Shown here: in pieces, positions 1 through 64,000 of the stretch
Layout of the letters: the number at the start of each line of letters is the position of its first letter
Position numbering within the stretch: position 1 is the first letter of the stretch
From: Eledone cirrhosa
Lineage: Eukaryota
Direction of reading: 5' to 3'
Length of the DNA stretch: 64,000 nucleotides
Assembly (NCBI GenBank): GCA_964016885.1
Contig: OZ024741.1
Location: forward strand, 106,206,001 to 106,270,000
Program-made: the position numbers and the translations under genes
Notes under the pieces: generated by a model
Database searches by the model: none
The model's input: the letters and a program-made list of their open reading frames with translations, nothing else
Told to the model about the DNA's origin: nothing

Positions 1-660
1 GGGGGGGTCGAAAATGATCCATTTTCCCCATACACTACGTATATTTTGGCATCTGCCAGCAGCTCCTTAGCTTTGCTTATATCTACTAGCAGATAGTCGA
101 GGGTTTTCCTTGCATTCTGGGCGGAGTCCTTTTCCTTGTTCATGTTGCTGTTGTTGTTATCATTGTTGTTGGTGTTGTTGTTGTTTTTGTTGTCTTTATT
201 GTTGCTGTTGTTGTTGTTTTTGTTGTCTTTATTGTTGCTGTTGTTGTCGTTGTTGTTGTTGTTGTTTTCAGGTTCTTGTATAGTTGTGGCTACATCAAGT
301 TGTTTGTCAGCAGGTGGAGAAAGTTCTACCTCTGGCTGACCTCTGCCTTTGGCATCTGCTGCTGTGACAGTGGCAGGGGGAAGCTGTGAGTTTAACTTCC
401 CTTTTCTTCCTTTGAATGTTGGTGAAGATGCTTCAGCCATTTTTATCAAAGTAGGATTTTTCGAAATTTTTCGAAAGATAAAATATTTTCACCAATATTT
501 CGCCTAAAGGCGTAGAATATTTTGAGAGATTGACCAGATCAAAAATTGATCTGGCAGTCCCTCTACAAAATGGTACAAAAATGAAAGTTTACAGTTAGGA
601 ATTTCTATGGAAATTTAGGCAGAACTTACCCAGCAAGTTTCACGCGTGTGTCCATCCCAG
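1..660 (-). mobile_element. Tx1/L1-clade LINE family A, 5' UTR and ORF1 N-terminus (continues left of the window)
   Basis: Near-identical to 20232-20893, whose ORF (20180-20683) aligns with ORF1 of the near-full-length element (SFAQTAGKTLDYLLVDISKAKELL vs SFADTVNKKQDFINLDISNARDML). The 5' end abuts (GATA)n. Confidence 0.75.
563..629 (-). other. Putative 67-nt spliceosomal intron in the Tx1 family A 5' UTR
   Basis: TGG|GTAAGT ... CCTAAC branch point ... TTTCATTTTTGTACCATTTTGTAG|. Same layout at 20797-20863 and in family B at 9402-9469. Confidence 0.65.
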
Positions 661-675
661 ATAGATAGATAGATA

Positions 676-750
676 GATATCTTTCTTTATTTGCCACAGG
701 GGCGTACAAAAATGGGACATTACAAGACGTAACGGCGGGGTTTTACATAA
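676..750 (-). mobile_element. Short Tx1 3'-terminal fragment
   Basis: Ends GCCCCTGTGGCAAATAAAGAAAG followed by (TATC)n, like the other Tx1 3' ends. Also at about 3556-3625, 20914-20985 and 23938-24005. Confidence 0.65.
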
Positions 751-957
751 AAATAACTTTAACATTAATAAATAACAATAAACTATATATAATAAAATAA
801 TAGATAGATAGATAGTTAGCTAGATTGACAAACAGACAGACAGAGACAGACAGACAGTTAGATAGAGAGGCAGATAGACAGACAGGCAGACAGACAGACA
901 GACAGATAGATACATAGACAAATAGACAGGGAGATAGATAGACAGATAGATAGATAT

Positions 958-2112
958 ATTTCTTTATTTACCATAAAGGCATAAAAAGAAGGGACAAATA
1001 CAAAGGGGGAGTTTACATAAAACCCAGTAAAAAGGGTATAAAATGAAAATAATCGAAAACAACCTCAAAAGGGAGGGGACGTGATGGGGTTGCACACACA
1101 CCCGAAAAAGTGTGCAATCCTTTGCCCAGGAAGCACATGGAGAAGGTGCTCCCCTCTCCTTCACTTCTTTACGTACAGGATGGTATACAGAGAAGGCCCA
1201 TTTACACGAGCCATTCTCGCCATTATCACCCACCTTTCATAAAACTGCCTGTGGCCAAGCACCTCTCTCTCCATTCTTATCCTTCTTCCGAAGTGATATC
1301 GGAAGAAGTAGACCAGACTATAGGCCAGAGAGGAAGTTTCCTGACCTCAGACCTTTCAATCGTGTGCACCAAACAACCTCTTTCAACATGGCTATTACGC
1401 ACAGAAAAACCGCCTTTGCTTCCTTTGTGAAGAGGGGAGGCGGCTTGATTGTCATCACGGACTCGGAGGTCAATCGAATCGGCGCCACCCGCGACAGCAG
1501 TCGTTCGGCGTAGCCCCACAGATCAGCCACGCCTGGACATTGCACCAATGCGTGCGCAACGGTTTCTTCGTGACGCACGCATCTAGGGCAAATCTTTTTC
1601 GAGGGATCCCTGCCCGGGCGCCCGTGTCTGTAGAGCCTCTCTCGAACGGGTAGAGCCCCCCGGTAGCACTGCCAGGCTAGTGACTTCTGGAAGTTGTCCA
1701 TTGGTCCCGGGCCGAAAGTCCTACCGAACAGGCTGGCCAGTTCGTCCTCTTCCATGTCCATCGACTCTCCAAGGGTGTCATCGCCCCTGCTAGCCACCAG
1801 CCCTCTATAGAATGATGAGGTGGATTCTCCACCGATGGCCTGGCCCGCTTGCCAGAGAGCCCTGAGCGCCTGAGCACACTCAGTGTGCCAGTCTCCCAGT
1901 CTGCTAATCCGGTTTCTGTAAGTTTCTTTTGCCGGTAAAGACAAATTAAGTTTCCAGTAACCGGGACCCTGTTTATGTGTTTTCTCGAGATTGACTACGC
2001 AGGTCACTAATTTGTGATCCGTATAGCCAACCGTGAGCATTTCTGGACAGCTTAATATGTCCCTATCCTTACTTCTAACTAAGAATCTATCTAAGTACGA
2101 TCTAGATTGTCT
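958..2112 (-). mobile_element. Tx1 family D, 5'-truncated, with an in-frame internal deletion removing the RT
   Basis: ORF 1318-2133 joins the endonuclease C-terminus (SYLDRF...TDHKLV...GPGYWKLN) directly to the ORF2 C-terminal Zn-knuckle region (CPRC...ETVAHALVQC). 3' end is AAATAAAGAAA+(TATC)n. Duplicate at 21188-22312. Confidence 0.85.
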
Positions 2113-2299
2113 AATAGGTAGATAGATAGACAAATAGACAGATAGATAGATAATTAGGTTATGATGACTATGACAATGATGATGATGTCAGTTCTCAGCC
2201 CCATGCAACAACAGATTAGTTCATTGTATGCTGCGTGCTCTGTCCACGTGAGTGATGAACATGAGGGTTGTAGAGTTTGTAGTTCTCCAACAAGGAGAC

Positions 2300-2356
<57 letters not shown>

Positions 2357-2552
2357 ACATACATATATACATATACCTACATACACACATTACACACAAG
2401 CTAGAAGGAGATTGTGACAGTAAGCAATTGTTTAATTGTTTAGAGACATTATGACCAGGTGTGATATATACATCCAGAGAGAGAAGGAATTGTAAACGTC
2501 ATTGGCAGCAATGGAGTCAGAAGAGTAGTAGTAGTAGTAGTAGTAGTGGTGA

Positions 2553-2605
<53 letters not shown>

Positions 2606-2702
2606 AGTACCCTATCATTAAAATTACCATTTTTTTACCTTCTTTGACATTCCATCTTGATATTTCCTTTTAAATTCTTTTTGGTTCACAAGACATTGTA
2701 TC

Positions 2703-3170
2703 TATAATAATTGTTTCTACTTTAGGCACAAGGCCAGCAATTATCCAGTGTCTTACTGGTACTTTATTTTATCGACCCTGTAAGGATGAAAGGCAAAGTC
2801 AACCTCGGCGGGATTTGAACTCAGATCGTAAAGGGGCGTAACTATGCTGGAAAGCATGGCGTCCGACTCTCTACCGATACTGCCAATCCACAGCCCTCTA
2901 TAATAATTGTTTCTACTTTCGGCACAAGGCCAGCAATTACCCAGTACATTACTGGTACTTTATTTTATCGACCCGTAAGGATGAAAGGCAAAGTTAACCT
3001 CGGCAGGATTTGAACTCAGAATGGCAAGGGCCGTAACTCTATGCGTCAAAGCATGGCGTCCGACATAATAATGGTTTCTTATATAGGCACAAGGCCATCA
3101 ATTTTGGGGGATAGTGAAAGTCGATGAAATTGACCCTAATACTGGTACTTTATTTTATTGACCCTGTGAA
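2703..3170 (-). mobile_element. Tandem cluster of tRNA-derived SINEs (about 3 units)
   Basis: A-box-like TGGCAGTATCGG, B-box GAGTTCAAATCC, and shared body GCCTTTCATCCTTACGGGTCGATAAAATAAAGTACCAG. Related copies at 23013-23480, 44080-44268, about 52985-53145, 56950-57160 and 57885-58110. Confidence 0.8.
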
Positions 3171-3317
3171 GATTGCTTTGGGTTTAAAATTGTCTCATTT
3201 TCACTAAGAAAATGGAATGGATTTTGTTGGACAACCCAATACATAATAATACATATTTGGGGTGAAAATTTACAGAAGTAGAAATATGTAGGGTGCTCAG
3301 AAGCAGAAAATGATGGT

Positions 3318-3473
3318 AACTACAGTCAGTTGCTGCTATAAAATAGCTTATTAAAATCTAGGAAAGACCCTTAGAGACAGAAAGATCTTTGTAGCAGCCG
3401 CTGTTAACATTTTTCTGTCTCTAAGGGTTCTTACCAAATTTGTATTAGCTATATTATAGCAACTGACTGTAAT
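3318..3473. repeat. Long imperfect inverted repeat (MITE-like or hairpin)
   Basis: ACAGTCAGTTGCT/AGCAACTGACTGT and ACCCTTAGAGACAGAAA/TTTCTGTCTCTAAGGGT arms. Duplicate at about 23628-23783. Confidence 0.75.
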
Positions 3474-3482
3474 TGCAATTAT

Positions 3483-3544
<62 letters not shown>

Positions 3545-3917
3545 TATAGATAGATATCTTTCTTTATTTGCCACAGGGGCGTACAAAATGGGGACATTAC
3601 AAGACCAATGGCGGGGTTTTAAATAAAAATAACTTTAACATTAATAAATAACAATAAACTATATATAATAAAATAATAGATAGATTTCTTTATTAGCCAC
3701 AAGGGCGCAACAAGAAAGGGGACAATACAAAGACATGCCGGGGATTTTACATACAGTCGTGTAAAAAATATAAAAACAAACAATTTCAACAATCGAAATC
3801 CCCAATAGGGGGAGGCGCCACAAATGGGTTGTTTAATACCCCGTCGATAGAACAACCCTCAACTCAAGGAGCGTGTTGTGCAAGTGCTCCTTTCTTCCTT
3901 TTGCTCTCTTCCTCAAC

Positions 3918-6900
3918 CTACAGGCTTATAAACAGAGAAGGCCCAATCACTCGGGCCATTTTCGCTTCATTCACCCACCTTTCAGTAAATTTACTGGGGT
4001 GCAGTGCCTCTCTCTCCACCCTGATTCTCCTTCTAAAGTGATACTTAAAGAATGGAATCAATTGTTGTCCGGAGAGAAAGGCATCTGTCCTCAGTCCTCT
4101 CAACCTCGTCCACCATATAACTTCTTTCACCATAGCCACCGTACAGAGGAAAACCGCCTCTCTTTCGTTTTTGAAAGAGTCTGGCGGTTTGATCCTTACT
4201 ATGGACTCGACAGTCAACTGTATTTGTCCCATACGCGACAGCAGTTGTTCTGCATAGTTCCACAGGTCGCTTACGCCCGGGCAGTCTACAATTGCGTGCA
4301 GAACTGTTTCAATGTCCTGCGCACATCTTGGACACGTCCTCTTGGAAGGATCTCTGCCAGGGCGTCCGTGCCTGTAGATCTTGTCACGAACCGGTAGAGC
4401 TCCTCGGTAGCACTGCCAGGCCAGGGACCTCTGGAAGTTGTCCATAGGTCCCGGGCGGAAAGTCCTACCAAACATACTGGTGAGCTCATCGTCTTCGACG
4501 CCCAGAGTCTCTCCGAGCACGTCGTCGCCCTTGTAACGTACAATCCCTCTATAGAATGTCGAAGTGGAGTCTCCACTGATTGCTGCGCCCGCTTGCCAGA
4601 GGACTGTGAGCGCCTGAGCGCATTCAATGTGCCAGGCGCCCATCGTTTTCGGTCTTTTCTTCACCCAGGACTGCAGCTCCGTTAGCGAGACGAGCTGTGG
4701 GAAAGCCTGTCTCACAAACGGTGCCCACACCGGTTGGGGGTCGGTGAGGAATACCTAGAGATGCCGCAGCCTCAGCGCATGTTTGCGCATCATCAGCCAC
4801 GGCATTCCCAGCCCTCCGTTGGAAGGGTGCTGACAGCAGACGGATCTGATCTCCTCACCAGCGGAGCCTGCTTCTTCCACAGAAACTGGAAGAGCATGCG
4901 TTCCATCTTGGCGAGGTGTTCACGGGGACAAGGCACGACAGTCAAGCGGTAGTAGATGACGGACGCTATGAAAGTGTTCGCCACCTCCGCTCGACCTTTC
5001 AATGACAGTTTGCACTCTGCCCACTTCTGAGTGAGTGCAAACACCTTGGCCGTGACCTCGTTCCAGTTTTTCTCCACCTGGAGGTCTGGACCGAACCAGA
5101 CCCCGAGCAATTTCACCGGTCCGTCCGTCCAGCGTCCAACGACGCTGTCGGATGTCATCGGTTTGCCTCTCCACGTACCGAGTTGCAAACCGACAGACTT
5201 GTCTGGGTTTAGTTTTGCTCCCGTCAGCGTTTCGTATTCTTTCAGTATGTTGCCGATCACCCCGATTTCCGAGGTGCTCGACACCATTACTGTCACGTCG
5301 TCGGCATAAGCCGACGCCGTTTTGCGCAGTCCCGGTTCTAGGGGGATGCCCTGCAACAGCTCCAATTTCCGCAGTAGTGGCTCTAGAGTCAATACATACA
5401 GAATGGAGGAGAGAGGGCATCCCTGTCGAATGGAACGCGTGATTGCGAACGGCTCCGATAGGTAGCCGTTCACCTTGACCCTCGAGCAGATGCTGGTGTG
5501 CATCGCCTCGATCCATCCTCTGAACACGGGACCGAAACCGGCCGCCTTGAGAACCGCTTCCAAGTATCGATGGTTGACCCTATCGAATGCCTTAGACTGA
5601 TCCAAGTTGATCAGAGCCCCACCGAAGCCGGGTTTACTACCCACCCTCTCTATGATGTATCGCATGAGGTGGAGGTTGTCGTGCATGGACCTGGTCGGGA
5701 TTGCACACGTTTGCGCTTTCCCTACCAGGTTCTCGACGACAAGCGCCAACCTCGTCGCTAGCACCTTGGCCAAAATCTTTAACTCTGTGTTGAGCAGAGT
5801 TATGGGCCTGAAGTTGTTAATTTCGTCCCCCTTGTTCTCGTCTTTCCTGATCAGCGTTACTACGCCCTTGCCTGCAGAACTGGGAATTCTCCCGTTCTGC
5901 TGCCAATTGCAGTAGACGGCTTCGAGGACGCCAGAGAACAAGTCCGGCATGCCTATGTAAAATTCGTAGGGTAGACCATCTAGACCGGGTGACTTGCGTT
6001 TCCCGCAGCGGCCCAGAGCGTCCCGTATCTCAGTGTCTGTGATCGGTCTTTCGCAGAACTCGGCGTCCGTGTTCGAGAGACGCGGCAGGCCGTCGAGGTA
6101 TGAACTAAAGTCCATTGCCCCGTTCGGCTCACCGTCGTTCCGCTCAAACAGTCGCGCAAAGTGCCGCTGAAAGGCCGCGCACATTTGCTTGGGGTCAAGT
6201 AGCACGCGTCCGTTTTGGTCTTTCAAAGACCGAATCGTGGACTTGTTGCCACTTTTTGCCTCCGCCACTCGGGCCCAGCTGACAGCTTTCGCTCCTTCGT
6301 TTCCTAGAGCACGTGTTTTGCTTCTGACCACGCAGCCTTCGTGTTTCGCATCGAAGAACTGGTCCAGTGCCGTTCTCGACGCTAACACTCTAGCCGCGTT
6401 GCCACTTCTAAGTGCCTCCTCTACCTTGGCTACTAGTTCTCTTTCTATTCTGTTTTTCTCTAAGGCTAACTCTCTGCTATACCCTATCGATTCTATTCTA
6501 ATTGCTTTCTTGAGAGAGTACCACCATCTATTGTTGACGATGGCTCCCGTTAACTGTTGCTTGACTAGTTTACTTATCCGTTCACTGTAAGCTTTACGTG
6601 CCGGCAACGACACGTTCAGCTTCCAGTATCCGGGACCCTGTCTATGTATTCTATCACGGTTGACTAAGCAGACGACTAACTTGTGATCTGAATAGGCAAC
6701 CATGTGCATTCGTGGACAGCTTAACATATCCTTGTCCCTTTCTCTAATGAAGAACCTATCTAAATACGATCTAGATGTCCCACTGCGGTTTACCCACGTC
6801 CACTGTGGTGCAGTCGGGAAATCCAGTCGATACCTATCGGCCAGTTGGAATTGGCCGATTAAAGTTTTGACGCTGTTGCACCCCGCTCTACTGGGACATG

Positions 6901-7369
6901 CTCCCACATAGTCCCATCGTGCATCTAGGATACCATTCCAGTCCCCCACTAAAAGTAAGGAGCGAGACGTTCCCAGAAAAGACTCTAGACGCTTAAAGAA
7001 GTCTGGCCGTGATTGCGATTGCCCGGTCGGGGCATAAACGGCCACCAGTCTGAAGGCTCCACCTCCGATACTGTTCACGTCTAGGACTACCAGTCTACCC
7101 TCCGGGTCCAAGTGTACTTGCTGTACTCCGACGTCCAGGTTCTTCCGAAACATAACAGCCACTCCACCTCCACCTCCTGGCTGACAGAGAGATGCGTAGA
7201 TCTCAAAGTCGTCGAAGATGGGGGTTAGTTGCTGCCTGTTGTGGATTCTGGACTCGGTGATGGCTATCACATCCATACTGTGTGACCTAAGGTCGTTTAA
7301 AAGTTGGCCCTGTTTCCAGGGCATCCCTAGGCCACGCACATTCACGGTTCCAACTCGTAAACCAGCCAT
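3918..7369 (-). pseudogene. Tx1 ORF2 (APE endonuclease, reverse transcriptase, C-terminal Zn finger), frameshifted
   Basis: Motifs NVRGL, VYAP, GDWN, SDH, KSPGLDG, FRPITLLN, DQSKAFDRV, RQGCPLS, AYADD and CPRC...HAIVDC. A 5-bp tandem duplication (GATCT twice, 4843-4852) breaks the frame. Confidence 0.92.
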
Positions 7370-7410
7370 GTTGGTGAAGAAAAGTTGGAGAAAAAGGACG
7401 AAAGGTGCAC

Positions 7411-9283
7411 TTACCTTTTCGTTTCCTGGAGATCGGGTTGTTCAATCTCCATTTGGGTGCTGGATGGGGTGTTGGGTGGGGTGGGGAAACCTTTCAACAG
7501 GACGCGGTTGATGGGTTTGTGGCAGGGGTTGCCCACGTCCTGTGAAAATTTAATTTTCAGGTCTTTATAGGTTTCCATAGAAACCCTTATAAGTTTAAGG
7601 TGTGGAGACGATTCTGCCTTGACGAAAGTTTTGCCCTCCGTCTCCACCTTGGGGTTTTGGGAGATGACCTCCATCAAACTCTTGTTGTTTGTGTTGATGT
7701 ATGCGTATTGTTGTTTGTGTTTTTGTTGTATTGTTTTTCATCTGGGAGTTTTCTTTTTATGGTGGGTGCTTGTGTTTGGGGTGGTGTTGGTGCTGGTTTT
7801 GCTGATAGGGGGGTGTTTGACTGTGGTGTTGTTTGTGTTGTTGTTTGTGTCTGTGGTTGTGTGTTGGTGTTGGTGATTGGAGTTTTGGGGGTTTTGTGGT
7901 GTCTCTTTTTTTGTTTTTGGGATTTCCGCGGTTCTCCCTCTTCTTCACTTAAAGAAGAAGCAGCAGCTTCATCCGTCGATGAATAATCATCGTCAGGTGT
8001 GTGGGGTAAGGGTATGTTGTGTGGTGGTGGTGGTGTTTCGGTATGTGTGTTTGTGGTAGTGTTTGATGGAGTGGGATGGAGTGGGGATGTGTTCTTCAGG
8101 GGTGTTGTCTCTGTTTTTTCTGTTGTTGTTGGTTGAGTGTCTGTTTGTTTTGGTGTGGTTGCTCGTTTCGTCTGTCGTTGTACTTGTGGTGGTGGTGGTG
8201 GTGGTTGTTTTGGTGTTGGTGTTGGTAATAGCGTTTTTTTTATGATGTTGCTGTTGTGTGTTTGTGGACAAGAGGCTTTTAGGTGAGATGTGCTACCACA
8301 GCGAAAGCAGTGAAATTTTCTTCCTTCTACCAAAATGTTTATTTTGTTGTTATTATCAATAACGACTCTTCCGGGTATTTTGGAGATTCTCTCCGGTTTC
8401 ATTTGCAACAGAATCTCCAAATCGGTGCCCGCCCACCTTTGTCGAATGGATTTTCGTATCGAAAGTATTATGTCTGTTTCTGGCTCTACGAAGCCAGCCA
8501 AGATCCACCAGATGTTAATGCTTGGAGGTATGTTTGTTATTTTTTTTTTTTGTGTCCTTTTCCCCATGTATGTAGGGAAAAAGGTGTATGCTTTTGACAC
8601 TATTGGTGTCACAGAGTTTTTTTGGGCCAGTGTCTCGCTTTTAAACAGTACGGAAACGCTTCCGTACTGTTTTCCTCGCTGGAGAAAATCGACATTTGCT
8701 AGAATCTCCTTGAAAGAATCTTCTATATCTGACTGGTTAACAAATGTCGGTTTTCTTGACGAATTTGACACAGTCCTAAAAGTGACTGATCGGCGGTTTG
8801 TGTCTTCCTTTATTTCAAGGGGTGAGTTAATTCTAAACCCACCTCTTTCTTCGAAAGTTACAAATTTTCTCCCTTGCTGGAGCATATCTCTTGCGTTGGA
8901 GATATCAAGATTTATAAAATCTTGTTTCTTGTTGACTGTGTCAGCAAAAGACATTTTCTTTTTTTTTGTGTGATGTTGTTGTTGATAATGATGTTATCGT
9001 TGTTGGAAATTGTATGTGTAGATGTATCTGTAGAGTTGTTGATGTCTTTTTCATGTGTATGTATGTCAATGGGTTTTTTTGCCGTGTTTTCCCGTGTGTT
9101 ATTGTCATTTTTCTCCGCTTCGGCGGTAGAAATTGTAACATTTTCAAATGTTGATATATTTTTTTCTTTTGTGACAGTATCTATGGCAACGTCCATAGCA
9201 GCAGAAGCAGATATAACGTTAATATCTGCCTCTTTCTCTCTCTTTTCACTATTAACGTTCTCCAGCGTTCTAGTGTTGCTCAA
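7411..9283 (-). pseudogene. Tx1 ORF1 (gag-like, CCHC zinc knuckle, low-complexity P/T/Q region), split at two A-runs
   Basis: ORFs 8912-9283, 7674-8954 and 7411-7677 join via single-base shifts at homopolymers (about 8960 and 7736). CFRCGSTSHLKASC knuckle present. Confidence 0.8.
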
Positions 9284-9401
9284 GTTTTTTTTACTTTGTA
9301 AAATTTGATATTTTAAGACAAACTTTTAAATAAAATTTTCGCCCCTACAGGGGCGAAAAATGGGATTACCACCCAGCTGACAATTCAGCTTGGGGGTTAA
9401 T

Positions 9402-9469
9402 CTACAAAGTGTTGTATTTTTTTCAAACAATTAGATCGGTTTTTGCATAGAAATTAACAAAAAACTTAC
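9402..9469 (-). other. Putative 68-nt spliceosomal intron in the Tx1 family B 5' UTR
   Basis: CCG|GTAAGT ... TCTAAT branch point ... CTTTGTAG|. Same position and length as the family A intron. Confidence 0.62.
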
Positions 9470-9529
9470 CGGCGATATTCCACACGTTAGACAGAAAGAT
9501 AGATAGATAGATAGATAAAATAATAGATA

Positions 9530-9906
9530 TATTTCTTTATTAGCCACAGGGGCACAAAAGAAGGGGACAAATACAAAGGAGGAAGTTTACATACAATAAA
9601 AACGTGTAAAATGTTATCACAGATGGAATTTAAAAGTTAGTCGATTTTCCCCAATAGAGGGAGACAGTTTATATGGGTAACACAGACCCCCGAAAAAAAT
9701 GTGCAACCCTCATCTCCAGGAGTACGAAGAGCTTGTACTCCTTTCCTCTCCTCCTCCTTTTCCTCAACCTACAGGCTGATATAGAGAGAAGGCCCATTCA
9801 CTCGGGCCATTCTCGCCACTTTCACCCACCTTTCATAAAACTTGCTGGGGTACAGCACCTCTCTCTCCATCCTGATTCTTCTTCCAAAGTGGTATTTGAA
9901 AAAAAG
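9530..9906 (-). mobile_element. Tx1 family C, 5'-truncated copy
   Basis: ORF2 C-terminus and 3' UTR matching 11512-11950; flanked by AAAATAATAGATA at 9517 and 9907. Confidence 0.85.
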
Positions 9907-9909
9907 AAA

Positions 9910-9958
9910 ATAATAGATAGATAGATAGATAGTTAGCTAGATTGACAAACAGACACAC

Positions 9959-9991
<33 letters not shown>

Positions 9992-10629
9992 GTTAGATAG
10001 AGAGGCAGATAGACAGACAGGCAGACAGGCAGACAGACAGACAGATAGACAAATAGACAGGGAGATAGATAGACATCATCATCTTCATTATCACCACCAC
10101 TGCCACCATCATCATCATCATCACCATCATCACCATCACCATCCTCCTCATCATCACCATCACCGTCGTTATTATCACCATCATTACCACCCTTATCATC
10201 ACCACTACCACCACCATTATCATCATCATCACCATCACTATCACCATCACTGTCATTACCACTGCCATCATCACCATCACCATCATAGTTACCATTGACG
10301 TCATCGATAATTACCACAATAATAAACAGAATGCTAACAACAATAACAACAACAACAAAAGGAAAGGTTGAATTTTTGTATTCTATTCTCCATATTTTTC
10401 CAGTGAGTTATGACAATATGTTAATGTAAGGTTAACAGCAATCTACACACACACATACACACATACAGACACATACACAACCATACATATACACTCACAT
10501 ACACACATACACATACACACATACACATATATACATATAAACACACACACACAGTGGAAGTTATACTAGTCATGTGTTTTGTTCCATAGTGATGTAGAAA
10601 TGTCATCTTAGAGGCTCTCTTTTTTTGGA

Positions 10630-10660
<31 letters not shown>

Positions 10661-10713
10661 TACACACACACATATACATATACATACACACACACACATA
10701 TATATATGCATGC

Positions 10714-10780
<67 letters not shown>
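9910..10780. repeat. Compound microsatellite block: (GATA/GACA)n, (CAT/CAC)n, (CA)n, (TA)n
   Basis: Direct reading; duplicated at about 24055-25000. Confidence 0.9.
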
Positions 10781-10781
<1 letters not shown>

Positions 10782-11122
10782 CATCATTTCATCATTTCAT
10801 TTTACGTCCGCTTTTCCCTGCTTGCAAGAGTGGGACGGGAACTGATTCTGGCTTGATTTCTACAGCTGGATGCCCTTCCTAACACCAACCTCATTTACAG
10901 TGAGTGCTGGGTGCTTTTTTGCCGTGGCACCTCCACAACCACTTTGCAGTGGAATGATATGGACCCCAGTCCCTATCATCTCATTTCTACAGCTGAGTAA
11001 ACTGGAGCAATGTGAAATAAAGTGTCTTGCTCAAGGAAACAACACATCACCCGGTCTGAGAATTGAACTCACAACCTTTCGATTGCAAGGCCAATGCTCT
11101 AACCACTAATCCATGTGCCTCC
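10780..11122 (-). mobile_element. tRNA-head, CORE-like SINE with RTE-derived 3' tail
   Basis: GAGTTCAATTC B-box and CCTTGAGCAAGACACTTTA core; tail matches RTE 3' ends (51361-51415, 47750-47890). Related copies at 42665-43108 and 48045-48295. Confidence 0.75.
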
Positions 11123-11176
<54 letters not shown>

Positions 11177-11511
11177 ATGTATATATGTATGTATGTATAT
11201 ATATGTTTATATATTTAAAGAGAGAGACTGCAATATGAAGAAGAGAAAGACTAAGATAAAGTTGAAAAATATAAGGAGGGAGAGAAAAAAAGAGATAGAC
11301 TTTAAGATATAAAGATAATAGAAGTTTTGATAAGGAAAGAAGGTTAAATGTTATTCAGTCATTGTCCAAGCCTAGCTTAACTCTGTTCACTTAACTATAG
11401 ACATTGTTAATAAAACAAGTCTTTTAGCTATTAACTAAATAGCAATGACACGTTATTGTTGGTGGCGGTCTTCTTCTTCTCCTACTCATTCTTTATCTAT
11501 CTATCTATATG

Positions 11512-11950
11512 TATGGTGGACAAGGTTGAAAGGGCTGAGGTCAGACACATTTCTCTCCGGCCAACAACTGATTCTTTTTTTCAAATACCACTTTGGAAGA
11601 AGAATCAGGATGGAGAGAGGGGTGTTGTACCCCAGCAAGTTTTATGAAAGGTGGGTGAAAGTGGCGAGAATGGCCCGAGTGAATGTGCCTTCTTTCTATG
11701 TCAGCCTGTAGGTTGAGGAAAAAGAGGAGGAAAGGAAGGGAATATAAACTCTTCGTACTCCTGGAGATGAGGGTTGCACATTTTTTTCGAGGGTATGTGT
11801 TACCCATATGAACTGTCTCCCCCTATTGGGGAAAATCGACTAATTTTTAAATTGCATTTGTGATAATATTTTACACGTTTTTATTGTATGTAAACTTCCC
11901 CCTTTGTATTTGTCCCCTTCTTTTGTGCCCCTGTGGCTAATAAAGAAACA
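11512..11950 (+). mobile_element. Tx1 family C, 5'-truncated copy with 18-bp TSD
   Basis: WWTRLKGLRSDTFLSGQQLI...YVSL*; TSD TATCTATCTATATGTATG at 11498-11515 and 11951-11968. Duplicate at 28253-28691. Confidence 0.88.
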
Positions 11951-12207
11951 TATCTATCTATATGTATGTATGTCTTTCTTTATCTATCTATCTGTCACAA
12001 TCCACCTGTGTCTCTCTGTCTATTAGCACTGTGTATATGTGTATATATGTATGTGTGTCTATATGTGTGTATGTGTATATAAGTATGTATAAGAGCTGTA
12101 TACCAACTTCATTGTTCACTAAATATTGACTCTAAAGATAATCTTGTGAAAATATATGTATGTGTATATATATATATGTGTATATATATATATGCATACA
12201 CACATAC

Positions 12208-12239
<32 letters not shown>

Positions 12240-13269
12240 TGTGTATATAATACTACCTTAATGGTTCACCAAAGATTGACTCCATCACATAATCCTATGG
12301 AAATGTGAAGAACGTTCTACCAATGCGTCATGGCTGACACGTGGTGACAGACACTGCTGTATAATGTCACTGGAATGTTGTTGGTGTTGTGATGGTGGTG
12401 TTGTTGTTGTGGTGGTGGTGGTGGTGGTGGTGGAACTGGTCATAGAGACATTGGAATAGTGGTGGTGGTGATGGTGTTGTGGTTGTGTTGTAGTGGTGCT
12501 GGCGATGGCAACACTCTTCTTGTTGTTCAGTTATAGGTCAAGCTCATCAAGCTGACCTATGATCAAAAGAATTTCATTTGTGACATTCTCATATTTTTTC
12601 AATCACAATCTACCAAGGCTACACTATCTAATGTAACTTTACTTTTTCACATGTGTATCCTCTTGGACAGGTATCGTCTGCCATAGCCTTGATATAGTAA
12701 GTAAAAACACTTAGTGTTTTGGTTGCTAGTCCTTCATTGGAAGATAGAATGAGAAATAAAAGAAGGTATGTTTGGGAGAGAGGAGGAAATAGAAAGATAG
12801 ATCAAAGATACTCTGGATCTTTCTCAGCAAACACATGTATGTGCCATTGATTTTCTTTGTGAGTTTTTATGTGTTGTGGAGAAGATAACTCCCATAGTAC
12901 CTGGTGCCCACCTGTGCAGGGTTATGTGAATATCCATTTGGAAAACAGGAATGGTGATTGTGCTGAGAAGTGAACACTGATAAACAGTTGTTTTAGTTTT
13001 CAGTTCTTGTTTGCCTAGTGGAGGAACCAATCATCAGGTCAATGGTAGGGGAATTCTGCCTCCATCAGTGGGGCACTGTGCTGGTAAGAGTGATGGAAAA
13101 TCATCAGAGTATTTCTATTAAAAGTAACTAGTACTAACAGGAGTTCCTCAGTTAGTGCCCATGATTTTCTGTCTCCACATGGTCCTGAAGAAGGCTCAAC
13201 TCCTTCCTATGAAGATGATGTTCTCAATCATACTGGAGTAGCATCCTCTGATATCAGAACCAAGAGGGG

Positions 13270-14330
13270 ACTATCTCGACCAAAGAGATTATACACCTTC
13301 AGCTCTCTAAACTGTCACTCACTCACATCCTACTTTTCACGTGAAGAGCTCAACAAGCATATCAACACACACAGCATTGTGATTGTATATGTTCAAGAAC
13401 ACTAACGAAAATGAACCAGGCATAATCACCCAGAACATTGGCAAAAGAACTCTGTTTACTGCATCAGCATAAAAAGATGACATCGGTGCTGCAATTGGGT
13501 TAGTTTGACAATACAAACACATCTTCTTCTTATACTTACAAAGGTAACTAAGGTTAAGGTTAATGATTGGATTGTCACATCAGTATTCAAGGGAAATCCA
13601 GCAACTGTTATTATAAGCTGCTATTCACCCTACAATCACCTGCAAGTGGAGGAAATAGAACACTTTTACCATGAACCAAGTGCCGCTTTCTGAAGTACCT
13701 CCACATGCCATGCTAATTATTGGAGGAGATTTCAACACACAAATTAAAGGCAAATTTTCATACCATCAGACTACTAACAGAAAAGGCGTATTTTTAGAAA
13801 AGTTTTTACCTCAACATAATCTCCTAGGTGGGAATACCATCTTCCAAAAACTGTGGACTTGAAGACACTTGGTAGCCATATCTCCCATGTTGAATTTGTT
13901 TATATGAAACAATGGAGGAACAGAATTCATGATTGCCAGGGACATATTTCCTCTGCAGCTGTTAGGGGAGATTGCAACATCATCATGGCCAAAACTCAGC
14001 CTTCACTCAAACAGGAAATCCAGTAAGAAACAACTTTACTGGAGGATGCTAAAGGAAGATGTCAACCATGCAAGAACAATTGATAATTCAATTGCTAATT
14101 AATCTGAATCCTTGACAGCTAATGAGAAAAAATACACTTCTTTTGTGTCCATCTGTAATGAAGTAGGGGAAGAAAACCTACCAAGAATCACTCGAGCCAC
14201 ACTTCATGTGGAAAATACAATAATTGCTACATTTAGAAGCCACACCCTCAAATCAGTTTCAGATGTACAGCATCCCCAGATCACCAGAATATTCAGTGCT
14301 CTAATTTCAACCATCTGGAGTATGAAAGAA
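13270..14330 (+). pseudogene. Old degenerate LINE APE-endonuclease remnant
   Basis: Fragments IISCYSP, LIIGGDFN and NLLGGNTIFQK across several frames; duplicate at about 30030-31100. Confidence 0.6.
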
Positions 14331-14483
14331 TCACCCAAACCCTGGTTGATTTAGAGAATAGTATATATATATATATATACAGTATATATATATATATATA
14401 TATACAGTATATATATATATATATATACAGTATATATATATATATATTTATATACTGTATATATATATATATATATATATACA

Positions 14484-14541
<58 letters not shown>

Positions 14542-14555
14542 TATATATATATATC

Positions 14556-19878
<5,323 letters not shown>

Positions 19879-19962
19879 GTATATATATGTGTATAGAGAG
19901 AGAGAGAATAACATTAGAATTTAGCTTTGAACATAGCTGTATACAAATATGTATTTGAATTT

Positions 19963-20893
19963 TTTGTGGCCTTCTACCCATGCACGTAGGGTAGAAAGTG
20001 TATGCGGCGGATGTAATTGGTTTTATGGACAGTTTGACTGCTGTGTCCCTGTCCTTCATGAGAAAGGATAGACTCCCGTAGAGTCTATCCTTCTGAATGA
20101 ATATGATGTCTTTCATGACAGCTTTTAAAACCAGCTCTATCTCACTCTGTGATGGTTGAGCTGGTTTTTTGCTTTTGTTTCAGACTGTCCTAAACATGAC
20201 AGTGTTTAGGAGTCTCTGGCTTTTTAGTTCCGGGGGGGGGGTCGAAAATGATCCATTTTCCCCATACACTACGTATATTTTGGCATCTGCCAGTAGCTCC
20301 TTAGCTTTGCTTATATCTACTAGCAGATAGTCGAGGGTTTTCCCTGCAGTCTGGGCGAAGGAGTCCTTTTCCTTGTTCATGTTGCTGTTGTTGTTATCAT
20401 TGTTGTTGATGTTGTTGTTGTTTTTGTTGTCTTTATTGTTGCTGTTGTTGTTGTTTTTGTTGTCTTTATTGTTGCTGTTGTTGTCGTTGTTGTTGTTGTT
20501 TTCAGTTTCTTGTATAGTTGTGGCTACATCAAGTTGTCGGTCAGCAGGTGGAGAAAGTTCTACCTCTGGCTGACCTCTGCCTTTGGCATCTGCTGCTGTG
20601 ACAGTGGCAGGGGGAAGCTGTGAGTTTAACTTCCCTTTTCTTCCTTTGAATGTTGGTGAAGATGCTTCAGCCATTTTTATCAAAGTAGGATTTTTCGAAA
20701 TTTTTCGAAAGATAAAATTTTTTCACCACTATTTCGCCTAAAGGCGTAGAATATTTTGAGAGACTGACCAGATCAAAATTTGATCTGGCAGTCCCTCTAC
20801 AAAATGGTACAAAAATGAAAGTTTACAGTTAGGAATTTCTATAGAAATTTAGGCAGAACTTACCCAGCAAGTTTCACGCGTGTGTCCATCCCA
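19963..20893 (-). mobile_element. Tx1 family A 5' fragment (5' UTR plus partial ORF1), cut at the duplication junction
   Basis: ORFs 20180-20683 and part of 19688-20116 are homologous to family B ORF1 (AYTFYPTCMGRRPQK vs AYTFFPTYMGKRTQK). Confidence 0.8.
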
Positions 20894-21187
20894 GATAGAT
20901 AGATAGATAGATATCTTTCTTTATTTGCCACAGGGGCGTACAAAAATGGGACATTACAAGACGTAACGGCGGGGTTTTACATAAAAATAACTTTAACATT
21001 AATAAATAACAATAAACTATATATAATAAAATAATAGATAGATAGATAGTTAGCTAGATTGACAAACAGACAGACAGAGACAGACAGACAGTTAGATAGA
21101 GAGGCAGATAGACAGACAGGCAGACAGACAGACAGATAGATACATAGACAAATAGACAGGGAGATAGATAGACAGATAGATAGATAT

Positions 21188-22312
21188 ATTTCTTTATTTA
21201 CCATAAAGGCATAAAAAGAAGGGACAAATACAAAGGGGGAGTTTACATAAAACCGAGTAAAAAGGGTATAAAATGAAAATAGTCGAAAACAACCTCAAAA
21301 GGGAGGGGACGTGATGGGGGTTGCACACACACCCGAAAAAGTGTGCAATCCTTTGCCCGGGAAGCACATGGAGAAGGTGCTCCCCTCTCCTTCACTTCTT
21401 TACCTACAGGATGGTATACAGAGAAGGCCCATTTACACGAGCCATTCTCGCCACTATCACCCACCTTTCATAAAACTGCCTGTGGCCAAGCACCTCTCTC
21501 TCCATTCTTATCCTTCTTCCGAAGTGATATCGGAAGAAGTAGACCAGACTATAGGCCAGAGAGGAAGTTGCCTGACCTCAGACCTTTCAATCGTGTGCAC
21601 CAAACAACCTCTTTCAACATGGCTATTACGCACAGAAAAACCGCCTTTGCTTCCTTTGTGAAGAGGGGAGGCGGCTTGATTGTCATCACGGACTCGGCGG
21701 TCAATCGAATCGGCGCCACCCGCAACAGCAGTCGTTCGGCGTAGCCCCACAGATCAGCCACGCCCGGACATTGCATCAATGCGTGCGCAACGGTTTCTTC
21801 GTGACGCACGCATCTAGGGCAAATCTTTTTCGAGGGATCCCTGCCCGGGCGCCCGTGTCTGTAGAGCCTCTCTCGAACGTGATTTCTGGAAGTTGTCCAT
21901 TGGTCCCGGGCCGAAAGTCCTACCGAACAGGCTGGCCAGTTCATCCTCTTCCATGTCCATCGACTCTCCAAGGGTGTCATCGCCCCTGCTAGCCACTAGC
22001 CCTCTATAGAATGATGAGGTGGATTCTCCACCGATGGCCGGGCCTGCTTGCCAGAGTGCCCTGAGCGCCTGGGCACACTCAGTGTGCCAGTCTCCCAATC
22101 TGCTAATCCGGTTTCTGTAAGTTTCTTTTGCCGGTAAAGACAAATTAAGTTTCCAGTAACCGGGACCCTGTTTATGTGTTTTCTCGAGATTGACTACGCA
22201 GGTCACTAATTTGTGATCCGTATAGCCAACCGTGAGCATTTTTGGACAGCTTAATATGTCCCTATCCTTACTTCTAACTAAGAATCTATCTAAGTACGAT
22301 CTAGATTGACTA
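21188..22312 (-). mobile_element. Duplicate of the internally deleted Tx1 family D
   Basis: Near-identical to 958-2112, with an additional small deletion near 21879. Confidence 0.85.
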
Positions 22313-22329
22313 ATAGATAGATAGATAGA

Positions 22330-22426
22330 TTTCTTTATTAGCCACAAGGGCGCAACAAGAAAGGGGACAATACAAAGACATGCCGGGGATTTTACATACA
22401 GTCGTGTAAAAAATATAAAAACAAAC
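22330..22426 (-). mobile_element. Tx1 family B ~100-bp 3' end inserted in (GATA)n, copy 2 only
   Basis: Matches 3685-3781; absent at the paralogous site near 2120. Confidence 0.85.
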
Positions 22427-22598
22427 AGACAAATAGACAGATAGATAGATAATTAGGTTATGATGACTATGACAATGATGATGATGTCAGTTCTCAGCCC
22501 CATGCAACAACAGATTAGTTCATTGTATGCTGCGTGCTCTGTCCACGTGAGTGATGAACATGAGTGTTGTAGAGTTTGTAGTTCTCCAGCAAGGAGAC

Positions 22599-22633
<35 letters not shown>

Positions 22634-22806
22634 ATGTATGTATACATACATATATACATATACATACATACACACATTACACACAAGCTAGAAGGAGATT
22701 GTGACAGTAAGCAATTGTTTAATTGTTTAGAGACATTATGACCAGGTGTGATATATACATCCAGAGAGAGAAGGAATTGTAAACGTCATTGGCAGCAATG
22801 GAGTCA

Positions 22807-22849
<43 letters not shown>

Positions 22850-22853
22850 GGTG

Positions 22854-22916
<63 letters not shown>

Positions 22917-23820
22917 AGTACCCTATCATTAAAATTACCATTTTTTTACCTTCTTTGACATTCCATCTTGATATTTCCTTTTAAATTCTTTCTGCTTCAC
23001 AAGACATTGTATCTATAATAATTGTTTCTACTTTAGGCACGAGGCCAGCAATTACCCAGTGTATTACTGGTACTTTATTTTATCGACCCTGTAAGGATGA
23101 AAGGCAAAGTCAACCTCGGCGGGATTTGAACTCAGATCGTAAAGGGGCGTAACTATGCTGGAAAGCATGGCGTCCGACTCTCTACCGATACTGCCAATCC
23201 ACAGCCCTCTATAATAATTGTTTCTATTTTGGCACAAGGCCAGCAATTACCCAGTACATTACTGGTACTTTATTTTATCGACCCGTAAGGATGAAAGGCA
23301 AAGTTAACCTCGGCAGGATTTGAACTCAGAATGGCAAGGGCCGTAACTCTATGCGTCAAAGCATGGCGTCCGACATAATAATGGTTTCTTATATAGGCAC
23401 AAGGCCATCAATTTTGGGGGATAGTGAAAGTCGATGAAATTGACCCTAATACTGGTACTTTATTTTATTGACCCTGTGAAGATTGCTTTGGGTTTAAAAT
23501 TGTCTCATTTTCACTAAGAAAATGGAATGGATTTTTTGGGACAACCCAATACATAATAATACATATTTTGGGTGAAAATTTACAGAAGTAGAAATATGTA
23601 GGGTGCTCAGAAGCAGAAAATGATGGTAACTACAGTCAGTTGCTGCTATAAAATAGCTTATTAAAATCTAGGAAAGACCCTTAGAGACAGAACGATCTTT
23701 GTAGCAGCCGCTGTTAACATTTTTCTGTCTCTAAGGGTTCTTACCAAATTTTTATTAGCTATATTATAGCAACTGACTGTAATTGCAATTATTAGATAGA
23801 TAGATAGATAGATAGATAGA

Positions 23821-23905
23821 TATATTTCTTTATTAGCCACAGGGGCACAAAAGAAGGGGACAAATACAAAGGGGGAAGTTTACATACAATAAAAACGTGT
23901 AAAAT

Positions 23906-23906
<1 letters not shown>
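23821..23906 (-). mobile_element. Tx1 family C ~85-bp 3' end inserted in (GATA)n, copy 2 only
   Basis: Matches 9528-9613; flanked by GATA repeats. Confidence 0.85.
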
Positions 23907-23937
<31 letters not shown>

Positions 23938-24231
23938 TCTTTCTGTATTTGCCACAGGGGCGTACAAAATGGGGACATTACAAGACCAATGGCGGGGTTT
24001 TAAATAAAAATAACTTTAACATTAATAAATAACAATAAACTATATATAATAAAATAATAGATAGATAGATAGTTAGCTAGATTGACAAACAGACACACAG
24101 AGAGACAGACAGACAGACAGTTAGATAGAGAGGCAGATAGACAGACAGGCAGACAGGCAGACAGACAGACAGATAGACAAATAGACAGGGAGATAGATAG
24201 ACATCATCATCTTCATTATCACCACCACTGC

Positions 24232-24269
<38 letters not shown>

Positions 24270-24872
24270 CCATCATCACCATCACCATCCTCCTCATCAT
24301 CACCATCACCGTCGTTATTATCACCATCATTACCACCCTTATCATCACCACTACCACCACCATTATCATCATCATCACCATCACTATCACCATCACTGTC
24401 ATTACCGCTGCTATCATCACCATCACCATCATAGTTACCATTGACGTCATCAATAATTACCACAATAATAAACAGAATGCTAACAATAACAACAACAACA
24501 AAAGGAAAGGTTGAATTTTTGTATTCTATATTCCATATTTTTCCAGTGAGTTATGACAATATGTTAATGTAAGGTTAACAGCAATCTACACACACATACA
24601 CACATATATATATATACACACACATACAGACACATACACAACCATACATATACACTCACATACACACATACACATACACACATACACATATATACATATA
24701 AACACACACACACAGTGGAAGTTACACTAGTCATGTGTTTTGTTCCATAGTGGTGTAGAAATGTCATCTTAGAGGCTCTCTTTTTTGGAATATATATATA
24801 TATATACATATATACACACACACATATACATATACATATACATACACACACACACATATATATATGCATGCA

Positions 24873-27929
<3,057 letters not shown>

Positions 27930-28252
27930 TGTATGTATATATATGTTTATATATTTAAAGAGAGAGACTGCAATATGAAGAAGAGAAAGACTAAGATAAA
28001 GTTGAAAAATATAAGGAGGGAGAGAATAAAAGAGATAAACGTTAAGGTATAAAGATAATAGAATGTTTGATAATGAAGGAAAAAAGGTTAAATGTCCAGT
28101 CATTGTCCAAGCCTAGCTTAACTCTGTTCACTTAACTATAGACATTGTTAATAAAACAAGTCTTTTAGTTATTAACTAAATAGCAATGACACGTTATTGT
28201 TGGTGGCGGTTTTCTTCTTCTCCTACTCATTCTTTATCTATCTATCTATATG

Positions 28253-28691
28253 TATGGTGGACAAGGTTGAAAGGGCTGAGGTCAGACACATTTCTCTCCG
28301 GCCAACAACTGATTCTTTTTTTCAAATACCACTTTGGAAGAAGAATCAGGATGGAGAGAGAGGTGTTGTACCCCAGCAAGGTTTATGAAAGGTGGGTGAA
28401 AGTGGCGAGAATGGCCCGAGTGAATGTGCCTTCTTTCTATGTCAGCCTTTAGGTTGAGGAAAAAGAGGAGGAAAGGAAGGGAATATAAACTCTTCGTACT
28501 CCTGGAGATGAGGGTTTCACATTTTTTTCGAGGGTATGTGTTACCCATATGAACTGTCTCCCCCTATTGGGGAAAATCAACTAATTTTTAAATTGCATTT
28601 GTGATAATATTTTACACGTTTTTATTGTATGTAAACTTCCCCCTTTGGATTTGTCCCCTTCTTTTGTGCCCCTGTGGCTAATAAAGAAACA
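28253..28691 (+). mobile_element. Duplicate of the Tx1 family C truncated copy
   Basis: Near-identical to 11512-11950. Confidence 0.85.
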
Positions 28692-28957
28692 TATCTATCT
28701 ATATGTATGTCTGTCTTTCTTTATCTATCTATCTGTCACAATCCACCTGTGTCTCTCTGTCTATTAGCACTGTGTATATGTGTATATATGTATGTGTGTC
28801 TATATGTGTGTATGTGTATATAAGTATGTATAAGAGCTGTATACCAACTTCATTGTTCACTAAATATTGACTCTAAAGATAATCTTGTGAAAATATATGT
28901 ATGTGTATATATATATATGTGTATATATATATATATATGCATACACACATACATATG

Positions 28958-28988
<31 letters not shown>

Positions 28989-31152
28989 ATATAATACTAC
29001 CTTAATGGTTCACCAAAGATTGACTCCATCACATAATCCTATGGAAATGTGAAGAACGTTCTACCAATGCATCATGGCTGACACATGGTGACAGACACTG
29101 CTGTATAATGTCACTGGAATGTTGTTGGTGTTGTGATGGTGGTGGTGTTGTTGTTGTGGTGGTGGTGGTGGTGGTGGTGGAACTGGTCATAGAGACATTG
29201 GAATAGTGGTGGTGGTGATGGTGTTGTGGTTGTGTTGTAGTGGTGCTGGCGATGGCAACACTCTTCTTGTTGTTCAGTTATAGGTCAAGCTCATCAAGCT
29301 GACCTATGATCAAAAGAATTTCATTTGTGACATTCTCATATTTTTTCAATCACAATCTACCAAGGCTACACTATCTAATGTAACTTTACTTTTTCCAGAA
29401 AACCTTTTACACATGTGTATCCTCTTGGACAGGTATCATCTGCCATAGCCTTGATATAGTAAGTAAAAACACTTAGTGTTTTGGTTGCTAGTCCTTCATT
29501 GGAAGATAGAATGAGAAAGAAAAGAAGGTATGTTTGGGAGAGAGGAAGAAATAGAAAGATAGATCAAAGATACTCTGGATCTTTCTCAGCAAACACATGT
29601 ATGTGCCATTGATTTTCTTTGTGAGTTTTTATGTGTTGTGGAGAAGATAACTCCCATAGTACCTGGTGCCCACCTGTGCAGGGTTATGTGAATATCCATT
29701 TGGAAAACAGGAATGGTGATTGTGCTGAGAAGTGAACACTGATAAACAGTTGTTTTAGTTTTCAGTTCTTGTTTGCCTAGTGGAGGAACCAATCATCAGG
29801 TCAATGGTAGGGGAATTCTGCCTCCATCAGTGGGGCACTGTGCTGGTAAGAGTGATGGAAAATCATCAGAGTATTTCTATTAAAAGTAACTAGTACTAAC
29901 AGGAGTTCCTCAGTTAGTGCCCATGATTTTCTGTCTCCACATGGTCCTGAAGAAGGCTCAATTCCTTCCTATGAAGATGATGTTCTCAATCATACTGGAG
30001 TAGCATCCTCTGATATCAGAACCAAGAGGGGACTATCTCAACCAAAGAGATTATACACCTTCAGCTCTCTAAACTGTCACTCACTCACATCCTACTTTTC
30101 ACGTGAAGAGCTCAACAAGCATATCAACACACACAGCATTGTGATTGTATATGTTCAAGAACACTAACGAAAATGAACCAGGCATAATCACCCAGAACAT
30201 TGGCAAAAGAACTCTGTTTACTGCATCAGCATAAAAAGATGACATCGGTGCTGCAATTGGGTTAGTTTGACAATACAAACACATCTTCTTCTTATACTTA
30301 CAAAGGTAACTAAGGTTAAGGTTAATGATTGGATTGTCACAGCAGTATTCAAGGGAAATCCAGCAACTGTTATTATAAGCTGCTATTCACCCTACAATCA
30401 CCTGCAAGTGGAGGAAATAGAACACTTTTACCATGAACCAAGTGCCGCTTTCTGAAGTACCTCCACATGCCATGCTAATTATTGGAGGAGATTTCAACAC
30501 ACAAATTAAAGGCAAATTTTCATACCATCAGACTACTAACAGAAAAGGCATATTTTTAGAAAAGTTTTTACCTCAACATAATCTCCTAGGTGGGAATACC
30601 ATCTTCCAAAAACTGTGGACTTGAAGACACTTGGCAGCCATATCTCCCATGTTGAATTTGTTTATATGAAACAATGGAGGAACAGAATTCATGATTGCCA
30701 GGGACATATTTCCTCTGCAGCTGTTAGGGGAGATTGCAACATCATCATGGCCAAAATTAAACTCAGCCTTCACTCAAACAGGAAATCCAGTAAGAAACAA
30801 CTTTACTGGAGGATGCTAAAGGAAGATGTCAACCATGCAAGAACAATTGATAATTCAATTGCTAATTAATCTGAATCCTTGACAGCTAATGAGAAAAAAT
30901 ACACTTCTTTTGTGTCCATCTGTAATGAAGTAGGGGAAGAAAACCTACCAAGAAGCACTCGTGCCACACTTCATGTGGAAAATACAATAATTGCTACATT
31001 TAGAAGCCACACCCTCAAATCAGTTTCAGATGTACAGCATCCCCAGATCACCAGAATATTCAGTGCTCTAATTTCAACCATCTGGAGTATGAAAGAATCA
31101 CCCAAACCCTGGTTGATTTAGAGAATAGTATATATATATATATATATATACA

Positions 31153-31198
<46 letters not shown>

Positions 31199-31320
31199 TA
31201 TATATATATATATATACAGTATATATATATATATATATACAGTATATATATATATATATATATATACAGTATATATATATATATATATACAGTATATATA
31301 TATATATATATATATATATA

Positions 31321-32053
31321 GGACAGGAAAATGCTTCTCTGATGATCGTTGCTTTTCCATTAATATCCTCGTGATATTTAATGTTTTGCACCGTGAAACT
31401 GTACAGTTAGGGCCATTTGAATAGGTAAATATTTATATTATATTTTTTAATGTTGATTAATTTTAATTGTATATTAATTTTGATTTATTTTGAAAAATTG
31501 GTTGAATTTTACTTGTTCTGCTTATCTTGATATTAAGTTCTGGCATATCAAATTATTACCATAGAACCACCTTAAATCATAGACACACTATATATTTCCG
31601 GGGGTACATTGTACCCTCAGATATATATTAACCTTATTTAATAATCTCCAGTATGTAGAGATAAAAATTTGTCGTTCTATTTAGTTACTAAAAATCTTTT
31701 TTTAGTGACGATTATAGACGGCGAGTCTACGATTTCCCGCCTTCACTATACACCAATGTATTTACGGGTCACTTTCACGACCTTTTAGACCTGTATTAGT
31801 TGGAGTGAGGTCATATATTTTGTCGTTCCTGGGGTTTTTAACCCTAGGACAGGAAAATGCTTCTCTGATGATCGTTGCTTTTCCATTAATATCCTCGTGA
31901 TATTTAATGTTTTAAACCGTGAAACTGTACAGTTAGGGCCATTTGAATAGGTAAATATTTATATTATATTTTTTAATTTTGATTAATTTTAATTGTATAT
32001 TAATTTTGATTTATTTTGAAAAATTGGTTGAATTTTACTTGTTCTGCTTATCT

Positions 32054-32059
<6 letters not shown>
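31321..32059 (+). mobile_element. Non-autonomous hammerhead-bearing unit (Penelope pLTR or retrozyme-like): 526-nt period, 213-bp direct repeats
   Basis: 31321-31533 matches 31847-32059. Each repeat carries CTGATGA-stem II-GAAAC TGTACA GTT-AGGG. No ORF; flanked by (TA)n. Confidence 0.75.
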
Positions 32060-32089
<30 letters not shown>

Positions 32090-32103
32090 TATATATATAT
32101 ACA

Positions 32104-32157
<54 letters not shown>

Positions 32158-32209
32158 TATATATATATATACAGTATATATATATATACAGTATATATAT
32201 ATATACAGT

Positions 32210-35200
32210 ATCATCATCATCATCAGGTTTAGCGTCCGTGTTCCATGCTTGCATGGGTTTGGACGGGGGTTTTCCCACTTGAGGCAAGAGTGGTTGTCTT
32301 GCTCGCATAGGACTGTCTGGCGGGTTTTCTACAGTTGGATGCCCTTCCTAACACCAACCACATTTACAGTGTGGGGCTGGGAGGTTTTTACCGTGTTGCC
32401 TACACGGCCACATTACAGCGTGGACTGTCTGGCGGGTTTTCTACAGCTGGATGCCCTTCCTAACACCAACCACATTTACAGTGTGGGGCTGGGAGGTTTT
32501 TACCGTGTTGCCTACACGGCCACATTTACAACGTGGACTGTGTGTTTTTTTGTCGTGACACCTACACAATCTCATTTGTTTCGGCCTGGATGTTGTGGGA
32601 CCAACATAACTTTACATTGAAAGGGGCGGTGTGGATGGGGTGGAGGTGGTGGGACGGGGGGGGGTTGATAGAGATGCCTACTGACTGTAGTAGGTTTTTA
32701 CTTTGTATTTAGGTAAGGCGGGTCTTCTCTATTACTGAGTACCGCCAAAGGTCTCGGTCCAGTGACATTGTCTTGGAGAGGTGTAAGCGTGTGAGGTCGG
32801 AATTTATCAGCTCGTCCCATGTTTTTCTGGGTCTGCCTACTCCGTGGCTACCGTCTATCTTTATTGCCCTGCACTTTGTTATACAGCTGTCGTCTTTCAT
32901 GCGCATCACGTGACCGTACCAACGTAGCCTTCTCTCGAGTAAACAACATCTGATCCCTCTTATTTCTAATTTTTTCCTTAGTTCGTTTATGCTTTGCCGT
33001 TCACGTATATTACTATTGCACATCCAGCGGAGCATGCAAGCTTCGTTCCTCTCTAGTCTGCGTATATCCTCTGCACACAATGCCCAGGTCTCACTGCCAT
33101 GCAGCATTGCTGTTCGTATGCAGGCATCGTATAACCTGCCTTTCATTTTTAGGGAGAACCCTCTAGCGGCTAATAGTGGTATAAGCTCTCTGAACTTTTT
33201 CCATCCAGTTCTGACTCTAGCTACTGTACTTTCAGAGCACCCTCCCCCACTGCTGATTTTGTCACCCAGATAACGGAAGCTGTCCACTATTTCTATAGAA
33301 CCCTCTGCGCAGTTGAAGGAGCTAGTATTTTGTGGGCACTTGCTGCTACTTATTGCACCAGAGCACCGGCCACATGTAAAATCTATGTTCTTAGTTAGCT
33401 TACCTGTGATCCCACTACATCTTTTATGCACCCATACTTTGCATTTGGGACATAAAATGGAGTTTCTACCTACGCCTTTCCTACACACCGAGCATGGCCA
33501 TTTCCCAGATGGGACTGCCACCTTATTTTCTTTCCTACAAACTAGAACTTTAGTCTTAGCCAGGTTAATTTTAAGGCCTTTTGATTCTAAGCCGTGCTTC
33601 CATGTTTGGAATTTCTTCTCTAGTTCGGTCATTGATTCAGCTATGAGCGTTAGATCATCTGCGTATAGGAGTTCCCATGGGCAGCCGGTCTTGAACTCCT
33701 CTGTTATAGCCTGAAGGGCAATAATAAATAGTAGGGGGCTAAGAACAGAGCCCTGATGGACACCAACTTTTACGCTAAACTCTTCACTATATTCGTTGTT
33801 AATTCTAACCTTACTGACTATTTCTTTATACATGGCTTGTATAGCTCTCACAAGCCATTCGTCAACACCTAGTTTTCTAAGAGACCACCAGATAATGGAA
33901 CGGGGGACTCTGTCGAAGGCTTTCTCCAAGTCGACGAAAGCTAAGTATAGGGGTTTACTTTTAGCAAGGTACTTCTCCTGTAGTTGTCGTACAATGAAAA
34001 GAGCGTCTGTGGTACTTTTGCCTGACACAAATCCGAACTGCATTTCATCTAGATCAATTCTCTCTCTGATTAGTTGCGCTATTACTTTTTCCGTGACCTT
34101 CATGACCTGGTCGATTAATTTAATGCCTCTATAGTTACTCCTATCTAGGGCATCTCCTTTTCCCTTATAGCAGTTAACGATGATGCTGCTACGCCAGTCC
34201 TTCGGAACAACCCCATTCTGTACGACTTGGTTAACTATCCGGGTGACCATGGTGTGTCCCACCGAACCAGATGCCTTCAGCATCTCAGCAACTATTTCCG
34301 AAGGCCCAGCCACCTTACCCATCTTCATATCTTTGATTGCCTTGCTTATTGTACTACCCTGGACTAACACTGCTGGTCCCTCTATTGGGTCGATGTGGGG
34401 GAGACTGTCTTTCTCCCATTTGTTCTCCTCATTTAGAAGCCTTTCGTAGTGACACTTCCAAGCTACCTTCTTATCAGCGTCGGTGATGGCAAGTATGCCA
34501 TCATCGTTAAGTACACACTTCTCCCCGTCAATATCACGGTTTTCCTTGACACATTGCCTGGCAATCCTGAACACCTCACGTTTTTGGTCCTCACGTTGTA
34601 GAACATGCTTGAACTTTCTTTCCTCTGCTTCCCTTCTTGCGAAGTACACTTGTCTCCTAGCTTCCCTCCTGGCCACCTGATAGTCTTCTCTACTTCCCCC
34701 ATCCCGCCATACTTTCCAAGCCTGCTTTTTGGCCTTAATTGACTCCTCCACCTTACTGTTCCACCACCATGTTACTCTCCTCCTACCTACAGGCCTGCTC
34801 CAGCCACAGACTTCGTCTGCCGCCGTCAGCAGGTTTGCTCTCAGGAATTCTCACTGTTCCTCTATATTATACGACTCTAATTTCTCTTCCTTACTGTCGA
34901 AAGCGTCAAGTAATATGCTTTGAAATTTATTTCTGGCTATGGGGTCCTTTAGCTTCCATATTTTTCTCCTGAGGATAGTCCTCTTCCGCTGTCTAGTACG
35001 TCTCGTCCTGACTATGAGGTCGCTAATTATCAGTCTATGTTGGGAGGTGAATTCTTCATGGGGGAGGGATTTAGTGTTAACAACAGACACTCTGTCACGT
35101 CTTCTGGTAAGGATATAATCTACCTGGCTTGTGTGTTCCCCCGATCTATAGGTGATCAAGTGATTGTCTCGTTTTTTGAAGTTAGTGTTACAGATAGTTA

Positions 35201-36065
35201 AGTTATTTGCGTCGCAGAATTCCAGGATTCTGGAGCCTTCCTCATTTCTAGTACCGAACCCATAGCCTCCATGGATTCTGTCATAGCCGTCACAATGTTG
35301 TCCAACGTGACCATTTAGGTCGCCTGCAATAACTATATAGTCACTGTCGGTTATTTGGGAGGTAGCGAGCATCAGTGTCTCGTAGAATCTGTCTTTTATA
35401 GCACCGGGCAGTCCGGATTGTGGTGCGTACGCAGATATTACTGTCACCGTAGTTTTATTGAGGACAAGTCTTATTTTAATTATTCTGTCGTTCACTCTAT
35501 TTACGTCTATTATCTTATCTGCCCACTTTTCTGCTACCATGATTCCTACCCCACCCAACCCATTGTCATTTCCCACCCAGAAAAGCTTATAGCATCGTTC
35601 TTTACCCACGATGAATGTAGCCGACCCTCCCCTCCACCTGGTCTCTTGAATACAACAAACATCGACCTCCTTACGTTCAAGCATTTCTACAACCTCGTTA
35701 GAGCGACCCTTTAAGGTGCCTACATTCATGGTACCAACTCTGAAGTTTTGGATTGCGTTTGGAGGGTGGGAGCGGTGGGGCGCGGGGGGGGATGGGGTTA
35801 TGTTAGCCATCCTGGGCCGAAACAAGGCGGAGTGCTTGCATTCTCGTCCACGAGGTGAATTTGTCTTTATCTTTGGCATTGTCGCTGAGCGTCCACATTT
35901 TTCTCTCTTCAACTCTCCAGAATTCCGTAGTCCATCCATCATATCGAAAAGCAACCAGTTAAGCGATAGTATGGGCCTCTGACTTATGATTGGTCCACGT
36001 AATAATGGTGGTGCGTGGGGGCGGGTCGGAGGGATGATGGGTTGTTAGCGAGAATGTAAGGTTTA
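32210..36065 (-). mobile_element. RTE LINE, essentially full length, one nonsense codon
   Basis: ORFs 34851-35954 (EN) and 32709-34751 (RT-PHD) share one frame, split by TGA where the 25001 copy has TGG (W). (GAT)n tail at 32210-32225. Confidence 0.93.
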
Positions 36066-36095
36066 ATATATATATACTGTATATATATATATACA

Positions 36096-36171
<76 letters not shown>

Positions 36172-36204
36172 TATATATATATATACAGTATATATATATA
36201 TACA

Positions 36205-36244
<40 letters not shown>

Positions 36245-36264
36245 TATATATATATATATATATA

Positions 36265-39200
36265 TTAGAAAGTGAGGTTTTTTTTACAAAATGAAAAATA
36301 ACCGAGGTGTCCTACACGAGTGGAAGTATAAAAAAAAAGAGATGAAATCGAAAATGCAACTGAAGTCTTATTTTTTTTAAAAATATATATATTTATTTGG
36401 TTCCTTTACCAGTTTCGCAGTTCTTCTGCTTTTCAAAAGGTGAGTTGAGATGGAGGGTCTGTGGTTTTTCTCACATCTGGTTGGTCTCTGAATGTTACTT
36501 GTTTTATATGGAAAAAGTGGCTCGAAAGCCAGGTTTTTCGAGAAGTAATTTGATTGGTTTGTCAATAATTATAATAAATTTCGCGCCAGTTCGCGTTACA
36601 ATAGTTCTTCAAATAAGAGAGGGGGGTTGTCACAGGTTGTTTTTTCATATATGAGTGTTTGAATTTCTTTTTACTTGAAAAAAGGAGGCTCACGAAGGCT
36701 TTTTTTTTGGTTGGTTATAAATGAAATTTGGCTGTCACGTGAACAAGTTTTCATTACATTTTTGCGCCCTTATTTGGAAAACTATTCTGTAGTCTTTATA
36801 GTGAATGTTATGACAATGGAGAGATAGTGGTCAAGGGAAAAGGGATTGGGAGAAATGTTCTGGTTCAGTGAATATGGCCAGCTGTCAGAGTTCAGGTGTC
36901 AGAGTTCAGATTTTCTATTGAGACTGAAGATATGTGTTTATTTGTGTGCTTGTGTGTGTGTATGTATGTGTGTGTGTGTGTGTGTATGTGTGTATTGGAA
37001 GATGATTCTATTAGTAGAGATGGGGGAGGGAGTTGTGTGTGTGTGTATATGGGTGTTATGTGTGTGTGTGCGAGTATGTTAAGATGGAGAGAATATATAT
37101 TTTGTGTGTGTGTATATATATATGTGTGTAGGAAAGTGGTTCTATTAGTAGAAATGGGTTGTAGGTGTGGGGGTTGTTATGTGTGTGTATGGGTGTTATG
37201 TGTGTGGGAGTATGGTTAGCATGTTAAGATGAAGAGAATATATATATATATATATATTGTATGTGTGTGTAGGAAAGTGATTCCTTTAGTAGGAATATTT
37301 TTGAATGAACATATTTTCCTGACTTTTTCGTGTTTGCTGTTGTGTTGCCAGTGCAAACGTATGTTAAGGTTTATTTAGTTCGGGTTTTTATTTTCTAAAG
37401 TAGAAGGTGTTATGTGTGTGTGTGTATGTCATATTGTGGTGTTGACATAATGTATATTAAACCTTATTTAATGTTGGTCTATATTTTTGAATAAACATAT
37501 TTTCCTTATTTATTCGCATTTGTTCTGTTGTATTGTTAGCGCAAAGGTAAAATGGGAAGACTTGGAATTTGGGTGTCTTATTACTTGCGCAAATGTCTAG
37601 ATGTGCACTTAGTGGTATCTGTCTCGTGGTTGGATCTCGTAATTGTTGGCGATGAACTGTCATTCTGTTTCTGAGTGTGAGTTTAGTTTGTCCTATATAA
37701 TCTTCATTGCATCCTTTACATTTAATGGCATAAATTAGATTTTTTGATGAGCAAGTGAAGTGATTTTTTACAGTAAAATTTTGTCCTGATTTAAATGTAT
37801 ACGTGTTGCCTTCAATGAGGTGAGTGCAGGTTCCACAATTAGAGCGACCACATTTTTTGATACTTGGTTGTGGGTTTGTGGTAGGTAATTTGGCATTGGT
37901 GAGTAATGTTTTCAGTGATTTTGGTTGTCTTTTGCTTTTGATTATTTTGTGCGTTTCAAGGGCTTTTTTCATTCTTGGGTTTTGTTTTAGTAGTGGGATG
38001 TTATTGTGAATAGTGTTGTAAGCTTCCGCATTTCTTGGGTTGTGTGTTGAGATATATGGTAGAATATTGGACGTACCTTGAATTTGTTTCTGTTTCCGTA
38101 ATTCATCAATGCCTATTGCTTTAGCCCTTTCTATTCCATTATTTATTAGTAATAGTGGGTACTCTCTCTCAAGTAGAATTTCCTTTAATTCTTGAAGTCT
38201 TTTATTTCGCGTTTCATAATTGGAGACAATTGTGCAAATTCTTCTTGCTAGGTTAAAAGGAATGTTCGTCTTCGTGTGCTTTGGATGGTTGGAGGTGAAT
38301 AGCAGATATTGTTTGGAATCTGTTGGTTTGTAGTGTATGTCAGTTTCGATATTTGTGTCTTTTTTTGTGATTAAGATGTCCAGAAATGGGAGTTGATCTT
38401 GGCTGTATTCCATTGTGAATTGGATGTGGTTATTGATGCCGTTTATTAAGTTTTTGAAATCCTTCAGTTGGTCGAGTGTGTGGGACCAAAGAATGAGGCA
38501 ATCATCCAAGTAGCGTTTCCAATTCTCTGATAAATATTTGTGGAAGTTCAATCCGTATTTTGATTTGGACTGTTCATATATCTGGACTTCTAAGTATGCC
38601 ATGACTAAGTTGGCATAAGTTGGAGCGGCTTTTGTGCCCATCGCAGTCCCCGATATTTGCTTGTAAGTATTGCCATCGAAATCAAAAAAGTTGTTCTGTA
38701 GGATGAATTTTAATCCCTCGGTGATGAAGCTTTTTTCTATTCTGTCAGGTATCTCATTTGGGATATTTCTCTAGCCAGAATCCTATTGCTTCTATTCCGT
38801 ATTGGTGTGGGATCGTTGTGTAGAGATTCACTACATCGAAAGACACAATAATAGTGTCGTTGTTGACATGTTTGGGGAGGTGGTTTAAGAGGTCCAGATC
38901 GTCTCTTGCAAGGCTTGGTATGTGTTTCAGTATTGGTTTCAGTAGTATGTCTATAAAGTTGCTCAATCTGTGTGTTTCACATTGTGGGCCCGCTACAATT
39001 GGTCTTAATTTAAGGTCTGTGGGGTATTGTGTGTTCACGCAGGCTGAGGTGGATTGTTTACAGGCATCGTTGATTATTTTACATTTGTGGATCTTCGGAA
39101 GTCCGTAAAGTTTGCTGGTTTTGTATTCAAAATTTGTTAAATAATCGCGTTCCTTTTTAGTTAGGTCTTCCTGGTATCGATAAATCAGTGTGTTTAATTT

Positions 39201-40595
39201 GGTCATTATTTTTGATTGCTGGTAGTTTTTTACTCTTTCATAGTAATTAGTATTTTGTAAGAGAGAGAACATAGAATTTTTATATTTTTCGGCCTCCATA
39301 ATGACAACAGTACTTCCCTTGTCCGCTTCCTTAATTACAATGTCCGTATTGTTTTTTAGTTCATGGATAATCTCCCATTCCCTTCGACTTGTGTTGGGTT
39401 TGGGTTTAGGTTGCGGTAGTTCATGGTATGGGAAGGTAGCTATGTGGTCACAAAATTTGTCCAGAACTCTGTTTCTACCTTTTGTTGGGTTGTAGCTGCT
39501 TTTATTCTGTACAATTGATTCGTCGTTATTCTCCTTGTCAAAGAATTCCTCTGTGAGACGTAATTTTCTACAGAAGTGTGAGATATCGTCATTTATCTCG
39601 TTGGGGTTAGGATATTGTGGTGTTGGTGTGAATTTCAGACCTTTGGAGAGAATTTTTACTTGTTGGGCTGAGAGGTTTGTATTTGAAATGTTAATTATTT
39701 TCGGTTTTTCAAAATCAGTTTGTGCCACCGGGTGTCGTGAGTCCTGTAGCCTTGGTCTAAAAAATGATTTTTCTGGAATGTTTTTTCATTGGTATTATTA
39801 TATCTAATGGTATTTCCCCTGTTGTTGTGTGGTCTTGTATAGAAGTTTCGGACGTATTGAGGTTCGGTTTGTTGATAGTCCGGGTTGTAGATTTGGTTCC
39901 TTTGTGTGGGTTGGGATCTATGGTTTTGGAACAGGCTCTGTGTGGGCAGGGGTCTACGGTTTTGGAATAGGTTTTGTGTGGGTTGTGATCTGCAGATCAG
40001 GTCCTGCCTTGTGTTCGGGGATCTTTGGTTTTTGTTAGTAGGGTTATAGTTTTGTCTATGGTTTCTATCGTTATAGTTTTGCTGGGGGTATGTTGGACAT
40101 TTTGTTACTTTTTTTGTTATTTGTTGTGCATGTGGTGTGTGAGTTTTGGTTTGTTTTAAAAATGGGTTACCTGTATGTTGTTCATTTTTGAAGTCCATTT
40201 CGTAGTTGTTGAACCAGGTGGCGTTTTTTTCCCATCGCTGGAGGGATGTGAGTTCTTCATCCTCACAGTTTTCTTTCCAAAGTTTTAGGGTTTTTTTGTA
40301 GAGTAGGCCTTCAGAGTGCTTTGAGATTTCTGTGTTCATCTGTTGGTCGAGTGACTTGAAATTTTCTTCGTTGGAGTTGGCTCTTAATCGCAACAGTTCT
40401 ATTTCTGTTTTAAATTTTTCCCTAAGTCTTTGTTGGTTTTCTGGTTCATTCGGGATGGGTTTTATTTGGAGTTTTTTGGGGAGGATGATTGGGGTAGAGT
40501 TTAGCCACTTTTCATATATGTCTGCCTTGCCATTATTTTTTAGGAGATTCCAAAGGGCGAATTTGCGGGCTGTGAGCTTTTGAGTCCATATGTTG

Positions 40596-40597
<2 letters not shown>
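36265..40597 (-). mobile_element. Penelope-like element (RT plus GIY-YIG; Cys-rich linker suggests Neptune type) with pLTR-like 3' region
   Basis: Motifs LSKGLKFTPTP, KEADKG, YGLPKIHK, LRPIV, SFDVVNLYT, GTAMGT, RYLDD, CGRSNCGTC and LIYAIKC...YIGQT...RMTVH. Frameshifts near 39730 and 38760. Hammerhead at 36403-36440. Confidence 0.92.
36403..36440 (-). ncRNA. Minimal type I hammerhead ribozyme, U3-A8 variant
   Basis: CCTT-TTGAAAA-GCAG(AAGAA)CTGC-GAAAC(TG)GTA-AAGG. Confidence 0.7.
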
Positions 40598-40644
<47 letters not shown>

Positions 40645-40714
40645 GTATATATATATATATATATACAGGTATATATATATATATATATATACAGGTATAT
40701 ATATATATATATAC

Positions 40715-40776
<62 letters not shown>

Positions 40777-41063
40777 GTATATATATATATATACAGGTAT
40801 ATATATATATATACAGGTATATATATATATATATATACAGGTATATATATGTGTATATAGAGAGAGAGAGAGAATAACATTAGAATTTAGCTTTGAACAT
40901 AGCTGTATACAAATATGTATTTGAATTTTGTATTTCTAAAGAAATATGGTATGTTTATAAAAACATTTAGAAAGACATAGCTATGAGCTTCATATGCAAA
41001 TGTGATTAATCCCTTCATTTACACAGACGAAAAAACTATATATTTTTACCTGTTTTCAAAGAC

Positions 41064-41160
41064 CAGCAGTTGCAAGAGCAGGAGAGATCGTCCAGACGAG
41101 AACTAGTTGAGTTCAAAATGCATCAACGATTATCCCCCTTGCTTCTGCTGGACACTGCTG
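41064..41160 (+). ncRNA. Degenerate hammerhead with extended stem I
   Basis: ATCGTC-CAGACGA-GAACT(AGTTG)AGTTC-AAA-ATGCAT-C-AACGAT; two core mutations. Confidence 0.45.
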
Positions 41161-41483
41161 TGTGAAATTAGCTGCCAGTGTTTTTCATACCTATGGCCTT
41201 ATAAACAAACTATATTTCTAAAGAAATACGAAATTCAAATGTATATATATATATATATATACACATCTGTATATGTATATATATATATATATATACACAT
41301 CTGTATATGTATATATATATATATATATATATAAATAAAAGATTCCCTCTTGAATCCTTTTCTCTGCCTACTCAAAGACCCCCCCCCCGGAGGGGGGGGC
41401 TTCCTTCTTTTTCTCCTTCTTCATTCTTTTCTTCTCCCACTCTTCATTAATCAATTGACCTACTCCCATTCACCACTAGATAA

Positions 41484-42370
41484 CACTGTGTAACATGATT
41501 TTTGTCCTTGGGTAGCAACTATTATTTTCTTTTTGCATATGTCTAGAAAGTATAAAAAATGGATATTTCCTTCAAATTTTGCTTTTATGGCCATGATAAT
41601 GATATTTCTAAATTTACCTAATCTCATTAGGAAAACTGCCAAATGTGAACATTCTCATTCAAGCAAAGTTGGAATAAAATGACATATGATTAAAAAAAGT
41701 AGCATTTATTTATTCTAGGATTACACTGTGTGACAAAAATTTTACTTTTTTTTTTTTGTCTTTGGTCAATGAGTACTATTTCCTGCTTTCTGCTGCCTAG
41801 AAAGAGCAGAAAAAGACTATTATTCTGCTCTAAATTTGCTTTTGACTAGTACAGCCAATGGTTGATCTCCGGAAGGTATTGTTCCCACCACGTCACGTAC
41901 CATTGGGCCTTATGTCACAGCTCTAGATAAAGAGTCGGCAGCCTTCAAGTACCTTCAACACTTCTTCCCTAAGCTGTCTGAGGCAAAAGTGAAAGCAGGT
42001 ATCTTCATCAGCCCACAAATAACAAAGATTATGGAGTGCAGGGAATTTCCGAAGAAGCTCACTAACACAGAGGAGGTAGCATGGAACATCTTTGATACAG
42101 TGGTTCAGGGCTTCCTGGGGTATCACAAGGCCGAAAATTATGCAGAGCTTGTTGAGACCCTGGTGAAGAACTTCGGCAAAATGGGTTGCAAGATGTCCCT
42201 CAAAGTACATATCCATGACGCTCATCTTGATAAATTCAAGGGGAACGTGGGAGCATCCCTGAAGAGCAAGGTGAGCACTTCCACCAGGATATATTTGATT
42301 TTGAACAATGTTATCAAGGATCATATAATGAAAATATGATGGGAGACTCTATATGGGGGCTGAATTGTGA
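41484..42370 (+). mobile_element. DNA transposon remnant, probably Chapaev/CMC-type transposase C-terminus
   Basis: FPKLSEAKVKAGIF.SPQI...MSLKVH..DAHLDKF, then frameshifted EQGEHFHQDI...YQGSYNENMMGD. CACTGTGT TIR-like starts at 41484 and 41724. Family assignment is from memory of motifs. Confidence 0.6.
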
Positions 42371-42613
42371 AAGCAATTTGCAGCTTAAGCATAAATCACT
42401 TCTAAGTTTTAATTGCTCCATTAGATGATGCCCCCCCACCCCCCACCCCACCCCGACACCAACATTAGCACCCTCACCTACCAATTAAGACACCTATAAA
42501 TAACAAGAACTCACCAAATTTATCTGCTGATGATTTCATATGAATGAAGCAATTCTAGTCCTGTAGAAGTCGTTTCTATATACAATTATATATATATGTG
42601 TGTGTGTGTATGT

Positions 42614-42646
<33 letters not shown>

Positions 42647-42664
42647 ATTTATATATATATATAT

Positions 42665-43108
42665 ATCATCATCATCATCATCACTGTTTTACATCCGTTC
42701 TTCCACGCTAGCATGGGTTAGACAGGGTTGTCCTGTTGTGGGCAGTGTCCAGTCAGCTGACCTTGTCTTGCTCATACGGGAACTGATTCTGGCTTGATTT
42801 CTACAGCTGGATGCCCTTCCTAACACCAACCTCATTTACAGTGAGTGCTGGGTGCTTTTTTTTCCGTGCCGCCTACACGTCCACTTTACAGTGTGGGCTG
42901 GGTGCTTTTTTGCCATGGCACCTCCACGACCACTTGGAATGATAGGGACCTCAGTCCTATCATCTCATTTATACAGCTGAGTAAACTGGAGCAATGTGAA
43001 ATAAAATGTCTTGCTCAAGGAAACAACACATCACCTGGTCCGAGAATTGAACTCACAACCTTTCGATTGCAAGCCTAAATGCTCTAACCACTAAGCCATG
43101 TGCCTTCA
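42665..43108 (-). mobile_element. tRNA/CORE-like SINE with the tail of RTE subfamily 2
   Basis: Head as at 10960-11122; tail matches 47750-48020. Confidence 0.75.
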
Positions 43109-43343
43109 TATATATATGTATTTATATATATATATGTATATGTATTTATTCAGGTTTGAGGTTCACCACTGTATAGAGCTGGTCTATTCCGTATGGTCAA
43201 TCGTAATGCAATAATATAGAGAGTACTCAACGTAAGGCAATTCAACCGTCTTTGTTTTTGTAGTTGGTGGTGCTATTACGGAGTTAAATATTATAATGAA
43301 ATGACAGGAGGCTGGATTTGTGTAAATCCTTGAAAGGTTTATT

Positions 43344-43401
43344 ATACTATGATCATTTCAATGACCGGGTTCCGTATGAATCCGGTGATATCATCAGGTA
43401 T
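43344..43401 (-). ncRNA. Type I hammerhead ribozyme (Penelope-type)
   Basis: ATAC-CTGATGA-long stem II (ACCGG/CCGGT)-GAA-ATGATCAT-A-GTAT; palindromic stem III. Confidence 0.75.
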
Positions 43402-44079
43402 TCGAAATATAATACGTGAATGTAATAGATAAAATCCATGGGGCTGAAAATCGAGGACCCGAGGGCGACCACTATTCTGTTCCTTCAACCTCAGCCAGTC
43501 ACCCTCGAGTGACGTGGCTAAAGTTTATAGTATGCTACTACCGGTCAGATAAACGAAAACAGAAAGGGATGGGAACATAAGTTAGCGTCAATCTCATGAC
43601 ACAAGGTAAAAGAAAGGAAGAAAGGAAGGAGAGAGAAGAAGGGGGAAGAAAGAAGAAGAGAAGCCAGGGTTAATGTCAGCTAAAAGAAGAAAGGCAATTA
43701 CTACCGGTCAGATATAGGCAAGCAAGAGGGGGAAGGAAGATAAGTTTGCAGGACAGGAAGAGGGGAGAAGAGAAGGAAGAGAAGAGAGAAGTATAAAAGT
43801 AAGGGTTGATGGCTACAAGAAGGAAGATAGAAAGAAAGAGGAAGAAATGTCGATATTAATGTCAGACCACAGTCAAGCCAGGAGTGGCGCGAGAAAATTT
43901 TCACAGGGACCCGCATCTTAGCAGAGGTGAATATATTGGGAGTCAGTGTGTTACAATGGATGAAGTTAAAAAATTAATAATCAATATTCAATATTAAAGA
44001 GGTTAGAAAATTTAAAGTATATGTATATGTATATATATATGTATATGTATATATGTATATGTATATATGTATATATATA

Positions 44080-44268
44080 TAATAATTGTTTCTACTTTAG
44101 GCACAAGGCCAGCAATTACCCAGTGCATTACTGGTACTTTATTTTATCGACCCCGTAAGGATGAAAGGCAAAGTCAACCTCGGCGGGATTTGAACTCAGA
44201 TGGTAAAGAGACGTAACTATGCTGGAAAGCATGGCGTCCGACCCTCTACCGATACTGCCAATCCACCG
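44080..44268 (-). mobile_element. tRNA-derived SINE
   Basis: Matches 2705-2890. Confidence 0.8.
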
Positions 44269-44299
44269 ATATATTTATATATGTATATATATATATATA

Positions 44300-44610
44300 T
44301 ATTAGAAATAAGAGGGATCAGATGTTGTTTACTCGAGAGAAGACTACGTTGGTATGGTCACCTGATGCGCATGAAAGACGACAGCTGTATAAAAAAGTGC
44401 AGGGCAATAAAAATAGACGGTAGCCACGAAGTAGGCAGACCCAGAAAAACCTGGAACGACTTGATAAATTACGACCTCACACACTTACACCTCTCCAAGA
44501 CAATGTCACTGGACCGAGATCTTTGGAACTACACAGTAATAGAGAAGACCCGCCTTACCTAAGTGCAAGGTGAAACCTACTACAGTCAGTAGGCACCTCT
44601 AACAAAATAT
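44300..44610 (+). mobile_element. RTE C-terminal fragment
   Basis: [20 protein letters not shown]...EKTRLT*. Confidence 0.85.
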
Positions 44611-44621
44611 ATACTCTTCTG

Positions 44622-44711
44622 GATACCTGCAGAAGAGCACAGGAATGGGAATTTTCACTTAATTGTTGCGAAACAAATTTAAGATTTGAAATTTAAATTT
44701 GTCCGGGTATC
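44622..44711 (+). ncRNA. Type I hammerhead with long stems and a U4A core change
   Basis: GATACCTG-CAGAAGA-GCA...TGC-GAA-ACAAATTTAA...TTAAATTTGT-C-CGGGTATC. Confidence 0.6.
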
Positions 44712-44944
44712 ACGGCTATTGCCAATATAGGTTTGTTTTTATTGATTTATTATTTTAAATCGAGAGAGGCAAACTGTATTAATTTAATTAGTATTTTTCA
44801 ATCTAGCTAACTTGGTCATTTGCAATACAAACACTTATATACTTGTATTAGTGTTTATCATATATTCATTTGTATTACACGGCTCAGAAATATCCCTTTC
44901 TTTGAGCTATTTAATTGTAAAAGACTGTTTGAGTTTATAACTCT

Positions 44945-45030
44945 ATATAATATATGTATTTATATATATGTATATATATGTATATATATATATATATATA
45001 TGTATATATCTATATGTATATATATATATG

Positions 45031-45077
<47 letters not shown>

Positions 45078-45218
45078 GTATGTATATATATATATGTATA
45101 TATATGTATATATACGTATATATATATATGTATATATATGTATATATACGTATATATATATGTATATATATATATATGTATATATATATATGTATATATA
45201 TATATATGTATATATATG

Positions 45219-45253
<35 letters not shown>

Positions 45254-45478
45254 GTATATATATATATGTATATATATGTATATATATATATATGTATATA
45301 TATGTATATATATGTATATATATATATATATGTATATATATGTATATATATGTATATATGTATATATATGTATATATGTATATATATGTATATATGTATA
45401 TATATGTATATATGTATATATATGTATATATGTATATATATGTATATATATATATATATGTATATATGTATATATATG

Positions 45479-45551
<73 letters not shown>

Positions 45552-45642
45552 GTATATATGTATATATATATATATATTTATATGTATATATGTATATATG
45601 TAGATATGTATATATGTATATATATATATATATGTATATATG

Positions 45643-45697
<55 letters not shown>

Positions 45698-45717
45698 GTA
45701 TATATATATATGTATAT

Positions 45718-45763
<46 letters not shown>

Positions 45764-45764
45764 G

Positions 45765-45817
<53 letters not shown>

Positions 45818-45935
45818 GTATATATATGTATATATATATATATATATGTATATATATGTATATATATATATATGTATATATATATACATATATATATATA
45901 TACATATACATATATATACATATATACATATATAC
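44945..45935. repeat. ~1-kb (TA)n/(TATG)n microsatellite
   Basis: Direct reading. Confidence 0.97.
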
Positions 45936-47127
45936 ATTCCTTCTGGGAAATGGTCGTGCTCGGTGTGTAGGAAAGGCGTAGGTAGAAACTCCATTTTATG
46001 TCCTAAATGCAAAGTATGGGTGCATAAAAGATGTAGTGGGATCACAGGTAAGCTAACTAAGAACATAGATTTTACATGTGGCCGGTGCTCTGGTGCAATA
46101 TGTAGCAGCAAGTGCCCACAAAATACTAGCTCTTTCAATTGCGCAGAGGGTTCTATAGAAATAGTGGACAGCTTCCGTTACCTGGGCGATAAAATCAGCA
46201 GTGGGGGAGGGTGCTCTGAAAGTACAGTAGCTAGAGTCAGAACTGGATGGAAAAAGTTCAGAGAGCTTATACCACTATTAGCCGCTAGAGGGTTCTCCCT
46301 AAAAATGAAAGGCAGGTTGTACGATGCCTGCATACGAACAGCAATGTTGCATGGCAGTGAGACCTGGGCATTGTGTGCAGAGGATATACGCAGACTAGAG
46401 AGGAACGAAGCTTGCATGCTCCGCTGGATGTGTAACAGTAATATACGTGAACGGCAAAGCATAAACGAACTAAGGAAAAAATTAGAAATAAGAGGGATCA
46501 GATGTTGTTTACTCAAGAGAAGGCTACGTTGGTATGGACACGTGATGCGCATGAAAGTCGATAGCTGTATAACAAAGTGCAGGGCAATAAAGATAGACGG
46601 TAGCCACGGAATAGGCAGACCTAGAAAAACCTGGGACGAGCTGATAAACTCCGACCTCACACACTTACACCTCTCCAAGACAATGTCACTGGACCGAGAC
46701 CTTTGGCGGTACTCAGTAACAGAGAAGACCCGCCTTACCTAAATACATAGTAAAACCTACTACAGCCAGTAGGCATCTCTAACAAAATACACCCCGACCC
46801 ACCACCACCACCCCCACCCCATCCACACCACCGCCTTCTATGTAAAGTTATGTTGGTGCCGCGCCATCCAGGCTGAAACAAATGAGATCGTGTAGGTGTC
46901 ACGACAAAAAAACACACAGTCCACGCTGTAATGTGGCCGTGTAGGCAACACGGTAAAAACCTCCCAGACCCACACTGTAAATGTGGTTGGTGTTAGGAAG
47001 GGCATCCAACTGTAGAAAACCTGCCAGACAGTCCTATGCGAGCAAGACAATCACTCTTGCCTCAAGTGGGACTACCCCCGTCCAAACCCATGCAAGCGTG
47101 GAACACGGACGTTAAACGTTGATGATG

Positions 47128-47133
<6 letters not shown>
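45936..47133 (+). mobile_element. RTE LINE, 5'-truncated at the PHD finger
   Basis: [13 protein letters not shown]...EKTRLT*, 3' UTR and (GAT)n tail. Confidence 0.92.
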
Positions 47134-47167
<34 letters not shown>

Positions 47168-47184
47168 TATATATATATGAATTA

Positions 47185-48012
47185 GCAGCGAATTAGCAGC
47201 GGAGGTGGGTGTTCAGAAAGTACAATAACTAGGGTAAGAATGGGATGGAAGAAGTTTAGGGAACTACTACCACTGCTAGCTGCAAAAGGCTTCTCCCTCA
47301 AAATGAAAGGCAGACTGTATGATGCGTGTATCCGAACAGCGATGTTGCATTGTAGTGAGACCTGGGCGCTGAAGGTGGAAGACTTACGTAGATTAGAGAG
47401 AAACGAAGCTTGTATGCTCCGATGGATGTGTAATAGTAATATACGCGAACGACAAAGCATAAATGAATTGAGAGAGAGACTGAGCATAAGAGGAATCAAA
47501 TGCTGTGTGCAGGAGAGGCGGTTGCGTTGGTATGGACATGTGATGCGTATGAAGGATGACAGCTGCATAAAAAGGTGCAGAGCACTAGAAGTCGGAGGTG
47601 ATAAAAGCCGACCTTACCCAATTACACCTCTCAAAGGCAATTACACACGACCGTGACTTCTGGCGTCACGCAGTAATACAGGGTACCCGACCTCCCATGG
47701 GTACATGCTGAAGCATATAGACAATATGCCCCCACACACCCCACTGCAAGGTGGTCGTGGAGGTGCCACGGCAAAAAAAGCACCCAGCCCACACTGTAAA
47801 GTGGACGTGTAGGCGCCACGAAAAAGCACCCACCACTCACTGTAAATGAGGTTGGTGTTAGGAAGGGCATCCAGCTGTAGAAATCAAGCCAAATCAGTTC
47901 CTGTATGAGCAAGGCATGGTCCACCGACCAGACACTGCCCACAACAGGACAACCCATCTAACCCATGCTAGCATGGAAGAACGGACGTAAAACGGTGATG
48001 ATGATGATGATG

Positions 48013-48018
<6 letters not shown>
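47185..48018 (+). mobile_element. RTE subfamily 2, 3' fragment
   Basis: [12 protein letters not shown]...WYGHVMR; distinct 3' UTR; (GAT)n tail. Confidence 0.85.
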
Positions 48019-48044
<26 letters not shown>

Positions 48045-48045
<1 letters not shown>

Positions 48046-48295
48046 GAAGGCACATGGCTTGGCCTTGCAATCGAAAGGTTGTGAGTTCAATTCTCAGACC
48101 GGGTGATGTGCTGTTTCCTTGAGCAAGACACTTTATTTCACATTGCTCCAGTTTACTCAGCTGTAGAAATGAGATGATAGGGACTGGGGTCGTGCAGGTG
48201 CCACGGCAAAATCAGTTCCCGTCCCACCCTTGCAAGCAGGGAACAAGCGGACGTAAAAATGAAATCGTGATGATGATGATGATGATGATGATGAT
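48045..48295 (+). mobile_element. tRNA/CORE-like SINE with RTE subfamily 3-like tail
   Basis: Similar to the reverse complement of 10780-11122; ends CCCACCCTTGCAAGCAGGG...(GAT)n like 51366-51415. Confidence 0.75.
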
Positions 48296-49036
48296 ATATA
48301 TGTATAGATAAGTTATTCCGGGTTGAATCGGAGGTAACCACAGTAAGTAAGGTACTCAATACATAGCAGAGTATAAAAGTTTTAATATAGAAGAGCTTCT
48401 ACAAGACTAGAACTGTTTCATTCATGAGAAATCATCAGAGAACTGGCTGTCCAAGTAAGTAGTGATATTTATATCTTTTCTTTTCTGGTGGTAGGAGAGG
48501 GTGGGGTTTGGGATGGGTGGCGGTCATTGGTTGAAGGATTTAAAGAAAAGGGAGTTCATTAAAAGCTAATTCTTTAAAGCTATAGTATTAACAAAGGCCA
48601 GAAGAATACTGTAAACAAAATCTTATTTGGAATACCAATCCTAGTTTATTACTTAGACTAACAATGCCTGTAAGACAGGTGTCTACAGGATGGGTGGGGT
48701 TCAATGGTTTAAAGAAAAGGGAAATTCTTTAGAAGCTAATTCTTTAAGGCTGGAATAAGGGTGACAAAGGCAGAAAGGGTTTCATCAACAGATTCAAGTG
48801 TTGGGGTGATTCCCCTTATAGTGAAGTTTCTCTTTATATTTATTCCAGGTGTCGACAAGCACATTCACAAACTCGCCCACTTAGACACATACACACACGC
48901 ACACACAGGCAGGCACACACACAACAAACATACATAATGGTACATACACACATACACATATACAAATATATACACATGTATATACACATACATACAAATA
49001 TGTGTACATACATACACACACACACACATATATATA

Positions 49037-49160
49037 CTGTTTTTTCAGTACGTCCTCATCAGAGTTGAGGTATGCCATACATCAATTTATGTATTTTATC
49101 TGATGCGGACGTACTGAAAAAACAGCACAGTACCTCCGAAATATATATAATAAAACATAT
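49037..49160 (+). ncRNA. Hammerhead motif preceded by an inverted partial copy of itself
   Basis: TTTTAT-CTGATGC-GGACGTACTG...CAGTACCTCC-GAA-ATATATAT-A-ATAAAA; 27-bp inverted arms at 49037-49063 and 49099-49125. Confidence 0.6.
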
Positions 49161-49938
49161 ATTTTGATTACGTGAATGTCTCCATTTATTAATATTTTGA
49201 ATAATATATAAATATATATATATATATAAATCATCATCATCATCGTTTAACGTCTATCTTCCATGCTATGTATATATGTATATAATATATATATATATAC
49301 ATGTGTGTGTGTGTGTGTGTACACACAAATCATTCTAATTTTGTTAATATGTCCTGATGAAGTTATACTTTGAGACCCCAAGCGAATCTTTTTGTGTAGG
49401 AATTGTTTATTGTTTTATATTTATATATATATAATTTTATGTCTGCTTTTCCATGCTTCAGTGGGTTAGACAGGTCTTTTTCAATATAGCATCCCTCCAC
49501 TTGTCACCTTCCTTTGTCATCTCCTCTGTGAGCTTCACTCATTTGAGATTAGCTTTCACCTCCTCTACTCAGGTCTTCCTTTGTTTTCCTCTACTGCACT
49601 TTCCTTCCACTGGGATTTCTTAGTACTTCTTTACCCAGTGACTTTCAAGTATGCATCACATATCCATACCATTGTAGTCTTCTCTCTTGCATACTTCATC
49701 TGATTCTTCTTATACTCAGTTTTTCTCTCAATTCATTTTTTTTTTTTTTGTCGTATATATATATATATATATATGAGGTATCATTTAAGGCTATCCAAAG
49801 AGATGTTACGAGTAATCTGTACCGTGGAGGATTTTAATGTGTGGCATTGATTGACTCAACAAGATGTTTATTTAGTTATGGCATTCGGAGGGACAATTTT
49901 AGATGGTTCCAAAGTAAGCAGTTCCTGGAGTATTAGTA

Positions 49939-50159
49939 GCGAATGAATGAAGATTAACATGGATAAGCTATACAGTAGGGTTTATTCCAGTGTTTTGATA
50001 ATTTGCCTGGTATAAGCAGTATTTAAAATAGAATTTCTCAATAACATTGTAGATAGTGATTTTAAGACACATTCGATTACGTACTAGACAATGAAACATG
50101 TTAACGCTTGGAATAAACCCTGTTGTATAGCGTATCCGTGTTAATCTTCATTCATTTGT
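49939..50159 (+). ncRNA. Hammerhead (U3-A8 variant) with ~55-bp stem I and ~90-nt stem II domain
   Basis: GTGTT-TTGATAA-TTTGCCTGGTA...TACTAGACAAT-GAAAC(AT)GTT-AACGC; the flanks form a long inverted repeat. Confidence 0.6.
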
Positions 50160-50382
50160 TATATATATTTCGTTTCTGAATTTGTTTAGCAAGATTCTTT
50201 ATCTGAAAACGTGTGTTGAAACCGATATTGTTATACTTTGGGAGGGTCATGTTGCCAATAAGAAACACACGCACCAGTTGCTTTCACTATATATATATAT
50301 GTATATATATAACCCATGCTAGCACGGAAAATGGACATTCATTGATGATGATGATGATGATGATGATATATAAATATATATA

Positions 50383-51415
50383 TCAGAGGAGTTTAAGACT
50401 GGCTGCCCATGGGAACTTCTCTATGTTGACGATCTGGTTCTTAAAGCAGAATCAGTAGAGGAGCTAGAGAATAAATTCTGGCTATGGAAACAGCAGTTGG
50501 AATTAAGAGGACTGAGAGTGAACCTAGCTAAGACAAAAGTGTTGATAAGTAGAAAAGAGGACAAAACTCTGATTCCGTCAGGGAAATGGCCACTGTTCGA
50601 TATGCAGAAAAGGAACTGGCATAAATTCTATAAAATGTACACAATGCAGATATTGGGTGCACAAAAGATGTAGTGGGATAGCAGGCAAACTAACAGGTAG
50701 GGAAAAATATGTATGCAGTAAATGTACAGGGAAATTTGACAGTAGAAGTCACATTGATAGGCACATTTTTCAAATGCAGGTAGGCTCTATAGAAGTGGTT
50801 GATAGCTTCCGGTACCTAGGTGATCAGATTAGCACGGGAGGGTGTGTTCCGAGGCCATAGTATCTAGAATAAGGACGGGTTGGAAGAAGTTTAGGAAGCT
50901 GCTTCCTCTGCTGACGAAGAAGGGTTTCTCGCTGCATACGAAAGGCCGGTTGTATGATGCCTGTGTGAGGTGCGCGATGCTGCATGGTAGTGAGATATGG
51001 GCAGCAACTGCAGAGGATATGCGACGGCTGGAGAGAAATGAAGCAAGCATGCTCTGTTGGATGTGCAATGTCGATGTACGTGAACGACCGAACATGAATG
51101 TGTTGAGAGAGAAACTGTGTTTAAGAGGGATAAGTTGTAGTGTGCGGGAAAGAAGTCTGCGATGGTATGGACATGTGATGCACATAGAGGATGACCACTG
51201 GGTAAAGAAGTGTCAAGAAATGCCAGTACAAGAAGACGCAGTAGAGGACGACCATGAAAAACATGGGCGGAGGTGGTGAGAGCAGACCTCAGATCGCTGA
51301 AGCTCACGGAGGGGATGACGAAGGACCATGACAAGTGGAGAGATGATGTGCTGAATAGGACTGATCCCACCCTTGCAAGCAGGGAAAAGCGGACATAAAA
51401 TGATGATGATGATGA
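50383..51415 (+). mobile_element. RTE subfamily 3, degenerate 3' fragment (RT end, PHD, C-terminus)
   Basis: [30 protein letters not shown] and WYGHVM; (GAT)n tail. Confidence 0.85.
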
Positions 51416-51515
51416 TATATATATATATAATTCACACCAACATATACGTACAAATAAAATACACACTACACAATTACACACATATATTTACAAAGATTAT
51501 CTTTTATTTATTTTA

Positions 51516-51697
51516 TTAAGTTTTACTCTGACAATATTTCCATTGCCTTAATTGTACTGAAGAATCATAGAAGGAACAAGATGCTAAGATATTGGAGTCA
51601 AAATCAACAAAATCTGAGCTTTTTCCTTGGAACCAGTCTATCCCATAGGCAAGTGCATCTTCATGCCAGTAGTGATCAACAATGCTCATTTCTGCAT
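51516..51697 (-). CDS. DPH7: Diphthine methyl ester hydrolase (WD40 protein WDR85), last coding exon
   Basis: tttcag|AT GCA...; DAEMSIVDHYWHEDALAYGIDW...ILASCSFYDSSVQLRQWKYCQSKT*; AATAAA overlaps and follows the stop. Confidence 0.88.
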
Positions 51698-52435
51698 CTG
51701 AAATTCAAGAAGGTTTATTATTAATATAGAGGCTGACAGAAGAACATTGAGATGGAGATAAACCCAAAGAGGAAGATGATATACTCTACCAAATAATAAG
51801 CAACAAAATCAATTAAAAACAACAATAACAGCAACTATTGCAATAACTACAATAATAATAACAATGACGGTGAGAGTTACAATATATACATAGAAAATCT
51901 CGAAGCAAAAAAATAACACCTTAAAAAATCCTGTAGACAGTAAAAGTGGCCTAAGAATTTCAACTCACTCAATACTCTGCTGGTTTGTTTACATACATAC
52001 ATAATTATCATCATCGTTTAATGTCCATCTTCCACACTAGCAAGGGTAGGACGGGTTGACCCTTAGGGAGAAAATCAGGTCAGAGAACCATGTTTAGCTC
52101 ACCCGGGGCAGATTTTGGCTTGGTTTCTACAGCTGGATGCCCTTCCTAATTCCAACCACATTTACAGTGTGTGTGTGTGTGTGTGTATATGCAAAAGTAA
52201 ACAGAAATAAGAAACGACACATCACTGTACAATTAGTTTTATGCTTAATTTAGTAGGAAAAGAGTCTTAATTTTTTGGACGCTAGTCCTTTATCAGAAAA
52301 TAGAATGAGAAATTAAAGAAATAGAAAGATAGAGAAGAGTGAACAATGGCAGAAATAAAAAAAAAATTCTTGAAAACAAGCATATATATATGTGAATAGA
52401 TAGAACATTTGAAAGTATAAAATGACCAATCTTAC

Positions 52436-52611
52436 CAGCACTGTTAAGCCCACAGTCAATAATATGGAATCCATTATACATGGTTGCGGTAGCAATATAT
52501 TGGCCAGAACTAGGGTGCCATTTAACTCTCCAGATTCCACCACCTAGAGGCTTAGATTTCAGTGGCAGCTTCATATTACGAGTATCCCATAATATCAGCT
52601 CTTCATCATAG
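52436..52611 (-). CDS. DPH7: DPH7 internal exon
   Basis: ctag|C TAT GAT...G|gtaag; YDEELILWDTRNMKLPLKSKPLGGGIWRVKWHP...ATMYNGFHI. Confidence 0.92.
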
Positions 52612-53960
52612 CTAGAGAAAGAGAGATGAAGAGATAGAGAGATGAAGAAGGGGGAGAGGAGGGGAAGAGAAAGAGAAAGTGAGAAAGGGAGGGAGAGGAA
52701 GAGAAAGAGAAGGAGTGTTCAGAGATTTGAGGGAGCAATAGTGAGAGCAGAGATAGAGAGAGAGGGGGAGAAAGAGAAAGCATAGAGAGGTCAGAAAATT
52801 AGGCTTAAATCACACTAAAATGTGTAGTAATAATTTCTGACTTATATACAAAGTTTATGATGTTCTGAGTTCAAATCCAATCAGAGGCAAGCCTGGCAGA
52901 ATTTAAACTCATGACATAAAAATTTGTAACTAAAGACTGTAAGACATTTACCTCCCACAAAATTGTTGGCTTAGTGCCTCAATCAGAAACCATTATTAAG
53001 GGCAGTTACGGCCCTTGCCATTCTGAGTTCAAATCCCGCCGAGGTTAACTTTGCCTTTCATCCTTACGGGGTCGATAAAATAAAGTACCAGTAATGTACT
53101 GGGTAATTGCTGGCCTTGTGCCAATAGTAGAAACAATTATTAAGGGCAGTAAATTGGTAGAATCGTTTTGAACATGAAACAAAATGCTTTGCGATATTTG
53201 TTCCATGGAAAAACAGAGAGAATAACTTTGATATAACCATGGGATCTAATGACCCTGCCCTAGTCACAAATCTCGTTGGGTTTGTATGTTATATATAAGT
53301 TTAACACGAGACCAAATCTAAGAAGGTGGGGGGGTGGCAGTTATAGCCTTAAGAATATTAGTTGCCCTGATCTACAGAAAATGGGAGTAGGTTTAGTAAA
53401 AGTTAAGGTCTATCATCTATGTCTGGTTGAAAATTGATTCATTTGATCAGGTCTGACCTGGATTTAAACAACACCAGATCTCCTTTGAAATGACGGTAGC
53501 AGTGATCAGCAGAGATAAAGATATAAATAGCAATAAAAGAAATAGGTGTAGCACATGTTTTGTTTTCCCACACTTTCTCATTTACATCTGAATTGTTATA
53601 TGGCGTGATTTATTTAAAGAGTACCTCAGATTTATTCTGCAGTTTATGTTGAAATACACCAAGGAGTAAATAAATCTTGTGGAAGTGGAGTTAAACAAAG
53701 AAAATCAAAAAGAACATTACTTTATTAAAATAAACAAATTCTACCATTAAAAAAAGATTATATAATTATAATGTGGCAGTGCCCCAGCATGGCCTCAGCC
53801 CCTTAGCTGGAATGCAAATAAATGAATAAATAATGTGTTTCATCTATTCCCTGTGATATTATAGAAAAAGTGTTGCCATGAAGAACTCCTGATATAGATA
53901 ATGATGTCAATGATCCCCAGTACACAGTAAATGTAAGAGATGAGATAATGTTGAACCTAC

Positions 53961-54026
53961 CTTCCTGTAGCCAAAATATGTGGTATCTTAGGGTTGCTCT
54001 GTATACTGCACACACCCATTGAATGA
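53961..54026 (-). CDS. DPH7: DPH7 internal exon
   Basis: ttttcag|T...AG|gtaggt; HSMGVCSIQSNPKIPHILATGS. Confidence 0.9.
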
Positions 54027-54439
54027 CTGAAAAGAAAAATAGATAAATGGCATAAAAAAGTTGAACTAGTGTCAGGATACAATACACCACAGTCCACGCT
54101 GTAAAGTGGTATTGTTAGTGCCACAATAAAATAAAACAACCAGTTTACCCTATATGGTTGTAGTTTTGGTGTTATCATATAAAACAGCCAGTTCACACTA
54201 TAAGGTTGGATAAAAAGAACATGGTTCATTCTATAAGGAGGTTGTACTGGTGCCATGAAAAATACTCTCAGTCCGCACTGTAGTCACAAAAATAGTAACA
54301 TGTTCTGATCCCTGTGCTTGTATTTATGGATCTTTCCTTAACACTGATTCTTTAATGTTCCGATGAGATACATACCTATTTAAATACATACACAGGGTGA
54401 TATATTTTAATATATTGTTGCTTTAGCAAAATTACACAA

Positions 54440-54575
54440 GTCTTTTGTGTCCAACAATCTTCTGTCTCCAACAGTATTTTGTCTCCAACAGTATCTTGAG
54501 TCCAACAGCCTTTTGTATCCAACAGTCTTTTATGATCAACAGTGTTTTCTGTCCAACAACCTTTTGTGACCAACA
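54440..54575. repeat. ~19-20-bp minisatellite (TTTTGTGTCCAACAGTC-like, about 7 units) in a DPH7 intron
   Basis: Repeated TCCAACA units. Confidence 0.8.
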
Positions 54576-55148
54576 GCCATAGCGTAGTAATTTGAGTACT
54601 GCTGTTTTTTAACCATAAGCCTGTCCTGATCTACCCTAGCTGTGATTAAGGATACTAACATTCCAATCATGATAATCCTGCCATTTCAGGGTTATCCAAC
54701 TTTATATATACTATTTAACATGTCATTTTCTGATTTAAGATGCTAAAATATAATTTCAAGAAGATTCTGCTGCTTTTCTAGCAATTGGGGCGGCCACATA
54801 GAGGTTTCCTCGTAAAATAACTACCACAAAAACCTCAGTTGTGAACAGCATCATCGCCATCATCATCATCTTCATCATCACCACCACCACCACTATCATG
54901 ATCACAATTGTTAGTCATCTTTTCCATACTGGCATAGATTGGATGGGACTTTTTGAGGCAATGTTTTACAGCTGAGTGCCCTTCCTAATATCAACCCCTT
55001 TAGTCACTTCTTATAGCATGCATGTATATGGTGTACCTATTCTAAACTGGACACACATGGTTATATATTAAACATATATAAATTAATTATAACTCTGAAA
55101 GAAAAAAAAAGAAAAAAAAGAAACAGATAGTTACATTGTAAAACTTAC

Positions 55149-55221
55149 GTTTTGCTGATAAAAACTGGTTTATTCTGGGGACTTCTGAGATCCCAACCTT
55201 TAAATCGACAATCATCTCCAC
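55149..55221 (-). CDS. DPH7: DPH7 internal exon
   Basis: tttag|GT GGA GAT GAT...AC|gtaag; GGDDCRFKGWDLRSPQNKPVFISKT. Confidence 0.9.
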
Positions 55222-55784
55222 CTAAATATAACAACAATTAGATTATTATATCATTATTTCTTAGGTAAATATCTCTTTTGTATCTAAAAAGTTCCCCTAT
55301 GAGGCACAAGCTTGGGCAAGTTGTTTTTGTGAAAGGTCAGCAGTCACCCATGCATACCAGATCTATGCCACCAATATTGTCCAATACAGCTTGGCACCAG
55401 TTTTGTTGCAACTCATATATACACTATATATAAACATATACATTATATATACACTATACATCTATATATACATTATATATGATGTTGTCCAAGGGGAAGG
55501 AAAAGGCTTGGCATTAATTCTGTCAAAACTCGTATGTATCTATGTAAACATTATATATACATTATATATGATGTTATCGAAGGGAAAGACAAAGGCTGGT
55601 ACAGCTTGGCCCCAATGATGTTGTAATTTATTTCTCTAGCTGAGTGAACTGGAGCAATATGAAATAAAGTGTCTTGCTCAAAGGCAGAACATATCACCTG
55701 GTCTGGAAATCGACCCCACAACTTCACAATTGTGAACCCAACGTTTTAATCACTAAGCCACATACCTTTATTATTTCCTACATC

Positions 55785-56030
55785 AACACCATTCAATGAG
55801 CTCAACACTTCTCTAAAGACATTTGAGAAACTTAGTAAATATAAAGACCTTGAAATAGAAATTATGCAGAATGTGGCATCTCAAAAGAATTACCCGTAGT
55901 TATTGGGCCACAAGGAATGATATCCAAGGGTGCAAACAATTATATAGCTCAAATTCCTGGCTGCCTTAAAATCTAAGTCGCAAAAAATTATTTTCATGGA
56001 CATTTCACATATTTTACACAAGTTTCTCTA
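55785..56030 (+). pseudogene. Restriction-like-endonuclease C-terminus of an R4/Dong-type non-LTR element
   Basis: EKLSKYKDLEIEI, then frameshifted RMWHLK and PVVIG. Confidence 0.6.
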
Positions 56031-59000
56031 GATACAAAACTTATACATACAAATAAACAAATGTGCACTCAAATATATGCATACACTCACAAGTAGTAAA
56101 CTTATGGATTATTTTACCAATCTTAGAACTACATAGTATTCCATCTCTTAACACTGACAAGCTTGCTGTCTCTTGATATTTCTGATTGAGACTTTGGGGC
56201 AGCTCATACAACAAAAGCAAAGGCAAAAATATTTTAAAGAATCTGAAAGGATGAAAGGCAAAGTAGTCCATGACATTTGAGATATTAGGGTGGAGAGTTA
56301 CTAGGACATTGATAATGAAGGTTTTGTCATTGTTGGTAGCTCAAATTAGTGAAGTATAAGGTGATGCTCATGAGAGTACTTGTCTATTCCTTGTTGCAAT
56401 GACATAACTATTTTGAATCACCTGAAAATGTTTTAGATGGCAACACCAACATTCTCTGTTGAAGTCTATAACTAAGAGAGTGTGTGCAAGTTTTATTATT
56501 TTTTCCATTTTCGCTCATTTTTATTGTTATTGTCCAATTATTTTGTCTTTTATTCTTTTATTTCAGACAAGTGTTGGTCCATAACTTTATTTCATCCAGA
56601 CTTCATTAAATATGTGATGTTGCATACAAGAATTTCTTTTCTTCTTATCAATCTTTGGTTAACAAACAATAATATTAAGTATTGAAAAAAAGTCTCCTTG
56701 TCTAGTGGCCCCAATGTTTTTATATTATTAACAGAAAAAAAGTAAGATCTCTTCACTTGGTAAAAAATGAAAATTTGGCTAGGTGTGAAATTTTAAACAG
56801 TAAATGTTTTCACTTTCCTAAATAAATGGAGCCAAAAATAAAAAATAAACATTTATTTTATTCTATCTTTTGAACACAAAAAACATTAAACTATTAAATA
56901 CAGCTATTTCTATAACCTTCTATGATCAAGATTTTATGATTTATTCTCCTTAGGGCAGTGGATTGGAAGAATTATTGTGTTGCAGAAAATGCTTTGCATT
57001 TAGTTACAACTTTCTACGTTCTGGGTTCAAATCACATGGTTAATTTTGTCTATCATCCTTCTAGGGTTAAAAAAAAATGAAGTACCGGGAGGTAGGGGTG
57101 TGGGGTGGGGCAAAATAATCAATTTCCCCCTCCCCTAAAATTTCTGGCCTTGTGCCAAAATAAGAACTCTTTATTTACTCATCTTGGCCAACAAGACAAA
57201 TCTATTACAATTCCAAAAATGTTTGCCAGCCTCTTATTTAATGCTTTTGATACTAATCCACCAAAAACTGCCTCTGGTTCTATGACACAAAAACCATCTA
57301 TTTTGAAAGATTCTTATTTAAATTAAAATTTTCCAACAAATTTGATATGAGAACCTTTTGTTAAGTTATGTTACAAAAACCATCTCATGCAGTGACACAT
57401 TCTCTAGTGTCAACCTGGTGCAATCAGCGACTAACCCAGGCTTTACTGTACATCAGACCGAAGAGGGTAAACTATTGAAATATCGGTCACTCTCCGACAG
57501 GTTTGTAGTTTAACCTGCAACAGTGGAGATTTCCAGTGTCCTTGCTCACTGGACCACCTCCCCATCCACTGTTATCAGTGGAGCAAAGTTGGCTACACAC
57601 AGGAGTGAGCCTTACGTGTTGGAATGCCTATTCCAACACTTCTCCCTCACCATCTTCCTTAGTAACAGTTTCACCATTCTGTCTGCTGGGACCATGAAGC
57701 AACCTGCACTGTCTAGGCCTGCATTACTGGGGTAGTGATGTTAGCTGTTCTTCAGAAGAAAAGTGTCTTCTCTTCTGCTTTATGGCATAAAACATCTTTC
57801 TACTTAAACATAACAACACCTACACCTCTCTCTCTTTATTTATATATACCAGTACACATTCAAACTCTCACTTAATACCATCTTGATAATGGTTTCTGAT
57901 TAAGGCACAAGGCTAACAATTTGGGGGAAGGGGAAAGTTGATTAAATCGATCCCCATTGCATTACTGGTACTTTATTTTATTGACCCCGTAAGGATGAAA
58001 GGCAAAGCTAATCTCTGCGGAATTTGAACTCAGAATGTAAAGGGACATAACTACATGCCGCGAAGCATTTCGTCCGACGCTCCCCTGATTCTGCCAATCT
58101 ACTGCCTTTAATACCATCTTAATAATGAAATTTATAATAATTTTTATAAATTCTTCCAAATTCTTCATTAATTACTTGAAGTGCAATAGTGATGAAAATA
58201 TTTAATTATTGAATTAAATACTTTTTTCCTTTCATAAAGATACAACTCTTGTCTTTGTAGCAATTAGATTGTAATATATGGTAAAATATTTATAACTGTT
58301 GGTTGGATATCACTGATATTACACAAAAATAACTTCTGCTTTATCTCAATTATTCACTCAACATGACTCCAGTAGAGTCGTAACAGTCAGAATTATGTAA
58401 TCAACTGTAATCATGGAAGATTGATAGCCTAATATTAGAAAGATCAGTTAATTATATCAAAGAAAACACTTTAAATTAACCGTTTTAAATTTATAAATGT
58501 TAACGACAAGCAAATGCAAAAGCAAACATATGCATATACACACATATATATATATTGTTCAAGGACATGACAAACAGAGGTTCAAAAAGTCTTATTAGTT
58601 TCATGCATTATATGGTAAAAAAGAAAGAAAGTTCGACATGTAAGGCTTTAGCCCTTCTTCAGGTGTACAAAAATAGAGACAGGATTACAAAGGATAGATA
58701 CAGAAAATAGAGTATTTGTGTATAATGTTTAGTTACTAATGGTTGACCAGTTTGAGCACCCAATGCTAATATGTGGGTTCAGCTATCTATGTTCGGTATT
58801 TTACCATTATCGGTATTCTTAAGAAGCTAAGTGTTAATAATAATAATGAGCAGGAATGAAGTATCAATATAACATCAATATGTTTATTCACAAGTGATAG
58901 CTCATGTTAAACTGATCTGTCTCTTTTCCGATTATATATACATAGTATATGCTGTAAAATGGTTGGTGGAAAAAAGAGTATCCAGCCATAGACACCAAGC

Positions 59001-59099
59001 CAAAATTGAGCATATGAGCAGGAGATGATCACCTAACTGGTCTAACCCATGCAAGCATGGATGGAAAATAGACATTAAATGATGATGATAATGAGGATA

Positions 59100-59345
59100 T
59101 CATCATCATTATCGTTTAACATCCATTTTCCATGCTAGCATGGGTTGGATGGGTTGTCCCATTTGAGGCAAGTTGGGTCAGGTGACTGTGTCGTGCTCAC
59201 ACAGAACTGTTTCTGGCTTGGTTTCTACGGTTGGATGCCCTTCATAACACCAACCACATTTACCGTGTGTACTGGGTGTTTTTTTGTTGTGACACTTTAC
59301 AGTGTGGGCTGGGTGCTTTGTGTCGTAACACCTACACCACTACTT
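59100..59345 (-). mobile_element. RTE/SINE 3' tail fragment
   Basis: (CAT)n plus CCATGCTAGCATGG and GGATGCCCTTC motifs shared with RTE 3' UTRs. Confidence 0.65.
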
Positions 59346-60004
59346 TAGAGTGTAGGCTGGATGCTAATGATCTACAACAATGTTTAGAAGTAGTATCAGA
59401 AATAGTGATTAGTGAATCATTTTATGCGCTGCTGAGTTTTGATTGGTCTAAATGGCTATGGTGGTGAGTGGGGGCAAGAGGGAGGGAAAAAAGAGATAGA
59501 ATATTTTCGATAGAAAGGAAATAGGATATCTTCGATTATGATCATAGGAAAATTACTGATAGGAAAGGGGACAAATTTGAGACCTAGTAATGTACTCTTG
59601 GGTCCCAAGTAAGTGTGTGTGTGTGTGGGGGGGGGAGGGGTAATTGTATAGTATACATTTGTAAATATGGGATTTCTTGTAATGTTCTTTTTTTGTCATA
59701 TACTGTATGATGTTTTTTTAATATAAAATAAAATTATAATTAGACTCTCCACCTGCTATATCAATATCAATCACTTACAATAAAATTTCGCCGAGATAGA
59801 TTAGCAAAATTTACTAAGTGTGTGTTGGGGGGGAATCTGAAAAATTAATCAATGGGGAGACGATTATTCAAGACCTGAGAGTATATGAATGGATCAGATA
59901 GAGAGGATGATAAATGATTTTTACATTGCTTGAAGAGCTTTCCAGAATAGGAGTGGTAGAATCAAATGAAATTGAGTAGAAATAGAGCTTTCACTTTAAT
60001 TACT

Positions 60005-60489
60005 ATCATCATCATCATCATCATCTTCGTTTAACGTCCATCTTCCACGCTAGCATGTGTTAGACGGTAGTTGTCCCACTTGAGGCAAGGTTGGTCAGGG
60101 ACTGTGTCTCACTCATATAGGACTATCTGGCAGGTTTTCTATGGCTGGATGCCCTTCCTAACACCAACCACATTTACAATATGGAACTGGGAACTTTTTA
60201 CCGTGTTACCTACATGGCCACATTACAGCATGGACTGTGTGTTTTTTTTTCTCGTGACACCTACATGATCTCGATCTCATTATCTCATTTAATTGGACTG
60301 GATGTTGTGGTACCAACTTTACAGAGAGAGGGTGGTGTTGGTGGGAGTGGGAGGATAGGCTAGAGGTAGTGGATTGGGGTGTATATTTGGTTAAGTGGTG
60401 CCTACTGACTGTAGGTTTCGCTTTGTACATAGGCAAGGCAAGGCGGGTCTTCTGTATTGGCGCTACGCAGTAATACAGAAGACCCGCCT
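60005..60489 (-). mobile_element. RTE 3' UTR fragment with a 5' fold-back
   Basis: Similar to 32210-32730; 18-bp palindromic arms at 60441-60489. Confidence 0.8.
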
Positions 60490-61249
60490 ATGTGTTTATA
60501 TATTCGTAAGTGGGGAGGGGGGCATAATACTAAATGAAACGTAGACAGAAAAGATATGGAAAATGGAAAAGGAAGACTTAGGAAAAAGAAGCTAGGTGCC
60601 GTGTGAGAGATTGGGGATAAGGAGATAGGATATTTTCAATATATATATACACACACATATATATATACTAATTTAAAGTATCATAACATATATAATATGT
60701 ATGATGATTATGTTTCTCAGCAGAAAAATCTCAATGGACATTTGTCCAGAGCATCAATAATTCAAATTAAAAAATATATGTATATATAGATAGAAAGGGC
60801 CATATTTCGTTAGAGAAACACATAGTATTTTGTACATATATATAAAGCTCATAATATTTAGGAAAAAGTACCTACTTTAAGGTGGAAAAGTTCAAATTTT
60901 CCTTACAGTACCATTCATAGTTTGTAAACCAAAGCAAAATCAATCTAAGCAATCGATTATTGATAACCAACTATCGATTTTGGTAAAGCTATGGAAGATG
61001 TGAAACTAATCACCAGAGGTACCGTCTTTGGATAAGTTCCAGTATATATACATGTATTTTTTAATCTGAATTATATATATATATATTAACTCATGCTAGC
61101 GTGGAAGAATGAACATAAAACGATGATGTGATGATGATGGTATATATATATATATATATAGTGAAAAATTGAACGGGAACAAAACAGAGAGGCAGTACGA
61201 ACAAAGATTTATTAGTTTCACGCTCTTGAGAGTGGGGTGGTGGTGGGGA

Positions 61250-61283
61250 ACGACGTTTCGGGCATAAGCCCTTCTTCAGGCGA
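61250..61283 (-). ncRNA. Minimal Penelope-type hammerhead, sense to DPH7 pre-mRNA
   Basis: C-CTGAAGA-A-GGGC(TTAT)GCCC-GAAACGTC-G, within a degenerate, possibly PLE-derived segment (about 61160-62340). Confidence 0.75.
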
Positions 61284-62367
61284 AAAGTGTGTGGGAAGAG
61301 AGTTCCAAGGGTGTGTAGGGGAGTGGTGGAGAGACATATAGAAAAAAGGAGGTGCGAGGAAACGGTACAAATGAAATTAAATATAAAAGCATAATAAAAA
61401 TAAGAATAAACATGAAGTAAAACAAGTGGTGGAATGGTGTGGCGAGTGTAGGGGTGGTGGCAGGTGGAGTGGGGAGAGGGAGGCGGGGTGTCCAAGCGGG
61501 GAGGGCTGAAGGTGGTTTGTGTGTGTAGGTGTACGTGTGTGTGTATGTGAAAATGAGAGTTGGGGGAAGAACGGGGTTGCATGTTCAGGAAAAGGTGGGG
61601 TGGGGTGTAGGTTGGTGTGTGTGTGCGTGTGTGGATGGGGAGGGGTCAGAGGGGTGGGGGGAGAGGATTCTGGAGGTTGAGTGTGTAAATATGTGGTGGT
61701 ACGCACGTGTGTGTGGTGTTTATACGTATTGTGGATGTAGGTGGCGTGTGGGAAAAAATTTTTTTTTGAGTGTATGTCCGTGGGTGAGTTCCTAAGGTAG
61801 TTCCGTAGAGGATGTGGTGGGATGCTGGGTAATTTCCTTGTAATGTAGTTGATTCTTGGGAGCGATGTCCAATGTGTGTAATCCGTGGCTGGGTTGGTCG
61901 GAAGAGGGGAGATGTGGGGTGCGCGCGCAACAGGAAGTGGTCAGAGGGTCAAGGCAGGAGGAGGGTTGTGTGTCTGTGTGTGCGGCGAGGTGGTCAGAGA
62001 TAAGGGCATAGCAGCAGTCGGGGAGAATGGTAAGTGAAGAAAGTCGGTGTGTCAGTGTGTGTGGAGGTGCGGTGGACAGGGGAGAGGATGGGTAGGTGTG
62101 AAAGTTGGAGTGGGGATGGGGGGTTAGTAGGGGTGTTAGTGGCATGTGTGTGTGTGTGAGAAGGGGGGGGGGGGGTGTAGTGTACTGGTGTGTATGTGCA
62201 TGTTTGGATGAGTGTGTGTGTGTGGTGAAGGGGGTGTTAGTGGGTGTTAGTATACTGGTGGTGTGGAAAGGGTTGAATGCGGGTGTTAGTGGGGGTCAGT
62301 GGTGGTAGGGTGTGTAGAGTGGGTGTGTGTGTTCGTGTGCATGATATAATTAGAAAATGAAGCCAAC

Positions 62368-62522
62368 CTGTGTATGCCAGATTTCCATCCCAGTAATCCA
62401 GAGCTGAAATCCAGGCCTCAAAATCATGTCCTTTCCATTGAACAAGGTTCTTTAATCCAGTGTTTGTTACTTGCCATAATGAGATGTTACCATCAGATGC
62501 AGAGGCTATAATGCATGGCTCA
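62368..62522 (-). CDS. DPH7: DPH7 internal exon (upstream exons lie beyond the window)
   Basis: (ttc)n cag|T GAG...G|gttggc; EPCIIASASDGNISLWQV...WKGHDFEAWISALDYWDGNLAYTG. Confidence 0.9.
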
Positions 62523-62551
62523 CTGGAAGAAGAAGAAGAAGAAGAAGAAGA

Positions 62552-64000
62552 ATGTTTTCTTTATTAACCACAAGGGTTTACATAAAGTAGACATTAAGGA
62601 CAGTACAGGACAATACAGGACGGTACAAATGGGCATTTCTGCGTGTAAAAAAAACAGAGGATGTAATAAAATAACAAAGAAAAATTCCCCAATAGGGGGG
62701 AGACTTCCGAGGGACATTTGTGGAGAAAGCCCATTAAAAGACCACAGTGACCCTGACCACCAGGGCAAGTGCCCTCTCCCAGTTTTCCACCTTTAATTTA
62801 CAGACACATACTCAGAGAAGGCCCATTCATTCGGGCCATACTTGCTTCTCTCACCCATCTTTCAACAAAATGCTGGGAAGAGAGCACTTCCCTCTCTACC
62901 CTGATTTTCCTTTTCAAATGAAATTTGAAAAAGTTAATCAGGGTATCACCGAAGAGGTAAGTGCTCGTCTTCAGCTCTTTCAAACGTGTCCACCATACTA
63001 TCTCTTTCGCCATAGCCACCAGACAGATAAAAACTGCCTGCCCTTCCCGGCTAAAAGAAGAGGGCGGGGCAATCCTCACGATGGACTCAGCTGATAGCTG
63101 GATCCGTCCTACACGTGACAGCAGGTGTTCGACATAAACCCACAAGTCAGCAATGCTCGGACACTGGACGAGTGCGTGCAGGACGGTTTCGTCGCCCTGC
63201 ACGCATCTCGGACATGCCCGGCTGACGGCACCTCCGTGCCTGTAGAGTTTATCCCGAACTGCCAAAGCTCCCCGGTAGCACTGCCAGGCCAGGGATTTCT
63301 GGAAGTTGTCCATAGGCCTCGGCCCGAAAGTCCTTCCGAAGAGATTGGCTAGTTGATTTTCGTCGATGCCTAGAGTTTCTCCAAGTACGTCGTCGCTCTT
63401 CCCCTCCACTAATCCCCTATAGAACGCCAAGGTTTCCACCGATCACATTGCCCGATTGGTCGAGGGCTGTGAGCGCCTGATGACATTCCAGTCTCCAAGC
63501 GCTCCCTCTCGGTCTTCGCTTGACCCAGGACTGCAGCTCCGTCAAGGAGACGAGCTGGGGAAAAACGCATCTAGCAAACGGCGACCACACCTGATCACCG
63601 TCGAGGAAGAGGTGGAGATGTCGTAGCCTGAGCGCGTGTCTGCGCATCATCAGCCACGGCATGCCCAGCCCTCCACGTAGCGGGTGTTGACAGCAGATGG
63701 ACCGCCTGACCATCGGAGCGCGTCCCTTCCACAAGAAGCGAAAGAGCAAACGCTCCAGCGCAGTCAGGCGGGGCTTAGGACAAGGTACGACGGTCAGGCG
63801 GTAGTAGATGACGGACGCGATGTACGCGTTAGCCACCTCCGCTCGACCTTTCAGGGATAGCTTCCTCTCGGCCCATTTCTGGGTGAGAGAAGCTACCCTG
63901 CTTGTCACCTCGTCCCAGTTTTTGTCCGTCTGGAGGTCTGGACCGAACCAGACCCCTAGCAATTTAACCGGTCCGTCCGTCCAGCGCCCGACGACGCTGT
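62552..64000 (-). mobile_element. Tx1 family E (RT thumb, C-terminus, 3' UTR) inserted at (TTC)n in a DPH7 intron
   Basis: ORFs 63417-63962 and 62798-63439 are homologous to family B ORF2; 3' end is TAATAAAGAAAACA+(TTC)n. Confidence 0.9.

Follow-up and report, generated by a model that had tools for sequence, protein, structure and literature searches.

Elements that are copied through RNA normally lose their introns. The window analysed here, a 64,000-nucleotide stretch of the Eledone cirrhosa genome, contains retrotransposons whose 5' untranslated regions (UTRs) carry what looks like a complete short intron, and the question is why such a stretch persists and what it may do. We favour, with moderate confidence, the reading that it is a selected 5'-UTR intron gated by a hairpin, which would recruit the spliceosome for expression, and that the RNA that is copied keeps the predicted intron. 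The element at the start of the window belongs to a family that we call A (all family labels are our own) and has the following features:

661..680, minus strand: (ATCT)n microsatellite target, also the tail of an upstream element (sequence reading)
630..659, minus strand: predicted exon 1 of family A, 30 nt (sequence)
653-646, minus strand: DPE-like GGACACAC, an inferred promoter motif in predicted exon 1 (RGACGTGY motif, from the accessible part of PMC2377424)
563..629, minus strand: intron-like stretch of family A, 67 nt (donor GTAAGT at 629-624, acceptor TTTGTAG ending at 563)
inside 563..629, minus strand: branch candidates CTAAC (A at 595) and TTCAT (A at 582) (motif)
524..563, minus strand: hairpin 1 of family A, whose base pairs the G of the acceptor (predicted fold)
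494..521, minus strand: hairpin 2 of family A, core CGCC/GGCG at 512-501 (predicted fold)
1..440, minus strand: ORF1 start of family A copy 1, ATG at 440, continuing beyond the window edge (ORF reading)
20797..20863, minus strand: duplicate of the intron-like stretch, within copy 19947-20893

An earlier note on this locus had described a 67-nt GT..AG stretch with GTAAGT, CCTAAC and TTTGTAG about 30 nt from the 5' end, followed by two hairpins and ORF1. We confirm the stretch at 629-563 and 20863-20797 on the minus strand. It begins 30 nt after the (ATCT)n run and is followed by hairpin 1 (563-524), hairpin 2 (521-494) and ORF1 (ATG at 440), in the order described. The duplicate at 20797-20863 is also present, and copy 19947-20893 is 3'-truncated with a stop codon in ORF1. 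The two window copies share a common flank and are 3'-truncated at ~950 nt, so they are one segmental duplication and not independent insertions. A second family, B, is represented by a full-length element:

3676..9498, minus strand: full-length family B element, ORF1 and ORF2 frameshifted in this copy (sequence)
9402..9469, minus strand: intron-like stretch of family B, 68 nt, from GTAAGT to the first acceptor AG1 (GT at 9469, AG at 9402)
9364..9402, minus strand: hairpin 1 of family B, with a second branch motif TTAAC (A at 9397) and a second acceptor AG2 (G at 9377)
9336..9359, minus strand: hairpin 2 of family B (predicted fold)
7409..7417, minus strand: second conserved donor AAG/GTAAGT at the ORF1 end, overlapping the ORF1 stop, 45 nt before the ORF2 ATG
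3918..7369, minus strand: ORF2 of family B, with AP endonuclease, reverse transcriptase and zf-RVT (domain matches)

The family B element in the window is 98.7% identical to an intact genomic copy, and its ORF2 ends in TAG/GT after a pyrimidine-rich stretch, a candidate distal acceptor. Family B has the same layout as family A, as the earlier note had observed; the two are not independent inventions, their 5' UTRs being colinear homologues.

By their sequence traits the elements belong to the L1 superfamily of non-LTR retrotransposons. ORF2 contains AP endonuclease, reverse transcriptase and C-terminal zinc-binding domains (PF03372, PF00078 and PF13966), its best solved match is L1 ORF2p (E 7e-48), and its closest named relative, at 63%, is from Argonauta hians. 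ORF1 has a CX2CX4HX4C knuckle, read from the sequence, and no Pfam match. The elements also show 5' truncations and AATAAA plus (ATCT)n tails and have no LTRs. Identity of ORF2 between representatives is 63-92%, some of the sequences compared being decayed copies. The GIY-YIG endonuclease, telomerase-like reverse transcriptase and pseudo-LTRs that define Penelope-like elements were not found, ORF2 being of the AP-endonuclease L1 type, and the likeness to Penelope may be confined to how the 5' UTR works. In family A, (ATCT)n-like sequence precedes each of the 30 loci. Such a preference for a microsatellite target agrees with the Tx1 clade as PMC4494074 portrays it, and membership in it is plausible; the ORF2 tree contains no named Tx1 elements, its outgroups being unnamed sequences and one Argonauta protein. 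A search of metagenome contigs found no relatives.

Several features of the wider group were observed alongside. The ORF2 trees place the 5'-UTR types on mixed ORF2 backgrounds, with the same type on different ORF2 lineages (loci L094-L097 and L107-L110), which suggests 5'-end swapping or recombination between families. By insertion into each other's tails, families F and X have built up head-to-tail arrays spaced at 5.7-5.8 kb (loci L119/L120 and L134/L135). The young family F (511 copies by pattern; L163, L106) has ATA instead of ATG at the homologous ORF2 start, and its first methionine lies ~33 codons in, inside the endonuclease domain, which suggests non-AUG initiation, frameshifting or another route. 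Family P is young and divergent, with a weak 5' donor and a strong ORF1-end donor (loci L171, L200 and L209-L233; a 3' part lies at window 62553-64000, minus strand); its target is (ATT)n, not (ATCT)n, and (ATT)n precedes it in 13 of 13 cases among the matches listed. A 5'-end fragment comprising exon 1, the intron-like stretch and the start of hairpin 1 has been amplified in a tandem repeat of ~0.9-1.3 kb at L235 (G000:C1:211902000-211911999). Other retroelements occupy 15282-19375, 24864-27383, 32709-35942 and 37457-39785 of the window; they include a Penelope-like element with a GIY-YIG domain and LINE copies with a weak PHD-finger match, which we take to be RTE-like.

Since elements of this group nest in each other's tails, we took 60 long genome regions with nested elements as a source of 5' ends that were not picked by motif. 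These regions yielded 29 complete 5' ends in 14 families, and the layout is canonical in 13 families and weak in family P. A loose search pattern that combined the microsatellite with the donor and acceptor had 939 matches, some of them overlapping, and its reversed control had 1. The alignment of the 5' UTRs is nearly gap-free for ~175 nt, at a mean column identity of 49%, and shows two architectures. In the early-donor families (A, A', C, D, B, B2, B', E, H and K) the donor lies near +30, and the acceptor AG1 lies at the base of hairpin 1, 67-70 nt from the donor, in all 11 representatives. In the late-donor families (F, G, J, M, N and X) the +30 donor is missing and the donor lies near +60 to +80; hairpin 1 has a YTRAC at its 5' base, and its 3' arm contains a YAG (AG2) at a distance of 59-63 nt from that donor. 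AG1 is absent in five of the six. The earlier note had missed this other acceptor, which in six families appears to be an AG on the 3' side of the hairpin 1 stem, the putative branch point lying at the stem base. AG2 of family B is homologous to it, the B group and K having both acceptors, and the A group has lost AG2 and the second branch motif and kept hairpin 1. From the joined positions of donor and AG in the two architectures we infer that donor and acceptor shifted jointly by ~30 nt at nearly constant length. In a masked 5'-UTR tree the A and B groups come together with a support of 100; the tree gives no direction for the shift, J, X and K being placed with support of 35-77.

A donor with a YAG 55-75 nt downstream is present on the sense strand of all 17 representatives, which are related and perhaps amount to five or six independent lineages, at an observed distance of 59-70 nt; the antisense strand gives 0 of 17 and shuffled sequences 0-8% (400 shuffles each). 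Nine of the 17 came from the motif search or the original finding, with family P outside the test. The other eight (F, G, H, J, K, M, N and X) were found as nested neighbours with no use of the motif, and the donor and YAG are present in eight of eight. The donor hexamer has an identity of 0.84 and 1.0 in two groups, versus 0.49 and 0.58 for the intron interior, so that the putative splice signals appear conserved across diverged families while the interior drifts. Variants stay within the consensus (donors GTAAGT, GTGAGT and GTAGGT; branch motifs CTAAC, TTAAC and TTGAC; acceptors CAG and TAG), and subfamilies of family X alternate between GTAAGT and GTGAGT. A GTRAGT-type donor with a YAG at intron-like spacing, as expected of a U2-type intron, is thus present throughout, weakly in family P, whose 5' donor is just AAAG/GTTTGT with an AAG 65 nt on, which counts against the reading we favour. 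A literature search for the minimal intron length of octopods found no value.

The branch point is less uniform. Donor, YAG and a YTRAY branch motif occur together in 12 of the 17 representatives, that is, in six of six late-donor families versus 6 of 11 early-donor representatives; the spacing of donor and acceptor that the earlier note had looked to is thus kept in further families, and the branch motif is kept in part. In ten representatives AG2 lies 20 nt from the branch A. In the early-donor families there is no fixed branch point, and 5 of 11 lack YTRAY. The CCTAAC motif, which the earlier note had listed for the stretch, is present in the window copies and is not stable elsewhere: the site reads CTAAC, TTAAC, TTGAC or CAAAC in family A subfamilies, and it is absent from families A', C and D. 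CAAAC is found in a large family A subfamily and counts against a fixed branch point there. Conservation is better for a yUnAy that stands 19 nt before the AG (TTCAT, A at 582) than for CCTAAC.

Hairpin 1 is predicted to cover the acceptor. Compared with 200 shuffles, the hairpin region folds with z = -5.6 in family A and -7.2 in its duplicate, and with z = -6.0 in family B against its shuffles. Most family A copies read CCAGGTCAA (a G-U pair), unlike the CCAGATCAA of the window. Hairpin 1 covaries across families, in support of the earlier note's reading: in the 11 aligned families outside A its upper stem is 91% paired and both sides have changed in three of six pairs, a count that excludes the misaligned family F and that is of a kind inflated by relatedness. 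AG2 itself has the same two letters in all 11, although other pairs of the stem covary. Of the AG that the note had placed in the base of hairpin 1, the G is paired in the predicted fold and the A is not; the acceptor G is paired in 14 of 14 predicted folds (unpaired probability at most 0.2), whichever AG is used. Since A, C and D kept hairpin 1 after the loss of AG2 and the second branch motif, the hairpin probably has a role of its own. Rfam models gave no match near the gathering score in window 330-760 and five loci, which disfavours a known ribozyme or structured RNA family, and an HDV-like ribozyme fold was ruled out by eye as its CGAA is paired.

Copies with and without the intron-like stretch were counted by exact-anchor searches of the 3.0-Gb genome. 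We found 115 intact copies in family A, 85 in B, 511 in F, 270 in C and 754 in X, and no intron-less copy in any of them, the lone exception in family C being a small duplication with the intron-like stretch intact. The total is 1,735 versus 0 (upper bound ~0.17%), a number that includes some tandem or segmental duplicates and comes from anchors that miss decayed copies of both kinds. Genome pattern searches also found no copies spliced to AG2 in the B group or in family G (at least 40 copies), and none spliced from the family F 5' donor to any acceptor. A join across the family B stretch was found in none of three genomic-looking contig sets that cover it; a fourth set does not cover the stretch, so that these contigs have no bearing on splicing. 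For human L1, the accessible text of PMC5860796 gives 116 spliced copies (SpIREs) among 6,609 full-length ones, or 1.8%. At that rate ~31 spliced copies would be predicted among our 1,735. The genomic copies thus all appear to come from unspliced RNA, as the earlier note had proposed. The same count backs the unspliced template and weakens the idea of abundant splicing, and, lying well below the rate in L1, it counts against our best explanation. LINEs mainly copy the RNA that encoded their own ORF2 protein. Given this cis preference, the ORF2-making RNA would be almost entirely unspliced, and any spliced pool would be small or would not make ORF2. Selection against dead ends alone cannot account for the zero, because dead copies would remain visible.

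Taken in this light, the favoured mechanism would run as follows. The 59-70-nt intron-like module likely recruits the spliceosome through U1 and U2 binding and would thereby aid export or translation, a benefit suggested by analogy with Penelope, in which deletion of the intron points to such an aid. Hairpin 1 would hide the predicted-paired acceptor and likely slow splicing, so that some spliced RNA may form, and the RNA that makes ORF2 and is copied would keep the intron.

The strongest competitor concerns donors that splice seldom or never. At the end of ORF1 there is a second conserved donor, which the earlier note had missed: G/GTRRGT occurs 22-45 nt before the ORF2 start at 49 of 53 ORF1-ORF2 junctions, family P included. 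It takes the forms GTAAGT, GTGAGT and GTAGGT and stands in three phases relative to ORF1, which rules out a mere stop codon. When the 263-316 GT sites of an element are ranked by their match to U1, this donor comes first or shares first place in 10 of 15 elements. No conserved acceptor was found near it at the 53 junctions, and donors here may therefore act without splicing. Both donors could then be landing pads that bind U1 snRNP, with the acceptor locked for good and splicing essentially never completed; their role would be to prevent premature polyadenylation of an A-rich transcript, or to raise transcription and favour export. AATAAA or ATTAAA hexamers do lie upstream of ORF2 in every element examined, and there are no spliced copies from either donor. 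However, this leaves unexplained why the acceptor moves jointly with the donor at a constant 59-70 nt, and why the 20-nt branch-to-AG spacing and an invariant AG persist in a covarying stem. We regard it as unlikely, though a serious contender.

The ORF2 end raises another candidate, balanced splicing as in retroviruses, in which ORF1 would be an internal exon, bounded by the 5' intron and the second donor, and ORF2 would be spliced out as one large intron with its stop codon as the 3' end. Splicing would yield an mRNA with ORF1 alone, and RNA left unspliced would make ORF2 and serve as the template; the zero intron-less copies would be accounted for because spliced RNA would lack ORF2 in cis. 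The ORF2 stop is TAG in 12 of 14 elements, with GT next in 11, a pyrimidine-rich stretch before it and purine-rich sequence after it, so that the stop could serve as a distant acceptor for the second donor, which is conserved whatever the ORF1 phase. On the other side, the genome holds no joins from the ORF1 end: family F has 0 versus 379 intact copies, and the A'/C/D/N group gave 8 matches joined elsewhere, all point or small indel variants, versus 1,494 intact. Family P ends its ORF2 in TAA, the ORF2 end has no clear branch motif, and its pyrimidine tract is also conserved coding sequence. No ORF1 homologues that could reveal spliced C-termini were found. We hold this reading to be quite improbable. 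A spliced subgenomic ORF2 mRNA was set aside as a general feature, an AG before the ORF2 ATG being found just in the J/K/A-type spacer.

A bolder combination, in which this LINE clade uses retrovirus-style balanced splicing, the hairpin-gated intron and the ORF1-end donor switch the fate of one transcript, and the intron slid ~30 nt while keeping its length and gate, we consider improbable.

An RGACGTGY-like motif occurs at 13 of 19 5' ends by pattern match and, at window 653-646 (minus strand) and its homologues, lies 5-17 nt from the element 5' end; by analogy with the spacing of the Drosophila DPE, transcription may start inside the upstream (ATCT)n target. That promoter and RNA-structure elements (this DPE-like motif, and hairpins bound by the elements' own proteins) mimic an intron in AT-rich sequence is highly improbable: the motif, the absence of spliced copies and the survival of hairpin 1 in A, C and D without the second branch motif and AG2 would fit, but the donor sits at two places ~30 nt apart, which is unfit for a spacing-bound core promoter element, the variants match the U1, U2 and U2AF consensus and not one protein site, and the shuffle and antisense controls are negative.

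The closest precedent for the hairpin-gated intron that we favour is the 5'-UTR intron of Penelope, by analogy. According to the accessible part of PMC2377424, Penelope of Drosophila virilis has a 75-nt 5'-UTR intron 46 bp after its start and an internal TATA-less promoter with RGACGTGY near it, and the intron is needed after transcription for reporter expression. In this group, of which Chlamys-3_cRei is another case, the donor and acceptor are conserved between diverged elements and the intron is retained through retrotransposition, as far as the parts of PMC2377424 and PMC8557442 used here describe. The present LINEs likewise have a short 5'-UTR intron-like module near an RGACGTGY-like motif, with a conserved donor and acceptor, retained in copies. 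Penelope is however a separate class, with a GIY-YIG endonuclease and pseudo-LTRs, and splicing is demonstrated there, whereas in the present AP-endonuclease L1-type LINEs it is predicted from sequence signals. These LINEs have a predicted acceptor hairpin and a second donor, neither of which is described in the accessible text of the two Penelope accounts. Human L1, of the same superfamily, has splice sites in its promoter-bearing 5' UTR, and its splicing inhibits retrotransposition (PMC5860796, in part); in the present LINEs, by contrast, the signals appear to be under selection and have turned over without a change in length, and there are 0 spliced copies among 1,735. Kibi and Koshi of the Tx1 clade are also two-ORF AP-endonuclease elements targeting a microsatellite, (TC)n or (TTC)n rather than the (ATCT)n or, for family P, (ATT)n seen here, and the accessible part of PMC4494074 mentions no intron in Tx1 elements. 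Our search of the full-text literature turned up no L1 or Tx1 LINE described as retaining a conserved 5'-UTR intron; most subscription papers, Repbase annotations and supplements lay outside that search, so a prior mention is possible. Copia makes a gag subgenomic RNA, and retroviruses have a leader in which a hairpin contains the major splice donor; both are LTR elements whose spliced RNAs are proven. They resemble the present LINEs in the position of their strong donors, one close to the 5' end and one where a gag-like ORF ends, and in using unspliced RNA as the template. Structure covers the donor there, whereas predicted structure covers the acceptor here.

Intron retention through retrotransposition has been treated as a hallmark of Penelope-like elements, its significance being called unknown (PMC8557442, in part). 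If our reading is true, a conserved and selected intron in an ordinary target-primed LINE would mean that retention needs no exotic transposition mechanism, and it would bear on how LINEs set the ratio of ORF1 to ORF2. The two architectures are a possible case of intron sliding. With young, near-identical families, intact ORF2 frames and two natural architectures at hand, the question would be testable in standard retrotransposition assays.

Follow-up and report, generated by a model that had tools for sequence, protein, structure and literature searches.

Among described retrotransposons, the closest counterparts of the elements considered here are Tx1 elements of microsatellites. In teleost fish, Kibi is described as targeting (TC)n and Koshi as targeting (TTC)n, and crocodilian Tx1 elements are reported in (TTCC)n or (TTTC)n (PMC4494074, PMC3812793). 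Outside this clade, Waldo (ACAY), Mino (AC), Dong (TAA) and SART/TRAS (telomeric repeats) are likewise simple-repeat-specific non-LTR elements, although these belong to other lineages and other repeats than those found here, and SART1Bm is described as needing a poly(A) tail that the ends reported below lack (PMC3812793, PMC7265360). Whether the nuclease or RNA-DNA pairing chooses the insertion site of APE-type LINEs is an open question, as is how sister families switch targets so fast, and the families described here bear on both.

The window, the whole 64-kb stretch of Eledone cirrhosa DNA that was analysed, holds APE-type two-ORF LINEs that resemble Kibi and Koshi in occupying a pyrimidine-rich microsatellite, with one family (E) adjoining TTC as Koshi does. 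They differ from them in that families A to D target (TATC)n/(GATA)n, a repeat absent from the targets that the two sources on the fish elements list (PMC4494074, PMC3812793), and in that the host is a mollusc-like invertebrate; the likeness is one of insertion mode. The preliminary description of this locus had given the fish targets as TCC/TTC repeats, which agrees with those sources for Koshi but not for Kibi. A literature search, in which most matches were judged by title or the start of the abstract, found no GATA-targeting Tx1 element and no Tx1 targets in cephalopods. As microsatellite-targeting Tx1 elements are known already, a GATA target in a cephalopod-like genome is a modest extension.

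Tx1-like elements and their 3' junctions

The main copies, with the target-site duplications (TSDs) and empty sites discussed below, are as follows.

1..658, minus strand: F, a 5'-intact relative (5' UTR and ORF1) starting directly after (TATC)5T; duplicate at about 19890-20892; predicted intron at 563-629; no 3' end was found
680..799, minus strand: D', a paralogue of D that shares its 5' flank; its duplicate is at 20914-21033, and that of D at 23938-24056
957..2113, minus strand: C, family C copy, truncated and with an internal deletion, ending in AATAAAGAAA-TA; duplicate at 21187-22312
3483..3556, no strand: (GATA)18 array on the 3' side of D, corresponding to the empty site of insertion B3
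3557..3669, minus strand: D, a short and older copy, truncated at its 5' end and finishing in AATAAAGAAA-GA; its 5' junction is the reused site
3670..3682, minus strand: 13-bp TSD copy 1, on the 3' side of A1 (TATCTATTATTTT in element sense)
3683..9496, minus strand: A1, full-length Tx1-like LINE with 5' UTR, ORF1, ORF2 and a 3' UTR ending AATAAAGAAA-TC
3921..4754, minus strand: C-terminal part of A1 ORF2 with zf-RVT, past an in-frame stop near 4757
4796..7372, minus strand: A1 ORF2, APE endonuclease and reverse transcriptase; frame breaks near 4830
7411..9300, minus strand: A1 ORF1 region with a CCHC-like knuckle; frameshifts near 8960 and near 7680, upper bound approximate
9517..9529, minus strand: 13-bp TSD copy 2, between B1 and A1
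9530..9906, minus strand: B1, 5'-truncated family B copy ending AATAAAGAAA-TA
9907..9919, minus strand: 13-bp TSD copy 3, 5' of B1, running on into host (TATC)n
11498..11968, plus strand: B2, with TSD TATCTATCTATAT(GTATG) at 11498 and 11951; duplicate near 28239-28709
15986..16905, plus strand: A2, at a single TATCT in RTE coding sequence, TSD 14-17 bp; matches A1 at 882 of 887 bases
22328..22427, minus strand: A3, a 100-nt copy identical to the A1 3' end, without TSD; empty counterpart near 2119-2130
23823..23909, minus strand: B3, an 87-nt copy within a pure GATA array
24051..24063, minus strand: empty paralogous A1/B1 site; further empty copies at 794-806 and 21028-21040
35180..35196, minus strand: empty RTE site matching the A2 target, with one TATCT and no repeat
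62526..64000, minus strand: E, sister family whose tailless 3' end adjoins (TTC)9 at 62526-62552

To judge from its broken reading frames, A1 is a dead copy, although the domains typical of its class can still be recognised. ORF2 retains the catalytic motifs NVRG, E, VYAP, GDWN, SYLD, SDH and YADD, taken from an alignment with L1; it matches PF03372 (E 4.5e-14) and PF00078 (E 7.9e-28), both above cut-off, and its best PDB match is L1 ORF2p (E 2e-52 over 836 residues). The zf-RVT match (PF13966) falls below the curated cut-off in A1 (E 4.1e-5) and above cut-off in E. ORF1 of A1 gave no Pfam match and is 42% identical to that of F over 138 aa; its ESM look-alikes, zf-CCHC and ZCCHC3-like proteins with scores of 0.92-0.87, provide a lead. 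The combination of APE, reverse transcriptase and C-terminal zinc region with a separate upstream ORF1, together with marks of target-primed reverse transcription (5' truncation, intact 3' ends, and TSDs, although A3 has none), places these elements by sequence in the L1/Tx1 group of APE-type non-LTR retrotransposons. The target-sequence preference characteristic of the Tx1 clade is also present; the reverse transcriptase tree (42 rows) covers unnamed relatives only, and in two homologue searches, where names accompanied 1/120 and 3/7 of the matches listed, no named Tx1 was among them.

A scan of the window for the conserved Tx1-like 3' terminus yielded 14 ends, none of them with poly(A). In 13, TATCT begins exactly 2 nt past AATAAAGAAA, giving AATAAAGAAA-NN followed directly by TATCT, with AATACAGAAA in place of AATAAAGAAA in one copy. 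The two terminal nucleotides are family-specific (TC in A, TA or CA in B, TA in C and GA in D), and the one exception to the TATCT rule is the end of family E at position 62555. (C)TATCT in the same orientation after nearly every 3' end of families A to D, as first described, is therefore borne out, although the 13 ends cannot be counted as independent events because they include segmental-duplication pairs (681/20915, 958/21188, 3558/23939 and 11949/28690) and because D and D' have a common 5' flank (135/138 aligned bases identical). With duplications removed, eight TATCT insertions remain, plus E.

Against a background of 261 TATCT in 128,000 strand positions of the window, its presence at 8/9 insertions has a binomial p of ~3e-21, a value to be read in the light of a motif picked post hoc and families that are kin. 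Seven of the eight lie in or at the edge of TATC arrays, as compared with 57 of 190 non-duplicated TATCT sites (p 0.0013). Insertion into a microsatellite is thus common to these families, Kibi and Koshi, with E at its (TTC)9, although none of the (TC)n, (TTC)n, TTCC or TTTC targets of the vertebrate elements is that of A to D, and only E adjoins TTC.

Empty sites and serial insertion

Empty sites lacking TATC, which the preliminary description had held to point to a tail added in reverse transcription, were looked for; TATCT is already present at the insertion point in 5/5 empty counterparts, one of them inside RTE coding sequence. The TATC repeat is the target, not a tail. No repeat unit was gained at the 3' junctions of A1, B1 and A2, the upstream TSD copy begins with TATCT, and the 3' tail absent from the empty site that marks microsatellite-tailed LINEs is not found here. 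E has no empty site in the window.

At 3670-9919, the full-length but broken A1 and the 5'-truncated B1 stand head-to-tail between three copies of a 13-bp TSD, AAAATAATAGATA, which spans the boundary between a GATA run and the AT-rich remains of the older truncated copy D. That the starts at 3670, 9517 and 9907 bracket two elements had been recognised before, together with a single empty site; further starts at 794, 21028 and 24051 bring the occurrences to six and the empty paralogous sites to three (794-806, 21028-21040 and 24051-24063). As both TSDs are the same 13-mer, the order in which A1 and B1 inserted cannot be read. TSDs measure 13-15 bp for A1, up to 13 for B1, up to 17 for A2 and up to 18 for B2, the last beginning with TATCT at 11498/11951 as already described. 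The arrangement recalls tandem SINEU-3 insertions and the double-insertion dimers of R1 and jockey, which are also head-to-tail with one TSD between copies of different 5' truncation (PMC4494074, PMC5932611), but here two different families occupy one microsatellite-edge site and the ends are tailless. Copy D with its TATC/TGTC flank is indistinguishable as a mobile SINE-like unit from local DNA duplication. GATA loci, which commonly serve as markers, can in such genomes become hot spots of insertion, growing through TSDs.

RNA end and nuclease in the choice of target

In LINEs, target-primed reverse transcription proceeds by an APE nick, after which the reverse transcriptase copies the RNA starting at the DNA 3' end that the nick exposes. 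The reading favoured here, on balance the most probable, is that these L1/Tx1-type LINEs insert at a fixed point of the GATA repeat and find it largely by pairing between the RNA 3' end and the nicked DNA. The APE endonuclease would nick the AGAT strand and the reverse transcriptase would copy the RNA from that 3' end. Insertion falls just before TATCT, and in most cases 11-18 bp are duplicated, which restores the site for a further insertion. Only 6 nt separate the poly(A) signal from the element end, so that the transcript would be cleaved within adjoining target sequence and would have a few UAUC units ahead of its poly(A). Annealing of these units to the nicked ...AGATA-3' primer would set the register and exclude the poly(A). 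With its master copy in GATA, a family would keep returning to GATA, and one with its master copy in TTC, such as E, to TTC, with the nuclease probably adding a weaker preference. The element's own RNA end is likely, besides the nuclease, to choose the target. A2, which took a lone TATCT in RTE coding DNA with no repeat unit added, counts in favour of the reading as a whole.

Pairing of RNA with the target has been reported to aid the I factor, R1Bm and R2Ol (PMC6007223), which resembles the priming proposed here, between RNA 3' sequence and the nicked target; there it refines a site fixed by protein, whereas here it is proposed to set the target and to let subfamilies change it. Similarly, RTE-clade microsatellite-tailed elements are described as linking an RNA 3' repeat to the first TSD bases (PMC6007223), but the present insertions add no repeat tail, and they match over at least 5 nt in a fixed register, as against 1-2 nt in that account.

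Much of the case for the RNA end comes from arrays of a sister lineage (L001-L062), which belong to the sister group of A1 in the reverse transcriptase tree (SH-aLRT 99) with ORF2 ~43% identical to it. None of their 58 distinct 3' ends has poly(A) or TATCT, and none stands at GATA. Three arrays (L034, L059 and L029) also begin with the 16-18-nt spacer at their 5' edge, and it precedes 5'-truncated copies; it is therefore a reused TSD. Eight sister subfamilies have ORF2 91.5-98% and endonuclease 90-96% identical, with the same hairpin loop in 7/8, while their spacers are no more alike than shuffles (6.04 vs 5.97 matches of 15). Read in this way, eight subfamilies with near-identical endonucleases sit at eight unrelated target sequences, which calls into question the nuclease-based specificity implied at first and speaks for a putative heritable target memory, in which read-through RNA would pair with the nicked target. 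Identity of the loop is only suggestive, since more than the loop determines specificity in L1 grafts (PMC1950540). A structured RNA or small-RNA gene as the target was rejected, with no Rfam match at gathering score in the window and six relative loci.

Classical specificity, in which the endonuclease of A to D would itself pick out (GATA)n, in the way assumed for Kibi and Koshi, and RNA pairing would play a minor part, is the strongest competitor but a rather unlikely one. It is the standard model for Tx1 and R1 in the sources that treat them (PMC4494074; PMC7265360), and it accommodates several observations. Four families have a common target and group apart from E where tested (A1+C support 99/98), with protein stretches 66-77% identical to A1 in A, B and C (D is represented by its 3' UTR only) and 62% in the C-terminal part of E. 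The window contains just one endonuclease of the GATA families, too few for comparing nuclease with target among A to E. Arrays are preferred over lone TATCT, and, in the empty or upstream sequences, a C precedes the nick for A1, B1, A2, A3, B2 and B3, even though the terminal base of B itself is A. The A2 match of five nucleotides is little for pairing alone. Moreover, a 4-10% difference between sister endonucleases could change specificity, endonuclease swaps being reported to change the target in SART/TRAS (PMC7265360). Each sister subfamily may also have expanded at one locus or a few, through a double insertion followed by unequal exchange, which would yield unrelated spacers without RNA guidance (PMC5932611). 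The distance of the sister arrays from A1 and the missing TSD of A3 weigh on the same side.

A bolder form of the pairing model, offered tentatively, is an RNA-addressed lineage in which read-through past the terminal poly(A) signal copies the previous target and pairs with the next site. Specificity would then be inherited and could jump without protein change, yielding GATA specialists, one TTC specialist and full-length copies that also deliver a 5' repeat, in effect a naturally reprogrammable APE retrotransposon. If the RNA end sets the address, such an element could be redirected by altering a few of its RNA bases. The GATA group, its TTC sister and the relatives with near-identical nucleases on unrelated targets amount to a natural swap experiment.

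The 5' repeat and features of the 5' region

9497..9516, minus strand: additional perfect (ATCT)5 lying between the A1 5' end and the TSD, absent from empty sites
9402..9469, minus strand: predicted 68-nt spliceosomal intron in the A1 5' UTR (GTAAGT, CTAAT, TTTGTAG), retained in the genomic copy
7409..7414, minus strand: second GTAAGT donor-like motif, overlapping the ORF1 stop codon

About 28 nt of (TATC)-like repeat had been described at 9489-9516. A repeat is present there, but the homologous 5' ends of F and relatives begin at 9489-9496, which is probably A1's own start, and the extra is cut to a likely 20 nt, the perfect part. No extra repeat lies inside the TSD of A2, B1 or B2, nor at the 5' junction of A3; B3 is uninformative and C ambiguous, which leaves A1 as the sole copy with the extra repeat. 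GATA targeting and serial insertion, as originally interpreted, are supported, whereas target seeding, the remaining part of that interpretation, is not shown. Seeding would require a fixed 5' (ATCT)5 on full-length RNAs, each full-length insertion laying a new GATA array for later copies, and it is compatible with RNA pairing; as an explanation it is improbable, more so than nuclease specificity. The repeat within the A1 TSD and the start of F right after (TATC)5T are as it would predict, but A1 is the one informative copy, and the F flank is not separable into TSD and cargo. All 20 perfect GATA arrays of at least three units lie within 31 nt of an element boundary, although they collapse to about three clusters, reach past TSDs and occur in empty sites. 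In one sister subfamily (L002), the variant of the spacer correlates with the 5' UTR type found in the copy downstream, as if the upstream target travelled with the 5' end; some relatives have short variable 5' extras unrelated to any fixed repeat, and template jump or transduction is known to extend 5' ends (PMC4494074). The (ATCT)5 of A1 would most likely stem from the flank of the donor, or from target close by that was copied at the 5' junction, and not from fixed cargo.

Passive accumulation, DNA-level duplication or mis-assembly is very unlikely to have produced the pattern. The region is segmentally duplicated at 98.7-99.5%, may represent two haplotypes and inflates the count from 8 to 13, but different families, 5' truncations and TSDs in one fixed register cannot arise by duplication, and AT (2228 bp) and ATC arrays, as common as or commoner than AGAT (372 bp), have no such end. 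A microsatellite tail added in reverse transcription in the manner of RTE, CR1 or L2, with no real target, is the least probable reading of all, since, despite the overlap of element and target at the 3' junction and the repeat tails described as common in RTE-clade elements (PMC6007223), it is largely refuted by the empty sites.

Splice-donor motifs are conserved in the 5' UTR and at the ORF1/ORF2 junction. CCTGTAG after ORF2 was rejected as a conserved splice acceptor, being the last codon plus stop, where E has TAA. A literature search, again judged mostly by title or the start of the abstract, found no 5' UTR introns in Tx1. GTAAGT occurs only twice in A1, and GGTAAGT stands ahead of the ORF2 ATG in 56/60 relative loci.

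Target sites of the GATA-associated LINE families

The association of these LINEs with GATA repeats is a real feature of the window, and both GATA targeting and serial insertion are supported. A motif scan of the window located 14 Tx1-like 3' ends, none of which carries poly(A). In 13 of these, AATAAAGAAA-NN (in one case with AATACAGAAA instead) is followed by TATCT, and the NN dinucleotide depends on the family: TC (A), TA or CA (B), TA (C), GA (D). Because four end pairs are duplication copies and copies D and D' have a common 5' flank (135/138), these ends represent eight separate insertions, and the observation that nearly every Tx1 3' end precedes TATCT, made in the preliminary description, holds after duplicates are removed. 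TATCT has a background frequency of 261 per 128,000 positions, relative to which its presence at 8/9 insertions has p ~3e-21, for a motif chosen post hoc and families that are kin. The fourteenth end (62555) lies directly against (TTC)9 (the window has just one other perfect AAG run, a shorter one), and its family would have a Koshi-like target beside those of the GATA families, with the TTC contact seen only at a filled site.

62526-64000, minus strand: family E, sister to A and C, tailless end at (TTC)9

Empty sites separate a pre-existing target from a tail. Sites without TATC would speak against GATA targeting; for all five insertions with an empty counterpart, that counterpart has TATCT at the insertion point (three paralogues for A1 and B1, a site near 2125 for A3, a pure (GATA)18 array for B3, and RTE sequence for A2). 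The clearest case is A2, which sits within RTE coding sequence, where the intact paralogue has TAAC immediately before TATCTGTAAC and the filled site has GAAATC there, with a target-site duplication (TSD) of 14-17 bp and no repeat added. The longest exact TSD matches are 15 bp for A1, 13 for B1, 18 for B2, 17 for A2 and 19 for C, of which 2-5 bp each may reflect microhomology. No TSD accompanies A3, and B3 and D lie inside pure repeat, which would mask one. Repeat arrays are the preferred target, with 7/8 insertions in or at arrays versus 57/190 non-duplicated TATCT sites (p 0.0013), and a lone TATCT sufficed once.

Many of these comparisons draw on segmental duplications within the window (1-10795 versus 20235-24955; 11218-14361 versus 27958-31128), whose identity in the two unique stretches measured is 98.7% and 99.5%, respectively. 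Four LINE insertions (A1, B1, A3, B3) distinguish the first pair. The duplicates may be haplotypes assembled in tandem, in which case these insertions would be polymorphic; the use of empty sites is unaffected by this.

At the main site, 3670-9919, the 13-mer AAAATAATAGATA was correctly described earlier as bracketing two elements in three copies, but the single empty site reported becomes three, for six occurrences in the window. In element sense, the order is (TATC)n, TSD, B1, TSD, (ATCT)5, A1, TSD, D. As the TSD bridges the end of a GATA run and what is left, AT-rich, of D, an older truncated copy, the spot has been used at least three times, which bears out serial insertion at one target, with B1 and A1 between TSD copies and D at the edge; either A1 or B1 may have come first. 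D together with ~145 bp of TATC/TGTC 5' flank also recurs as a 290-bp unit whose neighbours differ on both sides. This unit could have arisen by duplication on the spot, or it could be a non-autonomous element headed by a repeat.

680-944; 3557-3682 plus 9907-10075; 20914-21175; 23938-24203: D-type 290-bp unit

The nearest known systems are Kibi at (TC)n, Koshi at (TTC)n and crocodilian Tx1 at (TTCC/TTTC)n. The GATA families would work like Kibi and Koshi, a likeness in mode of insertion that assigns no membership. Insertions stacked in tandem around a single TSD have precedents in SINEU-3 (PMC4494074, partial text) and R1 (PMC5932611, partial text), and Octopus vulgaris has 13 recently active L1-Tx1 families, described without a target analysis (PMC13282606, partial text). 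GATA is not among the targets given in the available portions of PMC4494074 or PMC3812793, and no report of a GATA-targeting Tx1 was found in the openly accessible literature, a scope outside which lie Repbase and subscription journals, so that earlier annotation is possible. Within the literature covered, GATA appears to be a new target for a known kind of microsatellite-targeting element.

Architecture and 5' end of element A1

3683-9496, minus strand: A1, with 5' UTR, ORF1 and ORF2

The look-alikes of ORF1 by ESM are CCHC and ZCCHC3-like proteins. ORF2 comprises an APE endonuclease (EN), an RT and a zf-RVT region, with the catalytic motifs of both enzymes found; its best solved-structure relative is L1 ORF2p (E 2e-52), and the one species named among close protein matches is Argonauta hians, which suggests that the host is an octopod. 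The Tx1 label is suggested by architecture and target preference. A1 is dead, as its reading frames are broken (two frameshifts in ORF1; one frameshift and one stop in ORF2), and young, because A2 (882/887 bases) and A3 (101/101) are near-identical to it.

The repeat described earlier between the upstream TSD and the 5' end of this full-length copy is present, but at a probable 20 nt rather than ~28 nt. Homology between the 5' UTR of A1 and that of family F, a 5'-intact relative, begins ~10 nt after the repeat, and other relatives start ~25-30 nt before a common GTAAGT motif, so that the extra sequence is most likely a 20-nt (ATCT)5. No extra repeat occurs inside the TSDs of A2, B1 and B2 or at the 5' junction of A3; in C, 17 TATC-like bases within what may be a 19-bp TSD are ambiguous, and F, whose 3' end is missing, starts directly after (TATC)5T. 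None of the 20 perfect GATA arrays is more than 31 nt from an element boundary; they reduce to ~3 clusters and reach outside TSDs. Target seeding by the 5' repeat is no more than a possibility. At 1898-1917, copy C also runs from the EN-linker straight into the C-terminal region, having lost ~1.9 kb internally.

Starting 27-29 nt into their 5' UTRs, A1 and F both contain a GTAAGT...CTAAY...TTTGTAG stretch of 67-68 nt that is predicted to be a spliceosomal intron. The pattern fitted to these stretches occurs at only three places in the window and in 0.04-0.07% of shuffles.

9402-9469; 563-629; 20797-20863, minus strand: predicted 67-68-nt introns (families A and F), still present in the genomic copies
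7409-7414, minus strand (A1); 2991-2996 (L002, a relative locus): second donor-like GGTAAGT

Among relatives on other contigs, the donor motif lies within 90 nt past the upstream 3' end in 35/62 loci, and among the misses are the ends of arrays, neighbours that are truncated and subfamilies whose 5' UTRs differ; the motif recurs ~25-30 nt into many 5' ends, and the acceptor is not consistent. The second motif, at the ORF1/ORF2 junction of A1 and 56/60 relative loci (one family), could allow an mRNA with ORF1 alone or serve as a binding site for U1.

Relatives and the choice of target

A scan of genome contigs yielded 74 relative loci. Those designated L001-L060, L062 and L069 share a single record, which carries the label of a bacterial MAG, and form arrays in which full-length LINEs follow one another head to tail, with ORF2 ~42-43% identical to that of A1, units of ~6.4-6.9 kb, mostly intact ORFs and a TSD-like spacer particular to each subfamily; these contigs are most likely eukaryotic DNA. 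An RT tree (42 rows, quick search) places A1 and the relative P0001 as sister to the group holding the arrays (SH-aLRT 99), and a C-terminal tree (23 rows) pairs A1 with C (99/98), with E and P0001 outside.

In junction counts that omit 12 other loci (26-32% identity), poly(A) and TATCT were each found at 0/58 distinct 3' ends (the pattern missed one contig) and three TATC units at 0/62 loci. The ends stop 0-3 nt past AATAAA, and a spacer of 16-18 nt comes next. Three arrays (L034, L059, L029) also carry this spacer at their 5' edge, and on two contigs it precedes 5'-truncated copies, so that it behaves like a TSD that is used again. The eight subfamilies are 91.5-98% identical in ORF2, 90-96% in EN and 79-97% in the last 150 nt, and the hairpin loop is identical in 7/8, with spacers no more alike than shuffles (6.04 versus 5.97 matches of 15). 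In the L002 subfamily, the first 7 nt of the spacer are near-constant and the remainder variable; of its array edges, L022, where the host flank differs, agrees at 7 of the first 8 positions and L009 only at the first 4. By eye, the 5'-flank spacers of L029 and L059 resemble tRNA-type SINE motifs (B-box-like TTTGAACTCAG) like those in the window near 2800-2830, and some relatives may target SINEs.

LINEs integrate by target-primed reverse transcription, carried out by an APE-RT protein, and poly(A) cleavage occurs 10-30 nt downstream of AAUAAA. Because the poly(A) signal is only 6 nt from the element end, the RNA would be cleaved within the flank and would thereby hold a short copy of the previous target, which could pair with the nicked primer. 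That such pairing sets site choice is the reading we somewhat favor, and targeting inherited through RNA is a credible lead. What the sequences show directly is the register, TATCT in the empty sites, the TSDs, the serial use of a site, 3' ends that lack a tail, the sister family at TTC and the relatives' unrelated targets. For I factor, R1Bm and R2Ol, pairing between RNA and target is reported to help (PMC6007223, partial text). A choice made mainly by the nuclease seems less likely. Several points count against the RNA-pairing reading: EN swaps shift the target in SART/TRAS (PMC7265360, partial text), the window offers a single EN of the GATA group, and specificity is not fixed by the hairpin loop on its own (PMC1950540, partial text), which weakens the same-loop argument for RNA pairing. 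Arrays can, moreover, expand from one double insertion via unequal exchange (PMC5932611, partial text), so that each relative subfamily may represent few events, which also counts against RNA pairing.

Other repeats in the window

The surrounding sequence is repeat-rich animal DNA with AT, ATC and AGAT microsatellites and RTE-like ORFs. Several young RTE-like copies, 92-97% identical and some inverted, carry 112-bp 3' duplications and (GAT)n tails. A stretch with internal inverted symmetry adjoins a GATA array, matches its own reverse complement at 75% (duplicate copy) and is possibly a MITE.

15125-19743; 25003-27870; 32226-36049; 45939-47117: RTE-like LINE copies
37457-40879, minus strand: ORFs of what we take to be a Penelope-like element, RT with GIY-YIG-like C-terminus
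3309-3483; 23619-23793: 175-bp stretch with inverted symmetry

Follow-up and report, generated by a model that had tools for sequence, protein, structure and literature searches.

A candidate intron retained in the leader of L1/Tx1-type LINEs of Eledone cirrhosa

Here, we describe a full-length L1/Tx1-type LINE, termed element B, which lies on the minus strand of a 64-kb stretch of Eledone cirrhosa DNA (contig OZ024741.1; hereafter, the window) and carries, near its 5′ end, a 68-nt segment with the signals of a U2-type intron, i.e., a GTRAGT donor, a branch-like word and a YAG acceptor, in the right order and at a workable length. Judged from these sequence signals, the segment is plausibly a genuine intron that is spliced out of only part of the transcripts, the unspliced RNA being the copying template, as in Penelope; we give this reading about an even chance. 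Predicted hairpins follow the segment, its signals are retained in a diverged family in the same window, and a comparable arrangement recurs, in part, in distant relatives from another animal.

Element B has the makeup of an L1-group (APE-type) non-LTR retrotransposon, with an APE endonuclease and a reverse transcriptase, a separate ORF1, a target-site duplication and no LTR (Table 1). ORF2 matches Exo_endo_phos (E 4.5e-14), corresponding to the N-terminal APE endonuclease, and RVT_1 (E 7.9e-28) in Pfam; its best solved relative is human L1 ORF2p (E 2e-52) and its closest named relative, with 63% identity, comes from Argonauta hians. The CCHC knuckle of ORF1 is weak in the domain search (zf-CCHC, E 0.049). 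Self-alignment of element B revealed no terminal repeat and the Pfam search returned an APE domain without GIY-YIG, which places the element outside the Penelope-like elements. The Tx1 label, a putative one, fits by structure and target, a preference for repeats being common in that clade though not obligatory: among the family-type 3′ ends in the window, several of which are segmental duplicates, 11 of 12 run into TATC repeats and the remaining one into TTC. The 15-bp duplication brackets the whole copy, so that element B is a single insertion made from RNA, and given that the 68-nt segment is present in it, the segment survived reverse transcription. Uninterrupted versions of the 15-bp site are found within the window at 792–806, 21026–21040 and 24049–24063. 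On the inner side of the 5′ target-site duplication comes a (TATC)n run of about 17 nt, and the RNA may begin in the flanking microsatellite; this head was either carried on the RNA or may have arisen by later expansion.

Table 1. Features of element B and of the homologous family A segments, in window coordinates
Feature	Positions	Strand	Basis or remark
5′ target-site duplication copy, 15 bp	9515–9529	−	identical 15 bp at 3668–3682
(TATC)n head, between duplication and unique leader	9498–9514	−	sequence
Putative exon 1 of leader, 20–28 nt	9470–9497	−	sequence; aligns with family A around ACGYGTG
Intron-like segment, 68 nt	9402–9469	−	donor 9469–9464, branch-like CTAAT 9434–9430, acceptor TTTGTAG 9408–9402
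Hairpin 1, 16 predicted pairs	9364–9402	−	opens on acceptor G; both-sided changes versus family A
Hairpin 2, 10-bp stem, 4-nt loop	9336–9359	−	inverted repeat; z −4.1
ORF1	7411–9196	−	first in-frame ATG 9196, stop 7413–7411, frameshifts; CCHC knuckle
Second donor-like GTAAGT	7409–7414	−	overlaps ORF1 stop, 40 nt before ORF2 ATG
ORF2	3918–7369	−	APE endonuclease, reverse transcriptase, zf-RVT; two frames, broken near 4790
3′ UTR, family tail with AATAAA at end	3683–3917	−	tail ends near 3685
3′ target-site duplication copy	3668–3682	−	pairs with 9515–9529
Homologous 67-nt segment, family A leader copy 1	563–629	−	pattern scan and alignment
Homologous 67-nt segment, family A leader copy 2	20797–20863	−	segmental duplicate of copy 1

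The window as a whole is repeat-rich animal DNA. A 5′-truncated relative sits at the insertion site of element B (9530–9906, minus strand) and has its own 13-bp duplication (9919–9907 and 9529–9517), while a third family of the same group (62526–62574, minus strand) ends in (TTC)n, a Koshi-type target, and not in (TATC)n. Another LINE, encoding a reverse transcriptase and a C-terminal PHD finger, is present in three copies (15125–19660 and 24759–27957 on the plus strand, 32133–36049 on the minus strand), the first of which is split by a piece of family B, its 3′ 890 bp (16000–16893, 99% identical). Frameshifted ORFs with a terminal GIY-YIG domain at 37457–40879 (minus strand) probably represent a Penelope-like element. 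Local segmental duplications of 96–97% identity link 1–2130 with 20235–22329, 2128–3515 with 22427–23825, and 11160–14554 with 27900–31317.

Read on the minus strand from 9469 to 9402, the segment is exactly 68 nt long, opens with GTAAGT, contains TCTAAT (9435–9430), which sets the putative branch A at −30, and closes with TTTGTAG. The position and signals given in an earlier note, which placed such an intron near the start of the leader, are thus confirmed; its distance of about 20 nt into the unique leader becomes 20–28 nt, according to where the (TATC)n head is cut. The pyrimidine tract of B is poor, being A-rich between the branch site and the AG; it is better in family A, the second family with this leader in the window, and in about half of the B sequencing depth, and strong (67–83% pyrimidine) in some of the distant relatives (group 2, below). 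A scan of the 64 kb for the donor–branch–acceptor pattern returned three places only, namely, the leader of B and both leaders of family A, where the strict pattern, written after viewing these leaders, would be expected 0.02 times. A generic loose pattern has an expectation of 2.3 matches window-wide and is matched by 1 in 5000 shuffles of the B leader.

From the acceptor onward, the leader is predicted to fold into two hairpins, both largely as the earlier note had them. Hairpin 1 indeed starts on the acceptor G, running from 9402 to 9364, and hairpin 2 proved to be the perfect 10-bp inverted repeat that had been described. Folded jointly, they reach a predicted −36.1 kcal/mol (z −6.0), with none of 200 shuffles as good. 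In the contigs of the sequencing runs discussed below, variation in hairpin 2 is greatest in the loop, where base 9348 is variable in 37% of the depth, compared with 22% for the terminal stem base 9337. An inversion of this loop, guessed from a contig loose end, was dropped given that the letters do not fit. A search of the leader against Rfam gave no match at the gathering score; the best hit (E 0.45) reached 19.8 bits, where 70 would be needed.

Comparison with family A is informative on what has been retained. The two family A leaders belong to one segmental duplication (96% identity) and therefore count as a single insertion. The leaders of A and B are 59% identical over 223 columns, close to the 60% identity of the ORF1 DNA (42% for the ORF1 protein), and share the hairpin 1 core CCA(A)G/CTGG; taken together, this level of identity and the common core point to one inherited arrangement seen twice, so that family A, being homologous, cannot be counted as independent support for B, as the earlier note had proposed. 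Across the segment, the two families are identical at 39 of 68 positions, but the donor and YAG are identical at 9 of 9 as against 30 of 59 positions in the intron body (Fisher p 0.004, for positions designated as signals after the fact), and position by position, five pairs of hairpin 1 differ on both sides with pairing kept. The A–B comparison accordingly reads, at the sequence level, as selection on the splice signals beyond that on the intron body. Thus, the retention of signals and pairing upholds that part of the earlier proposal which invoked selection on splicing and structure, whereas the further clause, that this acted in place of shared sequence, fails.

To what extent copies lacking the segment exist can be judged from sequencing runs. 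Two of these, X1 and X2, are genome-sized contig sets of unrecorded kind, with 509 and 217 matched contigs, respectively. No joint skipping the segment was found in these contigs, which cover it from donor to acceptor, with a sensitivity limited by an exon side of at most 28 nt. Hence a majority of intron-less genomic copies, which the earlier note had named as grounds for abandoning the intron, does not appear in the material seen, and a minority class is possible. Six changes in the intron body occur at 35–52% of the depth, whereas the 18 signal positions have a single listed variant, at 2%; by itself, this within-family contrast falls short of significance (1 of 18 versus 10 of 50 variable positions, p 0.14). 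Among the contig loose ends listed, TAG is still the terminal triplet of three diverged intron 3′ halves. Contig depth, when summed, is roughly tenfold higher over hairpin 1 than over the intron, an excess that is explained in part by such diverged introns and to which intron-less or truncated copies may add. Run X5, also of unrecorded kind, has only 4 contigs on the leader, of which one continues into an intron-like end and none contains the joint, and no weight is given to its gap in coverage over the intron; its record 12 (window 9349–9393) shows about 20 extra bases between an acceptor-like TGTAG and the hairpin 1 core. Raw reads of run X9 (109) cross both splice sites and contain the intron, but are short AATT-bounded pieces, among which a spliced copy would probably have been missed, and they carry no weight here; runs X4, X6 and X8 have no coverage of the leader. 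In viral contigs, the leader arrangement was not found.

More distant relatives came from a scan of prokaryote genomes, which yielded 40 loci in a single MAG, CAXXMW01, in the form of head-to-tail LINE arrays that are evidently host-animal DNA. The MAG is filed as Arenicella, and the arrays (L057–L094, L098 and L108), evidently contamination from the host animal, consist of units of about 6.4–6.9 kb, with nearly identical reverse transcriptases but several types of leaders and ORF1. These LINEs are 42–43% identical to B in ORF2 and 22–28% in ORF1, and form one clade with B (SH-aLRT 99) in a quick tree of unnamed rows only. Anchoring on the leader hairpin recovered 53 distinct copies with about ten leader types, the copies lying in tandem arrays. 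A GTAAGT or GTAAGA donor is present in all 53 leaders, compared with 12% of shuffled leaders, and lies 200–380 nt upstream of the ORF1 start in each of the 51 starts with full upstream sequence. No spliced, intron-less junction was found among these 53 leaders and 51 ORF1 starts.

The relatives fall into two groups. In group 2, all 15 leaders contain a canonical GT–AG segment of 175–197 nt, with a pyrimidine tract and an AG-free zone of 28–128 nt before the YAG, one copy carrying TAG in place of CAG. The acceptor G is predicted to open a 10-bp stem, as in A and B, and in 4 of the 5 subfamilies folded, the donor is predicted to be fully paired (probability 1.0) in a stem of 14–16 bp; in the predicted stems of A and B, it is only partly buried. 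The leaders of the relatives have no evident sequence likeness to that of B, and given this dissimilarity, group 2 represents independent support for the arrangement. Group 1 (38 copies, one of them incomplete) combines the donor with a U-rich tract and a strong hairpin, without a consistent acceptor: in 24 of 37 leaders an AG lies 62–65 nt past the donor, just before the hairpin, but in 18 of these 24 it is the poor AAG, and the other 13 lack an AG in the whole stretch from donor to hairpin. Ahead of the ATG, the site reads TAG in 18 of 37 and TGG in 19 of 37 leaders, an exchange that keeps the stem and not the acceptor. In sequence terms, it is chiefly the group 1 leaders that speak for a donor that would matter more than the acceptor. 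The relatives thus answer only in part the objection, foreseen in the earlier note, that others might lack the arrangement: the donor is kept in all of them, and a clear acceptor in only some. Farther away, of 56 metagenome loci, the 27 that extend far enough upstream (21–33% identity), many with shortened leaders, showed no shared leader arrangement. Two distant LINE contigs have a donor-like word just before ORF1, near the contig start (L001:28 and L008:19), and another, L007, a strong acceptor-like site in the leader (about 100). A search among longer proteins found no ORF1 relatives.

Donor-like words are not confined to the leader. In the relatives, GGTAAGT occupies all 61 ORF1/ORF2 junctions, with the stop 5 nt earlier than in the B arrangement, and a third word, GTRAGT, lies about 14 nt past the ORF2 stop (L077:543–562 and equivalents); in relatives that read past the ORF2 stop, the next stop lies within this word. 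By their placement, these words favour a wider use of U1-type sites in the lineage, and those at the ORF1 and ORF2 stops suggest a role other than leader splicing. The junction search among the relatives found no ORF1-only copies, i.e., copies with ORF2 skipped.

Among known systems, the closest analogy is with Penelope-like elements. Penelope of Drosophila virilis has a 75-bp leader intron, 46 bp after the start of the element, which is needed for protein output and not for RNA level, according to the accessible text of PMC2377424, and the leader intron of Chlamys-3_cRei shares its position with that of Penelope (PMC8557442). The part of the latter source available to us treats the retention of introns through retrotransposition as a highly unusual trait that marks Penelope-like elements, with its significance stated as unknown. 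Element B resembles these two elements in having a short intron, or intron-like segment, in the 5′ UTR, tens of bases past the 5′ end, that is kept in elements copied from RNA, and in the conservation of donor and acceptor between diverged families. By contrast, Penelope-like elements encode a GIY-YIG endonuclease, have pseudo-LTRs and are demonstrably spliced, whereas B, whose splicing is predicted from sequence signals, belongs to the two-ORF LINEs of the APE type; it is flanked by a target-site duplication, lacks any terminal repeat from which an intron could be restored, and has a predicted stem that opens at the acceptor G. Thus, if spliced, the B leader would work like the Penelope leader intron, although B itself is not a Penelope-like element.

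Human L1, another L1-group LINE, has conserved 5′ UTR splice sites as well; these are cryptic, their spliced products (SpIREs) are dead ends that make up about 2% of full-length insertions, and it is the unspliced RNA that makes lasting copies, as far as the accessible text of PMC5860796 goes. There, several acceptors are in use across hundreds of bases, and a transcription-factor site accounts for the splice sites, whereas B has a compact intron-like unit of fixed spacing and no spliced copy was seen; the B copy itself, which contains the segment, is no SpIRE. In the combination of APE and reverse transcriptase, two ORFs and insertion into simple repeats, B is like the Tx1-clade LINEs Kibi and Koshi and the crocodilian Tx1 elements, which target (TC)n, (TTC)n, (TTCC)n or (TTTC)n, compared with (TATC)n for B; in the portion of that source available (PMC4494074), no mention of a leader intron in microsatellite-targeting Tx1 LINEs was found. 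L1-Tx1 families have been recently active in Octopus vulgaris, with introns unmentioned in the main text (PMC13282606, available in part). More generally, a search of mainly open-access literature turned up no account of a leader intron conserved in an L1/Tx1-type LINE.

How a LINE could keep an intron is best considered together with the alternatives. If the segment is a partly spliced intron, transcription would start at or just before the leader, the spliced leader RNA would serve as mRNA, and the unspliced RNA would be the template for copies able to transpose again. The predicted stems, in which the acceptor G and the bases that open the exon are paired in B, A and the relatives, and which bury the donor, could damp splicing, and damped splicing would let unspliced RNA survive. 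Intron-less daughters would then be rare or dead ends, through loss of promoter sequence or poor translation, effects that have been measured in Penelope and in the SpIREs of human L1. The hardest fact for a partly spliced intron is that no intron-less copy was seen, given that such copies would be expected to be common if splicing were frequent and copying occurred in cis; this reading therefore needs either infrequent splicing or spliced RNA that is seldom copied. The weak tract of B, the donor as the sole universal signal in the relatives, and the extra donors at the ORF ends also speak against it. These observations, the weak tract apart, would be natural for a decoy intron, in which the donor is bound by U1 snRNP, and the 3′ signals perhaps by U2 factors, while the segment is rarely or never excised, and which could boost transcription, block early polyadenylation, keep the transcript nuclear or shield the element from host surveillance directed at intronless DNA. 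There is precedent for such roles, since 5′ splice-site motifs cause nuclear retention of RNA (PMC9074902 and bioRxiv 310433, both available in part) and introns counter HUSH repression even without splicing (PMC8770142, likewise), a HUSH system in molluscs being an assumption. Yet a decoy hardly calls for the complete canonical 3′ signals kept in A, B and all group 2 leaders, and a donor predicted to be fully paired in most group 2 subfamilies is odd for constant U1 binding. We regard a decoy as the main rival, possible if doubtful. A retrovirus-like cycle with two RNAs, common to the whole lineage, in which a structure-gated leader intron, perhaps along with the ORF1-stop donor, sorts spliced mRNA from an unspliced template that is held in the nucleus and is the only RNA copied, in trans via its 3′ tail, appears unlikely.

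The remaining explanations dispense with the intron altogether or reassign its parts. The words could be conserved for a role in the DNA, as promoter motifs, or within RNA stems, with splicing as a rare cryptic cost, for which the human L1 5′ UTR donor within a RUNX3 site offers a precedent (PMC5860796, in the part available); the group 2 donor is indeed one arm of its stem, the acceptor G is the first stem base, and the TAG/TGG exchange of group 1 preserves pairing. However, this would require that a donor, a branch-like word, a tract and a YAG came to lie in intron order and spacing in two unlike leader designs, and the acceptor T and A and the tract are predicted to be unpaired in A and group 2, all of which renders it decidedly improbable. 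Elements are stacked in each other's tails in both the window and the relatives, and upstream elements carry free donors, so one could imagine that the acceptor serves read-through RNA from upstream array elements, or trans-splicing, giving ORF1 a clean 5′ end, with the local donor being secondary. We consider this very improbable, considering that each full-length copy starts 20–130 nt before its own donor, that this donor is kept, and that no copy headed by a foreign exon was seen among the relatives. As for a chance resemblance in an AT-rich leader, inherited without selection, the shared ancestry of A and B and the fitting of the strict pattern to them would allow it, but the near absence of even the loose pattern from shuffled leaders, the excess conservation of the signals and the recurrence in distant relatives weigh heavily against; as far as sequence can tell, chance is largely refuted by signal conservation and the distant relatives, and it is the least probable of all the explanations considered. 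An upstream ORF was also rejected as the reason for the intron: the one in B has 5 codons and lies in the segment, that of A is a different one located in exon 1, and 9 of 10 relative leaders have none.

If the segment is indeed a partly spliced intron, then a two-ORF LINE without a terminal repeat, and with predicted stems at its splice sites, keeps an intron, and this trait would be independent of the mechanism of Penelope. Should the unlikely two-RNA cycle be true, the lineage would break the rule of cis preference known from L1, and the LINE would look intron-bearing to host surveillance. In any case, if spliced, the B lineage would constitute a small, many-copy test case for how LINEs separate mRNA from template.
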